Source: a virus
DNA: 64,000 nucleotides
Reading direction: 5' to 3' (one strand)
IMG/VR virus record: IMGVR_UViG_3300045988_147571
Shown here: one piece after another, positions 1-64,000 of the stretch
Layout of the letters: the number at the start of each line of letters is the position of its first letter
How positions within the stretch are numbered: position 1 is the first letter of the stretch
Made by a program: the position numbers and the translations under genes
The notes under the pieces: model-generated
Database searches by the model: none
What the model was told of the DNA's origin: nothing
What the model saw: the letters and a program-made list of their open reading frames with translations, nothing else

Positions 1-5
1 GTAAT

Positions 6-1082
6 ATGTGTGGAAAGCTGAAAGATGCTTCCGACTTTTATAAAAGTACAGATCCTCTATGTACTACTGGTGTGACAAGAATATGTAAAATGTGTGCAGC
101 AAAGTTGGCATATTCTGAAGATTTAAAAGGCAATAAGAAAGCCCCTGATGAACAGAGTGTCCAGTTAGCGCTCAGATATTTAGACAAACCTTTCTTTCAA
201 AAGCTTTATGATGAATCTATTCTTGAAGCTGCTAACACTATGTCTGGTAGACCCAAAAATAATACTTGGACTAGTTATATAAAAAATATATCTATGCCAC
301 AATATAATACATTAACTTGGAAAGATGGTGATTGTGGTAATAGTTCTACTCTTCTACCGTCTATTGGGTCTGTAGATAACTCTGATGAAGTAAAAAAAAT
401 GTATAAAACCAATAAAAGAACTGTTATTTCAGCTCTTGGTTATGATCCATTCGAATCTGCTGCTGATGCAGATAAACCATTAATGTATGGAAAATTAGTA
501 GGTTTCCTTGATGAAAGTACGCAAGACGATGAATTGAAGTTAGGTGCCTGTGTAGAGATTGTACATAGTCTTAATCAATCTGAAAAAATCAATACTGTAA
601 TTAATGCTCTGCAGAAAACTCCAGAATCTATTATAAAAAATTCTGCTACTATTAAAGCTCTTGAAGCTACTAAAAAAGACATTATGAAAACTACTCTTGA
701 TTTGGCTCGTGATAATGGAATTAGTATTAAGCATAGTAACAGGAATACTAAGGGTGCTCATACTCTTACTGGTAAACTTAAAATGCTTAAGCAGTCTGAT
801 CTTAGAAGTAAGGAAATGAATCTTTTTGATATTAATACTGCTGAGGGTATGAAACAAGTTGCTGAATTAAGTTTTGAAGCAATTATGAAACAGATTAATC
901 CTGATGAAAATGATTTCGCAGAAATGGTTCGTACTCAGGCTGAGATGATCAAGGAGCTACAGAATAAGTGTGATGTTGCAGAAGAAGAAGCGAGAGTTTA
1001 CAGACGAGAAAATAATGATTTGAAAGAATTTCTACAAGAGAAAAAGTTAATTAATGAATCCGGGGAGGTTATATATGAATAA
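6..1082 (+). CDS. hypothetical protein, possible small terminase or DNA-binding protein (5' end may lie outside the window)
   Basis: Long ORF just upstream of the large terminase. The frame is open to the window edge. N-terminal Cys pairs (C..C, CKMC) look like a zinc ribbon. The C-terminal third is charged and coiled-coil-like (EEEARVYRRENNDLKEFLQEKK). The functional call rests on position only. Confidence 0.4.
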   Translation: MCGKLKDASDFYKSTDPLCTTGVTRICKMCAAKLAYSEDLKGNKKAPDEQSVQLALRYLDKPFFQKLYDESILEAANTMSGRPKNNTWTSYIKNISMPQYNTLTWKDGDCGNSSTLLPSIGSVDNSDEVKKMYKTNKRTVISALGYDPFESAADADKPLMYGKLVGFLDESTQDDELKLGACVEIVHSLNQSEKINTVINALQKTPESIIKNSATIKALEATKKDIMKTTLDLARDNGISIKHSNRNTKGAHTLTGKLKMLKQSDLRSKEMNLFDINTAEGMKQVAELSFEAIMKQINPDENDFAEMVRTQAEMIKELQNKCDVAEEEARVYRRENNDLKEFLQEKKLINESGEVIYE

Positions 1083-1121
1083 TATTTATACTCCTCAGTT
1101 ATGCAAAAGAGGTGCTCAATT

Positions 1122-4100
1122 ATGGTAAAAAACGATGCTGGTATTTGGGTGCCGGATTATAAAAATATATTTGTTCTCCCGTCTAAAGAAGTTATGGCTC
1201 AAAGAAAACTTGATGCCATGGAAGAACTAGCGGAAATACGTGCCTGGGGACTACGTAACCCGGTAAAATGGATTGAAACCATGTTTGGTGTAGAACTACT
1301 GGACATACAGAAATATGCAATTCAAATGTCATGGAATAAAAAATATGCATTATGGTTAGCAACCCGAAACATGGGAAAAGCTTTGGCTTTAGATACTCCT
1401 ATTCCGACTCCTGATGGATATAAGCTTATGTCTGATCTTGAAGTTGGAGACTATGTATTTGGTGATGACGGGGAACCCACACAGATAGTAAATACCTCTC
1501 CTATTTTTTATAACCACACTTGCTATAAAGTGTCATTTGAGGATGGAGAAGAAATAATTGCAGATGCAGATCATTTATGGGAGGTAAAAGCCAAAGATTA
1601 TAGACCTACTATAAGAGTACTAAATACCGAACAAATGTCTAATAATTTTGCACATAAGAGAAAAGATGGAAAAGGCATTGAGTACAAATATAGAGTAAAA
1701 ATAAGTAAACCGTTAGAGTTTCCTGAAAAGGATCTTCCAATTCATCCGTATGTATTAGGTCTTTGGCTAGGAGATGGATGTTCCGAAGATGGGTATATTA
1801 CTTCTTATATAAATGATTCTGTTGACATAATAAATAATATAGAATCTTTTGGCTATTTCGTTTCATCAGTCAAAGACGATTCTGGAAATAATTATAGATT
1901 ACGAATTCAGGATGAATATGGAGTACCGTTAAAGATTTTGTTGCGTGAAAATGACTTATTAAGTAATAAACATATCCCTTATATATATTTTATTGGTAGT
2001 ACAGAACAACGATTACACTTGCTGCAAGGTTTAATGGATACTGATGGTTTTGTCGCAGCGAATTCTACTTACTGTGAGTTCTCGCAAAAAAGTGAACGAT
2101 TAATTATTGATTTTTGTAAATTACTTGATAGCTTATCAATTAAATATTCTAAAAAATATAGATCAACTATATGTAATGGTAAATATTTTGATTCTTATAG
2201 AATTACCTTCTACTCTTCTAAAGAATTTCCATGTGTAAAAATGCAAAGAAAATTTGACAGACTTCCTGATAAAACCAGTGAACGTCAGAAATATAAATCT
2301 ATTGTTAATATAGAAAAAGTTTTTAGTGTGCCGACTAAATGTATAAGAGTTGATAACGATTCGCATTTATTTTTATGTGGAACTAAGAATACTGTAACGC
2401 ACAACAGTACTCTTGTAGGTCTTTATATTATGGCACGTACAATGTTAGTAAATAACTGCCGCTGTTATATATGCTCCGGTACAGCTACTCAGTCTGCCGA
2501 GACATATTTGAAGATTGAGAATATAGCTAAAGATAAAATAGAAAGTTTTTTAGGGTTAACAGACATTTATTTAGGTGAAGTAGTTACAACCCCTAACAGT
2601 GATGGGTGGATTCATAATCCTGCAGGTTTTACATATTCTCTTTATAATGGATCTTTTGTAAAAACTATAAATAGTAATGTTGATGCGTCTCGTGGTTTCC
2701 GAGCTGAATTATGTGTACTAGATGAATGTGCGTTTTTAGGAGAAGAGGTATTTCAAGTTATTGAGCCATTTACTGCACAGGATAAAAACTTCAGACTTGG
2801 TAAGGATAAATCTGGCAAAGAAATTGATGTTAAAGCATTACCTAGAGAATTGCCAAACCAAATGTTATACTGCTCTTCTGCTGGAGAAAAAGATGGATTT
2901 TTCTATACAAAGTATAAACAATACGCACTACAACAAATGTGTGGATCCAGGGATCATATGGTCCTTGATGTTAACTGTGATGTCATGATGAAAGCAACTA
3001 AAAATGGTCGTGGTTGTGATTTTTCTCTGCTTGACAAACAAAAGGTTGACAATGCAATGCGTGAAAATAAAGAAAAAGCTCTTCGTGAGTATTATAATAT
3101 ATTCACTTCTGATGGCGGCGCAGATGCCATCTTCAAACGTTCTATGATAGTAAAAAATTCTACTATCCGTCCCCCAATTATGTTTAATGATACAAAAGAC
3201 AGACTTTTTGCCTTCGCATATGATCCAGCTAGATCTATGGATAACTCTTTTGTCCTTGTTGGAGAATATTATAAAGATTCTTCAGACAATTGGAGAATGC
3301 GTATTGCTAATGGTATTAATTTTATGGATCTTAGTAAAAAGAATAAAACTCCTATGCGTACGCCTGAACAGGTCAAGAAACTGAAACAACTGATCCTTGA
3401 CTATAACGGTGATGGAGTCGATGACTATACAAACATAAGTAATATCTTTATAGATGCTGGTTCTGGTGGTGCCGGTGTTAATATTGCAGATTATCTTATG
3501 GAAGATTGGTATGAAGAAGGACATGAAGGTGAACAGAAATATTTACATAGAGGTCTTATAGATAAAGAACAATCGTCTGATTATGTCAAAAAATTTCCTA
3601 ATGCTGTAGATAAAATTAAATTATTACCGCCTACTATGTATAAATCTATTATCTATGAAGCTGCTATTGAAATGATGAGACTTGATCTCATAGATTTCAC
3701 TGCTGAGTATGATAATAAAGGATATTTAACAATGCTAGATATAGACGAAAAAGAAATGGCAAAAGCAAAAAAAGATTTAATTGCTAAGTATAAAGATAAA
3801 TCTATGTCTAAAGGTGAATTAGATCGTTTAGTTGAAGAAGAACTTCAAGAAAGAAATTTGGCCTCAACTAAAATTTATAAACTATCTCCTGATGAGGAAC
3901 TTGGTCTAGTACAGATTGACTCGCTAAAGGAGGAAATGGTTAATATGGTACGAAAGAAACGAGAATCTGGTAAAGATGGCTTTGAACTGTCTACAGAGAA
4001 GCAAAACAAATTGCATGATGATCGTTCGTATTGTTTCTCAATGCTCTGTTATGGACTCTCAGAACTTCGTAGAGAACATATTAAAAATAAGAAACGTCCC

Positions 4101-4166
4101 AAAAAAGAAAATATAGCTGCTGCTATGCCTATTCGTAAAGGTGTAGTAAGAAAAATGTTTAGTTAG
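1122..4166 (+). CDS. terL: terminase large subunit, interrupted by an intein
   Basis: A Walker A motif appears only after the intein is removed (..ATRNMGK|STLVG..). Also present: Walker B-like CVLDECAF and an RNaseH-like nuclease region (FAFAYDPARS). RBS AGAGGTG lies 7 nt upstream of ATG 1122. The ORF-track start at 1101 has no RBS. Confidence 0.85.
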   Translation: MVKNDAGIWVPDYKNIFVLPSKEVMAQRKLDAMEELAEIRAWGLRNPVKWIETMFGVELLDIQKYAIQMSWNKKYALWLATRNMGKALALDTPIPTPDGYKLMSDLEVGDYVFGDDGEPTQIVNTSPIFYNHTCYKVSFEDGEEIIADADHLWEVKAKDYRPTIRVLNTEQMSNNFAHKRKDGKGIEYKYRVKISKPLEFPEKDLPIHPYVLGLWLGDGCSEDGYITSYINDSVDIINNIESFGYFVSSVKDDSGNNYRLRIQDEYGVPLKILLRENDLLSNKHIPYIYFIGSTEQRLHLLQGLMDTDGFVAANSTYCEFSQKSERLIIDFCKLLDSLSIKYSKKYRSTICNGKYFDSYRITFYSSKEFPCVKMQRKFDRLPDKTSERQKYKSIVNIEKVFSVPTKCIRVDNDSHLFLCGTKNTVTHNSTLVGLYIMARTMLVNNCRCYICSGTATQSAETYLKIENIAKDKIESFLGLTDIYLGEVVTTPNSDGWIHNPAGFTYSLYNGSFVKTINSNVDASRGFRAELCVLDECAFLGEEVFQVIEPFTAQDKNFRLGKDKSGKEIDVKALPRELPNQMLYCSSAGEKDGFFYTKYKQYALQQMCGSRDHMVLDVNCDVMMKATKNGRGCDFSLLDKQKVDNAMRENKEKALREYYNIFTSDGGADAIFKRSMIVKNSTIRPPIMFNDTKDRLFAFAYDPARSMDNSFVLVGEYYKDSSDNWRMRIANGINFMDLSKKNKTPMRTPEQVKKLKQLILDYNGDGVDDYTNISNIFIDAGSGGAGVNIADYLMEDWYEEGHEGEQKYLHRGLIDKEQSSDYVKKFPNAVDKIKLLPPTMYKSIIYEAAIEMMRLDLIDFTAEYDNKGYLTMLDIDEKEMAKAKKDLIAKYKDKSMSKGELDRLVEEELQERNLASTKIYKLSPDEELGLVQIDSLKEEMVNMVRKKRESGKDGFELSTEKQNKLHDDRSYCFSMLCYGLSELRREHIKNKKRPKKENIAAAMPIRKGVVRKMFS
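1380..2405 (+). mobile_element. intein (342 aa) with LAGLIDADG homing endonuclease domain, Ala1, class-3-like
   Basis: In-frame insert between GK and ST of the P-loop. It begins ALALDTPIPTPDG (block A with Ala in place of Cys/Ser). Block B-like DADHLW follows. Two LAGLIDADG motifs are present (VLGLWLGDGC, LLQGLMDTDGF). It ends ..NTVTHN followed by Ser. Confidence 0.8.
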
Positions 4167-4177
4167 GAGGTGAGACA

Positions 4178-5722
4178 TTGGCTATTAAAGAGGAAAAAAC
4201 AACTCAAGAGATAAAAAATTATGCTCTTAAACAACAGGCATTACAAGAAAAATTCGCTCAAGTAAAGCAAGCTGTACAGCTTATTGATTTAACTAAAACA
4301 GAAACAAGAACATTTACTGTATTTAGTAAAGATAAATTACGTCAATATATGCAAAACCCTAAAACCAATGAATCTAACCTTCGTAATTTGAGCAGATTCT
4401 TATATAGAGTTTCTCATAATTACAGAAGACTTATCTCCTATCAGGCAGAAATGGTAGATTTAACAGCTCTTAATGTTATACCTCAGATAGATTTTATTGA
4501 GGATGCGCATGACGATGAAAAAATAAAGACTAGTTATTTTAATACTTTAGTACAACTTGATAAGATGAATATGCAGTCAGAGATTTTAAAATGCCTATTG
4601 ATTGCATGGCGTGAAGATACATTTTATGGTTATACATATGAAGATGATTCTGGTTTCTTTATTTATCCTCTTGATGGAGATTACTGTAAAGTATCTTCTG
4701 TTAATTACGATGGTACTCTTAATTGTGCTTTTGATTTTAGCTATTTCAGAAGTCATACTGCCGACTTGGAATACTGGGATTCCGAATTTAATTCTAAATA
4801 CAATTCTTTTCAAAGTGACAATACTCTTCGTTGGCAAGAGCTGGACCCAGAAAGAACTTTTGTTATAAAAGTTAATATTGATGATCCAACTCTTAACATG
4901 CCACCTCTTTCAGGTTTGTTCGAACCACTTATTGATCTTATTGATCTCCAAAGTATTCAGTCGGTGAAGGATGACTTATCGATTTATAAACTTCTGGTTG
5001 CAAGATTAGAAACACTTACTAATTCTGATGAACCAGATGATTTCTCAGTAGATATTGATACAGCTATTGAATATTATAACAGATTGGTCGAATCTCTCCC
5101 AGACTGTGTATCTGCAGCTATCTCCCCTCTTAAAATTGAACCTATAGAATTTCAAGGTGATCAAACTCAAGATGTTAATAGAATCGCTACTGCCACTTCG
5201 AACTTATTTAAAAATTCTGGTGGTGCACAGATTCTTGATAATGACAAAATCTCAGGTACTACTGCTTTTACTGCTGCTATTCTTTGTGACACAATGATGG
5301 CAATTAAAACTGTCCTTCCACAGATTGAAGAACGAGTTAATAGATATCTTACTTATACAATTGGTGATGATCATGCAAGGGTAAAATATTTTGAAGTATC
5401 TCCTTATACCAAAGCTTCTAAAAAAGAAGAGCTTATGAAATCTGGAGAACGAGGTGTGCCAGTGAAATTAGCTGTTGCTGCCCTTGATGGTATTTCACCT
5501 CTTGAAGCTTTATCTATGGATTATCTTGAAAATACTGTTTTGAAGCTCCATGAAACATGGATCCCATTTAGTACTTCTTTCACATTGAGCGGTTCTGCTT
5601 CACAACAAGTAATTGATGGAAAAACAGATGCTACCAATGGAGGAAGACCGGAATCTGATACTCTTACAGATGAAGGTGAGAAAAGTAGGGAATCTGGAAA
5701 ATCAAGTGAGCAGGAAGGATAA
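4178..5722 (+). CDS. portal protein (putative)
   Basis: 514-aa ORF directly after terL. TTG start preceded by GGAGGTGAG. Size, position and the acidic C-terminal tail are typical of siphophage portals. No motif was verified. Confidence 0.6.
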   Translation: MAIKEEKTTQEIKNYALKQQALQEKFAQVKQAVQLIDLTKTETRTFTVFSKDKLRQYMQNPKTNESNLRNLSRFLYRVSHNYRRLISYQAEMVDLTALNVIPQIDFIEDAHDDEKIKTSYFNTLVQLDKMNMQSEILKCLLIAWREDTFYGYTYEDDSGFFIYPLDGDYCKVSSVNYDGTLNCAFDFSYFRSHTADLEYWDSEFNSKYNSFQSDNTLRWQELDPERTFVIKVNIDDPTLNMPPLSGLFEPLIDLIDLQSIQSVKDDLSIYKLLVARLETLTNSDEPDDFSVDIDTAIEYYNRLVESLPDCVSAAISPLKIEPIEFQGDQTQDVNRIATATSNLFKNSGGAQILDNDKISGTTAFTAAILCDTMMAIKTVLPQIEERVNRYLTYTIGDDHARVKYFEVSPYTKASKKEELMKSGERGVPVKLAVAALDGISPLEALSMDYLENTVLKLHETWIPFSTSFTLSGSASQQVIDGKTDATNGGRPESDTLTDEGEKSRESGKSSEQEG

Positions 5723-5725
5723 GAG

Positions 5726-5911
5726 ATGAAGAAAAATTTTATACAGACTGCCGATCGAGAAACAGCGGATATCTTAAAATCTATTGGCTTTCCTCAGATC
5801 AGTGATAAAAAAGGTATCTATACATTTGCAAATTGCTCTTCTCTCTCATTTGCAAATGTAAATATAGATATAAATAAACTAACTTATACTGATATTTATT
5901 GTGCAAGTTAG
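5726..5911 (+). CDS. hypothetical small protein
   Basis: 61-aa ORF starting 4 nt after the portal stop. No recognisable motif. Confidence 0.35.
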   Translation: MKKNFIQTADRETADILKSIGFPQISDKKGIYTFANCSSLSFANVNIDINKLTYTDIYCAS

Positions 5912-5959
5912 TGCTCCTCTTCTATGAGGATAAAAATATATGATAGAAAGGAGGCTAAC

Positions 5960-7537
5960 ATGAAGAAAAAAGTATTGACATTAGATGATCTCTATTCTTT
6001 TTTTGAGCAGAAAAACCAAACTACTGTTTTTAGTGCAAAAGAATCTGGATTCAATATTGCGGTTCAGGTTCCTGCAAAATTTGAATTAGAAGACTCTAAT
6101 GAAGACGATGGTTTTTTACGAACTAAATTCAAAGTAAATCATTTATATGAAAATAGAAATAAGTCTTATATATCTGAAGAAGCTCAGTTAGAAGCTTTAC
6201 CGTCTTTACATTATAGACCAGTTCTGGCCGCTATTACCACTTTATCTGATGGAACTACAGATTTTACTTCTCATGCTATGGAATTTGATGAAGAAGGAAA
6301 TGTTACATATATTGAACAACCTATAGGTGTTTTTGTTAATCCTGAAGGGTATCATCTCGAATACGATGAAGAGCATGACAAAACTTATGTTATTGCTGAT
6401 GCAGTAATTTATAACGATTATTGTGCTCCTGCTTGTGAAATTATTCAGCGTAAACAAGGAACTAAAGTAAGCTGTGAATTAAGTATTTCAGAACTATCTT
6501 TTGATACTAAAGATAAGGTGCTTCATTTAGATAAATTCAGATACAATGGCGTAACTTGCTTAGGTACTGATCCTATTACCGAAAAGCCTGTTGAAGAAGG
6601 TATGGAAGGCGCCAGATTAGATATTGCTGATTTTAGTGAAGAGAAAAATAGTCTTTTTACTAATACAGAAGAAAAATTGTTAAAAGTTATTCAGTCTTTG
6701 CAAGACACTCTTGCTAAGTTTGAAGTTACAAGTCCAACGAAAGGAGGAAACGAACTGTTGAAACTCAATGAACTATTAGAAAAATATTCTAAAACTGTAG
6801 AAGACCTTGATTTTGATTATGAGTCAATGTCTGATGAAGAGTTAGAAGCTAAGTTTGCAGAATTATTTGATGAACCTGAGGCAGACCCAGAACCAGAAGT
6901 TACTACTGAGCCAGATCCGGAGCCGGAAGATAATTCTGATTTTAGCAAGAAAAAATACACAAAAAAAGATAATGGTAATACAGAAGTTACTTTTGAAATT
7001 AGCCATGAAGATGTGAGAGGTGCATTATATTCTCTTCTGTCTACTTGGGAAGAAAATGATAATGAGTGGTATTACATTAATGCTACATATGATGATCATT
7101 TTGTTTATAGCAACTGGGATGAAAGTAAAATCTTCCGTCAGGGCTATACAAAAGATGGTGATGCAGTATCTCTTTCAGATGAAAGAACTGAGTTATTTAA
7201 AGAATATCTTACTACTTCAGAAAAAGCTGAATTAGAAGAACTCAGAAGTAACTATGCCGCTCTCCAGACTAAAGTTAACGAATACGAATCAAAAGATAAA
7301 GAGGTTGTTCTTAGTGCTGAAATCTACAATGAACTGAAAGATAGAGAAGATTTTAAAGACCTGATTAAAAATCAGGCTGTTTACAGTGTAGAAGAAGTAC
7401 AGACAAAAGCTGATGCTATTTTAGGTAAATATGTTAAAGAAAAAGGCACTTTCAACTATCAGCAGAAACCTAGTGCTATAGGTTTTACTGAACCTAAGAG
7501 AGCTAAGAAACCATATGGAAGTTTATTTAAGGATTGA
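5960..7537 (+). CDS. scaffold-like or prohead-processing protein (putative)
   Basis: AAGGAGG RBS 7 nt upstream of ATG 5960; the ORF-track start at 5924 has none. Acidic Pro/Glu low-complexity linker (EPEADPEPEVTTEPDPEPED) and coiled-coil segments. Lies between the portal and capsid genes. Confidence 0.45.
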   Translation: MKKKVLTLDDLYSFFEQKNQTTVFSAKESGFNIAVQVPAKFELEDSNEDDGFLRTKFKVNHLYENRNKSYISEEAQLEALPSLHYRPVLAAITTLSDGTTDFTSHAMEFDEEGNVTYIEQPIGVFVNPEGYHLEYDEEHDKTYVIADAVIYNDYCAPACEIIQRKQGTKVSCELSISELSFDTKDKVLHLDKFRYNGVTCLGTDPITEKPVEEGMEGARLDIADFSEEKNSLFTNTEEKLLKVIQSLQDTLAKFEVTSPTKGGNELLKLNELLEKYSKTVEDLDFDYESMSDEELEAKFAELFDEPEADPEPEVTTEPDPEPEDNSDFSKKKYTKKDNGNTEVTFEISHEDVRGALYSLLSTWEENDNEWYYINATYDDHFVYSNWDESKIFRQGYTKDGDAVSLSDERTELFKEYLTTSEKAELEELRSNYAALQTKVNEYESKDKEVVLSAEIYNELKDREDFKDLIKNQAVYSVEEVQTKADAILGKYVKEKGTFNYQQKPSAIGFTEPKRAKKPYGSLFKD

Positions 7538-7558
7538 GCTATCAAATAGCTCTTTTTT
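7536..7558 (+). terminator. intrinsic terminator
   Basis: 7-bp stem GAGCTAT/ATAGCTC with a 3-nt loop, followed by TTTTTT. Overlaps the stop codon. Confidence 0.6.
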
Positions 7559-7591
7559 ATTGCCTAAAAATATTTAAAGGAGGAAATAAAA

Positions 7592-8065
7592 ATGGCATCT
7601 AATTTTCAGAAATTTATGGCTACTGCTGAAAAACATGCTGTAGCTGGCAGTTCTAAACTGAAAGCTACTATTGCAGGACATATTTATAATATCCAGATTG
7701 AAGAAGATCTGGATAATGGATCAATTGTTGCAAAAGGCGATTATATCAAACCGGAGACTTATAAAGCAAAAGATTCTACTGGTTTTAAAGGTAAAGTGCT
7801 TGATAAAGCAGCTAATGGTAATTGGTATGTAGAAGTTGAAGAAGCTGGAGACGCTCTCCTGGTTCTGCAGGTACCGATGCTGTATGAGGAATACACTACT
7901 GCTCTTAAACACGAAAGTAATTTCTACAATGCAAATGGAGATATTGTTCGTGCTTATGAACTGTATGCAGGTGACGTATTCGAAGTATCAGCTGAAGGAT
8001 TCTCTGGAACACCTGCTAAAGAATCTGCTGTAACTGTAACAGGCAAAAAGCTGACAATTGGTTAA
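7592..8065 (+). CDS. head-associated protein (decoration or scaffold candidate)
   Basis: 157-aa ORF with AAGGAGG RBS, immediately upstream of the capsid gene. The call rests on position only. Confidence 0.4.
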   Translation: MASNFQKFMATAEKHAVAGSSKLKATIAGHIYNIQIEEDLDNGSIVAKGDYIKPETYKAKDSTGFKGKVLDKAANGNWYVEVEEAGDALLVLQVPMLYEEYTTALKHESNFYNANGDIVRAYELYAGDVFEVSAEGFSGTPAKESAVTVTGKKLTIG

Positions 8066-8083
8066 TGGAAGGAGGAATACATA

Positions 8084-8544
8084 ATGAAACTTAATTTTTC
8101 TAGTAATGAAGTAAGAAACATTTTTGCAGAAAATGATTATGCAGAGTACTCCCAGCTTATGTTTGACACAGCTATGGGAGAAGAAAAAGTATCTACAAAA
8201 GATGCTAATGACAAGATCAGAGAGATCATGTTCTCCGTACTTGGTGTAGATGAAAATTGCACTAAGAAAGAGCTTAGAAAAGCTATTCGTAGACATAAAA
8301 TTGATGTATTTGAAATCATCGAGGAAACAGTAGAGAATCTGCTTGTTTCTGGTTGGGGAGAAAACCCATTCTTCAATGAATTCGTAGAGATTAAATCTAT
8401 GGCTGATGGTGATACTAATGAGTTCTATGTACCGGATGAAGTTATTCTGACAGTGTCTGAACTTGCGGGCAATCACCATGATCTGATCAGACAGCGCCTG
8501 GCAGAAGGACAGACATTCTCTGTTAAAACTTCTTGGTATGGGAT
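8084..8544 (+). CDS. major capsid protein, exon 1 (putative)
   Basis: GGAGG RBS. The ORF runs into a stop 8 nt after the predicted 5' splice site. It joins in frame to 9786..10404, giving about 359 aa. A strong terminator follows exon 2. Identity as the capsid protein is from synteny. Confidence 0.6.
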
Positions 8545-9785
8545 TAACTTTTAGTCCCCTTAACATTGTGAAATGTTTTGAAATAAATAACGCATTGAAT
8601 TGCTGGAAAACCTTAAAGCTAGTTAAACTACAACGTAATCTAAAAAGATAAGCGTGAATGTAACGAAAGTAGAAAAAATTAACTAGATGATACATGGTTC
8701 AATCCTAAATATCATGAGTAATTAGACACCTGTTTATAGGTGTTTTTTATTATGCTCAAAAATAGGCAATCAGCAGCTAAGACTTTTTAAAATGAGTAAA
8801 GTTCAACGACTATCTGGAGACAGAGTACATATACAAGTGTTTGGTATATGGAAGTGGTGCGCACCCTCGATGGGTGAAGATATAGTCTAATCTTTAGCGA
8901 AAGTTAAAGGGCTTTAAGCCAACACGGAGTAGCGTCCGATTAATATCATTTTTCAAAATAATTATATAAGGAACTATGAATGCAAGAAAAATTATGTGGT
9001 ATTTATTGTATAAAAAATACTTTAAATAACAAAAAATATATTGGTATGTCAAGAGATATAAAACGAAGATGGTCCGAGCATAGAACAGAATTAAATAGCC
9101 ACACTCATGTTAATCAATATTTACAATCTGCATGGGATAAGTATGGTAAATCAAATTTTAAGTTCTATGTTATTGAGTTATGTGAAGAAGAAAAACTTAG
9201 TGAACGTGAATGTTATTACATACAATTATATAAATCTTTATCTCATGAAAATGGATACAATTTAACAACTGGTGGTGAAAATACATCTATTGGTAAATCT
9301 GTTATATATTTGAAAGATGGAACGATTTATAACTATGTAAACGAAGCTGCTCAAGAAGCTAATGTTCAGTCCGTAACTATGATTAGTTGGTGCCGCAAGA
9401 AACATAACTATATGTATTTAGATGAATATAACACTCTTTCTAAAACAGAAAAAGAATACTGGAAAAATTTTAATTGGGAAGAATTTGACCATCAAAAATT
9501 AAGTCAAGCACATTCTCGTGAAAATCTCTCAAGGGTCACAATAAACAAATTAAGTCAAGCTACATCTGGAGATAATAATCCAAGAGCACTTAAAGTTTAT
9601 TGCCCACAGCTAGATGAAACATTTGATTGTATAAAATATGCCTCTGACAAATATGGAGTTAATAGAAGTAGCATATCTTCGTGTCTTAAAGGAAGACTTA
9701 AAAGTGCCGGTAAGCATCCCGTTACCGGAGAAAAACTAACATGGGAAACAGTTGAAAAATGATATTGAATTGTTAAATATAAATG
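8545..9785 (+). mobile_element. group I intron (1241 nt) carrying a GIY-YIG homing endonuclease gene
   Basis: Core elements in canonical order: P AATTGCTGGAAAA (8598-8610), Q AATCAGCAGC (8768-8777), R GTTCAACGACTATC (8801-8814), S AAGATATAGTCT (8877-8888). The IGS TTTTAGTCCC (8549-8558) is complementary to the ligated exons GGGAT|TAAAA, with a U.G pair at the splice site. G9785 serves as omega-G. Splicing restores the frame. Confidence 0.8.
8980..9762 (+). CDS. GIY-YIG homing endonuclease (I-TevI-like, with NUMOD-type DNA-binding modules)
   Basis: CGIYCIKN..KKYIGMS..RRWSEH..ERECYYIQ..NGYNLTTGG matches the GIY-YIG catalytic motifs. C-terminal NUMOD3-like (HSRENLSRVTINKLS) and NUMOD1-like (FDCIKYASDKYGVNRSSISSCLKGR) segments are present. 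Lies inside the intron, 3' of the catalytic core. Confidence 0.85.
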   Translation: MQEKLCGIYCIKNTLNNKKYIGMSRDIKRRWSEHRTELNSHTHVNQYLQSAWDKYGKSNFKFYVIELCEEEKLSERECYYIQLYKSLSHENGYNLTTGGENTSIGKSVIYLKDGTIYNYVNEAAQEANVQSVTMISWCRKKHNYMYLDEYNTLSKTEKEYWKNFNWEEFDHQKLSQAHSRENLSRVTINKLSQATSGDNNPRALKVYCPQLDETFDCIKYASDKYGVNRSSISSCLKGRLKSAGKHPVTGEKLTWETVEK

Positions 9786-10404
9786 TAAAATTTACGCAGA
9801 ATATGAGCTGTTTATGGCAGGTCGTATTGACTGGGCTGGATTTGTACAGAAAATCTATGAAGCCTTTGATAAGAAAATCAACGATATGGTATATGCAGCT
9901 GTAATGGCAGCAGGTGAGAAGGTTCTCCCGTCTACACAGTTTAATAAGACAGGTACACTTTCATCAACAACAAAAGATGAGTTTATGACTCTGATTGAAG
10001 ATGTACAGATGGCTACAGGTGATGAAGTAGTTGTTATGGGTACCAAATCTGCTCTTGCAAAACTTTCTGCTATGGAAGATATCACTTGGGTATCTAATGA
10101 GATGAAAAACGAAAGACATACTACAGGTCGTTTAGGTCTGTTTGAAGGTATTCGTCTTGTTGAAATTCCTCAGAGATTTGCAAATAATGATACAACTACT
10201 AAGTTAGTAGATAATACTAAGCTTTTGATTATGCCAGTAGCTGATAATAAATTTATCAAGATCTACAATGAAGGCGACGCTCAGATTAAAGAAGTATCTG
10301 ATGGAAATACAAATATGGATAAAACTATTGAGTATGAATATCAGCTTAAAATGGGTGTAGCTACAATTATTGGTAAACGATTTGGAGTTTGGACACTCAA
10401 ATAA
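9786..10404 (+). CDS. major capsid protein, exon 2 (putative)
   Basis: The frame is open from 9769. The predicted junction reads ..TSWYG-I-KIYAEYELFMAGRIDW... The ORF-track Met at 9814 has no RBS and is probably internal. Confidence 0.6.
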
Positions 10405-10414
10405 AAAACTACTT

Positions 10415-10440
10415 AAAGAGGTGGGGGCTTCCACCTCTTT
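10415..10440 (+). terminator. intrinsic terminator after the capsid gene
   Basis: 10-bp GC-rich stem AAAGAGGTGG/CCACCTCTTT with a 6-nt loop. Confidence 0.65.
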
Positions 10441-10464
10441 AATTGATTAAAAAGGAGTAATAAT

Positions 10465-11004
10465 ATGGCAACAACAAGAAGAGCTGCAACAAAAACTGTT
10501 GCTACTACTGAAAATACTGCAAAGGAAACAGCTCCTGTAAAGACTACTAAAAAGTTTGAACAGAACGAACTTATTGAGTGCCGTTCTTTGGTACAGGGAA
10601 CATTGTTTATGCCTGGTAAACAGAGTGATATTTTATATCGTTGGGACGGTTATGGAGATATCCGTGAAGTAGAATACAGAGATTTATATTCTCTTAAATC
10701 TAGTCGGTCACCATATATTTATGATCCATGTTTCCAAATTGAAAATGATGAATTATTAGAAGATCCTAGATGGAAAGATGTAAAAGATCTCTATGATAAT
10801 CTTTATGATACTTCTGATATTAATCAATTTCTTGCTCTCTCACCAGCTCAGTTTAAGAAAGCACTTGCTGAAGTTCCTAAGGGACTTAAGACAGCAATTA
10901 AAATTGAGGTGGCAACCAGACTGGATAATGGTACATTTGATTCTATTCAGAAAGTACGTGCTGTAGATGAGATTTGTGGTACAGAGTTAGAAAAAATGAT
11001 TTAG
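10465..11004 (+). CDS. hypothetical head-module protein
   Basis: 179-aa ORF with AAGGAG RBS. Basic, Thr-rich N-terminus. No motif recognised. Confidence 0.5.
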   Translation: MATTRRAATKTVATTENTAKETAPVKTTKKFEQNELIECRSLVQGTLFMPGKQSDILYRWDGYGDIREVEYRDLYSLKSSRSPYIYDPCFQIENDELLEDPRWKDVKDLYDNLYDTSDINQFLALSPAQFKKALAEVPKGLKTAIKIEVATRLDNGTFDSIQKVRAVDEICGTELEKMI

Positions 11005-11014
11005 GAGGTATCAT

Positions 11015-11464
11015 ATGACCTCTTATGAAACAGTATTTAAACGATTTGAAAATAAAGTCGAAGACATAAAAGTATTGAAATTAGCATCTGATGACTGGAC
11101 TGAATTGTGCTTAGAATGGCTAAATAGTGCTATTGCAATGATTGAGTTGGACAAGTTAAAAATAGAGCATGATTTAACTAAAAAGAATGATGTTTTGTTT
11201 GAGTTCGAGGAAACTCTTACCAATGGAGAAATTGAAGTAATTGCTCTGTATATGGTCGTTGCATGGTATGACATTCGTTTGAACTCTTTAGAACATACTA
11301 ACATGTTTTATGGTTCAAAGGATGAAAAATGGACCAGCCAAAAGGAACATGCTAATTATATTATGAGTATTCAAAAGAAATATAAAAAGGAAGCCAGAAA
11401 ATATTTTAGGAATCACTCTTCCAGAAGTAATTCTTATCTGGATGGTGAACAAAATGAAATATAA
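11015..11464 (+). CDS. head-tail connector or adaptor (putative)
   Basis: 149-aa ORF with GGAGG RBS. Position and size fit head-completion proteins. Confidence 0.4.
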   Translation: MTSYETVFKRFENKVEDIKVLKLASDDWTELCLEWLNSAIAMIELDKLKIEHDLTKKNDVLFEFEETLTNGEIEVIALYMVVAWYDIRLNSLEHTNMFYGSKDEKWTSQKEHANYIMSIQKKYKKEARKYFRNHSSRSNSYLDGEQNEI

Positions 11465-11768
11465 ATATGGGACTTTTAATGACAATCAGTTTTCTGATTA
11501 TATAAAAATACTACATAATAAAATTCATTGGCTTTTAATATATCAAGAAAATGGCTATCCAAAATTAAGTATCTATTTTAATAGTTTACAATTATACATT
11601 GCAGGATTGGCTGAATTGATTTCATCTCCTTATATAATTGATTTAGCAAACACTATAGAATGTGCAAAAATAGAATTTGAAAGTAATGATTTTAATCATG
11701 ACAAATACAGAAAATTAATATTTGATGCACATACTATTATAGATAAGATAGGTGATAATCATGAGTGA
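11442..11768 (+). CDS. hypothetical head-tail joining protein
   Basis: 108-aa ORF that overlaps its neighbours, suggesting translational coupling. Confidence 0.4.
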   Translation: MVNKMKYKYGTFNDNQFSDYIKILHNKIHWLLIYQENGYPKLSIYFNSLQLYIAGLAELISSPYIIDLANTIECAKIEFESNDFNHDKYRKLIFDAHTIIDKIGDNHE

Positions 11769-12819
11769 TATCTTTAAAAAAAGAATGGCCTTATGCGGTA
11801 ATACAGTATCTGATAGTATTCGTATTCAATCAGATGAAATCATGCAAAAGACATTCACAAATGATCTAGGATATAGACAATGTAAGCTATATTCTAGGAC
11901 GATGGAATACTTAGAAGATGTCGAAATTAAATATCAGTATTCTCAAGTCTACACAATCAATAAAGACCAGGTTGAGTATCTGGCTCAATTCAGACCTGGC
12001 TATTTTCCTGAAAAAAAATATATGGAACCTGATGGAATTGAACGTTTTGGTTTTTATATAGAAATACCTGATAAGAATACAGGTGTACATGAAATGTGGT
12101 TAATCTTAGGAAAGAATGATAAGAACTCTTTTATAAGATATAACATTCTTAAATGTAATTGGATGTTTAAATGGGTAAAAAATAAACAGATTTATAGTTG
12201 TCTCGGTATAATAAGAAACCGCAATAACTACAACAGTGGCGTATGGAGTGATGGATTCTTTACGTCCGTAGATAATCAATCACAGTTTATTATTCCTACT
12301 ACCCCAATTACAGAAACAATTGATTATAATGATCGTTTTATGCTAAGTGACTCTATGATTAGACCTTTAGTTTTTGAAGTATCAAAACTAGAAGATACTT
12401 TCCCATGTGGAGTAACTAAAGTAACGCTTAAACAGGATCATTTCAATAAAGTTACAGATAATGTTGAATTAAAAATATGTGACTATTATGACTCTCCGGT
12501 TATTCCTCAAGAGCCAGAAATAGAGGACATTGTTTTATCATGTTCAGGTACTAATAGAGCTTTACGTGTTGGAGGCTCTAAAAGAACTATTTCAGTTGCG
12601 AGTGATATTAAAGATAAATCTGTCATTTGGTCTTATGAGTTCAATGGAAACAAATTATCTGTAGAAGAATTATCTAATGACTTTGAAATCTCTGAAGGTA
12701 AGAATACGTTAAGTATCAAAGCTTTGTTAAATTATAATAATTTAGGAAAAGTAATAAAGATTATTGCTACTCTTCCAAATAAGCAACCATCTTCTATTGA
12801 ATTGGAGGTGATGCGATGA
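11752..12819 (+). CDS. hypothetical structural protein
   Basis: 355-aa ORF. GTG at 11752 or ATG at 11761. The C-terminal part looks beta-rich and Ig-like. Overlaps its neighbours. Confidence 0.5.
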   Translation: MIIMSDIFKKRMALCGNTVSDSIRIQSDEIMQKTFTNDLGYRQCKLYSRTMEYLEDVEIKYQYSQVYTINKDQVEYLAQFRPGYFPEKKYMEPDGIERFGFYIEIPDKNTGVHEMWLILGKNDKNSFIRYNILKCNWMFKWVKNKQIYSCLGIIRNRNNYNSGVWSDGFFTSVDNQSQFIIPTTPITETIDYNDRFMLSDSMIRPLVFEVSKLEDTFPCGVTKVTLKQDHFNKVTDNVELKICDYYDSPVIPQEPEIEDIVLSCSGTNRALRVGGSKRTISVASDIKDKSVIWSYEFNGNKLSVEELSNDFEISEGKNTLSIKALLNYNNLGKVIKIIATLPNKQPSSIELEVMR

Positions 12820-13382
12820 ATCAAGAGCGTATTGATAGATTATTTTCTTGTAGAAATGAACAGGGATTTGACAGTATTTCTTATGATAAGAGAAAAATCT
12901 TAGAAGATTTATACAAAGATTCAGATATTATTGAAATCTTAAATAATAAAGAACTTCAAGCAGTTAATGCGTGTCCGGAAGATTATTATAATGTAAATAT
13001 TTATTCTTTTTTAAAGATTCCAGATGCACAAAGTAAAGTCAAAAACTTTATTTGCTTTGAAGTAAATGACACTGAAATTGTATACTCAAATAATATTATG
13101 GTTTCTAAACAAATTATTTTTAGAACTATAGCTCACCAGGATGATGTCAGTACTATTTGGGGTATTGATCGACAGGATTTACTAGCAGCTTTAGTTAAAG
13201 AAAGATTTCAATGGTCAAACATATTAGGTACGCAGTTAATAAAAACATATGATTCTGGCAAAGTGGCTGAAAATGGTTATTACTATAGGAATATGTATTT
13301 TGAACAGACTGCTCCGAATGATATTCAAAATAGGCTTAAGAGTAATCGCTTAGATAAGTTAGGTCGTGATTATTATGGATAA
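12816..13382 (+). CDS. hypothetical structural protein
   Basis: 188-aa ORF with an ATGA overlap onto the upstream gene. Confidence 0.5.
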   Translation: MNQERIDRLFSCRNEQGFDSISYDKRKILEDLYKDSDIIEILNNKELQAVNACPEDYYNVNIYSFLKIPDAQSKVKNFICFEVNDTEIVYSNNIMVSKQIIFRTIAHQDDVSTIWGIDRQDLLAALVKERFQWSNILGTQLIKTYDSGKVAENGYYYRNMYFEQTAPNDIQNRLKSNRLDKLGRDYYG

Positions 13383-14166
13383 ACTTCTCATTTATTTAGG
13401 TGAGAATCTTAAAATTAATGATCAGATTACTATTTATCAACCTTCTATTCTTGATATAGCTAAATATGGAGAAAATCATTATTTTAATGTAGTTTATAAA
13501 ATATGTTCTATACCTTCTGATTATAAGTCTGAATTGTGGGATCTTGGTTATAACTATAGTAAGTTGGATGATTTTGATTTATTCATACTTCTTACTCGTG
13601 ATATAGGTGTTGAAGATACCTGTCTTCTTTTAGGTGATACTATTTCATTGAAAGATATGACACCTTTAGTCGATCCGGAAACTCATAATATAATGCTTTA
13701 TGATGAAAATACTGAATTAATAATTACTCGTGATATATACATAGAAATGATATCTTTCATTCGTGAAATGCACAATATTCATCCTAAGCGTGAACGAGCT
13801 GCAAACAAAGAAACCTTACAGCTATTAGTAGATGAAGATAGAAGAAAAAAAATTCAAAGAGTAAAAGAAACTTCTCAAGAACCCTCTCCGGGTTCTTTTT
13901 TATTGCCTTTAATTTCATCTATGGTAAATAGTCCTGGTTTTAAATATGACATTAACAGTCTTAAAAGTCTTGGAATCTATGCATTTTTAGATTCTGTTCA
14001 AAGGATTCAGGCCATTAATACTGCTGCATCCATCTCTGCAGGAATGTACAGCGGAATGGTTGATATGTCTAAGAATCCAAATCTACTTAAACAATTAAAT
14101 TGGTTGCGTGACTTATCTAATGAGTACTCCTCTTCGAGCAATGTACGAGTCACTAAAACCGAATAA
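13366..14166 (+). CDS. hypothetical structural protein
   Basis: 266-aa ORF. GTG at 13366 or ATG at 13375. Overlaps the upstream gene. Confidence 0.5.
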   Translation: MIIMDKLLIYLGENLKINDQITIYQPSILDIAKYGENHYFNVVYKICSIPSDYKSELWDLGYNYSKLDDFDLFILLTRDIGVEDTCLLLGDTISLKDMTPLVDPETHNIMLYDENTELIITRDIYIEMISFIREMHNIHPKRERAANKETLQLLVDEDRRKKIQRVKETSQEPSPGSFLLPLISSMVNSPGFKYDINSLKSLGIYAFLDSVQRIQAINTAASISAGMYSGMVDMSKNPNLLKQLNWLRDLSNEYSSSSNVRVTKTE

Positions 14167-14187
14167 TAAATCAAGGAGGAAAATATT

Positions 14188-14988
14188 ATGGCAAATTTTG
14201 ATTCTCTGGTTATTGATAGAGTCTTAGAAATTGTTGGTGAAAATAGCGATGGAGAATTACTCTATCTGTTAAACAATTTATCTAATGTTTCTATTAATAC
14301 AACTTCTGAAAGTAAAGATAAAACAGACGCTCTTGGCGTATTAATTAAGAGATTTTATACTTCCAAATCTGTAGAAGTATCTGCTGATTGTAACTTACTT
14401 TCATTCTCTATGCTGTCTCAGACTTTTGGTACAGATAAGATTGTTGCTTCAAAAGAATCTAAGATTCTTGCACCAAAAATCTTACATATTGATACTACAG
14501 GTATTAAAGAGTATACAATTCCTGAGAAGCTGAAACCGAAAGCTCCACTTACAAAGCTTTATGCTCTGGAAGCAAATGGTACTTTAGGAAAAGCATATAG
14601 CGCTTCTTCTACTGCTGCTCCATCTGCAACTGAATTTGTATATGCTGAAGACAGTGGAAAAATCACTCTTCCAACTGGAGTAACAGGTACTCTTATTGCT
14701 AAATACGAGTATGAAACAGAAAATGGTGTTAAGGTTACTAATGAGTCTGATAAGTTCCCAACAACCTCTTCTCTGACAATGAAAGTTCTTGTTGCAGATA
14801 CTTGTTCTGTAGATACTGTACGTGCAGCTTATATTGTATTCCCAAGTTTCCAGGTATCTCCAGATTGCGACTTAACACTGGAAACAGATAGTACAATTTC
14901 TTTCTCAGGTGTAGCTCAGAAAGATTATTGCCAGACTGGTGCTCCACTGTATTACATTGTAATGACAGAGGATGATGTAGAGGAATAA
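14188..14988 (+). CDS. major tail (tube) protein (putative)
   Basis: AAGGAGG RBS, 266 aa, beta-rich. Followed by a strong terminator, as the capsid gene is. Lies upstream of the tape measure gene. Confidence 0.5.
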   Translation: MANFDSLVIDRVLEIVGENSDGELLYLLNNLSNVSINTTSESKDKTDALGVLIKRFYTSKSVEVSADCNLLSFSMLSQTFGTDKIVASKESKILAPKILHIDTTGIKEYTIPEKLKPKAPLTKLYALEANGTLGKAYSASSTAAPSATEFVYAEDSGKITLPTGVTGTLIAKYEYETENGVKVTNESDKFPTTSSLTMKVLVADTCSVDTVRAAYIVFPSFQVSPDCDLTLETDSTISFSGVAQKDYCQTGAPLYYIVMTEDDVEE

Positions 14989-15002
14989 TCCTTGAATTGT
15001 TA

Positions 15003-15030
15003 TACCCCGGATTCGTCCGGGGTATTTTTA
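15003..15030 (+). terminator. intrinsic terminator
   Basis: 9-bp stem ATACCCCGG/CCGGGGTAT with a 6-nt loop, followed by TTTT. Confidence 0.7.
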
Positions 15031-15049
15031 AGAAAAGGAGGAATACTCA

Positions 15050-15367
15050 ATGAAATCAAAACCAAGAATTTGTGTAACTTGCGGCACTACTTATGAGTAT
15101 TGTCCTAAGTGTTCAAAAGATGCTGATAAACCTGTTTGGATGGTAGCTTTTCATACAGAAGAATGCAGAAAAACATACAATGTTATTGCAAAGTATAACA
15201 CTGCCGACATATCCAAAGAGGAAGCAAAAAAAGAATTAATTGGTATTGTTTCTCATAATGTAAAATTTACTGCTCCTATTCAGGAAAAGGTTGATGAAAT
15301 TATGAAAGAAGAAACAATGCAAGAGAAACCTACCGTAAAACGTAGAAAAATAGTGACGGAAAATTAA
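15050..15367 (+). CDS. zinc-ribbon protein
   Basis: CVTCG..x9..CPKC near the N-terminus. AAGGAGG RBS. 105 aa. Confidence 0.5.
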   Translation: MKSKPRICVTCGTTYEYCPKCSKDADKPVWMVAFHTEECRKTYNVIAKYNTADISKEEAKKELIGIVSHNVKFTAPIQEKVDEIMKEETMQEKPTVKRRKIVTEN

Positions 15368-15377
15368 ATACTTTATT

Positions 15378-15421
15378 AAGGGGAAAGCCGCACTATTTTT
15401 GCAGTTTCCCCTTATTTTTTT
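15378..15421 (+). terminator. intrinsic terminator
   Basis: 9-bp stem AAGGGGAAA/TTTCCCCTT followed by ATTTTTTT. Confidence 0.6.
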
Positions 15422-15432
15422 GGAGGAATTAA

Positions 15433-15642
15433 ATGGAGATTGTAATACCTAACTTAAAAGGAGTTCCTTATGATCCTGTTCAAGCCGTAAGAATTATTGA
15501 TCCACATCAACAGAAACTCTATCTCAAGCATGGGGTAAAACCATTAGATGTTTATTATAGTCCAGATGTGATCGTAATGGTGTTTGATAAGAAAGAAAGT
15601 TATCCGTATTACAAAGAATATCAAAATCATACTTTGGAGTGA
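15433..15642 (+). CDS. hypothetical small protein
   Basis: 69-aa ORF with GGAGG RBS. Confidence 0.45.
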   Translation: MEIVIPNLKGVPYDPVQAVRIIDPHQQKLYLKHGVKPLDVYYSPDVIVMVFDKKESYPYYKEYQNHTLE

Positions 15643-15646
15643 TAAC

Positions 15647-16129
15647 GTGAGGAACTATAAAAAAAGATCTAAATACGGTGTTGATCAAACAACTAAAGGT
15701 AAACAGAATCGTACTATTGTAGATAGAAAAACAGAAAAAGAAGTATGTTTCGATTCTCTATTAGAGAAAAAGTTTTATGAAGACATCATATGTACTGGGT
15801 TAGATTCCGGTGAAATTATAGATTATGAACTACAAAAGAAATACAAATTACAACCATCTTTTAAACATAATGGAAAGACTATACGAGCAATAGACTATGT
15901 AGCAGATTTTTGGGTTAAATACTCAGATGACAGCGAAAAAGTATTTGATACAAAAGGTGGAATGGTTGATCCTTCTGCTAAGATCAAACGAAAATTAATG
16001 TATTATATCTATCCTGATTTAGATTACGTATGGATTACTCATACTAAATCCACTGGTTGGATTGATTGGGATGAAAATGAAGCTTTAAAAAGAGCAAGGA
16101 AGAAAGAGGGAAAAAAGGATGGAAATTAA
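15647..16129 (+). CDS. PD-(D/E)xK nuclease-fold protein (DUF1064-like)
   Basis: ..RAIDYVADFWV..x12..VFDTKG.. fits a D...(D/E)xK restriction-endonuclease-like core. GTG 15647 is preceded by GGAG. The ORF-track Met at 15584 overlaps the previous gene by 59 nt. Confidence 0.45.
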   Translation: MRNYKKRSKYGVDQTTKGKQNRTIVDRKTEKEVCFDSLLEKKFYEDIICTGLDSGEIIDYELQKKYKLQPSFKHNGKTIRAIDYVADFWVKYSDDSEKVFDTKGGMVDPSAKIKRKLMYYIYPDLDYVWITHTKSTGWIDWDENEALKRARKKEGKKDGN

Positions 16130-16631
16130 TATTTTAGAATTTGTAAAAGAATATAAAGAAAACCCTATGGAAGCTTTAGGGAAACTTGAGGTTGAAAATT
16201 ATGTGCCGTTTGCTACAAAAAGAGCACTTATAGATACAGTTATTGAAAGTATTCTCGAATACGATACTTCTCTTCTTACATACGAACCTATGAACAAACA
16301 TTTAAACTTTGTTCTTTCCTGTGTAATCATTTATACGAATCTTGTTTATGAAGATGAAGAAGGACTTGATGCTTATGATGCATTAGTATCTTCTGGTCTT
16401 TTAGATAAAATTATTGAAATGATTGGTGTAGATTACAGCGATATGGTCGCTATGTTCGAAGAAACACTCTCTGCCCGTATTTCATTTACTAATTCTATTT
16501 CTAATAGATTTAGTGCTTTTCTGGGTGTGCTAGAAAATGTTTTTAAAAATGCATCTCCAGAGCAGTTAGATTATTTACGAAAGTTGGCTGATACAGATGG
16601 GGACAATACCACAGCTAAGAGCGCTAATTAA
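16119..16631 (+). CDS. tail assembly chaperone candidate
   Basis: 170-aa acidic ORF upstream of the tape measure gene. The call rests on position only. Confidence 0.35.
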   Translation: MEINILEFVKEYKENPMEALGKLEVENYVPFATKRALIDTVIESILEYDTSLLTYEPMNKHLNFVLSCVIIYTNLVYEDEEGLDAYDALVSSGLLDKIIEMIGVDYSDMVAMFEETLSARISFTNSISNRFSAFLGVLENVFKNASPEQLDYLRKLADTDGDNTTAKSAN

Positions 16632-17061
16632 CGAAGGAATAACTATAGGCTTACAGCAGTTCGTTAATGAATATAAGCCTAAAATGGAACAAGATGCTCA
16701 GAAATCAGAAGAAAAATATTACAATGACTATTCTTCCTGGGCTGACGGATATAGACATTTTGATTTAAAAAACATTCATACTATTACAGGTTTTGCTTTC
16801 AGTAGAAGCGCAGAGCTTAGGGCACGATTTGATTCAAGCAAAATGGCTGGAGGTCATGGAATCTGGAGACCTTTAAGTGATTATACTGCTGATCCAGAAA
16901 CTGTTTTTTCATGGGGATTTGAAACAGGTAATCATGGATGGTATGTAGGAAAAACTCCTATTAGAACTTATTGGGAACAATATTTCCGAGCAAGAAAAAC
17001 ACAAGCCAAAGGGCAAGCTACAAAATTTGTTATCAGCGGATTACATTCTGTTGGTTTATAA
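16597..17061 (+). CDS. hypothetical protein upstream of the tape measure gene
   Basis: 154-aa ORF overlapping the previous gene by 35 nt, in the +1 frame. Confidence 0.4.
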   Translation: MGTIPQLRALINEGITIGLQQFVNEYKPKMEQDAQKSEEKYYNDYSSWADGYRHFDLKNIHTITGFAFSRSAELRARFDSSKMAGGHGIWRPLSDYTADPETVFSWGFETGNHGWYVGKTPIRTYWEQYFRARKTQAKGQATKFVISGLHSVGL

Positions 17062-17078
17062 AAGTGAGGTGAGAAAAA

Positions 17079-19613
17079 ATGGCTGATTATACAATACAAG
17101 TAGGCGTAGAAGTTGAAGATAGTAAATTGGATGCGCTGGAAACACGAATTAATTCATTAAAAGATAAACATGTTAAACTCAATGTGGATTTTGGTAATAG
17201 TAAGCAGTTGGCTAGAAACGCTCAGACAGCGGTAAAAACTATTAATAAAGCTACTGTAAAAGCTGCCAAAAACAGTCCTTCAATTAAGGGGGCCAATCTT
17301 GTAGAACAAATGGTTGATCCCGAAAAAGCTTTAAAAGCAATGTCTAGTACAGTTGGCAAGCTATCTAAATATCAGGGAAAACTTGATTTAGGAGAAGTAA
17401 GACTTTCAGTTAATCAAGGGATTATGGGAGAACTAGATGGTCTTCTTAGTAAATTAAATGAAATTAAAGCAACTGCTAAGAACATGGGATCCATCAAACT
17501 TACTGTTGGTGATAATATTAAAACACAAGACGGTAAAATAGTTGTTGGATCAAATAGCAGTGCCTCTACTGGTTCTGTCAGATCATCTGGACTAACACTT
17601 AGACAAGCGCAGGCCGAAATCAAAAAAAATATGAAAACCATTGGTACTTTACAAGAACAGTATATCAATGGTCATGTTGATGAATCTACATATAGACAGT
17701 CAAAAAAAACTATAGGACAAAGAAATGCTTATTTAGCAAGAATGGTGCAAACTCAAGGTACTGCTTCTGACTGGGTTACTTCTGCTACTGATTTTAGAGA
17801 AGCTCAAGCCAAGAATCGAGCTGCCTATAGAGAGATGATGTCTAGTGCTGATGCCTATGATAAAGTAATTAGTGATTTGGGTGAAAAACAAAAAACATTT
17901 AATGAAGCTGCTCAAGTATATAATTCTAACAGTAGAAGTCCATTAAATAAGACTTTAGGACCCGGATATCAAGCAAGGCTTACAGCTTTTAATGATGTCT
18001 ATGGTCAATTAAAAGAGTCACATGATAAAATCTCCACGCTTACTGGAGATGAAAAAGATCTTGAAAAAGTACGTTTCAGCGCTCTTAAATCTGAAGCTAA
18101 TCGTCAAGCCAGACAGCTTAATAATGTGAGTCAGTTTTTCTCAAAAACTCCAAATAAATATAGTAGATCTGAATTTGTAGGTACAGACTTAGATGTGACT
18201 TCTGATAAAGTTCAGAATAAAATGTCACAAATGGTTGATAATCTTGCTAATGGCAGTAGATATACTAAAGAATTTAATGCAGCACAAGGAAAAATGTATG
18301 CTACAATAGACAGAGGCTCTGGTGTATTTGAAAAATATCAGCTTGCATACAAAAATGGGCCAGGTAATATCGATCAGTCTCTTAGCAAAGTCACTCAGAG
18401 CGTAAAACCTCTTTCTAGTTACATTTCTGAAATGGGACAAAAGTTCCGTAGTCTTAGCCAGTATCTTATCAGTAATTTCGGATTCCAAGCTTTAACAACA
18501 GGTATCAGATCAGGTGTTACATCTATAAAAGAATTAGATTCAGCAATGACTGAATTAAAGAAAACCTCTGAAGGTACAAAACAGGAATATAGAGACTTTA
18601 CTACTCAAGCTAGGAGTGACGCTAAAGATATCGGTAGTACGACTACTCAGATTACTAATAGTGCTGCTGATTTCTCACGTCTTGACTACACACTTGGCGA
18701 ATCTCAAACTCTAGCTAAAAATACTGGTATATTAAAAAATGTATCAGAATTTGAGTCTATAGATGATGCAACAACTGCTATGATTTCTATGATGAAAGCA
18801 TATGATGTAAAAGTTGATGATTCTATGGATCTCATTGATAAAATGAATCTTATTGGTAACAACTATGCAATTTCTACAGATGGAATTGCTACCGCTTTAC
18901 AAGATTCAGGTTCAGCATTGGTAGCAGCGGGAAACGACTTTGACAAGTCAGTTGCTCTTGTGACGGCTGCTAATAGTGTAGTACAGGACCCATCAAAGGT
19001 AGGCGCTGGTCTTAGAACAATTGCTTTACGACTTAGAGGCACTTCTGCTGAAGAATTATCTTCTATGGGTGAAGATACAGAAGGTCTTGTAGAGACCACT
19101 TCTAAACTTAATTCAAATATTAAATCTCTTACTGCCGTTAACGGTAAGGCTGGAGTTTCTATTCTTGATATGAATGGAAACTATAGAGATACTTATGATA
19201 TTTTAAAAGATATCTCTCAGGTTTGGGATGATATTGGTAAGCAAGATTTGGCAGATGGTCAGAATAGACAGGCTGCTCTGCTTGAAATGATGGCAGGAAA
19301 AAATAGAAGTAATATTCTTGCATCCATATTACAGCATCCTGAATTACTTACAGATGTTTATAATGATTCCGCAAATAATTATCAAAATTCAGCTCAGAAC
19401 GAGCTTAATACATACCTTGATTCTATCGAAGCAAAAACAACTAAAATTAAAGAATCTTGGTCACAGTTATGGCAATCAGAAGGTAGTACTAATACTTTTA
19501 AAGGATTGCTTGATATTGGCAACGGCGCTGTAGGACTCTTAAATGGTTTAGGACTCAATAAAACCTTAGCCGGAGTCGGCGGTATGCTTGTTAGCCATGC
19601 TATGAACTGGGGT
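17079..19613 (+). CDS. tail tape measure protein, exon 1
   Basis: Contains a TP901-type tape measure core (..DATTAMISMMKAYDV..NNYAISTDGIATALQDSGSALVAAGNDFDKSVALVTAANSVVQDPSKVGAGLRTIALRLRG..). GAGGTGAG RBS. Exon 1 ends on a codon boundary (..HAMNWG) at the predicted 5' splice site. Confidence 0.85.
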
Positions 19614-20033
19614 GGGACAAATTATCAGTTGGTCCTTTAGAAAACGCCCCATGTAACCTGGTGGTGACACGGAACGATCTCATATGAGAAAGGGGTTACT
19701 AAGCAAACAACCGAAACTGTCTTTATTCGAAGGAATAGAGAAATGCTTTTAATTTGGCATTCAGGGTGAACCGAAGTATATACTACTCCCCTATTACAGT
19801 AATGTAATAGGTATAGTAACAACGTATATATATGGGTAATCTGCAGCGAAGCTTCTTTATTTTATAGAGAAGAACGTTCATCGACTATAATGGGAACTTG
19901 GTCTCCGGATCAAGAAGGAATAGTCAGGACTGTTAGGCAGCTTACGCCGAATAAATTAAAGGGTAAATACATCTTACTCTTGTAAGCAATCTTACCTTAT
20001 GTGCAAAGGTGATGTAAGCACAAAAGCAAGAGA

Positions 20034-20144
20034 TTACTCTCCTGCTTCTTTATGTTTAATATAATATGTACAATCTTCATTTTCAAAGTAAGGACATTCC
20101 TCTTCCTTACATTCTTTGTAGAGAGGACATTCTAATATTTCCAT
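20034..20144 (-). CDS. 36-aa four-cysteine peptide (MEILECPLYKECKEEECPYFENEDCTYYIKHKEAGE)
   Basis: Hand-translated; below the ORF-track size cutoff. GGAGG lies about 10 nt upstream of the ATG on the minus strand. Last gene of the antisense cassette. Confidence 0.4.
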   Translation of the reverse strand: MEILECPLYKECKEEECPYFENEDCTYYIKHKEAGE

Positions 20145-20219
20145 AATCTTTAAACCTCCATAGTATAGTTTTGTTGACTGTCTAAAAGAAATTATTGATT
20201 AATTTTCAGAATATAACCT

Positions 20220-20771
20220 TTAATGATTTAAAAAACATTGATCTAACTCTAATAATATTTTTTCCAAATCATCTATATTGATAATAAGAAAAAATTTTCC
20301 TTTATGATCTTCTCTAATATCTTCGTCTTCAAATTGTATAGCTTTTATTTCAGTACTTGCGTTATGAGTTAATGGATGAATCATTAAACGATCATGGCAG
20401 ACAGCATTCCTTAAATGTTTAATTACATTTCTTTCACAATTATTTTCTTTGTATGTGTTTTTATAGATCTCATTATACGTCTTATTAGTGAGTCTTTTTA
20501 ATGTAGGCACATTCTGAAAATTATCTTTTCTATTAGATAGATAATTAAAATATTTCTCTTTTGGAAAAACAAGTAACCCCAAAAAAGAATTTATTAATTG
20601 AGTGACCTCATAACATTTTTGATACTCAAATTCATTGGCAAACATAATTCTTTTTAAACAAGAAATCTCTTTATTTTTATTATGTCCAGCTAATTTTTGA
20701 ATCATGAAATAATTCATTTGTGTCCTACAAATAAACTCTTTAACATAATCATCATCTTTAAAATTACTCAT
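20220..20771 (-). CDS. HEPN-like protein (R-x4-H motif)
   Basis: ..NVIKHLRNAVCHDRLMIHP.. matches the HEPN R-x4-6-H RNase signature (RN...H) in a predicted helical 183-aa protein. GGTGAT RBS. The start lies 6 nt after the stop of the upstream zinc-ribbon gene. Confidence 0.5.
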   Translation of the reverse strand: MSNFKDDDYVKEFICRTQMNYFMIQKLAGHNKNKEISCLKRIMFANEFEYQKCYEVTQLINSFLGLLVFPKEKYFNYLSNRKDNFQNVPTLKRLTNKTYNEIYKNTYKENNCERNVIKHLRNAVCHDRLMIHPLTHNASTEIKAIQFEDEDIREDHKGKFFLIINIDDLEKILLELDQCFLNH

Positions 20772-20777
20772 AAACTA

Positions 20778-21281
20778 TCACCAAGTATATCCACAAGAGT
20801 TACACTTAAAGCTCTTGTTAATCTTCTTACTGAATAATCCCAATATTCCTACTGATACCATACGTTCTCCTGTAGAGATTTTACGAATATTGGTGGAACC
20901 ACATGTTGGACACTTAGGCCCAGTAGAGAATTTCTGAGCATTCTGTTTGGCATACCACTGGTCTGTTATCCTGTTTTGCTCTTCTATTCCTTCAGGAGAT
21001 TCACTATATTTTCTTTTTTTAACGGCAGAGTAATCTACTTCATTGTCTAACTTTCCATAAAAATATTTTTGCCTAAATATCTCAGATGATTCCAAATGAC
21101 TAGGACAATGACCATCATGAGTTTTCTCATATTCTTTTGATAGCTCCATATATGCTGTAGACCAATCAATGCCAGTACCTATATAAGTTCCAGTTTCACA
21201 GGTATAACATTTATCTCCTATTTTATAAGAAGAAGATGTACTAGTCTTTCCACATTTATTACAAAATAATAATTCTTCCAT
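20778..21281 (-). CDS. double zinc-ribbon protein
   Basis: N-terminal CNKC..x14..CYTC and C-terminal CPTC..x28..CNSC. 167 aa. First gene of the antisense cassette. Confidence 0.6.
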   Translation of the reverse strand: MEELLFCNKCGKTSTSSSYKIGDKCYTCETGTYIGTGIDWSTAYMELSKEYEKTHDGHCPSHLESSEIFRQKYFYGKLDNEVDYSAVKKRKYSESPEGIEEQNRITDQWYAKQNAQKFSTGPKCPTCGSTNIRKISTGERMVSVGILGLFSKKINKSFKCNSCGYTW

Positions 21282-21322
21282 ATTGTTCCTTTTTATTATA
21301 TATAGTAATTAAGATTAGCTAT

Positions 21323-21331
21323 ATTATATCA
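21323..21331 (-). promoter_or_regulatory. extended -10 promoter element (TGATATAAT) for the antisense cassette
   Basis: The reverse complement of 21323-21331 reads TGATATAAT. It lies about 40 nt upstream of the zinc-ribbon ATG and 10-18 nt inside the intron 3' end. The -35 region would fall in tape measure exon 2. Confidence 0.45.
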
Positions 21332-21340
21332 CACAGTTTG

Positions 21341-24300
21341 GTTTTCGCCAAGAATGAAGATGGAGAAATTTTACCGCAATCACGAAGAGCTCAACGTAAT
21401 GCTGCTATAGCGAAAGGTTATGTAGAAGCCAATAAAAATTGGCAAGCATATTCAGATGATTTAGAAGTTCTTAAAGAGCTTAACAAGCAACTTGATAATA
21501 ATGGTCAGGCCATTACAGACAACGAGCAACGTATGGCCAAAGCAAATGAAGTAACGAAGAATGCTAGTCAAAGAGCTAAAGATTATGGTAAACAAATGGC
21601 CACTAATGCTAAGACTCTCACTGATTTTAAAAGAGAAAATGAGGTAGAGAAACCTGATCAACAGAAACAAGGGAAATGGTCCGATGGTCTAAAAAGTATG
21701 GCATCTGCAGGTCTCTCAATGATTGGCAATGCTTTTATTTCCGCTGGTGTTGGAATGCTTGTGCAAGGAGCTTTCTCATTGCTTGGTAAAGGCATTGACG
21801 CTTTCGTTCATAAAAATGAGAACTTAATTGCTAAAGGTCAAGAAGCAAAAGAATCCATTCAATCCCAAACTAAAGCCTATGAAGACCAGAAAGCATCTCT
21901 TGGAGAACTTACTTCCAAATACACAGAATTATCTAAAGGCGTAAAAATATCTGGTAATTCTATTAAAAATATTAGTCTTACAGATGATGAATATAAGGAT
22001 TTCTTAAATACAAGTAATCAGATTGCTGCCGCAGCACCTAGTCTCACACGTTCATGGGACTCCCAGGGTAATGCCATTCTTAATGCTGGGACTAATGCTG
22101 AGGATTTAAACACTCAGATTAATGATTACTTGAAGTTACAGAGGAACCTTACTTACTATGATACTAAGAAAAATATTAGTAATCAGTATGAGGGATATGA
22201 AACTGCTTTAGGTACTAACGAGCGTCAAAAAAATGATTACAAAGATAAATATGATGCAGCAAAATTTAAAGTTAATTCTATGCAGAATTTTTCGAATATG
22301 CTTAAAAAGCAAAAAAAAGGAGAAGATACCTTTAGCTACACATTGGATCAAGCTGCATATGATGCACTCGGCAATACCTTTGGAAAAGCAATAAAAAACT
22401 ATACACAATCTGCTGATGGTCAAACAATAACTTTGGAATTTGATGGCAAACAATTAGATTTTCTTAACAACGAAGCAGCCAACATATTAAGTTCTGATAG
22501 TAGTGAACTTCAAGAAGCTCATACCAATTTAGTTAATACACAAGAATCTATAGATGCAGCAAAAAGAGAAATGGTTTCTTCTATCAAGTCAATGGCAAGC
22601 ACTATTGATTCTTTTGATAGCTGGGACGATCAAGATAAAGCATCAGAATTTCAATCACAGTTGAATAGTATGCTTAATTCTACGGACAATACCAGATTGC
22701 TTAATGATTTTAAAGAATCCGGTAAAGATATGGACACATGGCTTCGCAATAACATTGTGAACCCTATGTCAACTGCAAATTCAGATGAACAAAAACTTTG
22801 GGAACAAGCATTTGAAATGGAGCCTAAAGATAAAGAAACAGTTCAAGAATTTGCCGCTCGTAGAAATAATCTTTTCGATCAGATTGCTGCTATTTCTGAC
22901 AGTGATTTTTGGGATAGAGATACACTTGGAGAAGCTTTTGGCTTTAACCATACAGAATATGATGATAATGGAAAAGCTGAATTTGTATGGGAAAATCAAG
23001 ATAAGTTAAATCGAATACAAGACGCATTGAAAAATGCAAAAGCCAGTAAAACAAAAGGCGATGCTTCTGATGTAAGAACAGATCTTAATAATATGACCCC
23101 TGATGAGTTGGACATAGCTGTACAAGTTATTACTGACTCAGATGCTTTAACTTCTATAGATTCTTTTTATGAGGCATTCGAAAAGGCTAAACAAGCAGCT
23201 AAAAATATGAGTGATCAGGCAGCCGTTTCTTTAGATTCAATGGAAACTAAAGTATCAACTGCTAAGTCTACTCTTTCTTCTATGGGAACTATTCTTACAG
23301 AGACTACTTCTGCAGGCGGAGTTTCTAAAGACAATGTTAAGATTCTTTCTACTGCTTTCAAAAATGTGAAAGACCCTCGTGGCATTGAGCAAAATGTTAA
23401 TGATTTATTCACCACTACTTCTGATGGTATCAAACTAAACATAGATGCTTTGAAAACCTTTACGGAATATCAGACTGAAGCCACTGATGGAGATTTCGAA
23501 AAGGGTATTAAGTTACAGACTAAAGCTATTGCCGAGCAAGCAGAAGAAACAGATAAAGCTTGGAAAGCTATTGCTAAAGCCGATGACAAGGAAGCAGCTA
23601 GAGCAACTTATAACGCAGAAAAAGATAAATTAAAAGATGCTAGAAACGAATATTTATCTTATATGCAATCTCAGTCTGAATGGCAAGCAACTAAGAAACA
23701 GCAACAGGAACTTCTTTCTTATTATTCTCAGTGGCAACGTGCCCAGAGTACGGAGAATGCCGGAGATAAATATAATAACATTGTTGCCGGACTAAAAAAT
23801 GCTAAAGATGCATATGATAAAGGTCTTGTAGGTACAGATGATTTTAAATCATTTGCTGCTCTTATTTCTCCTACAGGTTCAGATGATAGAGCAAACTTTG
23901 CAGAGAATTATGGTAAAGCTGTAAGATACCTCACAGAAGATAAGACAGGTGTTAATAATTTCTTAGCTGATCTTAAATCTAAGGGTATGGCATCTTATGA
24001 TGATGCAAGTAAAAGATGGTCATTTGACATAGATGATATGAGTAAAGCCGCTCGATCAATGGGAATCAGCAAAGAATTCATGAGTGCTAACTTCGGTCGT
24101 CTTCGTGATTATGGCATTGATAATAATTTTATATCATCTACAGAAGAAGGTATAGATAGGGTTCAGGAACTTACTTCTGCTCTTTCAGACGAACAAAAAC
24201 GACTTGAAGAATTAAAGAATACGGATAGCACCAATACTACTGCTATTACTGCTTCTGAGGACAAAGTTAATAAATATAAACAGGATTTAAAAGAAACCTA

Positions 24301-27300
24301 TGATAATATGGGTGACTACTCTGAAGATGCTGCACAGACTGCTGTTGATAATTTTAATTCGGCAGCAATGGGTGTACAATCATATCAGAATGCAATAGAA
24401 AATGTTAAAAAGAATGAGAATCTGACAGAAGCTCAAAGAACTTCTGCAATTAATCAATTAATAGCTAAACAGGAAGAATTAGCTGCCACTTACGGTACTA
24501 CTGTTAAAGAATTATTAGGAGCAGATGTATCTTCATTAATGGATGGCATTATAACAGATTCTGCTTCTGTTACTACTGCTCTTGATGGTATCAATAAAGC
24601 ATATGAAGAACAGAACACAGATGTTACTTCTTTAGTTGACACTCTTGGAAAATATACTTCTGAACAGTTAGAAGGTATAGATTTCAATGATGGTAAGTGG
24701 GATACTGAATTAGGCGATGCTGAAAAAGCTGTTGAGTCTTTATGTGAGAAGCTTGGTTTAACAAAAGACCAAGCTCGTTCTGTTATTGAGGCTTTAAAAG
24801 AAGCTGGTAAATTAAAAGATTCTGAGGAAAGTAGTGATTCCTCTAAAGAAACTACTAAGGGGTCTTGGGAGAAACCACAGACTGCTGAACAGATGGGATT
24901 CGGTGATGATCCTGACAGAGCTGCTGAATATACACATTCATTGGAAGCTCTTACTGCTGCCCATAAAGAAAATGATGCCGCTACTGAAAAGTCATTTGAA
25001 ACCCTTTCTAAATATAATCGTACACAATTAGAGGGTATCAAATTAAATGATGGTGCTTATAATGTTGAGGGTATAGAACAGGCTGAAGATGCCATACAAC
25101 AGTTAGCAGATAAGACTCAGTTGTCTAAAGATCAGATTCTTACTGCTCTTGAAGGTCTTGGTGTTTTGAAAGTTAATGCTCCTACTATGGATGCGACAAA
25201 AGGTTTGGAAGATTTAGTTTCTGAGGCTAAAGATGCACAGGACGAATTGTCTGATCTTACTGGTAAAACATACACATTTGATTTTGATACTACTGATTTA
25301 GATACTGCTCATAAACAGGTAGCTGACCTGCAGGAAGAAGTAAATAAATATAGAGATCGTGATGGTAAATACCATCCAGAGATTACTGGCGGAGAACAGG
25401 TGCAATCAATGTACAAAGCCGCTATTGCTCAAGAACAGAATGCTGAATATAGTTCTTCTGCTATTGGACAGTCTAGTTTATCATCAGATGTCGTACAAGC
25501 TGCTCAAGATTTTATGACAGCTAAGAATGAAATGGATCAGCAAACTCAACTTTATCAAAATGGAATGGATAATACTCTTGATAAAGCTACAGAGAAAGCT
25601 AACGCCGCATTTGAATCTTTACAACAAGCTCAAACTGATTCGGGTATTGAACTTGTAGATACTAATAATATTCAAAAAGCTGAAAATCAGTTACTTTCTA
25701 TGACTGATAAAGATTTACAGGCTAAAATAGATGTTCAAGCAGATACAAGCGATGCCGAAGCAGAATTAGATGTCCTAGAAGAATTGGACGGATCTACACT
25801 TAAGCTTACTTGCGAATTATCGGATGAAGATAGTTTTGAACGAGCTAAATCTGCTATTGAATCTATGCCAGCTAACACCGTTACAACCGTAGATATGGAA
25901 GTTAATGGTGAAGAGGATGTAGAGAAAGCAACAGAGCTTATTGAATCGGCACCTACTGATGGTACTGAGCTAGTTGTTAACTGTCATGTTGATAATGCTG
26001 AAGACTTAGATAAAATAAATGAAGCTGCTGCAACTGCCAAAGCAAACGGAGCAAATATTAAAATAAACGCTACTGTTGGTGAAGTGGATGCTTCAACTGC
26101 TACGAGTACAGAACCTGTTAAAATGACAGGTGAAATAGAAAGTGCAGAATATACTGGCGCTCCAGTTGAAATAGAAGCTACAGCAAATATTACTAATGTG
26201 ACTAATGGTGATTCCGCAGAAGTTAATCCTACAATAAATACGGATGAAGTGGATAACTATACTGTCGATGACAAAGAAGTAAATGTTGATTTTAAAAAGA
26301 ATTCAGATGAAGTTGATAATTATCAACCGGACGATAAAGATGCAACTGCCTATTATGGAGTAGATTCTTCAGCACCAGATAGTTATCAGCCGAGTGATAA
26401 AGATGCATATATCACGTATCATATACGTGTTGAAGGAGGAATAGCTGCTGGCATTCCAAATAGTCCTTCTGGAGGATCTGGTGGTTCTTTTGCTACAGGT
26501 ACAATGGCATCAGTTGCTCGTGCAGATGGTACAATGTACAATGCACCTTGGAACTATCAACTTCTCTCTTCTGCTTTTGCAAAAGGAGATGCTGCTTTAC
26601 ATAAAGACGAAAAAGCGTTAGTAAACGAAGTCGGGACCGAATCTATTGTGCGTGACGGTACTTGGTTTACGATTCCTGGCGGAGCACATCTTGAGAATCT
26701 TAAAAAAGGAGATATTATTTTCTCTGCTCAACAGACTAAAGATTTACTTGAACATGGCGCAACACCGGGACATGCTAGAACTTATGCACAAGGCACAGCC
26801 CCAGGATTAAGTATCTCTCCTGCTTTCTCATCTGGTTCTAGTTCTTCTACTAACACAGAATTAGATAACAAAATCAAAGAAGTTAGTACTCAGGCAAAAG
26901 ACTGGATAGACGTAGCTCTTGATCGTTTAGAGAGAATCGTTGAAAAATACAAAGACACTGCTGAAAGTGACTATTCCAACTATAGAGCTTCTATTAAGGC
27001 TTACAATTCAGCACTTAAAAATCTTAAAAACCAATTAAAGACTCAAAAAGATTCCAGAGCAAAGTATGTAACTAAAGCAGACGAAGTCGCTTCTGCTGTC
27101 GGATTGTCTGACGATTTAAAAAAGAAGGTTCAAAATGGTACTATCAATATAGAGAACCTGTCAGAAGATGATAAAAAACGTGTTGATGCATATCAGGAAT
27201 GGTATGAAAAAATCTTAGACTGTGACAAAGCTATACGTCAGCTCACTATTTCGCAGAAAGATTTAGCTAAAGCTAAAGTTGATCGGGTTACTGAAGCTTA

Positions 27301-30013
27301 TGACACTGTTATAGGCAAACGTGAAAGTAAAGCTGAATATTACAAAGCAAAACAGGAATTAAGAATCACTCAAGGTTACAATCAGAAACCTGGATCTATT
27401 TATGAGAAGTATATAAAAAATGAACTTTCTTATACTAATAAACAGAAGAAACTTACTGATAAGGAAATAAAAACCTATAAAGGTAAGATGAAAGAATATC
27501 TTGCAGAAAATGGTCATAAAACTGTTGATCCTGAATATCAGAAAATGAAGAAACAGCTTTATGATCTGGAAACCTCAGCTGTTAAATTAGAGAATGAAGC
27601 CGCACAGTTAAGACAGGCTCTACAAGATAATCGTGAACAGATTAAACAATGGGCGGTTGACCGTTGGGAAAGAGCTGGTAGTAAACAAGATGCAGTAATT
27701 AATTATAAGACTGTTTCTGATGATCCAAACTATCAGATCAAGGAAAAGGATTACACTGAGAGAATCAAAACAAATAATCGTCAGATTATAGCTTTACAGA
27801 AGTTGAGAGCAGAAAAAGCTGAGTACTATGACAGTTATTTTAAGAGCGGAAACAACGAAGAAGCTCAGAAATATCTTGAAGCTATTGCTCAGATTGACGA
27901 ACAGATTCTAAAACTTGGAGCTAGTACAGAAGAGTTAAAGAATCAAATCATGGAACTTCGTTGGAAGCCATTTGAAGATATTCAAGATGACCTTTCTAAT
28001 GTAATCAGTGAGTATCAAACCATGCAGAAGCTTCTTGGTGATACAGAAAGTTTCTACAATGACGATGGATCTTTCACTGAAAATGGTTTGACAAATATCC
28101 TTCTTTTACAGGAATCTATTGATGTTACTAAGCAGAAAATAGCTAACTATAGAGAAGCTTTAGACAAACTAGATGAACAGTATAAGAATGGTTGTTATAG
28201 TCAGGAAGAATATACTGAGAAATCTAAAGAGCTATTAAACGGATTACAGCAAGAGTCTGCTGCCCTCTCTGATTTGCAACAGAATATGCTTACAATGTAT
28301 GAGACTCAGGTTAAAACTGAGAATGATCTCTTACAGAAAAATATTGATAAGCGTTTGGAAGCTCTTGATGCTAAAGAGAAGTATTATGAGTATGATAAGA
28401 CTTTGAAAAAGAAGTCTAAAGATATTAATACTCTGAAGGCACAGATAGCAGCCCTTGAAGGAACAAGCAATGCTGCTGCCAAAGCCCGTTTAGAAAAATT
28501 AAAGGCTGAATTAGCAGAATCTGAAGAGGATATGCAAGATACTGTTCATAATCATGAAACTGAAATGAAGAAAACAGGTTTTGAGAATCTTCAATCAGAT
28601 GCTGAGAAAGCTCTTGATAATACCTTAGATGCACTGAAAAAGAATACCAATTTTCAGCAAGCAGTTATTGGTAATATGTTATCCAATGTAACTGCTAATT
28701 ATGATAGTACCTATAGTCATCTGCATGATGTTATGGATCAATATGGAGTACAGGTGTCTACTACATTTGATAAGATGATTACTAAGTCTGCTAATTTTAA
28801 TACGTCCTTAGTAGCACAGACTAAAGCTATGCAAGATGTTATTAATATGGCTACTAAACTTCCTGCCAATCTTGGCGGGACTGCTACTGACATTGTAAAT
28901 AATACTGCTAAAGTTAATGGTACTTCAACCGGAGCCGGTAATGTAACGCCGGGAAAAGTAAATGATACGACTTACTCTCTGAAGTTAAATGCATCAGAAA
29001 TTTATCTAACATACAGTCATTTGAAATATTCATTGAAAGCTACATGGTCTCCAAGTAAACCGGAACACTCTGATATTGAATGGTCGAGTACAGATAAATC
29101 AGTTGCAAAGGTCTCAACTTCTGGTGTTGTTACAGGTGTAGCTGCGCCACTTAGTAAACTTGGATTAATGTCAAGAGATGAATCTTTGACTAGAAAATGT
29201 AAGATTATTGCAAATGGTGGTCCGGGTCTTGCAAAAGCTGAGTGTACGGTACATATTATGCCAGATGAACATTATAATGCCATTAAGCAATATGCTGATA
29301 AAGTTGGCATCGATACTTCTAAAGAAGGCAATAATCTTAGAGATGCTATGGAATACGCTTATAAAAATGGTGCATTCCGAAGCAATCAGTCAAGTACCGC
29401 TGTTGAAGGATTCCAGAAAGCTTATCTAAAAGACTGGTTTAATGCTCTTCCAGACCGTCCTAACGGTGCAACGGATGTTCCTAGTGGAGTTAGTCAGCTA
29501 GCTGGATATTTCTATTCCAAAGGTAAACAAGTCACACGTAATGATATGCAGAAACTTGCTGATATCCTTCAGATTAAAACTCCGGGAGTTGGAAGTTATG
29601 ATACCTGGGGTGGCACACTTAAAAATAAGATTCTGAAAGCATACAAAGCTTATGGTTATGCTACTGGTGGCGTAATCAATAGACTTGTTCCTGCCAATAT
29701 GGAAACACTCTTAGGTAAAGCAATCATCTCCAATGGAGATCAAGGTTTTATTGGCGCTAAAGTTGGAGAAACCGTAATGACTGAAGAGTTCACTCGTTTG
29801 CTCAAACCTTCTATTGCTGCAATGAGCGACTTTACCAATATGTTTAACCCAACTACTCCTATTGCTACCACAAATAATGATTATTCTATCAACAATGAGG
29901 TAAACATTAATGTAGCAAGTATGAGCAGTGATTTAGACATCCAAGATGTCGCCAATAAAGTCTCTACAATTATTAATAAGAATATGACTAGAGACTGGAG
30001 AAAACTTAGATGA
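21341..30013 (+). CDS. tail tape measure protein, exon 2
   Basis: 2890 codons of mostly coiled-coil, Ala/Lys/Glu/Gln-rich sequence. An internal tape-measure C-terminus-like motif is present (ALVNEVGTESIV..IPGGAHL). A Big_2-like Ig domain lies near the C-terminus (..KATWSPSKPEHSDIEWSSTDKSVAKVSTSGVVTGV..). No RBS precedes the ORF-track TTG start at 21338. Confidence 0.8.
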   Translation, partial: VFAKNEDGEILPQSRRAQRNAAIAKGYVEANKNWQAYSDDLEVLKELNKQLDNNGQAITDNEQRMAKANEVTKNASQRAKDYGKQMATNAKTLTDFKRENEVEKPDQQKQGKWSDGLKSMASAGLSMIGNAFISAGVGMLVQGAFSLLGKGIDAFVHKNENLIAKGQEAKESIQSQTKAYEDQKASLGELTSKYTELSKGVKISGNSIKNISLTDDEYKDFLNTSNQIAAAAPSLTRSWDSQGNAILNAGTNAEDLNTQINDYLKLQRNLTYYDTKKNISNQYEGYETALGTNERQKNDYKDKYDAAKFKVNSMQNFSNMLKKQKKGEDTFSYTLDQAAYDALGNTFGKAIKNYTQSADGQTITLEFDGKQLDFLNNEAANILSSDSSELQEAHTNLVNTQESIDAAKREMVSSIKSMASTIDSFDSWDDQDKASEFQSQLNSMLNSTDNTRLLNDFKESGKDMDTWLRNNIVNPMSTANSDEQKLWEQAFEMEPKDKETVQEFAARRNNLFDQIAAISDSDFWDRDTLGEAFGFNHTEYDDNGKAEFVWENQDKLNRIQDALKNAKASKTKGDASDVRTDLNNMTPDELDIAVQVITDSDALTSIDSFYEAFEKAKQAAKNMSDQAAVSLDSMETKVSTAKSTLSSMGTILTETTSAGGVSKDNVKILSTAFKNVKDPRGIEQNVNDLFTTTSDGIKLNIDALKTFTEYQTEATDGDFEKGIKLQTKAIAEQAEETDKAWKAIAKADDKEAARATYNAEKDKLKDARNEYLSYMQSQSEWQATKKQQQELLSYYSQWQRAQSTENAGDKYNNIVAGLKNAKDAYDKGLVGTDDFKSFAALISPTGSDDRANFAENYGKAVRYLTEDKTGVNNFLADLKSKGMASYDDASKRWSFDIDDMSKAARSMGISKEFMSANFGRLRDYGIDNNFISSTEEGIDRVQELTSALSDEQKRLEELKNTDSTNTTAITASEDKVNKYKQDLKETYDNMGDYSEDAAQTAVDNFNSAAMGVQSYQNAIENVKKNENLTEAQRTSAINQLIAKQEELAATYGTTVKELLGADVSSLMDGIITDSASVTTALDGINKAYEEQNTDVTSLVDTLGKYTSEQLEGIDFNDGKWDTELGDAEKAVESLCEKLGLTKDQARSVIEALKEAGKLKDSEESSDSSKETTKGSWEKPQTAEQMGFGDDPDRAAEYTHSLEALTAAHKENDAATEKSFETLSKYNRTQLEGIKLNDGAYNVEGIEQAEDAIQQLADKTQLSKDQILTALEGLGVLKVNAPTMDATKGLEDLVSEAKDAQDELSDLTGKTYTFDFDTTDLDTAHKQVADLQEEVNKYRDRDGKYHPEITGGEQVQSMYKAAIAQEQNAEYSSSAIGQSSLSSDVVQAAQDFMTAKNEMDQQTQLYQNGMDNTLDKATEKANAAFESLQQAQTDSGIELVDTNNIQKAENQLLSMTDKDLQAKIDVQADTSDAEAELDVLEELDGSTLKLTCELSDEDSFERAKSAIESMPANTVTTVDMEVNGEEDVEKATELIESAPTDGTELVVNCHVDNAEDLDKINEAAATAKANGANIKINATVGEVDASTATSTEPVKMTGEIESAEYTGAPVEIEATANITNVTNGDSAEVNPTINTDEVDNYTVDDKEVNVDFKKNSDEVDNYQPDDKDATAYYGVDSSAPDSYQPSDKDAYITYHIRVEGGIAAGIPNSPSGGSGGSFATGTMASVARADGTMYNAPWNYQLLSSAFAKGDAALHKDEKALVNEVGTESIVRDGTWFTIPGGAHLENLKKGDIIFSAQQTKDLLEHGATPGHARTYAQGTAPGLSISPAFSSGSSSSTNTELDNKIKEVSTQAKDWIDVALDRLERIVEKYKDTAESDYSNYRASIKAYNSALKNLKNQLKTQKDSRAKYVTKADEVASAVGLSDDLKKKVQNGTINIENLSEDDKKRVDAYQEWYEKILDCDKAIRQLTISQKDLAKAKVDRVTEAYDTVIGKRESKAEYYKAKQELRITQGYNQKPGSIYEKYIKNELSYTNKQKKLTDKEIKTYKGKMKEYLAENGHKTVDPEYQKMKKQLYDLETSAVKLENEAAQLRQALQDNREQIKQWAVDRWERAGSKQDAVINYKTVSDDPNYQIKEKDYTERIKTNNRQIIALQKLRAEKAEYYDSYFKSGNNEEAQKYLEAIAQIDEQILKLGASTEELKNQIMELRWKPFEDIQDDLSNVISEYQTMQKLLGDTESFYNDDGSFTENGLTNILLLQESIDVTKQKIANYREALDKLDEQYKNGCYSQEEYTEKSKELLNGLQQESAALSDLQQNMLTMYETQVKTENDLLQKNIDKRLEALDAKEKYYEYDKTLKKKSKDINTLKAQIAALEGTSNAAAKARLEKLKAELAESEEDMQDTVHNHETEMKKTGFENLQSDAEKALDNTLDALKKNTNFQQAVIGNMLSNVTANYDSTYSHLHDVMDQYGVQVSTTFDKMITKSANFNTSLVAQTKAMQDVINMATKLPANLGGTATDIVNNTAKVNGTSTGAGNVTPGKVNDTTYSLKLNASEIYLTYSHLKYSLKATWSPSKPEHSDIEWSSTDKSVAKVSTSGVVTGVAAPLSKLGLMSRDESLTRKCKIIANGGPGLAKAECTVHIMPDEHYNAIKQYADKVGIDTSKEGNNLRDAMEYAYKNGAFRSNQSSTAVEGFQKAYLKDWFNALPDRPNGATDVPSGVSQLAGYFYSKGKQVTRNDMQKLADILQIKTPGVGSYDTWGGTLKNKILKAYKAYGYATGGVINRLVPANMETLLGKAIISNGDQGFIGAKVGETVMTEEFTRLLKPSIAAMSDFTNMFNPTTPIATTNNDYSINNEVNINVASMSSDLDIQDVANKVSTIINKNMTRDWRKLR

Positions 30014-30014
30014 T

Positions 30015-30040
30015 AAAAGGACTGTTCCGACAGTCCTTTT
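30015..30040 (+). terminator. intrinsic terminator after the tape measure gene
   Basis: 10-bp stem AAAAGGACTG/CAGTCCTTTT with a 6-nt loop. Confidence 0.55.
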
Positions 30041-30074
30041 ATTGTACAAAAATATAAATGAAAGAGGTGAATAA

Positions 30075-31019
30075 ATGTTACAATTTGAATTTGATGGACA
30101 CAATTCTAATGAATACGGGATTATAGTAACCGCTATTACAGATAATGATAATCTTGAGAGCAGATCTTTGCAGCTAGGAGAAAAGAACCGATATAGAGCA
30201 AGGGAAAATCATTTTGGTGCACTTTATGATGGAAACTACTCTTTTACTCTAAGTATTATGAAAAATCCTTGTAGAACTGTAAATGTTGTGCCAAATTTAG
30301 TAGAAGGAATAGTTAAATATCCAGAACAATGTAGACCTACTATGGAAAACAATATTCTTACTTTCCCATTGGATTATACTCCAGATATTAAACAGGGTAC
30401 AATGCAAATGAATAATACTGATTATTTATCTTCAAGCAATATTCGTATAATAAACAGTTGGCTAACTTCTCCGCAAACCCCAAGACTGTTTAAAATAATT
30501 GGTGGAGACTATTTTTATGAAGAAATAGAATTTTTTGTTACTTTTACAGAAATTAATACTGATCATGTGATATTTCCATATGAAATGAACTTTACAGTAA
30601 CTTGTGATAGTCCTTATGGATACACTCCAGAATTTACGCATAGTATCACCTCTTCTTCCACTCTTACAAAAACTCATGTAATTAATAACACTTCTGATTG
30701 CCATGAAGATTATATTTATCCTCTTATCAAAATTTCTCCTAAAAGTCATGGTACTATAACAATCCAAAATGTAACAGATAATAATGGTACAATGAAAATT
30801 GACGCATTGAAGAATGACAATTTTTATATTGATTGTCAGCATTTAAAAATATATGACACAACTAATTCTATTATAAGTTTTGAGAGTCTAGGTGTAAAAG
30901 ATACAGATAATATATACTGGCCTAGATTAGCTTATGGTGAAAATATATTAAAATTTACTGGTGATGCAACATTTGAAATTATTTATAGAGAGCCAAGAAA
31001 GGTAGGTGCGTTCGCATGA
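30075..31019 (+). CDS. distal tail protein Dit (putative)
   Basis: 314-aa ORF immediately after the tape measure gene. The N-terminus MLQFEFDGHNSNEYGIIV resembles siphophage Dit proteins. GAGGTG RBS. Confidence 0.6.
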   Translation: MLQFEFDGHNSNEYGIIVTAITDNDNLESRSLQLGEKNRYRARENHFGALYDGNYSFTLSIMKNPCRTVNVVPNLVEGIVKYPEQCRPTMENNILTFPLDYTPDIKQGTMQMNNTDYLSSSNIRIINSWLTSPQTPRLFKIIGGDYFYEEIEFFVTFTEINTDHVIFPYEMNFTVTCDSPYGYTPEFTHSITSSSTLTKTHVINNTSDCHEDYIYPLIKISPKSHGTITIQNVTDNNGTMKIDALKNDNFYIDCQHLKIYDTTNSIISFESLGVKDTDNIYWPRLAYGENILKFTGDATFEIIYREPRKVGAFA

Positions 31020-34000
31020 AAATAAACCATAAATATGATGTTTATGGACGCACTGAGCCTTCAATTATATATTTAGCCAAACCAGGCAAAAGATTATTCT
31101 GTGCTCTTGGTGGAATTGACAGTTCTACTGTCTCACTATCATTAAAAACAAATAATACAGCAGAGCTAACATTCACAGTAGATAAGTATATAAATAATGC
31201 CCTTACTGATGGATATGAAGAATTAGATGAATTGATGGAATTATACTGTGATGGAATTTGGTTCAAAATTGTAGATCCGCCCACGATTAGCAACAATGGA
31301 ATGCGTGAAACCAAAGAAATCACTGCTGAATCTTATGAGATTATGCTTACCCAGTATAAATTGAAAAACTTTAAAATCAATATGGGTGAAGAAGATTCAT
31401 ATGAAATGATGTATCAAGCTACTCATGACAAAAGCAAGTTTTATCAAATTAAATTCTACGACCCAGACAATGAAGATTTAAGTTTTCTTCATTTAGTCTT
31501 AAAACATGCAGATGTTCCTGGATGGAAAATAGGATATGTAGATAATATTACTCCTGATGATGACGGAAAACTACTTCCTAATAATATTTGTAACTTTGAA
31601 GTAGACGACCAGAATGTGTATGCATTTTTAACTCAAGAAGCTGCTCAAGGTTATAAGTGTGTATTTGAATTTGATACTGTCAATATGACTATAAATGTTT
31701 ATAGACCTGACAGCTTAGGAAAAGATACAAATGTAGTCTTGGGATTTAGGAATATACAAAATAGCGTAACCATTTCCAGAGATGAAAATTTAGTTACACA
31801 ATTTTATGTTGAAGGCTTAGATGATTATAATATTGATGCAGTCAATTTTGGTGATTCTGTAATTACTGATCTTTCCTATTTTATACGTGAGCCTTACATG
31901 GATACTTCACTACAAGAAAAATATAATGCATGGCAAAGCTACCGGGAGTCCCGCAGAGAAGAGTTTATTAATTTATCCAAAGAATATAATAAAAATCTGG
32001 AAGTTCTTACTGAATTAATGAATAGAGTCCCAATTGATACTGCTCAAACAAATTGGTTCGGGAAAAAAGTTGAAGATTTAAAAGATGCATATAATGCTAA
32101 CATGGCAATCATTAAGGGTTTAGAAGCTCTATATGTTGACGATGAAAAGAATTTTGATTTAGAAGCTTTAAAAAAGTCACATGATTGGCCTTTATATGAA
32201 TCAATTATGAACTACACTCTTCCATCTATTGTGGCTGCATTACAAGCTCAAGACGAAACCGTAGAAGGATTCGGTAAAGGAAATATTATTTCATGTGTAA
32301 ATCCGATTGTATTGGGCCAAGATTGGTATATGGTAAACCCTGGAACTTCTTCTTTTCAAACTATACAAATTGATGATGCTCCTGCTTATGGAATCACTCG
32401 TGGAGTTAAAGTAACTGGTACTAATGGAGGAATTTATCAACACAATATTAGTATTGAACCATCTCAGAGATATACTCTTAGTTGTTTTGTAAAAGGATCC
32501 GGTACATTTTATCTTGGTTATAATAACACCGGAGAGGACAGAAAGAATATTTCTTATAACATCACATCTTCTTGGACCAGAGTTTATACTTCTTTCAATC
32601 TTTCTTCTCGTTTAATTGATGTAGCATTCACTGGAACTAATGATTTCACTATATGCGGTATGCAATTAGAGATGGGCGATTCACCTAGCCAGTTTGGGTA
32701 TTTCACGCAATCTGAAAATATTATAAAAGCTTATGAGACTGATTGGAAGTTATACGGAATCTCAGAATTAAAAGTAAAGATTTCAACTTACGATAGCTGT
32801 ATTAAAGAATTAAAAAAGAGTGGTTATGCAGATGGGTATAATCCTTTATCTGGATATGAAGAAGCATATTTTACTCAGATGCATCAAAAATATCTGGATT
32901 ATCTGAATTTAAAAGATCAGGCTGAGGCTGCTTTAAAAGAACGCCAGGCTGAATATGATAAGGCTAAGAAACCTGAAATTCAAGAGAAACGAAATCAGAT
33001 TGCAAAAGATGTATTACTTGAAAATTTTGGTAAAATACAGAACAAATATTCAGCATTTACTGATAAAGAAACATATATTATTAAGAGTTTATATAGCCAA
33101 TCCACTTATACAAATGAAAATATTATTGTTACTACTCTTGACAGTACTGCTGATGCCGTAGATAAGTCTAAAGTTCTTTATGATGATGCATTGGAAGAAT
33201 TGTATGTGGAATCACATCCACAATATACATATACTGATGATGTAGAGAATGTATACGCTCTTCCAGAGTTTAAGGAGTACCATGAACAGCTTGCAGTAAA
33301 TGATTTTGTACGTGTAGGAATCACTGATACTAATTATATTAAACTAAGAGTAATTGAGATCACATATAATCCTTGTGATTTAGATGAATCTATGGAAATT
33401 ACTTTTAGCAATATGATTCAGTACAAAGCTAAAAGGAATGATTATAATACTCTTTTAAACGATGCTCTTAATACTTCCAACCGTAATGGTGGTCGTGTTA
33501 ATTCAGTCAACAAATCTACTACTTCTGACTATGTAATCACTTCTGATGCTATTAAGCAGATTTTCTCAAATCCTCTCTTCAATTCAATGTTAGGTGGAGC
33601 TACTACCGGAGGAACTGGATCAGGAGGCACTATTACTGCTGGTATGATCGTTGCAGAACTCGTGAAAGCAAAAGAAGGTGTATTTGATAAGCTTACTGTT
33701 GATACTGCTTTCATGAAATATCTCGATGTAAAACTTGTTTCCGCAGATAAGATTACAACTCGTATTCTCGAAGCGGAACAGGCAAATATTGAAAAGCTGT
33801 CAGCTAAGATTATAGAATCTAATCAGATTAATGCTGATATGATCAATGTGAAAAATCTCCTGGCAGGAAATGCTGGTGTAGGTAATCTCCAGGCAGTACA
33901 TCTTACTGCTCAGAATGTAACTATTGACCAAGCAGTAATCACGGATCTTATTGCTAAGAAGATGACTGTAGCTGACTTAAATACTCATACTGCTACTGCT

Positions 34001-37000
34001 GATGAGTTTATGATCATCTCTAGTGGAAAAGCTGGTATTGCCTTTAAGAATAGCACTCAGCAGTTCTATGATTCAACAGGAGCTGTTAGGGTACAGATTG
34101 GTCAGGATGGTACCGGAAAGTTTAATTTTGTTGTCAAGAACGGTGATAAGACAGCATTATTTGATGAAAATGGTATCACTCAAACAGGTATTCCTGATAA
34201 CACTATTGTCAATAATATGATCTCTGATGGAACAATCAATAAAGAAAAACTAAGTTTTACTATGGTAGAACCGAATGAACAAGGTGGAATTGATATCAGT
34301 CAGGTATACCTTGATGGTAAAAAGTTCGGTCAGCAATATACTTCATTTAAAGACCAGACAACTGAGCAGATTACTAACATTACTGATCCTCAAAAGGGTC
34401 AAATCGTACAGAGTATACAAAACAGTTTGTTTAATGAGGACGGATCATCTATCTATACAAAATATACAGAGTATAAACAAACTGTTGATGGAATTACTCA
34501 GACGGTTTCAAATAATAAGCTTGATACGGACAAAAAGCTTGATGCAGCTTCTACTTCTATAACACAGACTGCTGATAAGTTGAATCTTATTGCTACTGGT
34601 GGGACTGGAGAATCTAAATTAGAGCTGACCCCAGATTTTATAAATCTTGTTTCATCTAAAGTTGTAGGTATTAAAGCAGATCAGATCAATATTGATGGTG
34701 TGATTACAGCAATCAATACCAATGGCACAACTGCAGGTAAGACTCAGATTGATGCTGGAGCTATCAGTACAGAGAATGTTAATGCTCTCTTGATCAAAAC
34801 AGGAAAACTGAAATCTAATAATTATAAAGATCCTTCAAACACTTCTCCTCTTTATTCCCAGGCAGGAACATTGATTGACATGGAGAACGGCGCTATTACT
34901 TCGAAGAACTTTAGTATAGATACTTCAGGGGAAGCTCATTTCAAAGGTAACGGAGAGTTTGGTGGAAAGATTTCTGCTAATTCCGGTTATATTGGTGGCG
35001 AAAAAGGTTTCGTTATTGAAGCTGGAAAATTGTATTCTGGATTAAAAGATTTTCCTACTCAATACCCATCTTCTATTTCAACGAATAAAAATGTATATGT
35101 AGGAATCAATGGCATTGCTCTTGGTGACGGTAATTTTATGGTTGATTCTAACGGTAAGATGTATGCTAATCAAGGTGAGTTTACAGGTAAGATTGCAGCT
35201 AATGATGGATTTATTGGTGGATGGATTATTTCAAGTAATTCTTTAACTGCTAATAATGGAAGCATAAGTATAAGTCCAGATGGTATTCATTGGGGTGATT
35301 ACCTAAACATTAATAGTCAAGGCGCTACATTTAAAGGTCATATTACAGCCACTTCAGGGAGCTTTACGGGAGATGTAATTGCTAATTCACTTACACTTGG
35401 ACCAGGTTCAACTGTTAACGGACTAAGTTATAATGATCTTAACGATAGACCTAATATTCCATCTGATCTTAGTGGGTATATTACTGTTGATGGAAAAATT
35501 GGTATTATTCAAAATGAAGATCAAGAAATACCCTCTGGAGCAACTGGATTTAAAGTATCAAAAAATGGTTTGTTACAAGCAAGTAATGCTATTATTTCTG
35601 GAACTATTTACGCTTCTTCTGGTACTTTCGCCGGAAATGTAACCGCAAGAACAATGACTGCAAAAAGAAGTTATAGCATTTATTATAATGATGTAAACGG
35701 TAACCCTACTGATTCAAGAGAAATCATCTCTGCTACTAATTGGGGACTTACAAGCGGTGATTTAAGATTCGGGCTAAATGATGATTGCGGATATATGATA
35801 TCTACAGATGTTGGTGGCAAGAACACCTTGCGAATAATGGGAGATACTCTCCTTGTTACCGCGCCTATGCAAATACAAAGCAATTGTTTAGTACAAAGTC
35901 AATTTGTTATAGATACTAAAACAGGATCTATTCCTTATCAGAATATGAAATGGACACCATATGAAGTTAATAGTTCTGGAAATCCAATCTATCTTGATTA
36001 TGATAATCAAAAATATTTTTCATATAATGGATATGGACATAATCATACGTTGCTTCCAAATACAGAAGGCGGTTGTGCAATTGGTATTGGTAACGTAGAT
36101 AAGCAAGATGCTGATGTTACCGCTACATGGTGTATTATGCCTTATAATATTTATACTGAAAAAAAAACTGATGAGAATACAAACGGAATCCCGGTTATAA
36201 CAAGTATCAAAAGAGATGCAAGTGCAACTATGAATATTGGTTCTAAAAATAATAAATTTAATTGTTTGTATGTAAACGCAATTCATATGGGTGGACACAC
36301 ATACACATCTTTAAATTCTGGTGGCGGAAAGATTGCTTCTTACAAAGCAACTGCCAGTCAAGTTAATTATAACGATGATCCTAAAGTAGAGACTTCTGTA
36401 AACACTGCCGGAGATACTTTGACATTTAAATTTAGTATCCCTAAGGGAAAAGACGGAACCAATGGTATAGATGGTGCTCGTGGTCCGAGAGGATATCAAG
36501 GAGATCCTGGACCAGCTGGACCACGGGGAGAAAAAGGTGAACCTGGTTCAAGCGGGATTTTTGATAGCTCTCAAGGTGGAATTGGAGCAAGTTATAATGG
36601 AACTCATAAAATTTTACCAAAATTAAATGGTTCGTGGACTAAAAATGTAATTAATTTAGGATCATCTAATTATCTATTTGCATCTGTTTGGGTTAATGGA
36701 GGTACTTGCAGTGGCTCTGATAGAAATATTAAAGAAGAAATTAATCTATATCATGAAAATATAGAAAAAGCATATATGGAATTTCAACCTGTATCATACA
36801 AATTTAAAAATTTCGTTAGTACAGATAGCCATGATAGAATCCATTATGGATTGATTGCACAAGATGTAGAAGATACTTTGCACAAATATAATATCACGAA
36901 TGAAGAGGCTGGTTTTTTATTAATTGATTATCTTGATAAGCCAAACGAGGCAGGGAAATTAGTAAATTATGGACTTAGATATGGCGAATTTATTCCACTT

Positions 37001-37168
37001 AATATGCATATGACACAGAAAGCTCATCGCAGAATAGACTCTCTTGAAGAACAAAACACATCTCTCAAATCTGAGAATCAATCCCTTAGAAACGAAATTC
37101 TTATGCTCCAGGGACAACTATCTCTTATAAATCAACGATTACAAAAATTGGAGGAAAAGGCATGTTAA
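31016..37168 (+). CDS. tail-associated protein Tal / tail fibre with CBM-like insert, collagen-like stretch and S74 chaperone domain
   Basis: 2050 aa, ATGA-coupled to Dit. CBM-like segment (..YTLSCFVKGSGTFYLGY..WTRVYTSF..). 12 G-X-Y triplets (GKDGTNGIDGARGPRGYQGDPGPAGPRGEKGEPGSSG). C-terminal GSDRNIKEEI..HYGLIAQDVE.. is typical of the peptidase S74 intramolecular chaperone auto-processing domain. Confidence 0.7.
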   Translation: MKINHKYDVYGRTEPSIIYLAKPGKRLFCALGGIDSSTVSLSLKTNNTAELTFTVDKYINNALTDGYEELDELMELYCDGIWFKIVDPPTISNNGMRETKEITAESYEIMLTQYKLKNFKINMGEEDSYEMMYQATHDKSKFYQIKFYDPDNEDLSFLHLVLKHADVPGWKIGYVDNITPDDDGKLLPNNICNFEVDDQNVYAFLTQEAAQGYKCVFEFDTVNMTINVYRPDSLGKDTNVVLGFRNIQNSVTISRDENLVTQFYVEGLDDYNIDAVNFGDSVITDLSYFIREPYMDTSLQEKYNAWQSYRESRREEFINLSKEYNKNLEVLTELMNRVPIDTAQTNWFGKKVEDLKDAYNANMAIIKGLEALYVDDEKNFDLEALKKSHDWPLYESIMNYTLPSIVAALQAQDETVEGFGKGNIISCVNPIVLGQDWYMVNPGTSSFQTIQIDDAPAYGITRGVKVTGTNGGIYQHNISIEPSQRYTLSCFVKGSGTFYLGYNNTGEDRKNISYNITSSWTRVYTSFNLSSRLIDVAFTGTNDFTICGMQLEMGDSPSQFGYFTQSENIIKAYETDWKLYGISELKVKISTYDSCIKELKKSGYADGYNPLSGYEEAYFTQMHQKYLDYLNLKDQAEAALKERQAEYDKAKKPEIQEKRNQIAKDVLLENFGKIQNKYSAFTDKETYIIKSLYSQSTYTNENIIVTTLDSTADAVDKSKVLYDDALEELYVESHPQYTYTDDVENVYALPEFKEYHEQLAVNDFVRVGITDTNYIKLRVIEITYNPCDLDESMEITFSNMIQYKAKRNDYNTLLNDALNTSNRNGGRVNSVNKSTTSDYVITSDAIKQIFSNPLFNSMLGGATTGGTGSGGTITAGMIVAELVKAKEGVFDKLTVDTAFMKYLDVKLVSADKITTRILEAEQANIEKLSAKIIESNQINADMINVKNLLAGNAGVGNLQAVHLTAQNVTIDQAVITDLIAKKMTVADLNTHTATADEFMIISSGKAGIAFKNSTQQFYDSTGAVRVQIGQDGTGKFNFVVKNGDKTALFDENGITQTGIPDNTIVNNMISDGTINKEKLSFTMVEPNEQGGIDISQVYLDGKKFGQQYTSFKDQTTEQITNITDPQKGQIVQSIQNSLFNEDGSSIYTKYTEYKQTVDGITQTVSNNKLDTDKKLDAASTSITQTADKLNLIATGGTGESKLELTPDFINLVSSKVVGIKADQINIDGVITAINTNGTTAGKTQIDAGAISTENVNALLIKTGKLKSNNYKDPSNTSPLYSQAGTLIDMENGAITSKNFSIDTSGEAHFKGNGEFGGKISANSGYIGGEKGFVIEAGKLYSGLKDFPTQYPSSISTNKNVYVGINGIALGDGNFMVDSNGKMYANQGEFTGKIAANDGFIGGWIISSNSLTANNGSISISPDGIHWGDYLNINSQGATFKGHITATSGSFTGDVIANSLTLGPGSTVNGLSYNDLNDRPNIPSDLSGYITVDGKIGIIQNEDQEIPSGATGFKVSKNGLLQASNAIISGTIYASSGTFAGNVTARTMTAKRSYSIYYNDVNGNPTDSREIISATNWGLTSGDLRFGLNDDCGYMISTDVGGKNTLRIMGDTLLVTAPMQIQSNCLVQSQFVIDTKTGSIPYQNMKWTPYEVNSSGNPIYLDYDNQKYFSYNGYGHNHTLLPNTEGGCAIGIGNVDKQDADVTATWCIMPYNIYTEKKTDENTNGIPVITSIKRDASATMNIGSKNNKFNCLYVNAIHMGGHTYTSLNSGGGKIASYKATASQVNYNDDPKVETSVNTAGDTLTFKFSIPKGKDGTNGIDGARGPRGYQGDPGPAGPRGEKGEPGSSGIFDSSQGGIGASYNGTHKILPKLNGSWTKNVINLGSSNYLFASVWVNGGTCSGSDRNIKEEINLYHENIEKAYMEFQPVSYKFKNFVSTDSHDRIHYGLIAQDVEDTLHKYNITNEEAGFLLIDYLDKPNEAGKLVNYGLRYGEFIPLNMHMTQKAHRRIDSLEEQNTSLKSENQSLRNEILMLQGQLSLINQRLQKLEEKAC

Positions 37169-37386
37169 AAATTAGTGAAACAAGAAATGTATCCGGTCAG
37201 GTTATGATCGGTTCTGACGAAAATGCAAAACAGGTTGCTTATCTTAATGCTTCTGTTAGCAAGGATGGCAATGTAAATATCAATAAATCTATTCAAGATA
37301 GCGAAACATTTAAAACAAATAAAGAAGCTGTGCTGAAAGATTTTACAGAGTTTGAAACATACGTATATGGAATTATTCCTGAATAA
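37162..37386 (+). CDS. hypothetical small protein
   Basis: 74-aa ORF overlapping the Tal stop. Confidence 0.4.
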   Translation: MLKISETRNVSGQVMIGSDENAKQVAYLNASVSKDGNVNINKSIQDSETFKTNKEAVLKDFTEFETYVYGIIPE

Positions 37387-37389
37387 ATA

Positions 37390-37415
37390 AGAGGCCTGAG
37401 CAATCAGGTCTTTTA
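37390..37415 (+). terminator. intrinsic terminator (weak)
   Basis: Stem around CCTGA/TCAGG that extends with G.U pairs, a 4-nt loop and a T-run. Confidence 0.4.
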
Positions 37416-37428
37416 TTATACAAAGAAG

Positions 37429-37812
37429 GTGAAATATTTGACCAGTCGAGAATATGAACTTGAATTAAAGAAAATCAAAGCAAAAAATCGACAGATTGAA
37501 ATGAAACGAAATCTGAAGGCGGCAAAAGTTAAAAGATTCAATATTCCAAGAGTCTCTACAAGTAAATTAATACTTGTCGCTGTACTTTTACTTAATCTAC
37601 AGATTATTCATTTTGTAGAAAAAGCAATTATGACCTATGGAGATTTATCTGCTCTCTACGCTCTCATTGCTATCCCAGCAACACTCGTCCCTACAGTTTG
37701 GGCTTATTATGCAAAGGCTCGTGCAGAAAACTGCACAGGAGGCATTACTTATGATTCTGCAATGGAACAACTTAGACAGCAAGACTCTTCAGATGATGAA
37801 GCAGTCGGTTAG
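37429..37812 (+). CDS. membrane protein (two predicted TM helices), holin candidate
   Basis: GTG start. Hydrophobic segments LILVAVLLLNLQIIHFV and LYALIAIPATLVPTVWAYY. Confidence 0.4.
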   Translation: MKYLTSREYELELKKIKAKNRQIEMKRNLKAAKVKRFNIPRVSTSKLILVAVLLLNLQIIHFVEKAIMTYGDLSALYALIAIPATLVPTVWAYYAKARAENCTGGITYDSAMEQLRQQDSSDDEAVG

Positions 37813-37823
37813 GAGGAAAAATT

Positions 37824-38222
37824 ATGGACATTAAACAGGGTATTCAGGATGTATTATATCTGATCATTACTGGTATTCTCCCACTTCTTATTACATATGG
37901 AGTCCTTTTTCTTAAAGTAAAGATCAAGGAACAGGAGAAACAGCTTGAGAATGATCAGCTCGTAAAATATATTGATGCTGCTACTGATGCTATCAGTAAA
38001 GCTGTACTTACAGTAAATCAGACGTATGTAGATTCATTGAAGAAACAAGGTAAGTTTGATGAAGCGGCGGCTAAAACAGCAAAACAGATGGCAATTGATA
38101 AAGCTAAGGCTCTTATTACGGAGAATTCAAAAAAAGCCATCGAAACATTGTATTCTGACTTTGAAGCATATCTCAATGATGCTATAGAAGAACTTGTCAG
38201 AGAAAATAAATTTACAGTTTAA
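37824..38222 (+). CDS. holin-like membrane protein (LL-H-type architecture)
   Basis: GGAGG RBS. One N-terminal TM helix (VLYLIITGILPLLITYGVLFL) followed by an amphipathic Lys/Ala-rich helical tail ending ..AIEELV. This resembles Holin_LLH proteins. Confidence 0.4.
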   Translation: MDIKQGIQDVLYLIITGILPLLITYGVLFLKVKIKEQEKQLENDQLVKYIDAATDAISKAVLTVNQTYVDSLKKQGKFDEAAAKTAKQMAIDKAKALITENSKKAIETLYSDFEAYLNDAIEELVRENKFTV

Positions 38223-38243
38223 ATAAAAAGGAGAACAAGGATT

Positions 38244-38681
38244 ATGAAGAAAACTATCGTAAATGCAGACGTTGTGGCTATGTATAAAACATTAAATACT
38301 ATGAAAAGTCGTTCAGATATTGTGCCAGGAGATGTTGACGTATTCTGGGCTAATACAATGAATCTGAAAACATTAAAAGCGCAGGCAGATAAGATTGCTG
38401 AGTTCGAACAGGAGCTTATTAACTCCTTTTTTACAGAAGAAAACTCTCATGTTGTTACAGATGAAAGTGGTAATGAAACTGGACGTGCTCTTAACGATGA
38501 TATAAAAGACACTGTTGTCCCTGAGATTCAGGAAGGTCTGCAGAAAATTTATGATAAGACTTGCGAGCTTGATATCGAGATGATTCCTAAAGAGTCTCTT
38601 AAGAAGATGCTCAAAGCAAATGAAGATAAGCTGTCAATGCTCGACATGACAGTAATGTACAATTTTGTAGAAGGTGAATAA
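38244..38681 (+). CDS. hypothetical protein
   Basis: 145-aa ORF with AAGGAG RBS. Confidence 0.45.
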   Translation: MKKTIVNADVVAMYKTLNTMKSRSDIVPGDVDVFWANTMNLKTLKAQADKIAEFEQELINSFFTEENSHVVTDESGNETGRALNDDIKDTVVPEIQEGLQKIYDKTCELDIEMIPKESLKKMLKANEDKLSMLDMTVMYNFVEGE

Positions 38682-38683
38682 TA

Positions 38684-39151
38684 ATGGCAACATACATTCA
38701 GGGAATCCAAACCTCTGTTGGTGTTGTTAAGTATGATTATAATTATTTGGCGAATCTCCCTGAATCAGATGCAACATTATCTAAACAGGGAGGATTTGCT
38801 GATGCTCTTATTGTAGGAAGAAAATTTGTTCAGTTAGGTGCTGATGTTGATAAATTGAAAGAATCTATGACTAATGCACAGAAAGCAATATCAGATCTTC
38901 AGACTGCAGATGGTTCTACCAATACAGCTATAGAACAAATTAATACATCATTACTTGACATTACTAACAGTATTGAAACTATTCAGAGCAATATCACATC
39001 TCTGCAGAGCAGTGTTAATACACTAAACAAAAATGCTACAGAGATTAAAAATACTGCGAATACTGCTAACACTGCAGTTACCGCTTTACAGAAAACTGTC
39101 TCTTCTCTTCAGACAAGAATTGAGACATTAGAAAAAGCCCAGACTAAATAA
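38684..39151 (+). CDS. coiled-coil structural protein
   Basis: 155 aa with heptad-like Thr/Asn/Ser/Leu repeats (..ITNSIETIQSNITSLQSSVNTLNKNATEIKNTANTANTAVTALQKTVSSLQ..). Confidence 0.45.
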   Translation: MATYIQGIQTSVGVVKYDYNYLANLPESDATLSKQGGFADALIVGRKFVQLGADVDKLKESMTNAQKAISDLQTADGSTNTAIEQINTSLLDITNSIETIQSNITSLQSSVNTLNKNATEIKNTANTANTAVTALQKTVSSLQTRIETLEKAQTK

Positions 39152-39165
39152 GAAAGGAGGATGTT

Positions 39166-39873
39166 ATGTATACACTAAAAATTTCAGATGATAATACCGT
39201 TACTACTACGGTAAAAGAAACTCTTATTGAAAGAAGCAATTATGTAGATAGAATTCAGATCGTGACAAATAAATTATACAGAGAACAGATCGATATGTCT
39301 GATACTACTGTTTATATGAAATATAAGCTTCCGGTATCAAATAAGATCAAAATGACACAGCTCACTGTAAATGATCTTGAATATGAAACAAACTACATAC
39401 AGTATCTGATTCCTGTTGATGCAGGATTAACAGCCGAAGCTGGAGATATTGAAGTATCATTCACATTTCTGAAACTTGTTGCTAATGACGACGGAACTTA
39501 CACTTCTTATATTCGAAAGACCACATCTGGTGTTATTCATATTACTCCACTTACACAATTTGATAAATATGAACCTTCTGAGATGTTCACTGAAATTGAT
39601 CAGAGACTGCTTGCAATAGAAGGATACATAAAAGATCTGGATGCTCTTAACAAGGCGACATATGAAAATGCAGTAAAAGATATTCGTCTTGATACAGAAA
39701 AAAGAAAAGTAACTTTAACAAATAATGATGGTGAGGATACCGGTGAAGGTATTGCTATGACAGATCTTTCTAAGATGGTTGGCGAAGACCTCACAGGAAA
39801 AGATCCTGATGGAGTTCAGGATGGTGTCGTACATCTCGATCAGGTTATTGACCTGGATAAATTACTAATGTAA
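39166..39873 (+). CDS. baseplate protein with BppU-like Ig domain (tentative)
   Basis: AAGGAGG RBS, 235 aa. The segment ..LTAEAGDIEVSFTFLK.. is echoed in the N-terminus of the next gene (..VTASAGDIIFEITA..). Confidence 0.35.
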   Translation: MYTLKISDDNTVTTTVKETLIERSNYVDRIQIVTNKLYREQIDMSDTTVYMKYKLPVSNKIKMTQLTVNDLEYETNYIQYLIPVDAGLTAEAGDIEVSFTFLKLVANDDGTYTSYIRKTTSGVIHITPLTQFDKYEPSEMFTEIDQRLLAIEGYIKDLDALNKATYENAVKDIRLDTEKRKVTLTNNDGEDTGEGIAMTDLSKMVGEDLTGKDPDGVQDGVVHLDQVIDLDKLLM

Positions 39874-39887
39874 AGGAGTCATGTATT

Positions 39888-42800
39888 ATGTCGTTTAAAG
39901 ATGCTAAGAAACTTGCTGCAGCTAACTCAGCAAACACGACTTTGATGACCGCTGAGTTGGCCGCAGTCACCATTGATGATGATTATACGTTATGTACTGA
40001 TGGACGCTATGAAGTATATAACAAATATAGCGATGATAATTTTTCATCAGTGGACAATTTAAAAAATATAACCGTTGACTCTTCACAGATCAATATCATG
40101 CAGGAAGAAAACAGTCAGTATATGCCATTCAGAATTCCAAGATACTGGGATGGAATGGATCTTATGGATATGTTGATTCAGGTAAGATATCAGTCTGTGG
40201 CTCAGAGCAAAGGTCAGATTGCAAATGTGATCAATGTTGCATCAAGTTCTACTCATATTACTTTTGGATGGCTAATTGATGCAAATGTTACTGCTTCTGC
40301 AGGTGATATTATATTTGAAATCACAGCAACTGGCTTAAATGAAAAAGGAAAAAACTATATTTGGAGAACCAGACCAAATGGTAAGTTTACTGTTCTGGAA
40401 GGTCTGAATTATGATGGCATCATTGAACCATCTGATGATTGGTATACAAGCTTTGTCAATATGGTCTTAGGACATGTAGCCGAAGCAAAACAGTATGCAG
40501 ATGAAGCCAAAGCTTCTGCCGCTTCTATTAATGTAGATGATATTAAGGCAGATGTAACTTCTTCTGTTACAAAAAATCTAAATCAGACCGTAGCTGAGTC
40601 TCTGAAAGATTATTATACAAAAACAGAAATTGATCAGACTGTAAATGAATTAAATACTGCTATCTCCAGTATTGACAGTCTGAAAAACTTAAAAGTTGAA
40701 TATGATAATACAACTGGACATCTCGTATTTAAAGATAAAGAGGAACAGATTGGCGAAATTACAATCAACAGTCTTTCCAATCTTGTCGTTGAATATTCTG
40801 TAGTCAATGGCAAAGGTTCACTCGTGTTTAAGAATGGAGAAACAGAGATCCAGACTGTAGAACTTAGTTCTATTGAACCGTCTGCCGCATGGACTTCTGC
40901 TCTTAAAGAGGACATTTCTAAGAGTACAGATGAAAAGCTCTCTCCTGTTGTAGATCGTGTGTCTGCTCTTGAGACTGCAAAAGATGATCTGGCAGGCAAA
41001 GTTGAAACAAATACAACTGATATTTCAGGTCTGAAAACAGATGTAGCTGGATTAAAAGAATCTAACGAAACAATTTCTGCTACTACTACAGAAACCAAAA
41101 ATACGGTAGATATTCTGAAGCAGAATGTTTCTGGTTATGATTCTCAGTTTGAATCCATCAATAGTGACATTACTGCGATCAATGAATCTATTAAGGATTT
41201 AGGTAAAAATACAGGTCATGAGTATGACGTTTCTTATGAAGAAAATGTTTTTACTCTGTATGAAGATGATGTAATTAAGAAACAGTTTACAATCACTGGT
41301 GGCTCTGGACCATCTGACACTACTACGGTCACAATCGAGAGAATTACAAGTTCTGATGCGATCTTCTTAGCAGGAAACTCTGCAGTGATCGAATATAACT
41401 TTACCTCTGTAGATAATACAGGAGATACAACCGGTAATGGTACTGCTACATGGCGTGTCGGAAGTACAACAGTTGCTACTACTGTAGCTGCTCAGGGTAA
41501 GAATAGTTTTGATATTACACAATATCTGAAAAATGGTGCAAACTCTATTAGACTTTCTATCACTGATAGTTTTGGTACAATCGCTACTAAGACTTGGACC
41601 ATTACAATTGTTGACTTTAAAATTGAGAGTATTTTTGATGATACACTCTTCTATTCAGACGAGGTAACATTTAGATATACTCCATATGGTGATATTAATA
41701 AGACTGTACATTTTGTTCTTGATGAAAAAGAAATTGCAGGAGTTGAAACAACTGCTTCTGGTAGACAGATGACTTATACTTTGGCAAAACAGAGTCATGG
41801 TGCTCACCTTCTGAAAGTGTATATGACTGCAAGTATCAATAATCAGGACGTAACTTCTGAGTCAGTATATAAAGATATTATCTGGGTTGAACAAGGAAAT
41901 ACTACTCCTATTATTGGATGTTCTATGGTTGAATTTACTGCAAAACAGTACAATACAACAAGCATCAAATATGTTGTATATGATCCAGAACATAATCCTG
42001 CTACTGTAAAACTCTTTGTTGATGGCAAAGTTGCTTCTACTCTTACTGTTGGAAGAACTGCTCAGATCTGGAGCTACAAGTCTACCGAAATAGGCAAACA
42101 GTCTCTTACTATCAGTTGCCGTAGAATCACAAAGATTCTTACTGCTACTATTGAGAAACTGGATATCAATGTATCTCCGGTAACTACAAACCTTGCATTT
42201 GACTTTAATCCATCTGGTAAAAACAATGGTGAAGCTGACTGGCTGAAGATCAATGATAATCTTACAATTGAAGTGTCAGATAACTTTGATACAACAAATG
42301 GTGGTTATCAGGTCGATGAAGATGGAGATACTTATTTCTGCGTAAAAGCAGGAACTGCTGCTACTATCCCATATCAGTTATTTGCTGATGATGCAAAGAA
42401 AACTGGCAAGAACTTTAAATTCATTTATAAATGTACAAATGTAAAGAACTATGAAGCTCAAGTACTCTCCTGTTTTGCAGATAATCTTGGTTATACTGTA
42501 AAAGCTCAGGAAGCAACACTGAAATCTGAACAGAACGAAATCTCTGTCCCATATTGTGAAGATTACTATATGGAGCTGGAATTTAATATTCTGCCGGACA
42601 GTGAATATACAGAAATGGTTATGTGGGTTGATGGCATTCCTACAAGAGTAAAACTGTATGCCACTTCTGATAGTTTCACGCAGACAAATCCTGTAGGTAT
42701 TACAATCGGTTCTGATGACTGCGACGTTATTGTATACAGAATAAAAGCTTATACAATGAACCTCACTGATGATGAGATTCTGGATAACTTCATTGCTGAT

Positions 42801-45800
42801 GCAAAAAATGCAAATGAAATTATCAACCGATACAACCGCAATGATATTCTTGATTCTTCTGGTGGACTTGATCCTGATGTACTGGCCGAAAAATGTCCAG
42901 ACTTGAGAATCATTAAACTGGAAGTACCAGTATTTACAACTGGTAAGAAAAATAAAGTACCATTTACATCTGTACAGCAGATCTATAAGAATGGTCGTCC
43001 TGTTGATAACTGGATCTCTCGTGATGGTATTCATAATGGACAGGGAACCTCTTCTGAATATTATGGTGATTCTGGTCGAAATCTGGAACTTAACTGTAAG
43101 AATGGATTTACATTCGCAAATGATACAACTGCCGATGTTTATTCTATGGATGAAAATGCTATTGGAATCAACTATTTCAATGTCAAAGTAAATATTGCTT
43201 CTTCTGAGAATATCAATAATGCAGGTCTTCAAGGAGAATATCAGGAATTCAACCCATATATCCGTCCTGCTAGAAAGAAAGATCCTCGTGTACGTGATAC
43301 TATGCAGTTCTATCCTTGTGTTGTATTCTTAAAAGAAACAGATGTAGATAATGCTGTAGAGTTCAAAGACGGTCAGTGGCACTTCTATGCTGCAGGTGAT
43401 ATTGGTAACAGTAAGAAGAATACAGTTGCACAGGGAATGGATCCAGAGAATCACAAAGAATTCATTGTTGAAGTGTCAAATAATACTGATCCTCAGTGCC
43501 GTTTCTTATCTGATGACTTATCAAATGAAGAATGGGGTGGAGATACTTCATTCGAAATGAGATATCAGAATCCAAATTGTACAAAAGAAGAAATTCAGGC
43601 TGGCAGACAGGCTTGGAACGATCTTTTGACTTGGGTTGTAAATGCTGATTCTGAAACATTTGTAAAAGAGTTTGAACAGCACTTTATTAAAGACTCATTA
43701 CTCTTCTATTACTTATTTACCGAAAGACATACTATGGTAGATAACAGAGCAAAAAATACTTTCTGGCATACAGAAGATTTGGTTCACTGGGATTTATGTA
43801 TGGATTATGATAACGATACTGCAATGGGTAATGATAATGAAGGTGGATTAACTCTTACTTACGGATATGAAGATACTGATACTATTGGAACAAAATCAGT
43901 CTTTAATGCATCTGATAGTAAAGTGTTCTGTTATATCAGAGATTACATGTTTGATGATCTGCAGAGTATGTTCCTTCAGATGGAGGCCAAACTTACATGG
44001 TCTGCAAACCGTATCTTAAATAAATTCGAAACTCTTCAGAATTATAAACCGGAACGTCTCTGGATCGCTGATATGAGAAGAAAGTATTTCAGACCTTACG
44101 AGGATAAAGGTACGACTTCTTATCTGGAAATGATGAACGGAAGCAAGAAACAGCAGAGACGACAGTTCCAGAAATATCAAGAGAAATATATTGCATCTAA
44201 ATATGTAGGTTCTACTACTACCTCAGATGTAATCACAATCCGTGGTTACACTCCAACAAACTGGACTGGTGTAAAACCGGATGGTACATTCCATATTGTT
44301 CCTTATGCTGATTCTTATGTTGATGTAAGATTTGGTTCTAACCTTGTTCGTCAAAGAGCTAAGAGAGGTCAGACTTATACAGTCAAATCTCCTATTGCTG
44401 CTATGAACGATACAGAGGTCTATGTATATAATGCATCTTTGATGCAATCCATTGGTGATATTGCGCCATTCTATCCGGGATATACAAATTTCAATCAGGG
44501 TGTAAAAATGACAGACATTCTTATTGGTTCTGATGTTGAAGGATATCAGAATACAAATATGAATGATTTCTCAATCGGACAGAATGTTCTTCTGGAACGA
44601 CTGAATCTTGAGAATCTGCCAAACCTGAAAAAGACAATCGACCTTTCTAACTGTAAAAATCTCGAAGAGTTTCTAGCAGAAGGATCTGGTATTACAGGTG
44701 TTATCTTTGCTCCTGGCGGAAAGATTGAAACTGCTCATCTTCCTGCCATCGCATCTCTTACCGGAAAGAACCTGTATAGATTGACCGATCTTACTATAAC
44801 AAGTTATGCAAATCTTACTACTCTGTCTCTTGATAACTGCAATACTTTGGATGCAAAAGACATTATCAATAAAGCTACTGGATTAACCAGAGTTCGTGTA
44901 ACTGGCATCAATTGGGAACTGGACGATACTACTCTGCTTGACAGATTAGCAAAAATGACTGGTATTGATGATAACGGATATAACTCTGTACATTCTGTTC
45001 TTATAGGAACTGTACACATTCCTGTTATGAGACAGCAAAGACTGGATGAATTCGCTGAATTATGGCCAGATTTAGAGATTACCTACGATTCAATTATCAC
45101 TCAGTTCAAAGTAACATTTGTCAACGACGATGAAGAAAATACAGTTCTTGATATCCAGTACGTTGATAAAGGTGCAAATGCAGTTGATCCTATTACAAGA
45201 GAAATTGATCCGATTCCTACTCCTACCAAAGAAAGCACAATCAAACTTGATTATACATTCAAAGGCTGGAATGGATCTCTAACTGGAATCTTCGCTGACA
45301 GAACTATCAAAGCTGTATACAATAGCAAAGTGCGTGAATATACAGTAAAATATGTTTCTAAAGGATTAACTCTACAGGAGTCTACTGGACAGTATGGTTC
45401 TTATATTAAGTATGAAGGTGACACTCCTACTTATACTGCTGAGGAATCTGCTTATAAATATAATCTATTCAAAGGTTGGGACAAATCTGGATTCGTTGAT
45501 GGTGAGAAAACTATCAATGCTGTGTATGAAACCTGCGAATATGTAGATGGATACTTTGACGGAAAAGATCTGTCAAATATGACTCAGGTTGAGCTTTATA
45601 CTCTTATGAAAATGGGACTTGAAACAAAAGCTCTGTCTCTTAAAGATACATTAGATTTTAAGCTTGGTGTTGATTATTCCTATGGAGATATTGAAGAACA
45701 TGAAGTAATCTCTGCTTCTACTAAGTTTGATGGAACAAATTATATTGACACTGGACTGAAAATCATGGAGAAAGATAGAGACTTTACTGTTGCTATTGAC

Positions 45801-46778
45801 TTTGAATTTGATGCAGGAAATAATGTCAATGCTACTCTTGCTCAGTGCTTCCAAAGCGATGGTTCTAATGGATTCAGACTGTGGTATTCTCAAGAACCTA
45901 GATTTTCATGGAATACTGATAGTGTATCTCCTTCTGCTGGAACAAACAGAGAAATCGTAGTATTCCGTCATGAAGCTGGAAGTCAGAAGCTTTATGTGTA
46001 CAATTCAAACATGACTGGGAAAGAAGTATCTTCTACTACTCTGAATGCGATCAGGATTCCAGAGCATAGTTCCACTCTCGTATTTGGATGTTCTAAAGCT
46101 GACGACGGAGCATATGAAAACTTTGCAAAAGGCACTGTACATTGGGCTAAGGTTTGGTATGCGGATCTTGGTGAAGAACAATGTATGGATATTGCTTCTT
46201 GGATTCATGAAATTATTCCAATGGAAGTGGCTAAGTTTAAAGGATATTATCTGTCTGACGTTGCTTCAAAGAGAGCTAACATTACATTTGTTGCTTCTAA
46301 TCTACTTGGTACAGAAAAACCTTATAATAATAAGAGCACAAATGCAGGTGGATGGGCTGATTCTACATTGAATACTTGGCTGAATACCAGACTGCTTAAA
46401 GCGATCTCTCCTTTATGGAAAGCATTGATTAAACCAGTCAAAGTATACTCTTCTATCGGTAATAAATCCAATGACACATCTGTATCTAACTGTAGATTCT
46501 ATATTCCGTCTTTATATGAAGTTGATCCTACATCTGCTTCTGAACCATATATCTCTGAAACAAATGCTCCTATTGTTTATTTCACAGATGATGATACCAG
46601 AAAGAAAGCAAAATCTTCTGCTCCTACGGAGTATAAATCTTACTGGACCAGATCTCCGAATGCTACAGTTGCAAATTGGTTATATACAGTCAATGAAGCC
46701 GGTGGAACATATGGATTCTCTTATCCAGGACAGAATTCTGGAATCTTACTTATGTTCTCAATTTCAAGTGAGGGGTAA
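39888..46778 (+). CDS. giant multidomain baseplate / receptor-binding protein (2296 aa)
   Basis: Segments by eye: coiled-coil stalk; CotH-like segment (FYYLFTERHTMVDNRAKNTFWH..HWDLCMDYDNDTAMG, tentative); leucine-rich repeats (LERLNLENLPNLKKTIDLSNCKNLEEF..); two Listeria-Bacteroides-type repeats (YTFKGWNG.., YNLFKGWDKSG..); LamG-like region; DUF6273-like C-terminus (..GGWADSTLNTWLN..FYIPSLYEV..YWTRSP). Confidence 0.6.
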   Translation: MSFKDAKKLAAANSANTTLMTAELAAVTIDDDYTLCTDGRYEVYNKYSDDNFSSVDNLKNITVDSSQINIMQEENSQYMPFRIPRYWDGMDLMDMLIQVRYQSVAQSKGQIANVINVASSSTHITFGWLIDANVTASAGDIIFEITATGLNEKGKNYIWRTRPNGKFTVLEGLNYDGIIEPSDDWYTSFVNMVLGHVAEAKQYADEAKASAASINVDDIKADVTSSVTKNLNQTVAESLKDYYTKTEIDQTVNELNTAISSIDSLKNLKVEYDNTTGHLVFKDKEEQIGEITINSLSNLVVEYSVVNGKGSLVFKNGETEIQTVELSSIEPSAAWTSALKEDISKSTDEKLSPVVDRVSALETAKDDLAGKVETNTTDISGLKTDVAGLKESNETISATTTETKNTVDILKQNVSGYDSQFESINSDITAINESIKDLGKNTGHEYDVSYEENVFTLYEDDVIKKQFTITGGSGPSDTTTVTIERITSSDAIFLAGNSAVIEYNFTSVDNTGDTTGNGTATWRVGSTTVATTVAAQGKNSFDITQYLKNGANSIRLSITDSFGTIATKTWTITIVDFKIESIFDDTLFYSDEVTFRYTPYGDINKTVHFVLDEKEIAGVETTASGRQMTYTLAKQSHGAHLLKVYMTASINNQDVTSESVYKDIIWVEQGNTTPIIGCSMVEFTAKQYNTTSIKYVVYDPEHNPATVKLFVDGKVASTLTVGRTAQIWSYKSTEIGKQSLTISCRRITKILTATIEKLDINVSPVTTNLAFDFNPSGKNNGEADWLKINDNLTIEVSDNFDTTNGGYQVDEDGDTYFCVKAGTAATIPYQLFADDAKKTGKNFKFIYKCTNVKNYEAQVLSCFADNLGYTVKAQEATLKSEQNEISVPYCEDYYMELEFNILPDSEYTEMVMWVDGIPTRVKLYATSDSFTQTNPVGITIGSDDCDVIVYRIKAYTMNLTDDEILDNFIADAKNANEIINRYNRNDILDSSGGLDPDVLAEKCPDLRIIKLEVPVFTTGKKNKVPFTSVQQIYKNGRPVDNWISRDGIHNGQGTSSEYYGDSGRNLELNCKNGFTFANDTTADVYSMDENAIGINYFNVKVNIASSENINNAGLQGEYQEFNPYIRPARKKDPRVRDTMQFYPCVVFLKETDVDNAVEFKDGQWHFYAAGDIGNSKKNTVAQGMDPENHKEFIVEVSNNTDPQCRFLSDDLSNEEWGGDTSFEMRYQNPNCTKEEIQAGRQAWNDLLTWVVNADSETFVKEFEQHFIKDSLLFYYLFTERHTMVDNRAKNTFWHTEDLVHWDLCMDYDNDTAMGNDNEGGLTLTYGYEDTDTIGTKSVFNASDSKVFCYIRDYMFDDLQSMFLQMEAKLTWSANRILNKFETLQNYKPERLWIADMRRKYFRPYEDKGTTSYLEMMNGSKKQQRRQFQKYQEKYIASKYVGSTTTSDVITIRGYTPTNWTGVKPDGTFHIVPYADSYVDVRFGSNLVRQRAKRGQTYTVKSPIAAMNDTEVYVYNASLMQSIGDIAPFYPGYTNFNQGVKMTDILIGSDVEGYQNTNMNDFSIGQNVLLERLNLENLPNLKKTIDLSNCKNLEEFLAEGSGITGVIFAPGGKIETAHLPAIASLTGKNLYRLTDLTITSYANLTTLSLDNCNTLDAKDIINKATGLTRVRVTGINWELDDTTLLDRLAKMTGIDDNGYNSVHSVLIGTVHIPVMRQQRLDEFAELWPDLEITYDSIITQFKVTFVNDDEENTVLDIQYVDKGANAVDPITREIDPIPTPTKESTIKLDYTFKGWNGSLTGIFADRTIKAVYNSKVREYTVKYVSKGLTLQESTGQYGSYIKYEGDTPTYTAEESAYKYNLFKGWDKSGFVDGEKTINAVYETCEYVDGYFDGKDLSNMTQVELYTLMKMGLETKALSLKDTLDFKLGVDYSYGDIEEHEVISASTKFDGTNYIDTGLKIMEKDRDFTVAIDFEFDAGNNVNATLAQCFQSDGSNGFRLWYSQEPRFSWNTDSVSPSAGTNREIVVFRHEAGSQKLYVYNSNMTGKEVSSTTLNAIRIPEHSSTLVFGCSKADDGAYENFAKGTVHWAKVWYADLGEEQCMDIASWIHEIIPMEVAKFKGYYLSDVASKRANITFVASNLLGTEKPYNNKSTNAGGWADSTLNTWLNTRLLKAISPLWKALIKPVKVYSSIGNKSNDTSVSNCRFYIPSLYEVDPTSASEPYISETNAPIVYFTDDDTRKKAKSSAPTEYKSYWTRSPNATVANWLYTVNEAGGTYGFSYPGQNSGILLMFSISSEG

Positions 46779-46807
46779 CCATTCCCCTCTTCTAAGGAGG
46801 ATATCAC

Positions 46808-47050
46808 ATGTATTATAAAGTAATCAAAAATGATGAAGTTGTAGATGTCCTTGAACATATCCTGTATATCAAATATCAGGAAAAACATAGTCTGTTGCTT
46901 CTATGTGATATCACAGAGGCGCAGGCTATTTTAAGTTCAGACGGAAAATATGGATGGCACATTGAAGGTCTCTATAATTTTCCGCCTGATAATGACATCT
47001 ATACAATAAAAGAAATTTCAAAATATGAATATGACAAATTAAAGAGGTGA
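46808..47050 (+). CDS. hypothetical small protein
   Basis: 80-aa ORF with AAGGAGG RBS. Confidence 0.45.
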   Translation: MYYKVIKNDEVVDVLEHILYIKYQEKHSLLLLCDITEAQAILSSDGKYGWHIEGLYNFPPDNDIYTIKEISKYEYDKLKR

Positions 47051-47057
47051 TCACAGC

Positions 47058-47921
47058 ATGGCGTTAATTCCAACCTGGTATTCTGCATCAACTAAACAAA
47101 TTGCAGAAAAGGCTTTACAAAGAGGGGTGCTGAAGTACCCAGGACTTTGTTACATCCAAGACAGTAAGAGTATAGCGTGGGTGACCATCGACAATACATT
47201 AGAATATGTTAAAGGGGACAAACAGATCACAGATGTAAAATGCATCGGATCAAACCTTATGTTTTTCTCTGGAGATAAACTACTTTTCTCTTACGACATA
47301 TCTATGACTGACGAAGATAAAGGTCATATTGTTGAAGAAGTCAAGAAAACAATTGGATTAGATAATTATGTCAAATCTTCTGAGCTTTCTACTCTTTTAG
47401 ATAATATAATCGGTAATCTTGAAGATAAGTCCACTGTTGTAGACTATATCAACAGCTTATCTTATAACAAATTATCTGATGTACCTATTGTAAATCTTAT
47501 AGGTACACTTACTGTTCCTGTGAAGATATTATCACTTGATGATGGTATTTATAAAGTAAAAGGCCAATGTATCATTGGCGGAAACAATACTACTGTTCAA
47601 TCTTCTGCAGACGACGTTCTGTATCTTGTATCTCATGACGCTGATACTTCCAGCACAACAATCACAAAAATGCAAGGAAAATCAATTACATTGTATTTCA
47701 TTCAGCAAGATGGTGAATATACGACTGATCGTTATGTCACTGAAAGCTGGATTAATGAACAGAATTTTGCAAGTGCTGATTCTGTAAAAGAATACGTTTC
47801 AAATATCATTGAGGAAACCGTTTTAAATGTTTTAGATGATCATATTGATGCTGCTTTAGATCGAAAACTTGGAGGTATTGATTCCGAAGATTTAACAAAT
47901 ATATTTCAAGGAGGAAACTAA
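47058..47921 (+). CDS. hypothetical structural protein
   Basis: 287-aa ORF inside the fibre block. Confidence 0.45.
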   Translation: MALIPTWYSASTKQIAEKALQRGVLKYPGLCYIQDSKSIAWVTIDNTLEYVKGDKQITDVKCIGSNLMFFSGDKLLFSYDISMTDEDKGHIVEEVKKTIGLDNYVKSSELSTLLDNIIGNLEDKSTVVDYINSLSYNKLSDVPIVNLIGTLTVPVKILSLDDGIYKVKGQCIIGGNNTTVQSSADDVLYLVSHDADTSSTTITKMQGKSITLYFIQQDGEYTTDRYVTESWINEQNFASADSVKEYVSNIIEETVLNVLDDHIDAALDRKLGGIDSEDLTNIFQGGN

Positions 47922-47923
47922 TT

Positions 47924-48994
47924 ATGGCAAAATTACAGTTCGCTACACTTTCTAATCTTCAGGAGTTCTTAAATCTGCATAATGTACAGATTGACTCTAA
48001 AATCAGTGAAGCTGTTAAAAGCTCAATTAAAACAGTATCTCAGTCAGAAGACGGATACACACTTTATTTCTACACAAAAACTGCTCCAGTAACTATTGAT
48101 GAAGCAGCATTTACTATTACTATTCCTCAGCCGACAGGAAAAGCTGACAAAGTAAAAGGCGCAGTAAAAGGTCATATTGCAGGTCTTGATGCAAACGGCA
48201 ACCTTACTGATTCTGGTAAGTCAGTTGCTGATTTTGAAGTAGCTGGTGCTGCTGAAAAAGCAAAAACAGAAGTGATGGGATATGTTGGTACTATTCCTGC
48301 TGATGCTAAAGCTAAAAATGTAGTTGCTTATATCAAAGAAGCTGTTACAGCTGGTCAGTATGATGATTCTGAATTAAAAGCAAACGTAGCTGCTAATACA
48401 GCTGCTATTGGAACTCTTAACGGTACTGGCGAAGGCTCTGTAAAGAAAGCTGTTGCTGATGCTGTAGCTTCTATTGTTGCTGATGCACCAGAAGCATACG
48501 ACACACTGAAAGAGATTTCTGACTGGATTTCAAGTCATGCATCTGATGCCGCAACAATGAACAGTCAGATTAAAACAAATAAGACGGATATTGCTAATCT
48601 GAAAACTTTGATTGGTACTCTTCCAGATACAGCTACATCCAAAGATATTGTAAGCTATATCGCTGAATATGTATCTAAAGCTCTTGCTGATTCTGACCTT
48701 TCTCAGTATGCAAAAGCTGCTGATCTTAAAGCTGCTGTAGGAAGAATTGATGCTATTGAAAAGAAATTACCTACATTAGAAGCTGCTGATAAAACAAACG
48801 CCGATAATATCGCAGCTATAACAACAAGAGTAACTACTGCCGAAGGTAAGATTACTGCTCTTGAAAAAGACCTTGCTGCTGAAAAACCGAAGATTGCTAA
48901 GAATACATCTGACATCACCGCTCTTAAGGGGCTTGTTGGAGATGGATATGAAGCAATTCCAAGTGCATCTATCAAAGGTTTATTTACTGCGTAA
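47924..48994 (+). CDS. Ala-rich fibre-like protein
   Basis: 356 aa with a fibre-type motif (KADKVKGAVKGHIAGLDANGNLTDSGKSVADF) and Ala/Lys/Thr-rich coiled segments. Confidence 0.5.
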   Translation: MAKLQFATLSNLQEFLNLHNVQIDSKISEAVKSSIKTVSQSEDGYTLYFYTKTAPVTIDEAAFTITIPQPTGKADKVKGAVKGHIAGLDANGNLTDSGKSVADFEVAGAAEKAKTEVMGYVGTIPADAKAKNVVAYIKEAVTAGQYDDSELKANVAANTAAIGTLNGTGEGSVKKAVADAVASIVADAPEAYDTLKEISDWISSHASDAATMNSQIKTNKTDIANLKTLIGTLPDTATSKDIVSYIAEYVSKALADSDLSQYAKAADLKAAVGRIDAIEKKLPTLEAADKTNADNIAAITTRVTTAEGKITALEKDLAAEKPKIAKNTSDITALKGLVGDGYEAIPSASIKGLFTA

Positions 48995-49002
48995 AAGAAA
49001 AA

Positions 49003-49020
49003 GAGGGCATTTCTGCCCTC
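49003..49020. terminator. bidirectional terminator between convergent genes
   Basis: Stem GAGGGCA/TGCCCTC with a 4-nt loop, flanked by A-runs and T-runs. Confidence 0.55.
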
Positions 49021-49032
49021 TAAAATATTACT

Positions 49033-49371
49033 TTATTTTGCTTCTAACATATATTTAATAAATGAACCTATAGAAGCATTCTTCATATCTTCAATGGATA
49101 ATAACTTATGTCCATCTGATATGAGTTGTCTCATGTAATCAAATACATGAGCATTATGTATAATATTCTGGATTTCATCGAAAGTTATCATATCCATTGT
49201 GTTCATTTCGAAAAGCAATATTTTTGTTCCTTTTCTATTTTTATGTGTATCAATGAATTTTTTAATCGTTTCTTCGTCTGTAGTATTAACTTCATCTACT
49301 ACATAACTTTCAAAGTGATCCAGACGAATACATAATAATTTAATATAGCTTTTTATTTCAAAGTTAGCCAT
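49033..49371 (-). CDS. hypothetical protein, reverse-strand moron
   Basis: 112 aa with a perfect AAGGAGGTG RBS on the minus strand. It is one of only a few minus-strand genes in the window. No TM helix or motif recognised. Confidence 0.6.
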   Translation of the reverse strand: MANFEIKSYIKLLCIRLDHFESYVVDEVNTTDEETIKKFIDTHKNRKGTKILLFEMNTMDMITFDEIQNIIHNAHVFDYMRQLISDGHKLLSIEDMKNASIGSFIKYMLEAK

Positions 49372-49460
49372 AATTCACCTCCTTTCCAATAACATTATAT
49401 ATTAATATTATCGAAATTTCTGCAGGTAAATTATGGAAATAGGAAGGATGTGAATAAAAA

Positions 49461-52400
49461 ATGAAGCAACAATTTCTTGATCTTAATGGATTAACAGAAT
49501 TAGTTACATATTTAAAAAAGAGTATAACAGAACAAAAAGAAATACTTCCATATGCTTCCAATAAGCTGTTTCCTTCTACAGGTAATGTAAATACAATTTA
49601 CATAGATACAGCAACAAATATCATTTATCGTTGGGACTCATCGAACAAGAAATATGAAATATTGGCTAAAGCAGTGAAATCAGTATCTATCTCAGAAAGT
49701 ACTGAAAACGGAAAAATCACACTCACTGTAGATGGTAATAAAACTACTGTTCCTATTCATGGATTGGGATCTGCTGCATATACAAATTCAAGTGCTTACT
49801 CTCCTGCCGGGCATACTCATACAAAAGCTCAGGTGGGGCTTGGCAATGTAGATAATACTGCTGATGCTAATAAAAGTGTAAAACATGCAATTACTGCTGA
49901 TAGTGCAACTACTGCAGGAACAGCTACAAATGTATCCGCTGGAGAAGGTACTGCTGATGCAGCTAGACATGTTTGGTTTTCTGACTCTGCTACGGAGACA
50001 AAGCGAGCATACAGCAATAAGTTTAAATATAATCCTGTTACTAATAATCTGACGGTAAATGTTACAGGAAATGCTGCAACTGCAAGTAGTGTCGCATGGG
50101 GTAACGTTACAGGGAAACCTTCTACCTATGCTCCTTCTGCTCATAATCATGATGATTCTACTATCACTTCTCTCAATGCATCAAAGCTTTTTGGAACAAT
50201 TGACATAGCAAGACTTCCACATGGAGCATTAGAAAGATGTGTAATTGTTGCAGATGATACTGCGAGATTTGCTCTTACTACTGCTAAAATTCAACTTGGT
50301 GATACAGTCAAAGTAAATAAGACTCAGAAAATGTATTTTGTTATTGATGATAGTAAATTGAATTCTGAGGCTGGTTATACAGTTTATACTGCAGGATCTG
50401 CTACTTCTGTACCTTGGTCAGGTGTAACAGGAAAACCTACAACATTCACACCAAGTTCTCATACTCATCCATATCTTAGTGCTTTGAGTGTTTCTGGAAA
50501 AACTATTACTTATACAAAAGGTGATGGAACTACTGGGACTATTACTACGCAAGATACATGGAGAGGTATTCAGAATAATTTAACAAGTACAAGCACAACT
50601 GATTCTTTGAGTGCCGCTCAAGGTAAGATTTTGAAAGGATTAGTTGATGAAAAACTGTCATTGAGTGGTGGCACTATGACTGGAAATATTGCTTATAAAG
50701 GTTCTAAAGCTACTTATGAAATGATTAAATTCATAGATAATTCAAGTGATACATATGGTAATGGTATTGCTATTGGCGGCGGTGGTCTTACTATTATCGG
50801 AGGCGGAGAATCTTCTGATGTTATAAAAAATGCTGCCAGTAGTGGCGGGGAAGAGCGATTAGTTCTTGCAAATGATGGTGCAATTGAATTTTATACCAAT
50901 TGTCAGGATGGTATAGATAAATCTGTACATACAACCATTGATAATACTGGACTTTTTTCAGGTACTGCTGCCAATGCAAAAGCCGTACCATGGAGCGGAG
51001 TTACTGGAAAACCTACAAGTTATCCGCCAAGTAGTCATACTCATGCTTATTTGCCATTGTCTGGGGGAACTATGACTGGCGCTCTTAACTTCGCAAACGG
51101 CATTTGGAATGTAGTTGGCGATGATGTTGCGATCGGTGATATGAATATTAGTGGTACATTAGGTGTTATGGGTAAGAATGGTAATACAGCTATTAAATTG
51201 GTTCAATATGGTGCGTCTACAACATCTGGATCAGCTGCTCCTGGAGTCACATGGATTTGTACAGGTGCTAATGCTTCTACTATTTCTGGAACTTTGTCTG
51301 GTACATTTTCTGGTAATTTGAGTGGTACTGCTACTTCGGCTAACGCTGCTCCGTGGTCTGGTATTACGGGGAAACCAAGTACATATCCACCATCAAGTCA
51401 TACACATAATTACGCTGGCTCCTCTACAGCTGGTGGAATTGCTTATAATGCTAATGCACTATATAAAAATTCATCAACAAGACAAACTTCTGCAAATTAT
51501 GATTTAACAAACGATAATATTTATGCTCATAGGGTTACTTATTCTGTTGCTTCAAGCACTATGACAACAGCAAAACCACCTACTGATGCACATATCCTTA
51601 CATTTGGTTGGGACACTAATGCTGGTTACGGCGCACAGTTTGCAGTTGGTAATTCATTTTCAAACCATTTATATATTCGAGGAGCAAAATCTGAAACGAA
51701 AGATAACAAAAATGTATGTACGTGGGAATCTAGTTGGAGAACTGTTTTGGATTCTGGAAACTATACTTCATATACAGTTACAAAAACTGGTTCTGGTGCA
51801 TCTGGTACATGGGGAATTAATGTCTCTGGAGGCGCTGCTTATCCTACAGGTTTTAATTCAAGGGTTACTTCGGCTACTTGGGGAAATCAAACAGGTACTT
51901 TAATCACAGACTGGCATACAAGTAATGGTGGAGATATTCAATTTCGTGATAACAGTGGCCAGTTAAATGTAATTACCGATGGATTCTTTTACCAAAACGA
52001 AGGTAGAAATTTAGTTCTTGATTCATCGAATTATAGCAACTATGCTGCAACAAAAGGACATACGCATAACTATGCAGGATCAGCGTCAGCAGGTGGAAAT
52101 GCGAACGCAGCTGTAAAATTGGCTAATGCAAGAAAAATTGGTAATGCTTCATTCGATGGTACTGCTAATATTACCTTATCTCAGATGGGACTTAACGTTC
52201 CTGTTGAAATTACAAAAGCTGACTATCTTGCAAAAAAGAAAGCTGGAACTTTAAATGCAAATACCTATTACAATGTTATTGATGAATATGATTCTGCAAA
52301 TGTTATTAACGACTCATCTGTAACAGCCAACAGTGCATTTTCAAGTACTAAATCGGAAAAAACATATGCAAAGAAAAGCGCCATAATTAATACTACTCTT

Positions 52401-52643
52401 ACAGCTAGTAAATGGACTGGTTCCTCTGCCCCGTATACATATGTATTACCTGTATCTGGTGCAACTACTTCAAATATAGTAGAAATTAATTATGCTTCTA
52501 ATGCATCATCTCAAGCAATAGAGGCATATCAGAACGCTATGTTAGCAGATGGAGGACAGACTACAAATCAGATTACTATAAAAGCAACCGAGAAACCAAC
52601 TGTAGATATTCCTATTACTATTGTTATAAGAAATGATTTATAA
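49461..52643 (+). CDS. tail fibre protein with repeated GKP..PS.H.H motifs
   Basis: 1060 aa. Four copies of (W)(S)G(V/I)TGKP(S/T)x(Y/F)xPS(S/A)H(T/N)H, plus GHTHTK and GHTHNY. Fibre motif AVKLANARKIGNASFDGTANITL. Gly/Ser/Thr/Ala-rich. Confidence 0.7.
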   Translation: MKQQFLDLNGLTELVTYLKKSITEQKEILPYASNKLFPSTGNVNTIYIDTATNIIYRWDSSNKKYEILAKAVKSVSISESTENGKITLTVDGNKTTVPIHGLGSAAYTNSSAYSPAGHTHTKAQVGLGNVDNTADANKSVKHAITADSATTAGTATNVSAGEGTADAARHVWFSDSATETKRAYSNKFKYNPVTNNLTVNVTGNAATASSVAWGNVTGKPSTYAPSAHNHDDSTITSLNASKLFGTIDIARLPHGALERCVIVADDTARFALTTAKIQLGDTVKVNKTQKMYFVIDDSKLNSEAGYTVYTAGSATSVPWSGVTGKPTTFTPSSHTHPYLSALSVSGKTITYTKGDGTTGTITTQDTWRGIQNNLTSTSTTDSLSAAQGKILKGLVDEKLSLSGGTMTGNIAYKGSKATYEMIKFIDNSSDTYGNGIAIGGGGLTIIGGGESSDVIKNAASSGGEERLVLANDGAIEFYTNCQDGIDKSVHTTIDNTGLFSGTAANAKAVPWSGVTGKPTSYPPSSHTHAYLPLSGGTMTGALNFANGIWNVVGDDVAIGDMNISGTLGVMGKNGNTAIKLVQYGASTTSGSAAPGVTWICTGANASTISGTLSGTFSGNLSGTATSANAAPWSGITGKPSTYPPSSHTHNYAGSSTAGGIAYNANALYKNSSTRQTSANYDLTNDNIYAHRVTYSVASSTMTTAKPPTDAHILTFGWDTNAGYGAQFAVGNSFSNHLYIRGAKSETKDNKNVCTWESSWRTVLDSGNYTSYTVTKTGSGASGTWGINVSGGAAYPTGFNSRVTSATWGNQTGTLITDWHTSNGGDIQFRDNSGQLNVITDGFFYQNEGRNLVLDSSNYSNYAATKGHTHNYAGSASAGGNANAAVKLANARKIGNASFDGTANITLSQMGLNVPVEITKADYLAKKKAGTLNANTYYNVIDEYDSANVINDSSVTANSAFSSTKSEKTYAKKSAIINTTLTASKWTGSSAPYTYVLPVSGATTSNIVEINYASNASSQAIEAYQNAMLADGGQTTNQITIKATEKPTVDIPITIVIRNDL

Positions 52644-52658
52644 AAAGGAGGCGATAAC

Positions 52659-53201
52659 ATGGCAATTTACAAAGGTGAACAATGTCTTGCCGGAGTTGGT
52701 AAGAATGCAACTATTAAAATCGGTACTGCTAAAACAGGTACTTCAGCTGCAGTAACCAATTCTGGTACAGATACAGATGCAATATTAAATTTTACACTGC
52801 CCAAAGGTGATCAGGGAGTTGGAATTTCAAGTGTTATCCCTCATTATCTTGCAAGTCCTAAATCACAGGGAGTAACCAGATCAACTACTGGATGGGCGAC
52901 TTCCGCTCAGGTTATGACATCTACAAACAAATATTTGTGGTGCTATCATGAATTTGTTTTGACAAACAATAATCATTTGTACACTACTCCAACAGTTATA
53001 GGTGTTTATGGAGATAAAGGTGATCCGGGTACAACTGATTATAATGGATTACAGAATAAACCGGTCGTTAATGGAGCTGTAACTGCTTATCAGTCAGATA
53101 TTATGAAATCTCAGTTAAGAAATGTGACATTCTCTACTGAAGAACCTAAGACATCTGATGGTAAGCCTGGTGATATGTGGGTGGTGTATGTCGATGAGTA
53201 A
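52659..53201 (+). CDS. fibre adaptor-like protein
   Basis: 180 aa with GGAGG RBS. Its C-terminus KPGDMWVVYVDE parallels KNGDIWIVYDS of 55918..56196. Confidence 0.5.
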   Translation: MAIYKGEQCLAGVGKNATIKIGTAKTGTSAAVTNSGTDTDAILNFTLPKGDQGVGISSVIPHYLASPKSQGVTRSTTGWATSAQVMTSTNKYLWCYHEFVLTNNNHLYTTPTVIGVYGDKGDPGTTDYNGLQNKPVVNGAVTAYQSDIMKSQLRNVTFSTEEPKTSDGKPGDMWVVYVDE

Positions 53202-55902
53202 TATTAAAACTGGTGATATTTTAAACTTTGGTTATACTGGTGCTGTTCAGAGTGTAACATTGCCTAAAGGAACATATAAATTGGAGTGTTGGGGCGCTCA
53301 GGGTGGAAATAGCAATCAATCAAACGGAACTTATGGTAATGGTGGAAAAGGTGGATATTCTACTGGTATTTTAAATGTTTCAACTAATACCACTATATAT
53401 ATAACAGTAGGAGGGCAAGGTCAAAATGGTGCCCTTAATACTAGAACTGCTGGTGGTTTTAACGGTGGTGGTGATGGTTATGGTACTAACAACTCTGGCG
53501 TAGGTGGCGGAGGTGGTGGAGCTTCTGATATTTCTTTAATGCATCCTGTATTTTCACAGTCATCTTATTTTATAAATAAAATTCGAGATACAAACTCACT
53601 ATTAAGTAGAATTATCGTAGCAGGTGGCGGAGGATCTGCAGGATATGATGTTAGTAATAATGCAGCTAATGGTGGTGCTGGCGGAGGTACTACAGGACAA
53701 GATGGATTATCAAACCGCGTTTATCATGGCACTGGCGGAAAACAAACTACTTTTGGTACAGGAGGATCATCAGAGGAATCTAATAGGTATTCCGTCCAAG
53801 CTAAATTCGGATGTGGAGCATCAGCCAGTAATTCTACAGATGTAGCGCCTGGTGGAGGCGGTGGCTGGTATGGAGGTGGATTACATTGTGATTCTGCTGG
53901 TGGCGGTTCTGGTTATGTCTACACCTCTTCTACAGCCTCTAATTACCCATCAGGTTGTTTATTAAACTCTTCTTATTACTTAACCGATGCCAAAACCATA
54001 GCAGGCAATAATTCTTTTGTTTCTCCCACAGGTTCATCTGAAACCGGACACTCAGGCAATGGATATTGTCGAATTACTGTTATTAAATGTAAGAGTACTG
54101 CGCTATATACCAGAATAAATAATTCAATGAAAAAGGCTATTGCTTTTTATTTTAAATTAAATAATAACAAAATGTACGGTGTTGGTTCTGCTAATTTTAA
54201 TGGTACTGTTATGAATTTTGATTATACTGGTTCAGTTCAAACTGCTACATTGGCTCCTGGAACATATAAGTTAGAATGCTGGGGTGCTCAAGGCGGGAAT
54301 TGCTATTGGAGTAGCGTGGAACGCCCTGGAAGTTTAGGCGGGTATAGTTCGGGCATTTTAAAAATCACTTCTAAAACAAATTTATTTTGTTACGTTGGTG
54401 GCGCCGGTGAAAGACGGACAATTGTTTCGATGGGTGGTGGTGGCTTCAATGGTGGAGGTCATGCATATAGTTATACATCTTCTAATCCGTCAGGAGCTGG
54501 TGGAGGAGGTTCAGATATAAGGATTGGAACCGATTCTCTATATTCAAGAGTTATCGTAGCAGGTGGAGGAGGCGGAGCAGGATATGATAATTCTGGAAAT
54601 TATGGGTATGGTGGAGGAACAGTTGGGGGCACTCAAACTGTTAACAGTAATTCCGAACGACAGGCAAATGGTGGTTCTCAAACTAACGGTGGTATAAATA
54701 AATCTGGATATACTACTTCAGGAGCTTTTGGTGTCGGAGGAAATGGAACTCAACAATGGACTTCCGGCGGCGGTGGCGGCTGGTATGGAGGAGCTGGTTG
54801 TTACTGTGATTATGCTGGCGGAGGTTCAGGTTATGTATATACTTCATCTACAGCTAAAAACTATCCATCTGGATGTTTGTTAAACTCTTCTTACTATCTC
54901 ACTAATGCTTCTACTATTGCTGGCAACAAATCATTCCCTTCTCCTACAGGTTCTACAGAAACAGGACACTCAGGTAACGGCTATGTAAGAATCACTAAAT
55001 TAACAGATGTAATATATCTCACTCATGCTAATAACGACATAATGAATTTTGATTACACAGGTTCCACACAATCTAAAACTCTAAAACCAGGTACATATAC
55101 AATAGAATGCTGGGGTGGCCAAGGAGGAAGTTATAGTAGTTACATAGGCGGATACGGTGGTTATTCCAAAGGCACAATTACTCTTACTAAGGTGACTACT
55201 GTTTATGTGTCTGTTGGCGGAGCTGGATCTTCCTCTTCTACTACTGCAGGATTCAATGGTGGAGGAGCTGGTATTTCTTCTGGTAGAGGTGGCGGCGGCG
55301 CCACAGATGTTCGTATAGGTCAAAATTCTCTATATTCAAGAGTTATCGTGGCTGGGGGCGGAGGAGGCGCTGGAGTTACAGGTGCTAATGTTAATCCTTG
55401 TGGTTGTGGCGGTGGAGAATATGGTGGAGATGGCTATAATAATAATACCACTGGTTCCTATACTACTGGTCAAAACAGATCTGGTGGTAGCGCTTCTCAA
55501 ACTGCAGGTGGAATAACTTGGAATACAGGCGCTCAGGCTACTTTTGGTCAAGGCGGAAATGCTTCTGGCTACTCTTGTGGAGGAGGTGGTGGCGGCTGGT
55601 ACGGTGGAGGCGGTGCATATGATAGTGACTCTGACTCTGATGGACGTTGGGGTGGAGGTGGATCTGGATATGTTTATACCTCTTCTACAGCTAAAAATTA
55701 TCCTAACGGATGCCTACTCAATTCCACTTATTATTTAACGAATGCTCAAACAATAGCCGGAAACACTTCTTTCACTTCTCCTACAGGATCAGCAGAAACT
55801 GGACATACAGGTAACGGATTCTGCAGAATTACAAATTTGAACCCAACACAATATGGATTATACGTAAAAACTAACTCAGGTTGGAAACACATAGATTTAT
55901 AA
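53194..55902 (+). CDS. glycine-rich-domain protein (three tandem domains)
   Basis: Three copies of about 270-300 aa, each running from NF(G/D)YTG..Q..TL.PGTYKLECWGAQGG through GGFNGGG, GGGG(A)SD(I/V)R, VIVAGGGG and GGGGGWYGG to SGYVYTSSTA.NYPSGCLLNS.YYLT.A.TIAGN.SF.SPTGS.ETGH.GNG(Y/F)(C/V)RIT. ATG 53194 overlaps the upstream stop (ATGAGTAA). The ORF-track start is 53158. Confidence 0.7.
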   Translation: MSNIKTGDILNFGYTGAVQSVTLPKGTYKLECWGAQGGNSNQSNGTYGNGGKGGYSTGILNVSTNTTIYITVGGQGQNGALNTRTAGGFNGGGDGYGTNNSGVGGGGGGASDISLMHPVFSQSSYFINKIRDTNSLLSRIIVAGGGGSAGYDVSNNAANGGAGGGTTGQDGLSNRVYHGTGGKQTTFGTGGSSEESNRYSVQAKFGCGASASNSTDVAPGGGGGWYGGGLHCDSAGGGSGYVYTSSTASNYPSGCLLNSSYYLTDAKTIAGNNSFVSPTGSSETGHSGNGYCRITVIKCKSTALYTRINNSMKKAIAFYFKLNNNKMYGVGSANFNGTVMNFDYTGSVQTATLAPGTYKLECWGAQGGNCYWSSVERPGSLGGYSSGILKITSKTNLFCYVGGAGERRTIVSMGGGGFNGGGHAYSYTSSNPSGAGGGGSDIRIGTDSLYSRVIVAGGGGGAGYDNSGNYGYGGGTVGGTQTVNSNSERQANGGSQTNGGINKSGYTTSGAFGVGGNGTQQWTSGGGGGWYGGAGCYCDYAGGGSGYVYTSSTAKNYPSGCLLNSSYYLTNASTIAGNKSFPSPTGSTETGHSGNGYVRITKLTDVIYLTHANNDIMNFDYTGSTQSKTLKPGTYTIECWGGQGGSYSSYIGGYGGYSKGTITLTKVTTVYVSVGGAGSSSSTTAGFNGGGAGISSGRGGGGATDVRIGQNSLYSRVIVAGGGGGAGVTGANVNPCGCGGGEYGGDGYNNNTTGSYTTGQNRSGGSASQTAGGITWNTGAQATFGQGGNASGYSCGGGGGGWYGGGGAYDSDSDSDGRWGGGGSGYVYTSSTAKNYPNGCLLNSTYYLTNAQTIAGNTSFTSPTGSAETGHTGNGFCRITNLNPTQYGLYVKTNSGWKHIDL

Positions 55903-55917
55903 AAGGAGGGCTTAACT

Positions 55918-56196
55918 ATGCCAATTATATTTCATGGAACAGGTAGTGGCGGCTCTGCTAAAAAACTAAAAACCGCACGAACTATTAATGGTACGAATTT
56001 TGATGGTACAGCTAATATTACTACTTCTAGTTGGGGAACAACAAGAACCGTTACTGTAGGAAATACAAGTAAATCTGTAAATGGTTCTGGAAATGTAAGT
56101 TGGTCTATGGATGAAATAGGTATTCATGTGTCTAGTTCTGAGCCTACTGCTTCTCAGGGAAAGAATGGTGATATTTGGATTGTTTATGATAGTTAA
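55918..56196 (+). CDS. fibre adaptor-like protein
   Basis: 92 aa with GGAGG RBS. Carries the fibre motif KLKTARTINGTNFDGTANIT and the C-terminus KNGDIWIVYDS. Confidence 0.5.
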   Translation: MPIIFHGTGSGGSAKKLKTARTINGTNFDGTANITTSSWGTTRTVTVGNTSKSVNGSGNVSWSMDEIGIHVSSSEPTASQGKNGDIWIVYDS

Positions 56197-56207
56197 AAAT
56201 AGAAAGG

Positions 56208-58616
56208 ATGGTGAGAGTTATGGCTTGTAGTTCTGGATGCGGTACAAGTTGCTCTACGAATTGTTCTACTACTTCGTCTGGAAACTGCGGTGGATGTGGT
56301 ACTGCGTGTTCTACAAGTTGCCAAACCACTGCTAGTGGTCAAAGTTGTAGTGGATGTGGAACATTGTGCTCAAGTAGTTGTGGTGATAGTTGTCATGGCA
56401 CCTGTAGCGGTAGTTGCGTCGGTACTTGTAGTGATACCTGCACCGCTGGTTGTAACACTACTTGTTATTATACTTGCACCGGCACTTGTGATAGCACTTG
56501 TTCTGCAAGTTGCGCAAATGATTGTTCCGGTACTTGCTCAGGAGGCTGTCAAGGTTGTACTGCTTCATGTCAAAATGATTGTTCTGGTTGTTCTGGTTGC
56601 GGAGGATCTTGTTCACACAGCTGTTCAGGCGATTGCGAAGGCGGCTGTTACGGATCATGCAATACTACTTGTACCGCTGATTGTCAAAATGACTGTAGCT
56701 CTGGATGTAATGATGGATGTAAAGATTCTTGCAAAAACACTTGTAAAGATACATGTACCGGTACATGCGTAGGCGGATGCGGTGCTTCTTGTGATAATAC
56801 CTGTAACACTGGATGTGAAAACTCTTGTAGCTCTAATTGCACATCATTATGTAGCATAGCTGGTACTTATGGTGAATCAGAAACCAATATATTAAACTTT
56901 GATTACACTGGTGCTGTTCAGAGTGTAACATTGAAACCCGGGAGATATGTGCTTGAATGTTGGGGTGCTCAAGGTGGTAATGGATGTACGGGAAATTCAT
57001 ATAAAGGCGGTGCCGGAGGATATTCCAAAGGTACTCTCACACTAGCCAAAACAGAAACTTTATACATATATGTTGGTGGACAAGGAGTTAGCGCTGCAGC
57101 TTCTGGCAATGGAAATATTCGAGAAGGTGGATTCAACGGTGGTGGATCTGGACGTGATTGGGGTAGTACTGGTCATGGCGGTGGCGGAGGTGGTGGCGCC
57201 TCTGATATTCGAATTATAACTGATAGCTTCTATGCTCGTGTTATAGTCGCCGGCGCTGGTGGTGGAGCTTCTGATAATGGAGCAGGCGGTGCTGGCGGCG
57301 GCACTTCTGGGATTTCATCATCCTCTTCCGCTGGAACAGCAACTGGAGGCAGCGGTTTTGGTCAAGCGGCGGCATCAAGTTGCACTTCCTATGAATGTGG
57401 TGGCGGTGGCGGTGGCTGGTATGGCGGCTATGGCGGATCTTCAGAAAACTATCCTGGCGGTGGTGGATCAGGTTACGTATATACATCTTCTTCTGCTTCT
57501 AACTACCCTTCTGGGTGTCTCTTAAATTCTTCATACTATCTCACCGATGCTCAAACCATTGCAGGAAATCAAACTTTTAAATCACCTACCAATACAAATG
57601 AAACGGGTCATTATGGTAATGGCTATTGTCGAATTACATGTTATGTTCCTAAGAAATCATATTTCTGCAAAGTGGGTAATACTATAAAACAATCTCCTGT
57701 TGTAATTGCAAAAGCAAATAATAAATTATTCGACACAGGAGCCGCAGTAATGAATCTTAGTTATACAGGAACTTCTCAAAATGTAGTCCTTCCAGCAGGT
57801 ACGTATAAATTTGAATGCTGGGGAGCACAGGGAGGTTATAGATCATCTTCTACTTATGGCGGTAAAGGTGGTTACTCCGTCGGAACTATTACGCTTACAC
57901 AAACAACTAATCTATTTGTATATGTTGGAGGTTCAGGTAACTCTGCTACTGCTTATACTAATGGTATATATGCTGGTGGATTTAACGGCGGTGGTTATAG
58001 ATATGGATATAAAGGTGGCGGTGGTGCTACTGATATTCGTATTGGTAAAGATGATCTTTATGCAAGAATAATTGTTGCAGGCGGTGGAGGTTCTGATGGT
58101 GCTAGTAATAAAACAGGTATGTATGGTGGAGGACTCGAAGGTGGAACTACTACTGAAAGTTGTGGTTCTGGTGGATATGGAGGAACACAAACAGGAAATA
58201 CGTGGCTAACTACTACTCGAACCACTTCTGCTACATCTACTTCTAACTGTTATGCTGGATTTGGATTCGGCGGAAATGGATGTTATAGTTCTTCTGGCTA
58301 TGCAGGTGCTGGCGGTGGAGGCTGGTATGGAGGTTCCGGTTCATATCCAGATGGCTCTGGCGATGATGACAGAGGAGGAGGCGGCGGCTCAGGTTATGTT
58401 TACACTGCAAAAACTGCTGCAAATTATCCTTCTGGAAATTACGTCAACTCTTCTTATTATCTCACTGACGCTTCCACTGTCGCAGGAAATCAATCATTTA
58501 CTGCTCCAGATGGATCAACTGAAACTGGTCATTCCGGTGATGGATTTTGTCGTATTACAAGGCTCAAAAATGCGACAGTATATGTAAAACAAAATAATGT
58601 ATGGATCAAGAGCTAA
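56208..58616 (+). CDS. CXXX-repeat / glycine-rich-domain fusion protein (virion fibre-like)
   Basis: The N-terminal ~215 aa are Cys-tetrad repeats. Two glycine-rich domains of the type in 53194..55902 follow. ATG 56220 is better spaced from AAAGGA/GGTGAG than the ORF-track ATG 56208. Confidence 0.7.
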   Translation: MVRVMACSSGCGTSCSTNCSTTSSGNCGGCGTACSTSCQTTASGQSCSGCGTLCSSSCGDSCHGTCSGSCVGTCSDTCTAGCNTTCYYTCTGTCDSTCSASCANDCSGTCSGGCQGCTASCQNDCSGCSGCGGSCSHSCSGDCEGGCYGSCNTTCTADCQNDCSSGCNDGCKDSCKNTCKDTCTGTCVGGCGASCDNTCNTGCENSCSSNCTSLCSIAGTYGESETNILNFDYTGAVQSVTLKPGRYVLECWGAQGGNGCTGNSYKGGAGGYSKGTLTLAKTETLYIYVGGQGVSAAASGNGNIREGGFNGGGSGRDWGSTGHGGGGGGGASDIRIITDSFYARVIVAGAGGGASDNGAGGAGGGTSGISSSSSAGTATGGSGFGQAAASSCTSYECGGGGGGWYGGYGGSSENYPGGGGSGYVYTSSSASNYPSGCLLNSSYYLTDAQTIAGNQTFKSPTNTNETGHYGNGYCRITCYVPKKSYFCKVGNTIKQSPVVIAKANNKLFDTGAAVMNLSYTGTSQNVVLPAGTYKFECWGAQGGYRSSSTYGGKGGYSVGTITLTQTTNLFVYVGGSGNSATAYTNGIYAGGFNGGGYRYGYKGGGGATDIRIGKDDLYARIIVAGGGGSDGASNKTGMYGGGLEGGTTTESCGSGGYGGTQTGNTWLTTTRTTSATSTSNCYAGFGFGGNGCYSSSGYAGAGGGGWYGGSGSYPDGSGDDDRGGGGGSGYVYTAKTAANYPSGNYVNSSYYLTDASTVAGNQSFTAPDGSTETGHSGDGFCRITRLKNATVYVKQNNVWIKS
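56226..56852 (+). repeat. coding tandem repeat: (C-x3)n, 52 Cys in about 209 codons
   Basis: Hand count gives 52 Cys, with 44 of 51 Cys-Cys spacings exactly CxxxC. The other residues are almost all G/S/T/N/D/A. Confidence 0.9.
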
Positions 58617-58635
58617 GGAAACTTAGCTCTTATTT
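58608..58635 (+). terminator. intrinsic terminator
   Basis: 10-bp stem AAGAGCTAAG/CTTAGCTCTT with loop GAAA. Overlaps the stop codon. Confidence 0.55.
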
Positions 58636-58654
58636 AAATTAAGGAGGATTTTCT

Positions 58655-59026
58655 ATGAAACTTATTTTAAAAGACAATACTGAAATTACAGTAACTCGTA
58701 TGAACAATACTTATGCATACGAAAATTTCGTAGATGGTATGGGTTATGACATGAATAAAAATATTTCTGCAAGTTTTACTATTTTCGACTCCGATAAAAG
58801 CTTTGAAGAATTAAAAACTATTTTATCAGGAGAAAATAGAGAAGGATTTAGACTTGCTTATGGCGTAACAGAAAAAGATTTCCCAGGAATGAAAATCGAA
58901 TCTATTTCTGAGGATATTGCCAATGATAGAAGTATTATCACAATTTCTATGAATGGAACTAAAGTAGAAGAAAAAACAGAGAACTCAGCTACAGATGCTG
59001 AAAAAGATACAAATAAAGAAGTTTAA
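58655..59026 (+). CDS. hypothetical protein (first gene of the maturase unit)
   Basis: 123-aa ORF with AAGGAGG RBS. No motif recognised. Confidence 0.5.
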   Translation: MKLILKDNTEITVTRMNNTYAYENFVDGMGYDMNKNISASFTIFDSDKSFEELKTILSGENREGFRLAYGVTEKDFPGMKIESISEDIANDRSIITISMNGTKVEEKTENSATDAEKDTNKEV

Positions 59027-59060
59027 TTAGTCAACAAAGGATAGAAAGGAATAAACAGAT

Positions 59061-59390
59061 ATGAGAAGAATTATTGTAAAAATTGATCGTGACAAAGCAG
59101 TTGAACTTGAAAGAGTTAACTTTGAATTAAGTTTTACAAAGGATGTTATACAAAGACTTATTGAGTCCCATCCGAATGATACAGAGCTTATTAATGGAGA
59201 AGTATTCCAGAAATATAATCGTCAGGGCGCAGAACTTCAGGCTAAATACTCTCTCCTTGCTGCCGAAATTGAAAGAGAATATATCCCTGAGAAATTAAAA
59301 GGTCATAAGTATACATGGAATATTCCTAATGGTACAAATGACTTTATAATTGATATTCAGTGTAATTGTGAAATCGAGGGAATTGAATGA
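59061..59390 (+). CDS. candidate CXXX-repeat modification system accessory protein
   Basis: 109-aa helical ORF whose stop overlaps the radical SAM start (ATGA). The call rests on context only. Confidence 0.4.
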   Translation: MRRIIVKIDRDKAVELERVNFELSFTKDVIQRLIESHPNDTELINGEVFQKYNRQGAELQAKYSLLAAEIEREYIPEKLKGHKYTWNIPNGTNDFIIDIQCNCEIEGIE

Positions 59391-60721
59391 GAAAACATGA
59401 ACAATATTCTGATCAGATAGCTAGGTTGTATCCGCCAGAGAAGCCTGAGACCGATGACGGACAACGAATTTTAACTCAAAGCGTTACTTTTCAAGTAACT
59501 GATGATTGCAATCTCGCATGCAAATATTGTTATCAAACCTGCAGAAATAAGCGTTCGATGTCATTTGAAACTGCAAAGAAATTTGCTGATTTAATTATTT
59601 CAGGAGATAAAGGCTTTTCTAAGTATATCAACCCAGAGAAATCTCCAGGATTAGTTGTGGATTTTATTGGAGGAGAACCTTTTCTTGAAATAGAATTGAT
59701 TGACCAGATTTGCACATATATCATGGATCGATTGATAGAACTTGATCATCCATGGGCCATGAAAACTAAATTTTCTATATGTTCTAATGGTACTCTTTAT
59801 AGAGAACCTAAAGTGCAGGATTTCTTACGTAAATGGGCCAATAGATTATCTTTTTCAGTCACTATAGATGGTAACAAGGAATTACATGATTCTTGTAGAG
59901 TATTCCCTGATGGAAGTCCAAGTTATGATCTTGCAGTTGATGCAGCTACAGACTGGATGAAAAAAGGTTATTATATGGGAAGTAAGATTACTATAGCTCC
60001 TGGCAATATAAGTTATCTTTATGATGCAATAGTTCATATGACAGAACTTGGCTATAATGAAATTAATGCTAACTGTGTATTTGAAGAGGGATGGACTACT
60101 ATGCATGCTACTGTTCTTTATGATCAAATGAAACGTATATCTGATTATTTCTTAGAAAAAGATTATGATTTCGAACATGACTTTTTCTGCTCTTTATATA
60201 ATGATGATTTCTTTAAACCAAAAGATGTGGCAGAGATTCAAAATTGGTGCGGTGGGACAGGTTCCGCTATGATTTCATGTGATCCTGATGGACATATTTT
60301 TCCTTGCATCAGATATATGGAATCTTCTCTTAATGGACAACAAGAACCTTATTCTATTGGAGATGTAGATAATGGGATAGGCTACTGTGATTGTTATAAA
60401 TGCAGACTTAATTGCCTTAATTCTATTGATCGTAGAACTCAGAGTACAGATGAGTGCTTCTACTGCCCTATTGCAGAAGGCTGTGCATGGTGTTCAGCTT
60501 ACAACTATCAAGTATTTGGAACTCCGGATAAAAGAGCGACATTTATCTGTGTTATGCACAAAGCTCGTGCTTTAGGTAATTATTACTTCTGGAATAAATA
60601 TTATAGAAAACATGATCTGAAAAAACGTATGGAGATTTTTGTGCCTGATGAATGGGCACTTGAGATTATCTCTGAATCAGAACTTAATATGTTGAAAGAA
60701 TTGGAAAGAGAGGACGATTAG
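59387..60721 (+). CDS. radical SAM / SPASM-domain maturase
   Basis: CNLACKYC (CxxxCxxC), GGEPF, and C-terminal auxiliary-cluster motifs WCGGTGS..CDPDGHIFPC and CFYCPIAEGCAWC. 444 aa. Confidence 0.85.
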   Translation: MRKHEQYSDQIARLYPPEKPETDDGQRILTQSVTFQVTDDCNLACKYCYQTCRNKRSMSFETAKKFADLIISGDKGFSKYINPEKSPGLVVDFIGGEPFLEIELIDQICTYIMDRLIELDHPWAMKTKFSICSNGTLYREPKVQDFLRKWANRLSFSVTIDGNKELHDSCRVFPDGSPSYDLAVDAATDWMKKGYYMGSKITIAPGNISYLYDAIVHMTELGYNEINANCVFEEGWTTMHATVLYDQMKRISDYFLEKDYDFEHDFFCSLYNDDFFKPKDVAEIQNWCGGTGSAMISCDPDGHIFPCIRYMESSLNGQQEPYSIGDVDNGIGYCDCYKCRLNCLNSIDRRTQSTDECFYCPIAEGCAWCSAYNYQVFGTPDKRATFICVMHKARALGNYYFWNKYYRKHDLKKRMEIFVPDEWALEIISESELNMLKELEREDD

Positions 60722-60735
60722 TCCTCTCTCTTTTT
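60707..60735 (+). terminator. intrinsic terminator
   Basis: 9-bp stem AGAGAGGAC/GTCCTCTCT with a 5-nt loop, followed by CTTTTT. Overlaps the stop codon. Confidence 0.6.
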
Positions 60736-60821
60736 AATATCCATAGTCTATATTTACATTTCTATTTTAAGAACAATCAGTTCTTATCTTTAATTCACAT
60801 CTACGAAGGAGGCTTGATATT

Positions 60822-62504
60822 ATGACAGAAATCAAAGGTATTGATGTTTCCCGTTGGAACGGAACAATTGATTGGAAAACTGTTGCTAATTATGGCATGG
60901 GCTTTGCTATCCTAAGAATCACAGAAAAAGGAAATATTGTTGATAGCACATTCGAACCAAACTACAAAGGCTGCATTGAGAATAAGATTCCTGTTGGAGT
61001 CTATAAATACAGCTATGCTACTACTATTGCTCAGATTGAAGATGAAGCAAATGTAGTTATTAAAACATTGAATAAAAGAAAACTGGATTATCCAGTATTT
61101 CTTGATATAGAGGATAAATGTCAGGAGAATTTATCTGACAGTTTAATGATGAAAATGATTGAAACGTTTAGAGCTATTATTGTCAAAGCTGGATATAAAT
61201 TTGGTATTTATTGCGGTTATTCTTGGTATCAGAACCAGTTACCAGAGGGCGCGAAAAAGTACGATTGCTGGGTTGCTCGATATCCTAATAATGATACCGG
61301 TGAATTACAGGAAAGATTAAGAGTTCCTGCTTCTACTGGTGTTATTGGATGGCAATATTCTAGTAAGGCAACCATTCCTGGAATGCCAACAAAAACCGAT
61401 CGAAGTGTATTCTATAAAGACTATTCTAAATCTTCTACTACTTCTACAAACTCTCCCAAACCAACAACTACACAAGGAAGTGATGCTATGAACAAAGAAA
61501 AGGCTATTGATGCTCTTATTGCTTGCGCTGAAAATGAGGTTGGATATTTAGAAAAGAAATCTAACTCTCAGCTTGATGATAAGACTGCAAATGCGGGTTA
61601 TAATAACTATACTAAGTACTGGAGAGACGTATATCCAGAATATCAGGGACAGGCATGGTGTGCTGCATTTGTGAGCTGGTGTATGATGAAAACATTCGGT
61701 CTTGAGACAGCTAAAAAGCTCCTTAAACATTGGCCTTATGTATATTGTCCTACTCTTGGAAATCTCTTTACAAAGTATGCAAATCCACAGCGAGGAGATA
61801 TTGTAATCTTCTATCGTAATGGCACATTTACACATACAGGATTAGTTACTAAAGTTGAAGGGGATAAGTTCTACACAATTGAAGGTAATACCTCAGGAGG
61901 ATCTTCTATCGTTCCAAATGGTGGTGGAGTTTATGCAAAATCTTATTATAATTCAAATCTTCCAGGCACTAAATTCTGTCGTCCAGACTATTCTATTGTC
62001 AAATCTATCCTGACATCTAATGCCTCTTCTACACCATCTCCTGCACCCGTACAGCCATCTTATACAGCATGGGTAGGTTCTTGTACAACTAATGGAACAG
62101 ACGTGTTCTCAGACGCTACAGGAGCATCTAAACTAAATATATATCCCAAACTTAATGCAGGTAATCTTGTAGACATCATCGGTGAATCTGGCACAAGATA
62201 TCAGGTTCGTATTGCTGCAAAATATGTTGGTTATGTAGAGAAATCTAACATTAAAAATCCTGCTGCAACAACTACAAAGAAATATCCATTTGTAGGAAAA
62301 GTAACGGCAAATAAATTGAATGTTCGTAAGAAAGCTGGTACTGAACATCCATTACTTCCAGAGTATCCGCAGCTAAATAAAGACAATCTTATTAATGTCC
62401 TTGGAGTTACAAAAGATACTAAAGGTGACAGATGGTATAAAGTATCAATCACAAAAAAAGAATACATCGGCTATGTGTCAGCCAAGTATATTACTAAAGC
62501 ATAA
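60822..62504 (+). CDS. endolysin: GH25 muramidase + CHAP + SH3b-like repeats
   Basis: The N-terminus GIDVSRWNGTIDWKTV..FAILRI is typical of GH25. A Ser/Thr/Pro linker follows. CHAP motifs are GQAWCAAFVSWC and FTHTGLV..EGNT. Two C-terminal SH3b-like segments. AAGGAGG RBS. Confidence 0.8.
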   Translation: MTEIKGIDVSRWNGTIDWKTVANYGMGFAILRITEKGNIVDSTFEPNYKGCIENKIPVGVYKYSYATTIAQIEDEANVVIKTLNKRKLDYPVFLDIEDKCQENLSDSLMMKMIETFRAIIVKAGYKFGIYCGYSWYQNQLPEGAKKYDCWVARYPNNDTGELQERLRVPASTGVIGWQYSSKATIPGMPTKTDRSVFYKDYSKSSTTSTNSPKPTTTQGSDAMNKEKAIDALIACAENEVGYLEKKSNSQLDDKTANAGYNNYTKYWRDVYPEYQGQAWCAAFVSWCMMKTFGLETAKKLLKHWPYVYCPTLGNLFTKYANPQRGDIVIFYRNGTFTHTGLVTKVEGDKFYTIEGNTSGGSSIVPNGGGVYAKSYYNSNLPGTKFCRPDYSIVKSILTSNASSTPSPAPVQPSYTAWVGSCTTNGTDVFSDATGASKLNIYPKLNAGNLVDIIGESGTRYQVRIAAKYVGYVEKSNIKNPAATTTKKYPFVGKVTANKLNVRKKAGTEHPLLPEYPQLNKDNLINVLGVTKDTKGDRWYKVSITKKEYIGYVSAKYITKA

Positions 62505-62515
62505 GGAGGTATATC

Positions 62516-63064
62516 ATGGGCATTGAACAGATACAGAAAATCCATGAATTTGGTGAGATCAATGTAATCATAGTTGTACTTCTTGTTGCTGCTTTAGTTA
62601 TTGCTCTGCGAGCTGGTTGGGAAAAACTTCTTGATGCGCTTGGACTTGAAACTAAGGCTTCTTTAAGACAGAAAGCATTAGATCAGAAACTTTCTGATAT
62701 GGAACAGAAGATTTCTGATTTTGAGGACTCTCAGCATGCATATCATGATCAATCTATTAGTATTAGAGATGATTTAAAGACGAATCAGAACACTCTTTGT
62801 ACACAGCTTACTGATTTAACTAATTTAATGCAGAACTTTATAACTAATCAGGATGAATGCACTGTAGCTGCATTTAGAAGCTCTCTATGGAGAATGCATA
62901 GAGACTTTATGACACAAGGATATATTACACCGGATGGATTAAAAACATTCCTTGAAATGGGGAAACTTTATGAAAAAGCTGGCGGAAATGATATTTATCA
63001 TGAGAAATTACTTCCAGATATTGAATCTTTGGAAGTCAGATATACAAAAGACAGCGTACTATAA
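62516..63064 (+). CDS. membrane-anchored protein next to the endolysin (lysis accessory candidate)
   Basis: GGAGG RBS. One N-terminal TM helix (INVIIVVLLVAALVIAL) followed by a coiled-coil. Confidence 0.4.
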   Translation: MGIEQIQKIHEFGEINVIIVVLLVAALVIALRAGWEKLLDALGLETKASLRQKALDQKLSDMEQKISDFEDSQHAYHDQSISIRDDLKTNQNTLCTQLTDLTNLMQNFITNQDECTVAAFRSSLWRMHRDFMTQGYITPDGLKTFLEMGKLYEKAGGNDIYHEKLLPDIESLEVRYTKDSVL

Positions 63065-63067
63065 TTT

Positions 63068-63106
63068 ATGGGTAGTCAGGCATTATGCTTGGCTACCCAT
63101 TTTTTT
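63068..63106 (+). terminator. intrinsic terminator
   Basis: 8-10 bp stem ATGGGTAG../..CTACCCAT followed by TTTTTT. This replaces the 5' part of ORF-track ORF 63068..63373. Confidence 0.6.
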
Positions 63107-63144
63107 ACTTTTATGTTATACTTTTTCAGAGAGGTGAACACAAT

Positions 63145-63373
63145 GATAAGATATGAATATGAACCGGGATTTTGCAGGCAACTACATTACAATGGTCTCT
63201 GGAAAGTTGAATACGAAGGAGTTCCTGGGCACTTTAAAAAGGTCAAGATGGCATGCGATTGTATTAAAGATGGATGCGACCAGGACTGCGAAGTGTTTGG
63301 AACTGTAGCTGATGTGAAAAATCCAAACATGGAATGGCATATGCGAGATGAAAATGGAAATATGGTTGGATGA
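63145..63373 (+). CDS. small Cys-rich hypothetical protein
   Basis: GAGAGGTGA RBS upstream of ATG 63145. 76 aa with CDCIKDGCDQDC. Confidence 0.45.
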
Positions 63374-63374
63374 A

Positions 63375-63411
63375 AAATGGACAGTTGAGTGTAATACTCT
63401 TCTGTCCATTT
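63375..63411. terminator. bidirectional terminator between convergent genes
   Basis: 10-bp stem AAATGGACAG/CTGTCCATTT with a 17-nt loop. Confidence 0.5.
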
Positions 63412-63414
63412 AAA

Positions 63415-63690
63415 TTATACTGTTTTAATCTCTTTATCAAGTATATTCCGGACTTCTTCCACAGTTAGTCCTTTTTCTCGAAGTAATTTTGCCAAATCTT
63501 TCATAGACTGTTCTTCTTTAAATTTTGCTTCATTCTTTTCTGCTACTGCAAGGTCTTTTATAAGACTCTTTTTCTGTAATCTCAAGCCTTTAATATCTTC
63601 TGTAAGTTTTGCAATTTGTTCTTCTATAGATGTAATTTGTGATTTAATTTCATTCGTTGTCGATTCTGCTACTCGTCTTTTACCCCTCAT
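63415..63690 (-). CDS. coiled-coil hypothetical protein
   Basis: GGAGG lies 8 nt upstream of the Met at 63690. The ORF-track start at 63699 has no RBS. 91 aa, Lys/Glu-rich. Confidence 0.5.
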   Translation of the reverse strand: MRGKRRVAESTTNEIKSQITSIEEQIAKLTEDIKGLRLQKKSLIKDLAVAEKNEAKFKEEQSMKDLAKLLREKGLTVEEVRNILDKEIKTV

Positions 63691-63720
63691 TTGAAGCACC
63701 TCCTAATATAATTATAAATA

Positions 63721-63749
63721 ATCATATCATAAAATTATAAGAGGTGCAA
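63721..63749 (-). promoter_or_regulatory. sigma70-type promoter candidate TTGCAC-N17-TATGAT
   Basis: On the minus strand, TTGCAC is at 63749-63744 and TATGAT at 63726-63721, with a 17-nt spacer. It lies upstream of the 63690 gene. Confidence 0.35.
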
Positions 63750-63835
63750 GATATTACCGGAGTGTTAACATTGTTTCATCTACCTCCTCTGGTAGTTATT
63801 TTAGAAAAATTGTCTCATTGTACTGCTCGGTTTTG

Positions 63836-63857
63836 ACACCATTTGTACACCATTTGT
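63836..63857. repeat. perfect tandem direct repeat ACACCATTTGT x2
   Basis: Read directly from the sequence. It overlaps TTGACA (63833-38) and the -35 of a possible plus-strand TTGTGT-N17-TATAAT promoter (63854-63882). Confidence 0.7.
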
Positions 63858-64000
63858 GTGTTAAGTTACGTGAGGATATAATATAATACGTGAATGTTAA
63901 TCCTTTAAATCTGCAAGATAGGGTTGAAAAATGGCTCTATCATTACATCTTTATGATCGTATTGTTATTAATAAAAAATGTCAATACAATTTATATATAT

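Follow-up and report, generated by a model that had tools for sequence, protein, structure and literature searches.

A predicted group I intron in a phage tape-measure gene, with an antisense cargo of toxin- and defence-type genes that appears to be exchanged among relatives

The stretch of viral DNA analysed here, referred to as the window, is the 64,000-nucleotide IMG/VR record IMGVR_UViG_3300045988_147571, in which the tape-measure gene is split at a codon boundary (NWG|VFAK) by 1727 nt, at positions 19614-21340 of the plus strand. The first exon (17079-19613, plus strand; 845 codons in the ORF list, with a Pfam PhageMin_Tail match at E=6e-17) ends in AAC TGG GGU, and the open reading frame to which it belongs (17079-19640) stops at a TAG at 19638-19640. 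The next open frame, 21338-30013, has 2891 aa when counted from a TTG and 2890 codons when counted from 21341, where the second exon (21341-30013, plus strand) begins with GUUUUC (21341-46), the strand of a P10 helix. Both exons are intact across 3735 codons. The DNA between them has the layout of a group I intron, with a ribozyme core, then a 3' cargo region and then a terminal G (G21340). A preliminary description, made from the letters of the sequence, had already placed the ORF stop, the frame of exon 2 and the terminal G at these positions, all of which hold, and had proposed splicing in frame at a codon boundary, in agreement with the single reading frame obtained across NWG|VFAK.

The phage is a large gut siphovirus-like virus. 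An SPbeta-like label was considered and discarded for the window phage, Pfam analysis of the neighbouring tail genes having given no Yom* or SPbeta families; the label fits distant relatives only. Among GenBank phages, megablast with 18600-22400 gave no match, and the tape-measure matches, in Enterococcus and Brevibacillus phages, are only 23-30% identical.

Judging from its sequence and predicted fold, the 5' part of the insertion, some 350 nt long, constitutes the core of a group I ribozyme. The guide sequence GAAAACGCCCC at 19640-19650 is, as previously described, the reverse complement of GGGGU|GUUUUC except for the wobble U19613.G19646, and the complementarity in fact covers 12 positions (UGGGGU with GCCCCA). 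The P1 hairpin (19608-19651), supported by the MFE fold and by co-variation, would pair exon UGGGGU (19608-19613) with guide GCCCCA (19646-19651) and contains a P1 extension (GGAC/GUCC), and the P10 guide GAAAAC (19640-19645) would pair with GUUUUC at 21341-46; in relatives, a C to U change in P10 retains a G.U pair. The MFE fold also contains P2 (GUAACC 19653-58 with GGUUAC 19694-99) and P2.1 (CUUUAUUC 19721-28 with GAAUAGAG 19733-40), and homologous hairpins can be read by eye in relatives. The catalytic core (19762-19925), delimited with the Rfam alignment, the MFE fold and a helix table including five other intron lineages, comprises P4 (CAGG 19762-65 with UCUG 19840-43), a GNRA-capped P5/P5b hairpin (CCUAUUACA 19790-98 with UGUAAUAGG 19803-11), P6 (19852-60 with 19864-72), P7 (GACUAU 19883-88 with AUAGUC 19920-25, and a bulged A19926) and P8 (19897-903 with 19908-14), all on the plus strand. 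The P-, Q-, R- and S-like elements noticed earlier are found again as the Rfam-aligned P4, P4', P7 and P7' at 19760, 19838, 19876 and 19914. P3 is weak, with only 4-bp candidates in the window (CAUU/AAUG or UUUU/GGAA, the best being CAUU 19758-61 with AAUG 19889-92) that compete with a local hairpin at 19742-19761; clearer versions (UGGAA/UUCCA, CGCA/UGCG, CUUGG/CCAGG) were read by eye in relatives. The J7/9 strand of P9.0 (GGACUGU, 19927-19933) is predicted to pair with ACAGUUU at 21333-39, which is followed by the terminal G21340. AAACUGU at 19714-20, favoured as the P9.0 partner by the MFE of a mini-intron, was set aside, since relatives whose 3' ends differ pair with J7/9 alone. Peripheral P9 hairpins occupy 19934-20022, where a helix between GUGAUGUAA (20009-17) and UUAUAUCAC (21324-32) could form and seal off the cargo; this closing helix is conserved, without co-variation.

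An Rfam scan of 19500-21500, the check suggested in the preliminary description, did find Intron_gpI (19713-19947, full model 1-253, E=7e-4), at 25.4 bits and below the RF00028 gathering threshold of 50 bits, which is a criterion of one model and not of the group I class. With the gathering threshold applied to the whole window only the first intron was found, the present one lying below the cut, and no group I intron was detected by Rfam in the relatives' loci. That first intron (8536-8909, 71.3 bits) is followed by a GIY-YIG ORF of the T4-type kind. With z = -4.1, the MFE fold of 19604-20060 reproduces P1, P2, P2.1 and P4-P8. As a first GU-tolerant scan for P1 and P10 produced many false optima, a strict Watson-Crick scan with shuffles was used instead, and a 12-pair P1+P10 was attained in 4 of 200 cases when the local sequence was shuffled. 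In view of this figure, of the fold and of the recurrence of the arrangement at the homologous codon in diverged relatives, a chance origin is unlikely. The length of these introns, up to 5 kb and unusual among bacterial group I introns, is counted against the assignment, and antisense transcription, together with a stable plus-strand hairpin with a partial U-run (20026-20055), could hinder read-through or folding.

The comparison with other intron lineages was carried out with hand-assigned helices whose pairing was checked by script, MAFFT alignments of the diverged cores being structurally unreliable. At the homologous G| codon, P1 and P10 have undergone compensatory changes in several lineages with different exon sequences: UGGGGU|GUUUUC with GAAAAC-GCCCCA is one version, and others are CGAGGGU|AUAUU with AAUAU-GCCCUCG, GUAGGU|AUAUUC with GAAUAU-GCCUAC, and UGUCGGU|AUAUUCAA with UUGAAUAU-GCCGACA (0/200 shuffles), together with the P1 pairings CGGUGGU with GCUACCG and GUGGGU with GCCCAC. 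The P10 guides AAUAU, GAAUAU and UUGAAUAU of the other lineages each match their own exon 2. P4, P7 and P8 are paired in six lineages despite sequence differences, and the relatives L095, L063, L142, L061 and L128 have equivalents of the core helices that differ in sequence and are fully paired. In six lineages, the 3' strand of P9.0 invariably extends to 1 nt before the terminal G, with compensatory changes and across 0.7-4.3 kb of cargo, its pairing being kept with changed sequence in L080, L095, L063, L142 and L128. P6 in relatives is still a perfect hairpin after two substitutions and a 6-nt deletion. In L128, C.A replaces the U.G wobble and P10 has a mismatch. Among 23 distinct intron versions, in all of which G21340 is invariant, conservation of the core amounts to 96% or more despite turnover of the cargo. 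A conserved core and compensated P1, P10 and P9.0 amid this turnover require selection on the RNA.

The splice boundaries are identical in every interrupted relative examined, with no difference at the exon 1 boundary among all close relatives, and intron size ranges from 0.8 to 5 kb. In the distant homologues L091, L103, L108, L122 and L143 the protein is uninterrupted at this site, continuing for 533 to >2000 aa across it, and the spliced junction and exon 2 align with them. Among close relatives the intron is fixed without exception. Since no closely related allele lacking it was found, and no ligated junction, either as a protein or as a contig, in the collections searched, the case for splicing is one of sequence logic. 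The predicted ligated junction is AACTGGGGT|GTTTTCGCC, and the corresponding pattern ATGRACTGGGGTGTTTTYG gave 0 matches in IMG/VR. The proteins P0018 and P0019, tried as junction-crossing candidates, are artefacts of upstream start calls within the 3' end of a different intron.

The interval between the core and the 3' splice site contains, as reported before, no plus-strand ORF of at least 60 aa (the longest encode 46, 40 and 31 aa). The earlier view of a group I intron without a sense-strand endonuclease is supported, but the interval is not empty: three ORFs lie within it on the minus strand, at 20778-21281, 20220-20771 and 20034-20144. They would be transcribed from an antisense sigma-70-type promoter (21323-21351, minus strand; 10/12 matches plus TG in a promoter scan), with a -35 TTGGCG (21351-21346) in exon 2, a 17-nt spacer and TG-n-TATAAT (-10 at 21328-21323) in the intron. 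This extended -10 promoter straddles the 3' splice site, and its -10 is conserved among relatives. The first gene (20778-21281, minus strand) encodes a 167-aa double zinc-ribbon protein, ZnR, with CxxC pairs at residues 7/25 and 124/160, and its stop lies 6 nt before the start of the second (20220-20771, minus strand), which encodes a 183-aa HEPN protein of the pEK499_p136 family (Pfam PF18736, 56.9 bits, cut-off 26.6) with the R-x4-H motif R121-NAVC-H126. In comparisons of HEPN alleles, non-synonymous changes are fewer than synonymous ones. The HEPN protein is a predicted RNase-type toxin that would be translationally coupled to ZnR, and the position of ZnR upstream, with the 6-nt spacer, is suggestive of a toxin-antitoxin-like layout. 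The third ORF (20034-20144, minus strand; ORF list) encodes a Cys-rich protein of 36 aa without a family match, preceded by a GGAGG ribosome-binding site. It is followed by a terminator-like hairpin (20026-20045, minus strand) and then UUUUGUGCUU on the minus strand, seen in a minus-strand fold of 20075-19995 and not reported by a simple terminator scan. As read from these elements, the 1.4 kb past the core are not remnant DNA and have the organisation of an antisense operon, with promoter, ZnR, HEPN, small ORF and terminator.

Searches with PADLOC v2 and PHROG gave no match for ZnR, HEPN or the 36-aa ORF, tblastn with HEPN found nothing in GenBank phages, and domain scans of the three ORFs gave no homing endonuclease, transposase or TnpB domain. 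ZnR has a sub-threshold match to the IS1595 transposase zinc ribbon (22.7 bits, cut-off 25.4). Its structural relatives, in Foldseek searches of PDB and BFVD and in a PDB sequence search, are generic TFIIS/ribosomal-type zinc ribbons only, and besides these the searches gave one unannotated gut-virome homologue.

In the relatives, an antisense ZnR gene adjoins the 3' splice site wherever the 3' end has been captured; it lies beside exon 2 in more than 40 loci, with exon identity as low as 38%, and is the only protein-coding gene constant at the intron site. The rest of the cargo varies and includes HEPN, TIR/ThsB-like (PADLOC 3e-39), GmrSD_N/NsnA-like, NYN, HD, MazF-like, DUF3800, HExxH and membrane proteins, as well as PemK-like and NYN/HEC-09 proteins, with PADLOC matches to the ThsB, NsnA, PD-T4-2_A and HEC-09 models. 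No LAGLIDADG, GIY-YIG, HNH, His-Cys or PD-(D/E)XK/EDxHD endonuclease was found among the relatives' cargo proteins scanned, nor a transposase or TnpB domain in any cargo protein scanned. It had been suggested that the intron lost or replaced its endonuclease gene; such a loss is undocumented, because relatives at this site have no recognisable homing endonuclease among the cargo proteins scanned. The HEPN subfamily was encountered solely inside this intron, always straight after the '...CGYTW' form of ZnR, and a recombination breakpoint lies within the ZnR gene, with identity of 92-100% upstream vs 59-72% downstream. All copies of the element occupy one orthologous site in one gene. The antisense operon of the window represents the local form of a cargo region that is hypervariable in content and conserved in position across a broad phage clade.

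These data are probably explained by a splicing-competent group I intron functioning as a shelter in which toxin/defence-type genes are exchanged by recombination, splicing and defence activity both being deduced from sequence. The guide at 19640-19651 would align both exons through P1 and P10, and P9.0 (19927-33 with 21333-39) would place the terminal G21340, and with it the remote 3' end, at the core, so that splicing would join NWG to VFAK in a single tape-measure protein of 3735 aa, as the sequence and the co-variation predict. The 1.35-kb stretch from the core to P9.0 would form an independent antisense transcription unit, and not a homing-endonuclease gene. Throughout the clade, the constant parts appear to be the ribozyme with its splice boundaries and, in antisense, the ZnR gene; the genes in between appear to be swapped, most likely by homologous recombination in the near-identical exon 1 and core on one side and the ZnR gene and exon 2 on the other. 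The intron would thereby act as a splice-out shelter, in which accessory genes of toxin or defence type interrupt an essential late gene yet leave it functional, and could be expressed from their own promoter while the late operon is silent. From their domain content, a role in inter-phage or anti-phage conflict may be proposed for the cargo genes, with ZnR as partner or regulator of the effector.

Other explanations have to be weighed against this one. It is unlikely that the cargo is the intron's own selfish machinery, with ZnR as a novel mobility, recombination or maintenance factor and HEPN and the other toxins as addiction modules. The constancy of ZnR beside the 3' splice site, the lack of a classical endonuclease at the site, the toxin-antitoxin-like coupling of ZnR and HEPN across 6 nt and the weak IS1595 likeness would all fit such a role. 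Nevertheless, ZnR contains no nuclease or recombinase motif, its predicted fold matches zinc ribbons only and its shortest version has 97 aa; moreover, of the more than 3400 representatives of the ZnR family many lie outside this intron architecture, and current mobility is not visible, given that the intron is fixed in all close relatives. The same IS1595 match, together with a shared layout of a 5' ribozyme and a long cargo ahead of the 3' splice site (PMC4227781), might also suggest an IStron-like element, made up of a group I intron and a DNA transposon fused to it, from which the cargo would have come; this is barely conceivable, taking into account that the cargo proteins scanned have no transposase or TnpB domain, that the element occupies one homologous site in one gene and not dispersed copies, and that the P7.1/P7.2 hairpins of IStron ribozymes are absent from this intron.

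The remaining alternatives deny splicing. A decaying, splicing-dead relic, with the tape-measure function lost or supplied otherwise, as in a defective prophage, would agree with the sub-threshold Rfam score and weak P3, with the long AT-rich insertion (28.5% GC vs 38.7% in the core) and with the altered wobble and P10 of L128. The intactness of both exons, the conservation of the core despite cargo turnover and the compensatory changes that keep P1, P10 and P9.0 between lineages make this reading very improbable. Gene callers annotate two tape-measure proteins in all relatives, and the TTG at 21338 is in frame, so that a genuinely split gene might be imagined, encoding two proteins around an ordinary intergenic moron cassette. 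This is scarcely credible: the independent TTG start, raised in the preliminary description as an outcome contrary to splicing, becomes CTG, ACG or TCG in relatives and has no Shine-Dalgarno sequence in front, homologues without the interruption exist, and the co-variation of guide, P9.0 and core would be left unexplained.

The probable intron-borne shelter shares features with several known systems. In mobile introns of T4-type phages (td, nrdB, nrdD), sense-strand endonuclease ORFs located 3' or in loops mobilise the intron, and among fungi and protists, the group I introns of nuclear rDNA contain His-Cys box homing-endonuclease genes in antisense. The present intron resembles the latter in having protein genes opposite the intron RNA strand, and differs in that these belong to a phage, are not endonuclease genes and are arranged as a bacterial-type operon. 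With the T4 elements (PMC2988022) it shares a phage group I intron from whose ribozyme protein-coding DNA is looped out; however, its ORFs are antisense, with their own promoter and terminator, and carry no endonuclease family signature. Tape-measure genes of Bacillus cereus-group prophages also carry group I introns (Tourasse & Kolsto 2008, PMC2504315), and in both cases several insertion sites exist per gene, relatives such as L061 having a second intron upstream. The Bacillus introns occur with or without homing endonucleases, and antisense operons or defence-type cargo are not described there (PMC2504315), whereas here the cargo is hypervariable and its region can be as long as about 5 kb. 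IStrons such as CdISt1 and BcISt1 (PMC4227781; bioRxiv 10.1101/2023.11.20.567912) are likewise chimeric, with a 5' ribozyme and 1-2 kb of non-endonuclease cargo by the 3' splice site, and splicing makes their insertion harmless. Unlike in them, the cargo is not an IS200/IS605 transposase or TnpB, it is exchanged at a single orthologous site and not transposed, and the ribozyme lacks P7.1/P7.2. In the anti-phage hotspots of prophages and satellites (P2/P4, PMC9122126), unrelated toxin/defence genes also interchange among close relatives at a fixed position between conserved phage genes, with the same typical contents of TIR, HEPN, nuclease and membrane effectors; in contrast to these intergenic hotspots, the site considered here lies inside an essential structural coding sequence and would be tolerated only via RNA splicing. 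For the pEK499_p136 HEPN family, an association with defence operons of the restriction-modification and Pgl kinds has been described (Anantharaman et al. 2013, PMC3710099), and the window HEPN, above the Pfam threshold and with R-x4-H kept, conforms to it; unlike in the family as described (PMC3710099), it has a ZnR partner.

A broader proposal is more tentative and somewhat less than evenly probable: the tape-measure intron lineage of gut Clostridia phages would have become a gene-exchange platform, an "intron-sheltered defence island" bounded by the ribozyme on one side and the conserved antisense ZnR gene on the other, where HEPN, TIR, GmrSD-like, NYN, MazF-like and other cassettes are swapped by recombination and expressed apart from the host gene, ZnR being a previously unrecognised regulator or partner required by the arrangement.

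Group I introns of phages are usually viewed as selfish elements that carry a homing endonuclease at most. Here, the harmlessness of an intron has apparently been exploited to place variable toxin/defence-type genes within an essential late gene, whose flanks, nearly identical between phages, would be an ideal substrate for cassette exchange. A warning also follows for annotation, as such tape-measure genes are cut in two by gene callers and the intron family is missed by the Rfam group I model. If confirmed, this would be a new kind of accessory-gene hotspot, intragenic and dependent on splicing, and would give a concrete reason for the persistence of endonuclease-less introns in phage structural genes; the uncharacterised zinc-ribbon family, with its more than 3400 representatives, and the HEPN subfamily would then be candidates for new conflict systems.

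The tape-measure ORF at 17079-19640 closes at the TAG at 19638-19640, and an open frame of 2891 codons spans 21338-30013; the ORF list confirms both the stop and the continuation from 21341 described in the preliminary description. When 19613 is fused to 21341, exon 1 (17079-19613) and exon 2 (21341-30013) form a single open frame of 3735 codons (...SHAMNWG/VFAKNEDGE..., slashes marking junctions), and G21340, singled out in that description, does lie directly 5′ of exon 2. Relatives were gathered from IMG/VR (26 contigs) and public metagenomes (80 loci), and more were reached via the encoded proteins. All close relatives are interrupted at the identical codon boundary, in 23 distinct versions of 1711-3846 nt, and loci L091, L103, L108, L122 and L143 (exon 1 42-45% identical) run uninterrupted for 533 to >2000 residues beyond the homologous point. 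In MAFFT alignments of the spliced window protein with uninterrupted homologues the junction is gapless (WG/VFAK against YG-LLGK, GG-ILGR and others), and homology resumes in exon 2, e.g., FVHKNENLIAKGQEA against YIHREEIAIEKGQEA. Taking into account that these homologues align across the spliced junction, both ORFs are parts of one tape-measure gene. Exon 2 could otherwise be translated separately from the in-frame codon before it, TTG in the window; this codon is CTG, ACG or TCG in relatives, and the 25 nt preceding exon 2 (UUAGCUAUAUUAUAUCACACAGUUUG) contain no Shine-Dalgarno sequence, and codon variation and the missing site both speak against separate translation. Neither a closely related intron-less allele nor the ligated-junction sequence was found in the collections searched.

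Downstream of the tape-measure gene lie two very large ORFs, 31016-37168 and 39888-46778 (2050 and 2296 aa), of which the former combines collagen repeats with a Peptidase_S74 chaperone domain, as tail fibres typically do; the 3735-aa spliced tape-measure protein implies an unusually long tail. A DUF1064 protein is encoded amid tail genes at 15584-16129. At the syntenic position the distant relative L063 gives a weak RecU match, and an integrase is encoded immediately upstream of the L063 tape-measure gene.

The guide placed at 19640 in the preliminary description extends to 19651, and this segment, GAAAACGCCCC(A), complements the ligated junction UGGGGU/GUUUUC with a U19613.G19646 wobble. The Rfam check foreseen there succeeded in that a sensitive scan of 19500-21500 matched Intron_gpI over the full model (19713-19947, 25.4 bits, E=7e-4), and fell short in that this score is under the gathering score of 50; the P, Q, R and S elements coincide with the Rfam-aligned P4, P4′, P7 and P7′. 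At curated thresholds the whole window yields the first intron alone (8536-8909, 71 bits), and the Rfam model finds no group I intron in the relatives' loci scanned. The MFE fold of 19604-20060 (z = -4.1) yields P1 with its extension, P2, P2.1, P4/P5, P6, P7 and P8; P3 is a 4-bp candidate only, with which a local hairpin competes, and P7.1/P7.2 are absent from the window intron. The core (the 5′ ~350 nt) is 96-98% identical among close relatives and the remainder of the intron turns over; in one relative group, with two substitutions and a 6-nt deletion, P6 is still a perfect hairpin.

The strongest evidence for a group I intron comes from the junction/guide pairs of diverged lineages, in which the intron occupies the same G/ codon between different exons. 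These were read directly and by a strict Watson-Crick scan with shuffles, and the helices were assigned by hand. The window-type guide (P10-P1) is GAAAAC-GCCCCA; the corresponding pairs are CGAGGGU/AUAUU with AAUAU-GCCCUCG in L061, UGUCGGU/AUUU with AAAU-GCCGACA in L063, UCCGGU/AAUG with CAUU-GCCGGA in L083, GUAGGU/AUAUUC with GAAUAU-GCCUAC in L095, and UGUCGGU/AUAUUCAA with UUGAAUAU-GCCGACA in L142 (0/200 shuffles). Exon 1 ends in CGGUGGU in the 45%-identity lineage (guide GCUACCG) and in GUGGGU in L110 (guide GCCCAC). In six lineages P4, P7 and P8 are fully paired, with a different sequence in each. At the 5′ splice site of L128 (~6597 and ~10900) the U.G wobble has given way to C.A (guide ACCGAC against exon GGC), and P10 has a mismatch; either this intron tolerates a C.A+ wobble or it is decaying.

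The most telling evidence for the intron is P9.0, in which nucleotides ending 1 nt before the terminal G pair with the stretch that immediately follows P7 on its 3′ side, bridging 0.7 to 4.3 kb of cargo with compensatory changes between lineages. Thus, J7/9 and the 3′-terminal segment read GGACUGU and ACAGUUU in the window, GGACU and AGUCU in L080, GGACUU and AAGUUC in L095, GAACUA and UAGUUC in L063, GUACUA and UAGUAU in L142, and GUACU and AGUAU in L128. The far 3′ end therefore co-evolves with the core, and the entire interval 19614-21340, cargo included, is therefore one intron. The 3′-terminal ACAGUUU (21333-21339) can also form 7 perfect bp with AAACUGU at 19714-19720, upstream of P2.1, and the MFE of a mini-intron favours that segment over J7/9 as partner; this pairing may be due to chance or reflect an alternative, inactive conformer.

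No plus-strand ORF of at least 60 aa lies in the interval, as had been stated, but the supposedly ORF-free 1.4 kb holds an operon on the minus strand. A promoter scan places a sigma-70-type promoter with its -35 (TTGGCG, 21351-21346) in exon 2 and its -10 (TATAAT, 21328-21323) in the intron, matching at 10/12 positions and with an extended -10 TG. It is followed by ZnR (21281-20778), whose 167 aa include two zinc ribbons of the CxxC...CxxC kind, and, starting 6 nt past the ZnR stop, by HEPN (20771-20220), which is 183 aa long, matches the pEK499_p136 family at 56.9 bits (cut-off 26.6) and has the R121-x4-H126 motif. A Cys-rich 36-aa ORF (20144-20034) behind a GGAGG site and a predicted terminator (12-bp hairpin, then UUUUGUGCUU) lie on the same strand. 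G+C is 28.5% in the cargo and 38.7% in the core. Differences between HEPN alleles are mostly synonymous (16:4, 19:11, 20:10), and the gene is therefore under purifying selection. Proteins of the pEK499_p136 family have been tied to R-M and Pgl operons (PMC3710099); neither ZnR nor HEPN has a match in PADLOC or PHROGs.

An antisense ZnR gene adjoins the 3′ splice site in every relative whose 3′ end was captured, including L063 (765-nt intron, 38% exon identity, 97-aa ZnR), the 45%-identity lineage, and MAGs of Roseburia, Lachnospiraceae, Ruminococcaceae and other Clostridia. The content between core and ZnR differs between relatives. Close relatives carry HEPN, a 100-aa membrane protein, a 225-aa HExxH protein, a 305-aa protein, or sense-strand ORFs of 154, 51 and 56 aa. 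The 43-45% lineages, with identical splice boundaries and introns of 1921-5113 nt, carry a TIR protein (PADLOC ThsB, 3e-39), GmrSD_N/NsnA-like proteins, NYN/HEC-09, an HD protein, a PemK/MazF-like toxin, DUF3800, and additional HExxH and membrane proteins. Classical homing-endonuclease families are absent from the cargo proteins scanned. Judged from gene content, the tape-measure intron site is a cargo hotspot across relatives; a "defence" label would derive from domain content and from PADLOC hits that relatives, but not the window's own two proteins, give.

Within the relatives searched, the window's HEPN subfamily occurs solely in this intron, always downstream of a ZnR whose C-terminus has the "...CGYTW" form, and the "...CGAKF" form precedes other effectors. 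The HEPN gene of L008 bears a "...QCGAKF" tail, the scar of a HEPN-plus-ZnR-C-terminus segment recombined into a GAKF-type ZnR gene. The window is 92-100% identical to L001, L002 and L005 from exon 1 through core, HEPN and ZnR C-terminus, but identity falls to only 59-72% in the stretch that starts mid-ZnR, crosses the 3′ splice site and enters exon 2. A recombination breakpoint therefore lies inside the ZnR gene.

The ZnR family comprises 329 clusters at 90% identity, none of which has a name, and 3426 representatives at E<=1e-3 in an exhaustive search. The AlphaFold model of ZnR (pLDDT 82.7) shows four helices and a ribbon at either terminus, the C-terminal one carrying a disordered insert; Foldseek and PDB sequence searches with ZnR returned nothing but generic TFIIS/ribosomal-type zinc ribbons and one unannotated gut-virome homologue. 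Operon layout prompts the rather doubtful guess that ZnR binds nucleic acid and acts as partner or regulator to the effector encoded downstream. In a Lachnospiraceae MAG (L149, 6719-8249), three tandem 156-aa ZnR-like ORFs adjoin a long tape-measure-like ORF.

Group I introns are known in tape-measure genes of B. cereus-group prophages (PMC2504315). The layout of the window's second intron, with the ribozyme at its 5′ end and the cargo ahead of the 3′ splice site, is that of IStrons (PMC4227781), but the tape-measure introns have no transposase among the cargo proteins scanned and occupy one orthologous site only. Known prophage defence-gene hotspots are intergenic (PMC9122126), whereas this cargo site lies within the tape-measure gene; in the literature searched, full-text queries turned up no account of group I introns with cargo of a defence or toxin type. 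The window's first intron (8536-8909, 71.3 bits) is followed by a sense-strand ORF for a 260-aa GIY-YIG/I-HmuI-NUMOD-like endonuclease (8980-9762), a classical mobile-intron layout unlike that of the second. Residues 303-375 of a 1021-aa ORF (1101-4166) contain a LAGLIDADG_3 domain; the ORF may be a large early or packaging gene into which an intein or an endonuclease has been inserted in frame. Several relatives have a second tape-measure interruption ~200 codons upstream of the site equivalent to 19613/21341, with proteins starting ...RTIALR (P0038, P0041, P0047, P0049, P0057, P0062, P0063, P0070); this interval in L061 (6711-8000; ENA ERZ28633457 scaffold_16) holds a 307-aa sense ORF with many zinc fingers and an endonuclease-like C-terminus. 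In L085 a skipping-rope RNA (RF02924, 8404-8473, 51.5 bits, above threshold) lies ~1.8 kb downstream of the exon-1 stop.

Co-variation and sequence comparison together show a group I ribozyme core, whose guide pairs with both exons, and a long-range P9.0 that defines the 3′ splice site. The late transcript would pass through the cargo, fold and splice, giving one 3735-aa tape-measure protein. While late transcription is off, perhaps in a lysogen or else early in infection, host RNA polymerase would transcribe the antisense operon from its own promoter, yielding a HEPN RNase-type effector and its ZnR partner. Co-resident phages may exchange cargo when their conserved flanks undergo homologous recombination. 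Since the intron would render insertion phenotypically silent, a hotspot would be possible within an essential gene.

Follow-up and report, generated by a model that had tools for sequence, protein, structure and literature searches.

The tail tape-measure (TMP) gene of an uncultured gut phage with clostridial hosts is interrupted by a group I intron of the self-splicing type which carries, downstream of its catalytic core and on the opposite strand, three genes encoding a double zinc-ribbon protein of 167 amino acids, a HEPN-family protein of 183 amino acids and a peptide of 36 amino acids (pep36), and the middle one of these genes is replaced by others in related phages. The reading preferred here, which we judge to have about an even chance of being correct on the sequence comparisons described below, is that these genes form a moron-like conflict island, that the intron serves as its harmless insertion site, and that the HEPN gene is one exchangeable effector.

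The window (a stretch of 64,000 nucleotides, IMG/VR record IMGVR_UViG_3300045988_147571) displays late-module genes and an endolysin gene, and no lysogeny gene was seen within it. The 1.3 kb island is the only substantial minus-strand coding stretch within the late operon, and the GC skew reverses across it. A minus-strand 235-amino acid open reading frame at 7988..8695 was considered as a second antisense gene and rejected, as it is of low complexity, has no family match and overlies plus-strand genes with PHROG matches. Searches of GenBank phages at the near and protein levels revealed no cultured relative; the region, the TMP junction and the HEPN protein had no match there, and the zinc-ribbon protein had only one, to an unannotated metagenomic fragment. 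The comparison set is composed of about 25 related viral contigs, which are large (85-160 kb, and 250 kb in one case). An earlier, sequence-only reading of this DNA had listed the reading frames, motifs, ribosome-binding site and -10 site of the island, all of which are present at the coordinates it gave, and it had placed the cassette inside a TMP group I intron in the slot of a homing endonuclease gene; the cassette does lie there, in the position where the other intron of the same phage (8536..8909) has a sense-strand GIY-YIG endonuclease gene (8980..9762).

There is strong support in the sequence for the identification of 19614..21340 (plus strand, 1,727 nt) as a group I intron that splits the TMP gene and is predicted to splice itself out of the late transcript. 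Both splice sites follow from the pairing of P1 and P10 with a single internal guide sequence, GAAAAC-GCCCCA (19640..19651, plus strand), which was read from the sequence and for which P1 was recovered by RNAalifold. In P1 the end of exon 1, UGGGGU (19608..19613), pairs with GCCCCA (19646..19651), which places the U19613.G19646 pair at the 5' splice site, and in P10 the start of exon 2, GUUUUC (21341..21346), pairs with GAAAAC (19640..19645). Exon 1 (17079..19613, plus strand) ends in ...AAC TGG GGT, its reading frame continuing into the intron as far as a TAG at 19638..19640. The 3' splice site, between 21340 and 21341, was derived independently of the promoter-like site discussed below; the terminal G21340 is invariant across all relatives, and conservation in contig L056 starts exactly at the 5' splice site. 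In the divergent contig L065, a GAAAAU guide is accompanied by AUUUUU at the start of exon 2, which is a compensatory change of G-C to A-U in P10, and there are compensatory changes in the P1 extension as well. The ligated exons, predicted to read AACTGGGGU joined to GUUUUCGCC (also written AACTGGGGT joined to GTTTTCGCC), encode ...MNWG/VFAKNEDG, and the junction is in frame both in the window and in L065. The protein predicted from the joined exons is ~3,736 amino acids long.

Homology to tape-measure proteins is colinear across the gap: exon 1 matches Pfam PhageMin_Tail (62.6 bits) and positions 172-931 of the phrog_4211 profile (E=3e-63), which resumes at positions 962-1479 in exon 2 (21341..30013, plus strand). 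The exon 2 frame is open only from 21314, and it has neither a start codon context nor a ribosome-binding site of its own. The catalytic core P3-P9 (19713..19947, plus strand) aligns with positions 1-253 of the Rfam RF00028 model, with P7 formed by GACUAU (19883..19888) and AUAGUC (19920..19925); against the full-length model it scores 25.4 bits (E=0.0011), which is below the gathering score of 50, and L065, which is 76% identical, has an equivalent match of 17.4 bits. The core structure comprises 121 pairs in which 99% of cells are paired, compared to 37-45% in slid controls, and 20 of the 121 pairs have changes on both sides, compared to 0-3 in the slid controls and with none of 500 shuffles as high, in a sample that is essentially composed of two lineages (the window type and the L065 type) and with a structure that was itself drawn from this alignment. 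Identity in the core is 96% or more among relatives in which exon 2 has diverged to about 38%. A further candidate stem is not claimed, as the shared part is only a 6-bp AUCUUA/UAAGAU complement.

The search for an allele that lacks the intron was negative throughout: a degenerate junction pattern had no match in IMG/VR and three in JGI metagenome contigs, all of them chance matches without TMP homology, and among 5.8 billion proteins none covers both exons with the junction-spanning peptide, the best candidate (P0306) being exon 2 with intron read-through. An nhmmer profile of the core was used in place of a covariance model. No group I match was obtained when L063 and L106 were each searched with Rfam on their own, and in an Rfam run on 60 kb of divergent loci together the weak TMP intron was lost to filters. 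The same run detected a second, bona fide intron in L056.

The promoter-proximal gene of the island (20778..21281, minus strand) encodes the zinc-ribbon protein. The two CxxC..CxxC ribbons that had been described in it are confirmed, with pairs C7/C10, C25/C28, C124/C127 and C160/C163 and with all eight cysteines invariant in 19 homologues. The protein can be divided into an N-domain (residues 1 to about 115) and a widespread C-terminal ribbon module (about 115-167); 329 homologues of the protein were found, while 2,468 representatives (more than 2,400 at 50% identity) share mainly the C-terminal module of about 50 residues. Its gene is under purifying constraint by the measure of pN/pS (0.13-0.21), and it diverges fast, with 31-94% identity where the neighbouring intron core stays at or above 96%. 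Neither the PDB nor BFVD provided an informative fold match for the structural model of the protein, and HNH matches to PHROGs on the zinc ribbon are weak and non-significant (E=0.38-0.69).

At the distal end of the island lies the gene for pep36 (20034..20144, minus strand), preceded by a GGAGG at 20159..20155, 10 nt upstream of its ATG. The four cysteines and the ribosome-binding site attributed to this peptide are borne out, and the gene is conserved: it is present in all relatives, its four cysteines are invariant even in L065, and in the first 28 codons close relatives differ by 6-8 synonymous changes and no non-synonymous ones. No family match for pep36 was obtained.

The HEPN gene (20771..20220, minus strand) occupies the middle position and starts 6 nt past the stop codon of the zinc-ribbon gene. 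The R-x4-H sequence from which the HEPN assignment had originally been made, IKHLRNAVCHDRL, contains the predicted RNase motif R121-N122-A-V-C-H126 (RNxxxH, of the R-x4-6-H class), in which N122 and H126 do not vary and R121 almost never does in 16 sequences with identities down to 29%. A Pfam search of 20220..20771 identifies the protein as a member of the pEK499_p136 type (PF18736), with E=2.6e-15 and 56.9 bits against a cut-off of 26.6 over profile positions 5-144 of 152, and PF18736 is found on all 26 of the HEPN homologues that have a precomputed Pfam match. Values of pN/pS lie between 0.05 and 0.33, and purifying selection acts on all three island genes. The AlphaFold2 model of the protein is confident (pLDDT 88.7, pTM 0.84), but when it was compared with the PDB by Foldseek the best E was 0.83 and no HEPN structure appeared, and nothing relevant emerged when a profile was run against PDB sequences; the assignment is thus based on the sequence profile and the motif, both of which uphold it, while the part of the expectation that concerned fold similarity was not borne out among solved structures. 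The pEK499_p136 family may not have any solved member. Anantharaman et al. (2013) list it as a predicted active HEPN family linked to R-M, Pgl and ART/Macro genes, and distant members were found inside a type I R-M operon beside SIR2 and beside a WYL regulator. No MNT or NTP-transferase neighbour was found in the island, where the neighbours are the zinc-ribbon protein and the Cys4 peptide.

In the related contigs the zinc-ribbon and pep36 genes constitute a fixed frame around a middle slot which can hold the HEPN gene, a gene for a 61-amino acid membrane protein, a 305-amino acid open reading frame or genes for HExxH proteins, and types A-D plus further variants occur among about 25 contigs; the type B island, for example, consists of the zinc-ribbon protein, the 61-amino acid membrane protein and pep36. 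The HEPN gene is missing from most relatives, in which other genes occupy the slot. Its GC content is about 24-29%, against about 35% in the surroundings, and in L025 and L068 a recombination scar is visible in which HEPN is fused to the remnant of the other zinc-ribbon tail. That the window phage acquired its HEPN gene by recombination is strongly supported by these sequence comparisons. The sequence-only reading had suggested that the intron acts as a neutral landing pad, an idea that is strongly backed by the change in slot content from one relative to another; its treatment of the three reading frames as a fixed functional trio has to be given up, since the zinc-ribbon and pep36 genes are the frame and the HEPN gene, with its low GC and the scar in L025 and L068, is interchangeable. 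In the clade of the window the HEPN gene is always accompanied by an "A-tail" variant of the zinc-ribbon protein. The A-tail was considered as a dedicated HEPN partner and rejected, because in L065 the HEPN gene adjoins a B-like zinc-ribbon tail and because A-tail modules are found on many unrelated proteins.

A conventional endonuclease in the same intron was sought among the relatives, and none is present in any variant: the three cargo reading frames of the window and ten from relatives have no significant match in Pfam, PHROG or NCBIfam to a homing endonuclease of the LAGLIDADG, GIY-YIG, HNH, His-Cys box or PD-(D/E)xK type. PHROGs and NCBIfam assign the island proteins to no family, and PADLOC-DB v2 has no match for the three window proteins; among ten cargo proteins of relatives there is a single weak PADLOC match (PDC-S64, E=0.0029), on a 76-amino acid zinc ribbon.

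Beyond the immediate relatives, genes with the zinc-ribbon module lie antisense beside or between TMP pieces at 31 of 44 loci from Lachnospiraceae and Clostridia, several of which have a related intron core, and the distant loci contain 2-4 tandem copies of the module with N-termini that differ. The related loci include prophages of cultured strains, namely [Clostridium] asparagiforme DSM 15981 (L106), Lachnospiraceae bacterium CE91-St56 (L110) and Clostridium sp. chh4-2 (L100), and L106 and L110 have the same layout in prophages of complete bacterial chromosomes, the group I core being undetected in L106.

The island is flanked by candidate transcription signals of its own. A sigma-70-type promoter-like site on the minus strand (21323..21351), TTGGCG-17-TATAAT with a TG extension, is the top-ranked candidate in the region, with a -35-like TTGGCG at 21351..21346, a 17-nt spacer, and 10 of 12 consensus matches in addition to the TG. 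Its -10 element, TGATATAAT, is at 21331..21323 and lies 10-18 nt inside the 3' splice site, so that the site straddles the intron boundary with its -35 box in exon 2, as had been proposed. TATAAT is kept in all relatives, including L065 (TGCTATAAT), and the TGn extension in all except L047 and L057. Promoter-like sites are not in excess of expectation in this AT-rich stretch (11, compared to 10.6 in shuffles), and the promoter call is therefore founded on the quality of the site and the conservation of TATAAT, which could alternatively reflect a constraint from the intron's 3' end. At the other end, a 12-bp terminator-like hairpin with a U-rich tail (20022..20049, minus strand) overlaps the pep36 stop codon; the surrounding segment (minus strand 20070..19975) folds at -24.3 kcal/mol (z=-3.1), and none of 200 shuffles is as stable. 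A consensus terminator scan does not call this hairpin, so that any terminator would be non-canonical.

On the preferred reading, the island would be transcribed independently of the late operon and against it, and would thus be on when late transcription is off, in the prophage state or early in infection, while strong transcription of the TMP gene would damp it through converging transcription and antisense pairing. Its products would take part in conflict between phages or between phage and host, with the HEPN protein as an RNase effector of an abortive-infection or exclusion type and the zinc-ribbon protein and pep36 as constant partners that might regulate, sense or restrain. The insertion would cost the TMP protein nothing, because the intron is spliced out, and a position free of cost could for that reason have become a hot spot for accessory genes. 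Two of the properties that characterize morons, variable content and atypical GC, are seen in the sequence, while the promoter-like and terminator-like signals are candidates.

A different emphasis, which we consider unlikely, would make the intron and its cargo a single regulatory unit. The island mRNA has its perfect complement in both the TMP pre-mRNA and the excised intron, and late transcription could therefore provide an inherent antisense antitoxin or switch, turning off HEPN and the other slot genes. The HEPN RNase would then fall silent at just the time when the phage depends on intact RNA of its own, and the prophage or early state would leave the island free to act against incoming phages. 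On the same unlikely view, the antisense zinc-ribbon genes in TMP gaps of many clostridial phages may reflect an old functional tie to the tape-measure protein, such as the exclusion of superinfecting DNA delivery that depends on it. An improbable relation of the antisense-switch idea is a toxin-antitoxin or addiction module, with HEPN as a toxin and the zinc-ribbon protein, pep36 or the antisense intron or pre-mRNA as its restraint; the module would stabilize the prophage or the intron allele and would not serve exclusion. Many HEPN families are toxins of such systems (Anantharaman 2013), the 6 nt between the zinc-ribbon stop and the HEPN start suggest coupled translation, HEPN always has the A-tail variant beside it in the window clade, and the entire island is antisense to a transcribed intron; but most relatives have the zinc-ribbon and pep36 genes with no HEPN gene, which means that neither is a dedicated antitoxin, and the B-like tail beside HEPN in L065, the A-tails on many unrelated proteins, the absence of MNT or any other known HEPN antitoxin, and the distant HEPN relatives that have no zinc-ribbon partner all argue in the same direction.

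The island genes could instead aid the lytic cycle of the phage itself, through host takeover or counter-defence, for example with an early RNase that attacks the RNA of the host or of competitors and with zinc-ribbon proteins that obstruct host defences; on this view the island would not defend a lysogen. The size of the contigs and the lack of a visible lysogeny gene in the window suit a lytic role, a separate promoter directed away from the late genes would agree with early expression, and the fast diversification of the zinc-ribbon N-domain would fit an arms race in either direction. This alternative is nevertheless doubtful, given that the loci of the same layout in L106 and L110 are prophages, that cellular members of the HEPN family are found in defence islands, and that no anti-defence family was matched.

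A fact that weighs against a conflict island is that the zinc-ribbon and pep36 genes are always kept with the intron, which they could instead serve, as a splicing cofactor (a maturase-like RNA binder) or an unconventional mobility factor, with HEPN as a passenger. Their presence with the intron in every relative, the lack of an intron-less allele in three large collections, the occurrence of zinc-ribbon-module genes beside a related intron core in distant phages, and the frequent role of zinc ribbons as nucleic-acid binders are consistent with such a service. It is distinctly improbable all the same: the genes are antisense to the intron and hence are not expressed from the pre-mRNA, identity within the N-domain drops to 31% beside a core conserved at 96% or more, which is the opposite of what a co-adapted RNA cofactor would show, the tandem copies at distant loci differ in their N-termini, neither a nuclease nor a maturase domain is present, and L106 has the layout with no detected group I core. 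Finally, it is very improbable that there is no splicing and that TMP function comes from two separate polypeptides, with the antisense genes in an intergenic gap beside a dead intron remnant, because even though the Rfam match falls short of the gathering threshold, the junction has no intron-less homologue to confirm it and L106 shows the layout with no detectable intron, exon 2 has no means of separate initiation by start codon context or ribosome-binding site, the guide pairs with both exon ends with compensatory changes and in-frame junctions, the core is far better conserved than exon 2, and 20 base pairs are maintained through changes on both sides.

If the conflict-island reading is correct, the intron is a cost-free insertion site inside an essential structural gene which holds a fast-changing accessory island on the opposite strand, and one gene of that island encodes, in this phage, a predicted RNase whose family is associated with defence. 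This arrangement is no isolated case, being fixed across a clade of uncultured gut phages and accompanied by related antisense genes in many prophages of Lachnospiraceae and other Clostridia. It points to a new place in which to look for phage-borne conflict genes and to a natural system where RNA splicing has to go on alongside antisense transcription, and it draws attention to two strongly conserved and uncharacterised families, the zinc-ribbon module of about 50 residues and the 36-amino acid Cys4 peptide.

The sequence-only reading had regarded an inverted operon of non-endonuclease genes in a group I intron as undescribed, a claim that is too broad, because PMC2504315, PMC3706429, PMC9548176 and PMC6545197 describe components of the arrangement; no account was found of a phage intron that holds a variable island of antisense genes other than endonuclease genes. 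Tourasse and Kolsto (2008; PMC2504315) described the TMP group I introns TMP-IVS1-3 in prophages of the Bacillus cereus group, some of which have no complete endonuclease gene and are passively inherited with the phage. The present intron resembles these in being a group I element, here predicted to self-splice, in the TMP gene of a Firmicutes siphophage or prophage, with P1 and P10 guides adapted to the site, and differs in that they have no cargo other than an endonuclease, where one is present, while here there are three antisense genes behind a promoter-like site of their own, the middle slot is variable, and none of about 25 variants has an endonuclease. Genes opposite to the intron strand, which for that reason need expression signals of their own, are known from the capsid intron of mycobacteriophage LittleE, with a bottom-strand LAGLIDADG reading frame (PMC3706429), and from the nuclear rDNA L2066 introns, with antisense endonuclease genes (PMC9548176); those genes encode homing endonucleases for intron mobility, unlike the zinc-ribbon, HEPN and micro-peptide genes found here. 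Non-endonuclease genes in the peripheral region of a group I intron have a parallel in the giant mitochondrial ND5-717 intron, which is reported to carry ordinary mitochondrial genes (PMC6545197), but that intron is organellar and its genes are housekeeping genes, whereas the present one is a phage element with an antisense, variable island of conflict type.

The HEPN protein shares with the pEK499_p136 family its sequence match and the RNxxxH motif, and its cellular relatives, like PrrC, lie within type I R-M operons; unlike such R-M-embedded RNases of the PrrC/RloC kind, it is phage-borne and intronic, lies beside a zinc-ribbon protein and has no R-M partner, and its RNase activity is a prediction. 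Conventional phage group I introns hold a homing endonuclease gene in a peripheral loop, as in T4 td with I-TevI, and the usual view of phage group I introns is that they are selfish elements carrying nothing but that endonuclease. The TMP intron follows the order of such introns, including T4 td and the phage's own GIY-YIG intron, in which the core precedes a protein-coding insert located in the 3' peripheral region, but its insert is on the opposite strand, encodes no nuclease of a homing family and varies in content among close relatives. Morons are independently transcribed accessory genes inside late operons, for example bor and lom of lambda, and the island has in common with them its promoter-like and terminator-like signals, its location in the late operon, its atypical composition, its variable presence and its possible expression from the prophage. 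To our knowledge, known morons sit between genes; the present island, by contrast, sits inside a gene, where the intron would make it harmless.

The window comprises the late structural module of an uncultured phage with a Gram-positive host, extending as far as an endolysin with GH25, CHAP and SH3 domains (60822..62504), and nearly all of its large ORFs lie on the plus strand. The tail tape measure protein (TMP) is encoded by two plus-strand ORFs, the first of which (17079..19640, 853 aa) contains a PhageMin_Tail domain and matches positions 172-931 of profile phrog_4211, while the second (21338..30013, 2,891 aa) resumes the same profile at positions 962-1479. They are separated by a gap of 1.7 kb which contains three minus-strand ORFs.

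The identification of this gap as a group I intron, proposed in the sequence-only reading, is borne out by the pairing at both splice sites, by in-frame junctions and by compensatory changes. A full-length Rfam group I model matches 19713..19947 (+) with 25.4 bits (E=0.0011), which is below the gathering score of 50; the direct splice-site evidence is stronger than this match. In the related viral contig L056 the exon is divergent from that of the window up to ...AACTGGGGT and the two sequences are near-identical from there on. Within the intron element GAAAAC-GCCCCA (19640..19651), GCCCCA forms P1 with the UGGGGU that ends exon 1, with a U.G pair at U19613, and GAAAAC forms P10 with GUUUUC at 21341..21346, directly after the invariant G21340. 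The resulting junction, ...AMNWG|VFAKNEDGEIL, is in frame, as is ...LFDWG|IFAKNEDGFLP in the viral contigs L065 and L066, whose core is just 76% identical to that of the window. In these contigs the guide reads GAAAAU-GCCCCA and exon 2 begins AUUUUU, a compensatory change from G-C to A-U in P10, and the P1 extension GGGAC/GUCCU of the window has become AGGAU/AUCCU. RNAalifold applied to eight core sequences recovers P1, P2, P2.1, the P4-P6 region, P7 (GACUAU/AUAGUC) and P8, and 20 of 121 pairs are maintained through changes on both sides, most of which represent one split between two lineages. Of all cells, 99% are paired, compared to 37-45% in controls with slid partners; these slid versions yield 0-3 pairs with changes on both sides, and the observed value is reached in 0 of 500 shuffles. 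The rival explanation that there is no splicing at all, which the sub-threshold Rfam score might favour, must be weighed against this evidence and against exon 2, which on inspection of its sequence has neither a start context nor a ribosome-binding site of its own. The intron is therefore placed at 19614..21340 (1,727 nt). No intron-less homologue spanning the junction was present in IMG/VR, three matches in JGI metagenome contigs were all due to chance, and no intron-less TMP was found among 5.8 billion proteins; the intron appears to be fixed in the clade.

The module contains a second group I intron (8536..8909; Rfam 71.3 bits, above threshold), 3' of which lies a sense-strand GIY-YIG homing endonuclease gene (8980..9762). 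These two elements interrupt a structural gene; its 5' part (8084..8554) gives a match to positions 14-135 of the 332 in phrog_4088, and its 3' exon is probably 9814..10404. A 235-aa minus-strand ORF over the plus-strand genes and this intron (7988..8695) is low in complexity, matches no family and is in all likelihood spurious. L056 has an additional bona fide group I intron (2863..3220, 61.9 bits) inside TMP exon 1, where a gap of ~1.7 kb or an additional intron is also seen in L008, L010, L014, L017 and L027, so two or more introns can occur in a TMP gene of this clade. Elsewhere in the window, a 1,021-aa ORF (1101..4166, +) has a LAGLIDADG_3 domain at residues 303-375, perhaps an intein or a fused endonuclease within a large early-module protein. 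A 112-aa minus-strand ORF with no family match (49033..49371) occupies a 466-nt gap amid plus-strand tail genes and may be a further antisense accessory gene of the late operon. Two large late proteins (53158..55902 and 56208..58616) give very strong matches (509.9 and 326.1 bits) to the ALK/LTK glycine-rich domain PF12810, which is familiar from animal receptor kinases and is here presumably part of the tail fibres, and the gene for a 444-aa radical SAM / 4Fe-4S protein (59387..60721) separates the tail-fibre genes from that of the endolysin.

The three minus-strand ORFs in the TMP intron are present exactly as first described, and all three are real genes. The first (21281..20778) encodes a 167-aa zinc-ribbon protein with four CxxC pairs, its eight Cys invariant, and has a pN/pS of 0.13-0.21. 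The protein consists of an N-domain and a C-terminal ribbon module of ~50 residues (PKCPxCGSxN..K..G/hydrophobic-rich hairpin..K..CxxCG); the 329 close homologues of the whole are all unnamed, the module alone, joined to a wide variety of N-termini, has 2,468 representatives at 50% identity, and fold searches yield nothing beyond generic zinc ribbons and one uncharacterised Siphoviridae protein from the gut. The second ORF (20771..20220, 183 aa) starts 6 nt past the zinc-ribbon stop and contains ...HLRNAVCHDRL...; its proposed membership of the HEPN families is supported by a match to PF18736 (HEPN, pEK499_p136 family) that scores 56.9 bits where the cut-off is 26.6, and EVTQLINSxLGLLVxP and R121-N122-x3-H126 are kept in homologues down to 29% identity, with a pN/pS versus relatives of 0.05-0.33. 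Its AlphaFold2 model is confident (pLDDT 88.7), and fold and profile searches of the PDB found no solved structure resembling it, so the predicted assignment is based on profile and motif rather than on a fold match. The third, pep36 (20144..20034), is a 36-aa peptide with GGAGG 10 nt upstream and four invariant Cys, kept even in L065, whose copy is divergent; the 6-8 synonymous and 0 non-synonymous changes in its first 28 codons among close relatives indicate that it is coding.

The TMP intron recurs, with a core identity of at least 96%, in about 25 distinct viral contigs. These share the frame running from the zinc-ribbon gene to pep36, and the middle of the island varies among them, which means that the three ORFs do not form an invariable set. 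HEPN occupies the middle in type A, to which the window and 7-8 others belong; in type B, the majority, a membrane protein of 61 aa with a single pass takes its place, and type C has an added 305-aa ORF. In type D (L025, L068) HEPN is fused to the remnant of an alternative zinc-ribbon tail and followed by the membrane protein, a preserved recombination scar which shows that HEPN arrived together with the A-tail ribbon segment, a variant tail of the zinc-ribbon protein. L047/L057 have a 225-aa HExxH protein, and L065 has a 273-aa HEPN, an HExxH protein, a 76-aa double ribbon and two overlapping TMP-strand ORFs of 77 and 196 aa (8352..9168) that look like a two-gene module; an extra 154-aa ORF lies on the TMP strand within the intron in L012 (7551..8015), L011 (8858..9322) and L020 (7351..7815). 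None of these TMP-strand ORFs has a family match, no homing-endonuclease domain was found among the cargo of the island variants, and most of that cargo belongs to no family whatever. The HEPN-pep36 segment has a GC content of ~24-29%, compared to ~35% for TMP and the zinc-ribbon gene, and identity between zinc-ribbon N-domains can be as low as 31%, in contrast to 96-100% for pep36 and the adjacent core. When L009-L030 are set against window 19614..21900, the island is crossed by a sharp mosaic boundary: members of the clade share 96-100% identity in exon 1, the core and pep36, and are highly divergent in the zinc-ribbon gene (31-94%) and in the initial 500 residues of TMP exon 2 (38-90%). These comparisons show a conserved frame with an exchangeable slot of which HEPN is one occupant, which agrees with the earlier idea of the intron as a landing pad and overturns that of a fixed three-gene operon, since HEPN is exchanged while the zinc-ribbon gene and pep36 are retained.

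The antisense zinc-ribbon arrangement is both old and widely distributed. Scanning of bacterial genomes yielded 44 loci, almost all in Lachnospiraceae, Oscillospiraceae and other Clostridia, 31 of which have 1-4 zinc-ribbon-module genes antisense to TMP-like sequence (22-35% identity to the window TMP), and in at least 11 of the 31 the antisense genes lie between an exon-1-like part and an exon-2-like part. An intron-core sequence profile detects related cores, located and oriented as expected, in L063/64, L094, L081, L079, L075 and L086, and in their alignment the P5 hairpin is repeatedly resubstituted in a compensatory manner. L106, a prophage of [Clostridium] asparagiforme DSM 15981, whose genome is complete, has the same layout with two antisense islands: minus-strand TMP pieces (3029..7642, 8875..10383) are separated and preceded by two antisense groups of zinc-ribbon-module genes (locus 7464..13313); a group I core was detected there by neither Rfam nor the intron-core profile, so an intron is not claimed for every locus.

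The best promoter-like site in the region (21351..21323, -) consists of TTGGCG, a 17-nt spacer and TATAAT with a preceding TG, although the count of such sites in this AT-rich region is not above chance. This putative promoter straddles the 3' splice site as originally noted, with its -35 box in exon 2 and its -10 box in the intron, and TATAAT is retained in all relatives, including L065 (TGCTATAAT). At the other end, a terminator-like hairpin (20049..20022, -; 12 bp, U-rich tail, z=-3.1) overlaps the pep36 stop codon and is not called by a consensus terminator scan. GC skew changes sign over the island.

In the window phage, functional genes form an antisense island within a group I intron; the content of this island turns over and here includes an HEPN family member, and we infer that the island works like a moron. 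Its own promoter-like site would express it while the late operon is silent, converging transcription would damp it once that operon is on, and its genes may act in phage-phage or phage-host conflict. Cellular relatives of the HEPN protein, which occur inside a type I R-M operon adjoining SIR2 and beside a WYL regulator and a resolvase, count in favour of such a role, as do the rapid diversification and tandem copies of the zinc-ribbon genes; the failure of PADLOC to match the island proteins counts against it. Among the rival explanations, counter-defence or host-takeover genes would also fit the rapid diversification, and the cellular relatives of HEPN speak against them; a toxin-antitoxin or addiction module would have to accommodate the exchange of HEPN among relatives. 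Cofactors serving the intron would have to differ between contigs with nearly the same core.

The R-M operon setting of one of these cellular relatives resembles that of PrrC, and a further point in favour of a conflict role is that the paper which defined the pEK499_p136 family lists it as a predicted active HEPN with links to R-M, Pgl and ART/Macro genes (Anantharaman et al. 2013). The claim that the arrangement is without precedent was too broad, because TMP introns, antisense intron ORFs and non-endonuclease cargo have all been described: Bacillus cereus-group prophages have group I introns in their TMP genes (PMC2504315), a mycobacteriophage capsid intron carries a bottom-strand LAGLIDADG ORF (PMC3706429), nuclear rDNA introns contain antisense endonuclease genes (PMC9548176) and a giant mitochondrial group I intron houses ordinary genes (PMC6545197). 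In full-text searches of literature outside subscription journals, neither a non-endonuclease, antisense, variable accessory island nor an HEPN gene was found to be reported inside a phage intron. The arrangement appears to be fixed in its clade, is echoed in many gut clostridial prophages and can be tested in cultured strains, and it is mechanistically intriguing because antisense transcription would pass through a splicing ribozyme. It is classified here as a combination of known kinds, a TMP group I intron and moron-like cargo, rather than as categorically new.

Follow-up and report, generated by a model that had tools for sequence, protein, structure and literature searches.

The analysed stretch of DNA, referred to here as the window, comprises 64,000 nt of the IMG/VR virus record IMGVR_UViG_3300045988_147571, and all coordinates refer to it. 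Along the window, tape-measure-like sequences (17079-19640 and 21338-30013) are followed by a gene for a fibre-repeat protein (49461-52643), by genes for proteins with glycine-rich domains (GRDs), by a cassette that contains a cysteine-array gene and a radical SAM gene, and by an endolysin gene of a type that suggests a Gram-positive host (Table 1). The array gene is found where a tail-fibre gene is expected, distal to the tape-measure and fibre genes and before the endolysin gene. Directly upstream of it lies the gene for the 92-aa protein, an orthologue of which is found in the same place in a related contig (L001).

Table 1. Coordinates of the cysteine-array gene, its parts and the neighbouring features in the window.
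Feature	Position	Strand	Remarks
Paralogous fibre-type protein, three GRDs, no Cys array	53158..55902	+	PF12810 x3, E 1.8e-153
92-aa protein with tail-fibre N-terminal-type motif	55918..56196	+	PHROG tail-fibre families, E 5e-12 to 1e-6
Array-GRD-GRD gene	56220..58616	+	798 aa from ATG 56220; mechanical ORF start 56208
(C-x3)n array	56226..56852	+	52 Cys, 44/51 spacings i+4; predicted maturase substrate region
Fast-turnover array interior	56400..56580	+	From alignment with L009
GRD 1 (ALK/LTK GRD type)	56886..57641	+	phrog_1589 at residues 227-478; one of 2 PF12810 stretches
GRD 2 (ALK/LTK GRD type)	57780..58562	+	Best PF12810 stretch, residues 525-785, profile 2-242 of 243
123-aa accessory protein	58655..59026	+	Family found beside maturase (either side)
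109-aa accessory protein	59061..59390	+	Stop overlaps maturase start (ATGA)
Radical SAM/SPASM maturase, TIGR04115	59387..60721	+	533.3 bits, cutoff 350, E 3.5e-160
Terminator-like hairpin	60707..60729	+	Ends cassette, just ahead of endolysin gene; consensus scan only
Endolysin GH25-CHAP-SH3	60822..62504	+	Pfam and PHROG; end of tail module

Translation of the array gene probably starts at the ATG at 56220 (MACSSGC...) rather than at 56208. The later start is backed by its RBS and start context and by the MACS N terminus of the orthologues and of a stand-alone array protein (L004); the longer motif MACSxGCGTSC is kept in relatives with a maturase that is just 67% identical. Counted from this start, the array begins at residue 3 of the protein, and no leader precedes it. 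The array had been described in the first-pass annotation as fused directly to two glycine-rich domains, and Pfam searches bore this out, with PF12810 matched twice (E 2.5e-97). Both GRDs are putative receptor-binding domains.

Cysteine makes up 52 of the 209 residues encoded by 56226-56852 (+), of which the array sequence quoted in the first-pass annotation is an exact translation, and a recount on this translation returned the same figures as the earlier count by hand, with 44 of 51 Cys-Cys spacings having exactly three residues between the cysteines. The remaining spacings are i+3 (five cases), 8 (one) and 9 (one). When the same 209 residues were shuffled 100,000 times, i+4 spacings averaged 5.4 and reached a maximum of 18. 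The filler consists chiefly of S (40), G (34), T (31), N (13), D (12) and A (8), with hydrophobic residues nearly absent, in agreement with the earlier description of a small or polar filler without a hydrophobic core. Gly is tolerated at every filler position of the units, whereas D or E is found in 14 of 52 units and D, E or N in 21 of 52. The reading frame is taken to be real because it runs without a stop into the two PF12810 domains and because the Cys columns are invariant in the orthologues; a wrong-frame artefact as the origin of the array was rejected on these grounds. The V/L-rich ORFs found over the array in alternative frames, such as one of 160 aa at 56290-56772 (+), are the artefacts that had been anticipated from the repeat. 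In two relatives (L002 and L003), public gene callers have annotated this wrong V/L-rich frame. Recent tandem amplification of the DNA was also rejected, as TRF reported just three short patches and the filler residues have no higher-order period. No tRNA genes were found in the 64-kb window, including any phage tRNA-Cys that could serve a Cys-rich gene.

For the array, an AlphaFold model based on 59 homologues reached a pLDDT of 50 and a pTM of 0.28 and thus offers no usable structure. This low confidence is consistent with the earlier claim that the array is incapable of a normal globular fold, but falls short of proving it. A chain with 25% Cys, a small polar filler, no hydrophobic core and, as an apo chain, no confident fold could be a metallothionein-like rod, in which free thiols would bind Zn, Fe, Cu or Fe-S while the radical SAM gene acts elsewhere. 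However, the regular i+4 spacing, the lack of C-x-C and the presence of only five C-x-x-C motifs are unlike metallothioneins or ferredoxins. The array had no metallothionein match in Pfam or NCBIfam, and the surveyed flanks contained no metal-handling genes. The metal- or cluster-binding rod proposed in the first-pass annotation found no support. As the array is moreover coupled to its maturase in ~100 loci from different phage types, and the curated family of the enzyme is defined by a CXXX target, a metal-binding rod is considered very improbable.

Among the orthologues, the Cys columns are invariant while the fillers vary, and most indels correspond to one or two 4-residue units. Such invariant columns and unit-sized indels suggest that selection acts on the Cys register. 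In the alignment with a close relative (L009; maturase 99% identical), a gapped stretch at ~56352-56582 has 48-71 matches per 90 columns, compared with 79-90 in most other 90-column windows of 55918-59390. In the protein alignment with the same relative, whole units are replaced in the array interior.

The start of the maturase gene lies 771 nt beyond the end of the array gene on the same strand. Its product matched TIGR04115, the "radical SAM peptide maturase, CXXX-repeat target family", across the complete profile (1-359 of 359). The radical SAM motif CX3CX2C is formed by C41, C45 and C48 and the SPASM set by C288-x13-G302-x4-C307, C357-x2-C360-x5-C366-x2-C369 and C388, and the cysteines of both are invariant in nine homologues of 57-81% identity. 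The next-best models were those for PapB, the SCIFF maturase, QhpD and CcpM. With 170.4 bits, the match to the PapB family model NF047865 is far under the cutoff of 340, and the enzyme is therefore not a PapB orthologue; the SCIFF maturase and QhpD models scored 98 bits (cutoff 425) and 97 bits (cutoff 453), respectively. The closest solved structure is that of CteB (5WGG), to which the maturase can be aligned over residues 27-375 (93-424 in CteB) with an E value of 3e-19. As this alignment starts at CteB residue 93, the N-terminal domain of CteB has no counterpart in the maturase, which also lacks the N-terminal region of the QhpD and CcpM models. The first ~92 residues of CteB are its substrate-recognition domain, which the maturase lacks.

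All of the best-scoring characterised relatives (PapB with 170 bits, the SCIFF maturase and QhpD with ~97 bits) are thioether formers, and models for anaerobic sulfatase maturases matched far more weakly, at 38 bits. These scores speak against the same enzyme carrying out some other chemistry on the same substrate, be it sactionine-type links to alpha carbons, epimerisation or an oxidation of Cys that yields a dehydro or formylglycine-type residue, and such an alternative is regarded as unlikely. In its favour, the sulfatase maturase models do match, albeit weakly, and Gly, which has an alpha carbon only, is accepted at all filler positions. PapB, moreover, alternates between the alpha and the beta carbon according to its substrate (PMC12373016). 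Searches of the literature for the CXXX-repeat family, for its accessions or for radical SAM together with tail fibre returned nothing relevant, and no published characterisation of the family was found.

Two small ORFs separate the array gene from the maturase gene. The 123-aa protein had no match in Pfam, NCBIfam, PHROG or PDB, and iteration of a local HMM placed its family in 75 loci, including 23 of the 61 genome loci. A local HMM placed the family of the 109-aa protein in 103 loci, among them 48 of the 61 genome loci, and its gene is nearly always the one immediately before the maturase gene. The AlphaFold model of the 109-aa protein (pLDDT 91) consists of a strand, a long helical hairpin and two strands, for which there was no PDB profile match and no significant PDB fold match (Foldseek best E 0.34). 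An assignment of this ORF as a stand-alone PqqD-like RRE, in place of the one that the maturase lacks, was not supported, since the matches, with a best E of 0.34, cover the helical hairpin only.

The repeat and the enzyme already form a curated database family, represented by TIGR04114, TIGR04115 and PF27846, and the array has the tandem Cys-Xaa-Xaa-Xaa periodicity of TIGR04114 and PF27846. When the array was searched as three ~71-aa pieces, these scored 23.1, 33.3 and 26.6 bits with the 18-residue TIGR04114 model (Cys-rich CXXX repeat), for which the cutoff is 20. The same search with the whole protein or with its 221-aa N terminus gave no match, probably because of composition-bias correction. 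PF27846 is recorded, faintly, on the L001 orthologue and on ~50 of the 59 array homologues. Both the curated family and the tail-fibre-module setting of all its members had been overlooked in the first-pass annotation. Among the loci examined, the clade of gut-phage contigs (up to 177 kb) to which the window belongs was alone in having the array-GRD-GRD architecture. In many relatives the array forms a small stand-alone protein of 150-400 aa, and in others it is accompanied by a partner domain of ~100 aa, located on either side of the array depending on the relative; none of the ORFs in the window contains this domain. No cultured phage in the phage collection carries the system, where homologues were confined to two unannotated human-faecal metagenomic records.

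In each of the 44 viral loci that extend far enough upstream, an array ORF precedes the maturase, and in 57 of 61 genome loci one was found within ~3 kb of it. The maturase and the array are coupled in ~100 independent loci across different phage types. With a TIGR04115 gene 0.8 kb downstream of the array and co-occurrence on this scale, the suggestion in the first-pass annotation that the array is a maturase substrate has gained strong genomic support. In 40 prophage loci, the families found ahead of the cassette were Baseplate_J (18), YQBQ (14), Mu Gp48 (7), Tail_P2_I (6) and Phage_tail_fib (4), and the ORFs downstream of the cassette in prophages encode endolysins. One locus (L136) has Tail_P2_I, three small ORFs, a protein that combines a collagen-like segment with a CXXX array (P0194), the radical SAM gene and then sheath and tube genes, which puts the collagen-CXXX gene roughly at the place of the fibre gene in P2 phages. 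The whole CXXX/maturase family sits in phage tail-fibre modules, and in dozens of prophages and gut-phage contigs the cassette has baseplate genes on one side and lysis genes on the other.

The maturase falls within a clade of RiPP maturases and many of the relatives are small stand-alone array proteins, as might be expected if the array were a RiPP-like precursor that, once modified, is cut away from the GRDs and leaves the cell by secretion or at lysis, to act for instance as a bacteriocin or signal. Such a product is, however, hard to reconcile with the lack of a leader, with a cassette embedded in a tail module, with the fusion of arrays to domains of the fibre type, collagen-like repeats and GRDs among them, or with arrays of 52-96 Cys, which far exceed any known RiPP core. 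Neither a C39 peptidase nor an ABC exporter was among the 25 commonest Pfam families in the flanks, as surveyed in a limited sample of + strand ORFs only, 141 from upstream and 78 from downstream, and no protease or exporter gene was found in the window between 53158 and 63373. A released product is the least probable of the explanations considered. Judged by its genes, the system does not appear to be a classical RiPP, given an array that starts at residue 3, a partner domain on a variable side, a maturase without an N-terminal recognition region, a product of ~800 aa and sampled ORFs without a protease or exporter.

The loci come nearly all from anaerobic Bacillota, and cultured carriers of the cassette include Eubacterium pyruvativorans i6, Anaerolentibacter hominis CSJ-1, Neglectibacter timonensis SN17 and Desnuesiella massiliensis mt10. 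This host range bears on the possibility of a disulfide ladder, in which thiols left free inside the cell would be oxidised after lysis, with the maturase making a few priming links or none. Thin solenoids laddered by Cys exist in the antifreeze proteins of beetles, where Cys recurs at every sixth residue and the T/S/N/G/C composition is similar. Nevertheless, the hosts here are strict anaerobes of reducing habitats, a dedicated maturase is conserved, and i/i+4 pairs along one chain would appear ill-placed for a regular ladder, all of which makes disulfides a highly doubtful explanation.

The array is best explained as the substrate of the TIGR04115 enzyme, with its cysteines turned into thioether crosslinks and the product serving as a stalk on a phage fibre, a reading of the gene content to which a probability of about 0.6 is assigned. 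On this reading, a late protein of the tail-fibre module, built as (CXXX)52, GRD, GRD, would have the array as its N-terminal module, and the array would be modified by the radical SAM/SPASM enzyme, whose gene belongs to the same co-directional block, probably with the help of the two small accessory proteins. By analogy, many of the 52 thiols are predicted to become thioether crosslinks, either within one chain or between fibre chains. Crosslinking of this kind would make a covalently laddered rod of a sequence without a core, and the rod would present the two glycine-rich domains on the virion. Thioethers arise in a reducing cytoplasm and, unlike disulfides, outlast a reducing gut, in keeping with a system confined to phages of strict anaerobes. 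Against this explanation, the N terminus of a fibre usually serves as its virion anchor, and here it is occupied by the Cys array. We infer from homology to PapB and CteB that the links are thioethers, and the modification itself, though very probable, and its acceptor residues are likewise predictions; the presence of the protein in the virion is proposed from gene position only. The more general proposal, that fibres of anaerobe phages are matured by a RiPP-type radical SAM enzyme acting on a whole structural protein with a leaderless array of 50-100 Cys to give dozens of thioether staples, within chains or between them, and a redox-proof stalk, is a tentative one, put at somewhat under even odds.

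The CXXX-repeat/radical SAM pair is presumed in databases to be a peptide natural-product system and is here placed in a phage tail-module cassette. Leaderless, full-size fibre substrates would shift radical SAM peptide chemistry from secondary metabolism to virion assembly and would point to a possible route by which phages of anaerobes stabilise extracellular fibres where disulfides are useless. If the general proposal above is true, the array protein would be the first known case of a virion protein that depends on a radical SAM maturase, and no other substrate of these enzymes would come near its number of crosslinks. The two accessory proteins of the cassette are previously undescribed. 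A leader-independent enzyme acting on maybe ~50 sites per chain would also be attractive for protein stapling, as in the engineering of PapB.

Of the known systems, the one described by TIGR04115 and TIGR04114 is matched by a maturase with a full score, by array pieces above the cutoff and by the adjacency of enzyme and target that its definition calls for. Typical TIGR04114 targets have 150-500 aa, made up of an array with or without a ~100-aa partner domain, whereas the protein of ~800 aa described here has its array fused to two GRDs of the ALK/LTK type. Collagen-like Gly-X-Y fibre stalks and crosslinked thin solenoids offer a functional analogy only, in that a short-period repeat of small residues lies between an anchor and a receptor-binding domain; neither is related to the array in sequence. 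In one relative (P0194, above) a collagen-like segment and the array type occur together. QhpD is a radical SAM/SPASM enzyme whose protein substrate receives several intramolecular thioethers at Cys and is retained in a larger assembly instead of being secreted. This substrate, QhpC, however, has a handful of crosslinks, no periodic array and no viral origin, and the QhpD model scores well below its cutoff. In CteB, the SCIFF maturase, the radical SAM core and the SPASM domain align with the maturase, but SCIFF peptides have ~45 aa and 6 Cys compared with 52 Cys in the array. The closest characterised model is PapB with its substrate PapA (freyrasin, a ranthipeptide from Paenibacillus polymyxa), which repeats C-x3-acceptor and acquires one thioether per Cys. 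PapB introduces six thioethers into repeated CXXXD motifs, and the Cys is bound by auxiliary cluster 1 (PMC12373016). There are 6 motifs in PapA, preceded by a leader and with Asp at i+4, whereas the array has 52 Cys, no leader and Cys at i+4. PapB also needs an acidic acceptor and, with so few acidic units and with Gly occurring at each of the filler positions, chemistry of the PapB type cannot link every Cys of the array at one fixed position. PapB, CteB and QhpD all create a bond between the sulfur of a Cys and a carbon in a different residue.

Translation of 56226-56852 (+) reproduced the array sequence quoted in the first-pass annotation, and its counts of 52 cysteines in 209 residues, with 44 of the 51 spacings at i+4, were recovered by direct counting on the translation; the remaining seven comprise five i+3 spacings and single spacings of 8 and 9. 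Shuffling the same residues 100,000 times gave a mean of 5.4 i+4 spacings and a maximum of 18. The filler is small or polar, as had been described (S40, G34, T31, N13, D12, and A8), with hydrophobics nearly absent. Fusion to two glycine-rich domains (GRDs) is borne out by the frame, which runs stop-free into two PF12810 (ALK/LTK glycine-rich domain) units (Pfam, E 2.5e-97). Across orthologues, protein alignment showed that all Cys columns are kept while the filler varies, and indels are mostly one or two 4-residue units long. The frame is taken as genuine because of this stop-free continuation, the kept Cys columns and the unit-sized indels, and the alignments show the Cys register to be under selection. 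A recent DNA tandem repeat was ruled out as the origin of the array by tandem-repeat analysis, and no higher-order period was found in the filler residues. The mechanical ORF start lies at 56208, but RBS context and an N-terminus (MACSxGCGTSC...SGxCGG) common to relatives, among them a stand-alone protein of 261 aa from a locus with just 67% maturase identity, point to ATG 56220 as the true start, so that the array begins at residue 3.

The spurious alternative-frame ORFs noted over the array are present in the ORF list of the window, and public gene callers picked such ORFs in two relatives (L002 and L003). Gene calls over CXXX arrays are often in a V/L-rich alternative frame or on the opposite strand (L002 6742-7440; L003 4364-5062; L006 8907-9665; L007 2357-3187). 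Since miscalled frames split or hide real array genes, database counts of CXXX proteins are too low.

The window carries a phage structural module that opens with the large terminase, continues with tape-measure-like and fibre proteins and closes with an endolysin, whose domain composition suggests a Gram-positive host.

Features around the Cys array, in window coordinates
Feature	Position
Three-GRD paralogue without array	53158-55902
92-aa protein, tail-fibre N-terminal-type motif	55918-56196
Array-GRD-GRD gene	56220-58616
123-aa ORF	58655-59026
109-aa ORF, stop overlapping start of maturase	59061-59390
444-aa radical SAM protein (maturase)	59387-60721
Terminator-like hairpin	60707-60729
Endolysin, GH25-CHAP-SH3 type	60822-62504

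Elsewhere in the window, terminase PHROGs cover only residues ~80-470 of the 1021-aa large-terminase ORF (1101-4166), the rest of which may be an insertion (intein?) or a fused domain. Three giant tail-module ORFs (21338-30013, 2891 aa; 31016-37168, 2050 aa; 39888-46778, 2296 aa) had no matches beyond weak ones to tape-measure or tail-fibre proteins and others to families without a known function.

The maturase scored 533.3 bits against NCBIfam TIGR04115 (cutoff 350), the family of radical SAM peptide maturases with CXXX-repeat targets, and the next models, PapB (170), SCIFF maturase (98), QhpD (97), and CcpM (96), all fell below their own cutoffs. Its CX3CX2C motif (C41/C45/C48) and complete SPASM cysteine set are invariant in nine homologues. 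The nearest solved structure is CteB (5WGG), to residues 93-424 of which residues 27-375 align; the N-terminal region carried by the CteB, QhpD, and CcpM models is absent. The whole array protein had no match in NCBIfam, but three ~71-aa pieces of the array scored 23.1, 33.3, and 26.6 bits against the CXXX repeat model TIGR04114 (cutoff 20), and the corresponding PF27846 is recorded for the L001 orthologue (faintly) and for ~50 of the 59 array homologues that a protein-database search found. On these scores and records, maturase and array are filed as members of the TIGR04114/TIGR04115 system. More than 3,800 database relatives of the maturase were found at E below 1e-20. Many close homologues are 570-780 aa long (P0003, P0006, P0011, P0014, P0024-P0029, and others), and the long ones bear the intein/homing-endonuclease domains PF14890, PF05203, PF14528, and PF07591, which marks the gene as one that inteins often target in these phages; no intein interrupts the window copy.

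An array ORF lies upstream of the maturase in 44 of 47 IMG/VR loci fetched by maturase, the other three being short loci with ~2 kb or less of upstream sequence. Among 61 genome loci (maturase identity at least 39%), 57 have an array of 8-96 Cys within ~3 kb. Given this co-occurrence with a TIGR04115 enzyme, the maturase-substrate or thioether-stalk option is the best supported of the three offered in the first-pass annotation, with the thioether chemistry itself drawn by analogy; a metal- or cluster-binding rod was not supported. We put the probability that the array is the substrate of the maturase at roughly 85%.

The array-GRD-GRD fusion is kept in the window's own clade (maturases 81-99% identical, gut-phage contigs up to 177 kb). 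Elsewhere the array stands by itself; follows a ~100-180-aa domain and 'SSSCRGACTGLC'; precedes a ~100-aa domain; or precedes a pair of peptidoglycan-binding domains plus a glycine-zipper segment. The ~100-aa partner domain is the same domain on whichever side of the array it lies (reciprocal HMM matches 1e-8 to 1e-11), which makes the array a portable module and means that enzyme recognition cannot rest on a fixed-side leader; an HMM search found no such domain in the window. One 920-aa ORF (L113 10008-12767) has a cell-wall-directed architecture rather than that of a fibre: its N-terminal 91-Cys array is followed by two PG_binding_1 domains and an fn3-like segment, with a hydrophobic glycine-zipper segment at the C-terminus. 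Two further array proteins (P0153 and P0155) begin with a signal resembling the twin-arginine type ('SRREFFKKAAKGLLP') and a lipoprotein-type Cys, and carry an unrelated middle domain; they may represent an exported, non-phage context of the repeat.

Hosts of the genome loci are nearly all anaerobic Bacillota (Lachnospiraceae, Oscillospiraceae, Eubacteriales, Christensenella, Vallitalea, and Desulfosporosinus), with additionally one Methanobrevibacter MAG (L092; maturase homologue 48% identical, adjoining array of 59 Cys) and one Treponemataceae MAG (L076; 54%, 88 Cys). These archaeal and spirochaete occurrences would mean that the host range is wider, unless they are artefacts of binning.

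A Pfam scan of 141 ORFs upstream of the cassette at 40 genome loci was dominated by Baseplate_J (18), YQBQ-like (14), Mu Gp48 (7), Tail_P2_I (6), LysM (6), Phage_tail_fib (4), and Mtd_N (2), and the 78 downstream ORFs gave the endolysin domains Amidase_2 (7), GH25 (4), Amidase_3 (3), and PG_binding_1 (4), as well as reverse transcriptase (3). Neither C39 peptidase nor ABC exporter was among the listed families of the ORFs sampled beside the cassette. In three related loci (L004-L006) the order is Baseplate_J, Gp48, tail-collar fibre, a 200-aa protein, two CXXX proteins, the homologue of the 109-aa protein and the maturase. In a P2-like tail cluster (L136), Tail_P2_I is followed, after three small ORFs, by a protein that combines collagen-like and CXXX segments (P0194), at about the fibre-gene site of P2 phages; next come an ORF of 240 aa and a radical SAM gene, and then sheath and tube. 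Judged by these flanking families and gene orders, the CXXX/radical SAM family is not a gene cluster for a secreted peptide but a cassette belonging to the tail-fibre module of anaerobes' phages and prophages. From gene position alone, the array-GRD-GRD protein is judged a probable virion (fibre) component. RVT_1 reverse transcriptase genes occur a few kb downstream of the cassette (L004-L006 14795-16108; L057 12830-14104; two further loci) and in several prophages adjoin a 760-aa protein, a pairing that looks like a diversity-generating retroelement within the fibre module; no such gene turned up in the window.

The window was aligned over 55918-59390 with L009, a relative with 99% maturase identity, and scored per 90 columns. 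Most 90-column windows had 79-90 matches, many of them 88-90. The array interior (~56352-56582) is gapped, with 48-71 matches, whereas both array ends are identical. The stand-alone L004 protein, though distant, keeps these ends too, and they would be the likeliest elements for recognition or docking. A second divergent patch in GRD1 (57212-57300, 67/90 matches) may be a receptor-specificity hotspot.

Among the 61 genome loci, the 109-aa family lies beside the maturase 48 times and the 123-aa family 23 times, a distribution that shows both to be co-inherited with it. The 109-aa protein is modelled (pLDDT 91) as a long antiparallel helical hairpin preceded by one strand and followed by two. Foldseek against the PDB matched the hairpin alone (best E 0.34) and a profile search of PDB sequences was empty, so a role as in-trans PqqD-like recognition domain for the maturase was not supported. 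No relatives of the 123-aa protein were detected outside CXXX/radical SAM cassettes (Pfam, NCBIfam, PHROG, and PDB). The array model from 59 homologues (pLDDT 50, pTM 0.28) is consistent with, though short of proof for, a chain without an autonomous fold.

Judged from its nearest characterised relatives, the maturase would link Cys sulfur to carbons of other residues, and the crosslinked array would form a covalently laddered stalk bearing two GRDs. That the modification is mainly thioether crosslinking is slightly favoured by this analogy. A reducing cytoplasm permits thioether formation, and thioethers would last in a reducing habitat, which would explain the confinement of the system to phages of anaerobes. 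PapB forms six thioethers across repeated CXXXD motifs; the donor Cys binds auxiliary cluster 1, and the acceptor lies on its C-terminal side (PMC12373016). Because only 14 of the 52 array units contain D or E (21 with D, E or N) and Gly is admitted at every filler position, fixed-position chemistry of the PapB type cannot account for all of the Cys; the acceptors may be of mixed kinds, may be alpha carbons or may lie on a neighbouring chain.

A literature search found no publications on the CXXX-repeat family, its phage association or its chemistry, and homologues in the phage collection were limited to two unannotated faecal-metagenome records. The enzyme-target pair is already catalogued, as a database-defined, uncharacterised system of presumed chemistry. 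Its working likeness is to PapB/PapA and QhpD/QhpC, in which a radical SAM/SPASM enzyme makes multiple Cys thioethers, as would the window system; scores below all three cutoffs show that the maturase is not itself PapB, SCIFF or QhpD. The array has no leader, the maturase no RRE domain and the ORFs sampled no protease or exporter genes, which separates the system from classical RiPPs. New with respect to these systems, and relevant to RiPP and radical SAM enzymology and to phage structure, are the leaderless, protein-scale candidate substrate fused to glycine-rich adhesin-type domains and the placement of the whole CXXX-repeat family in tail-fibre modules.
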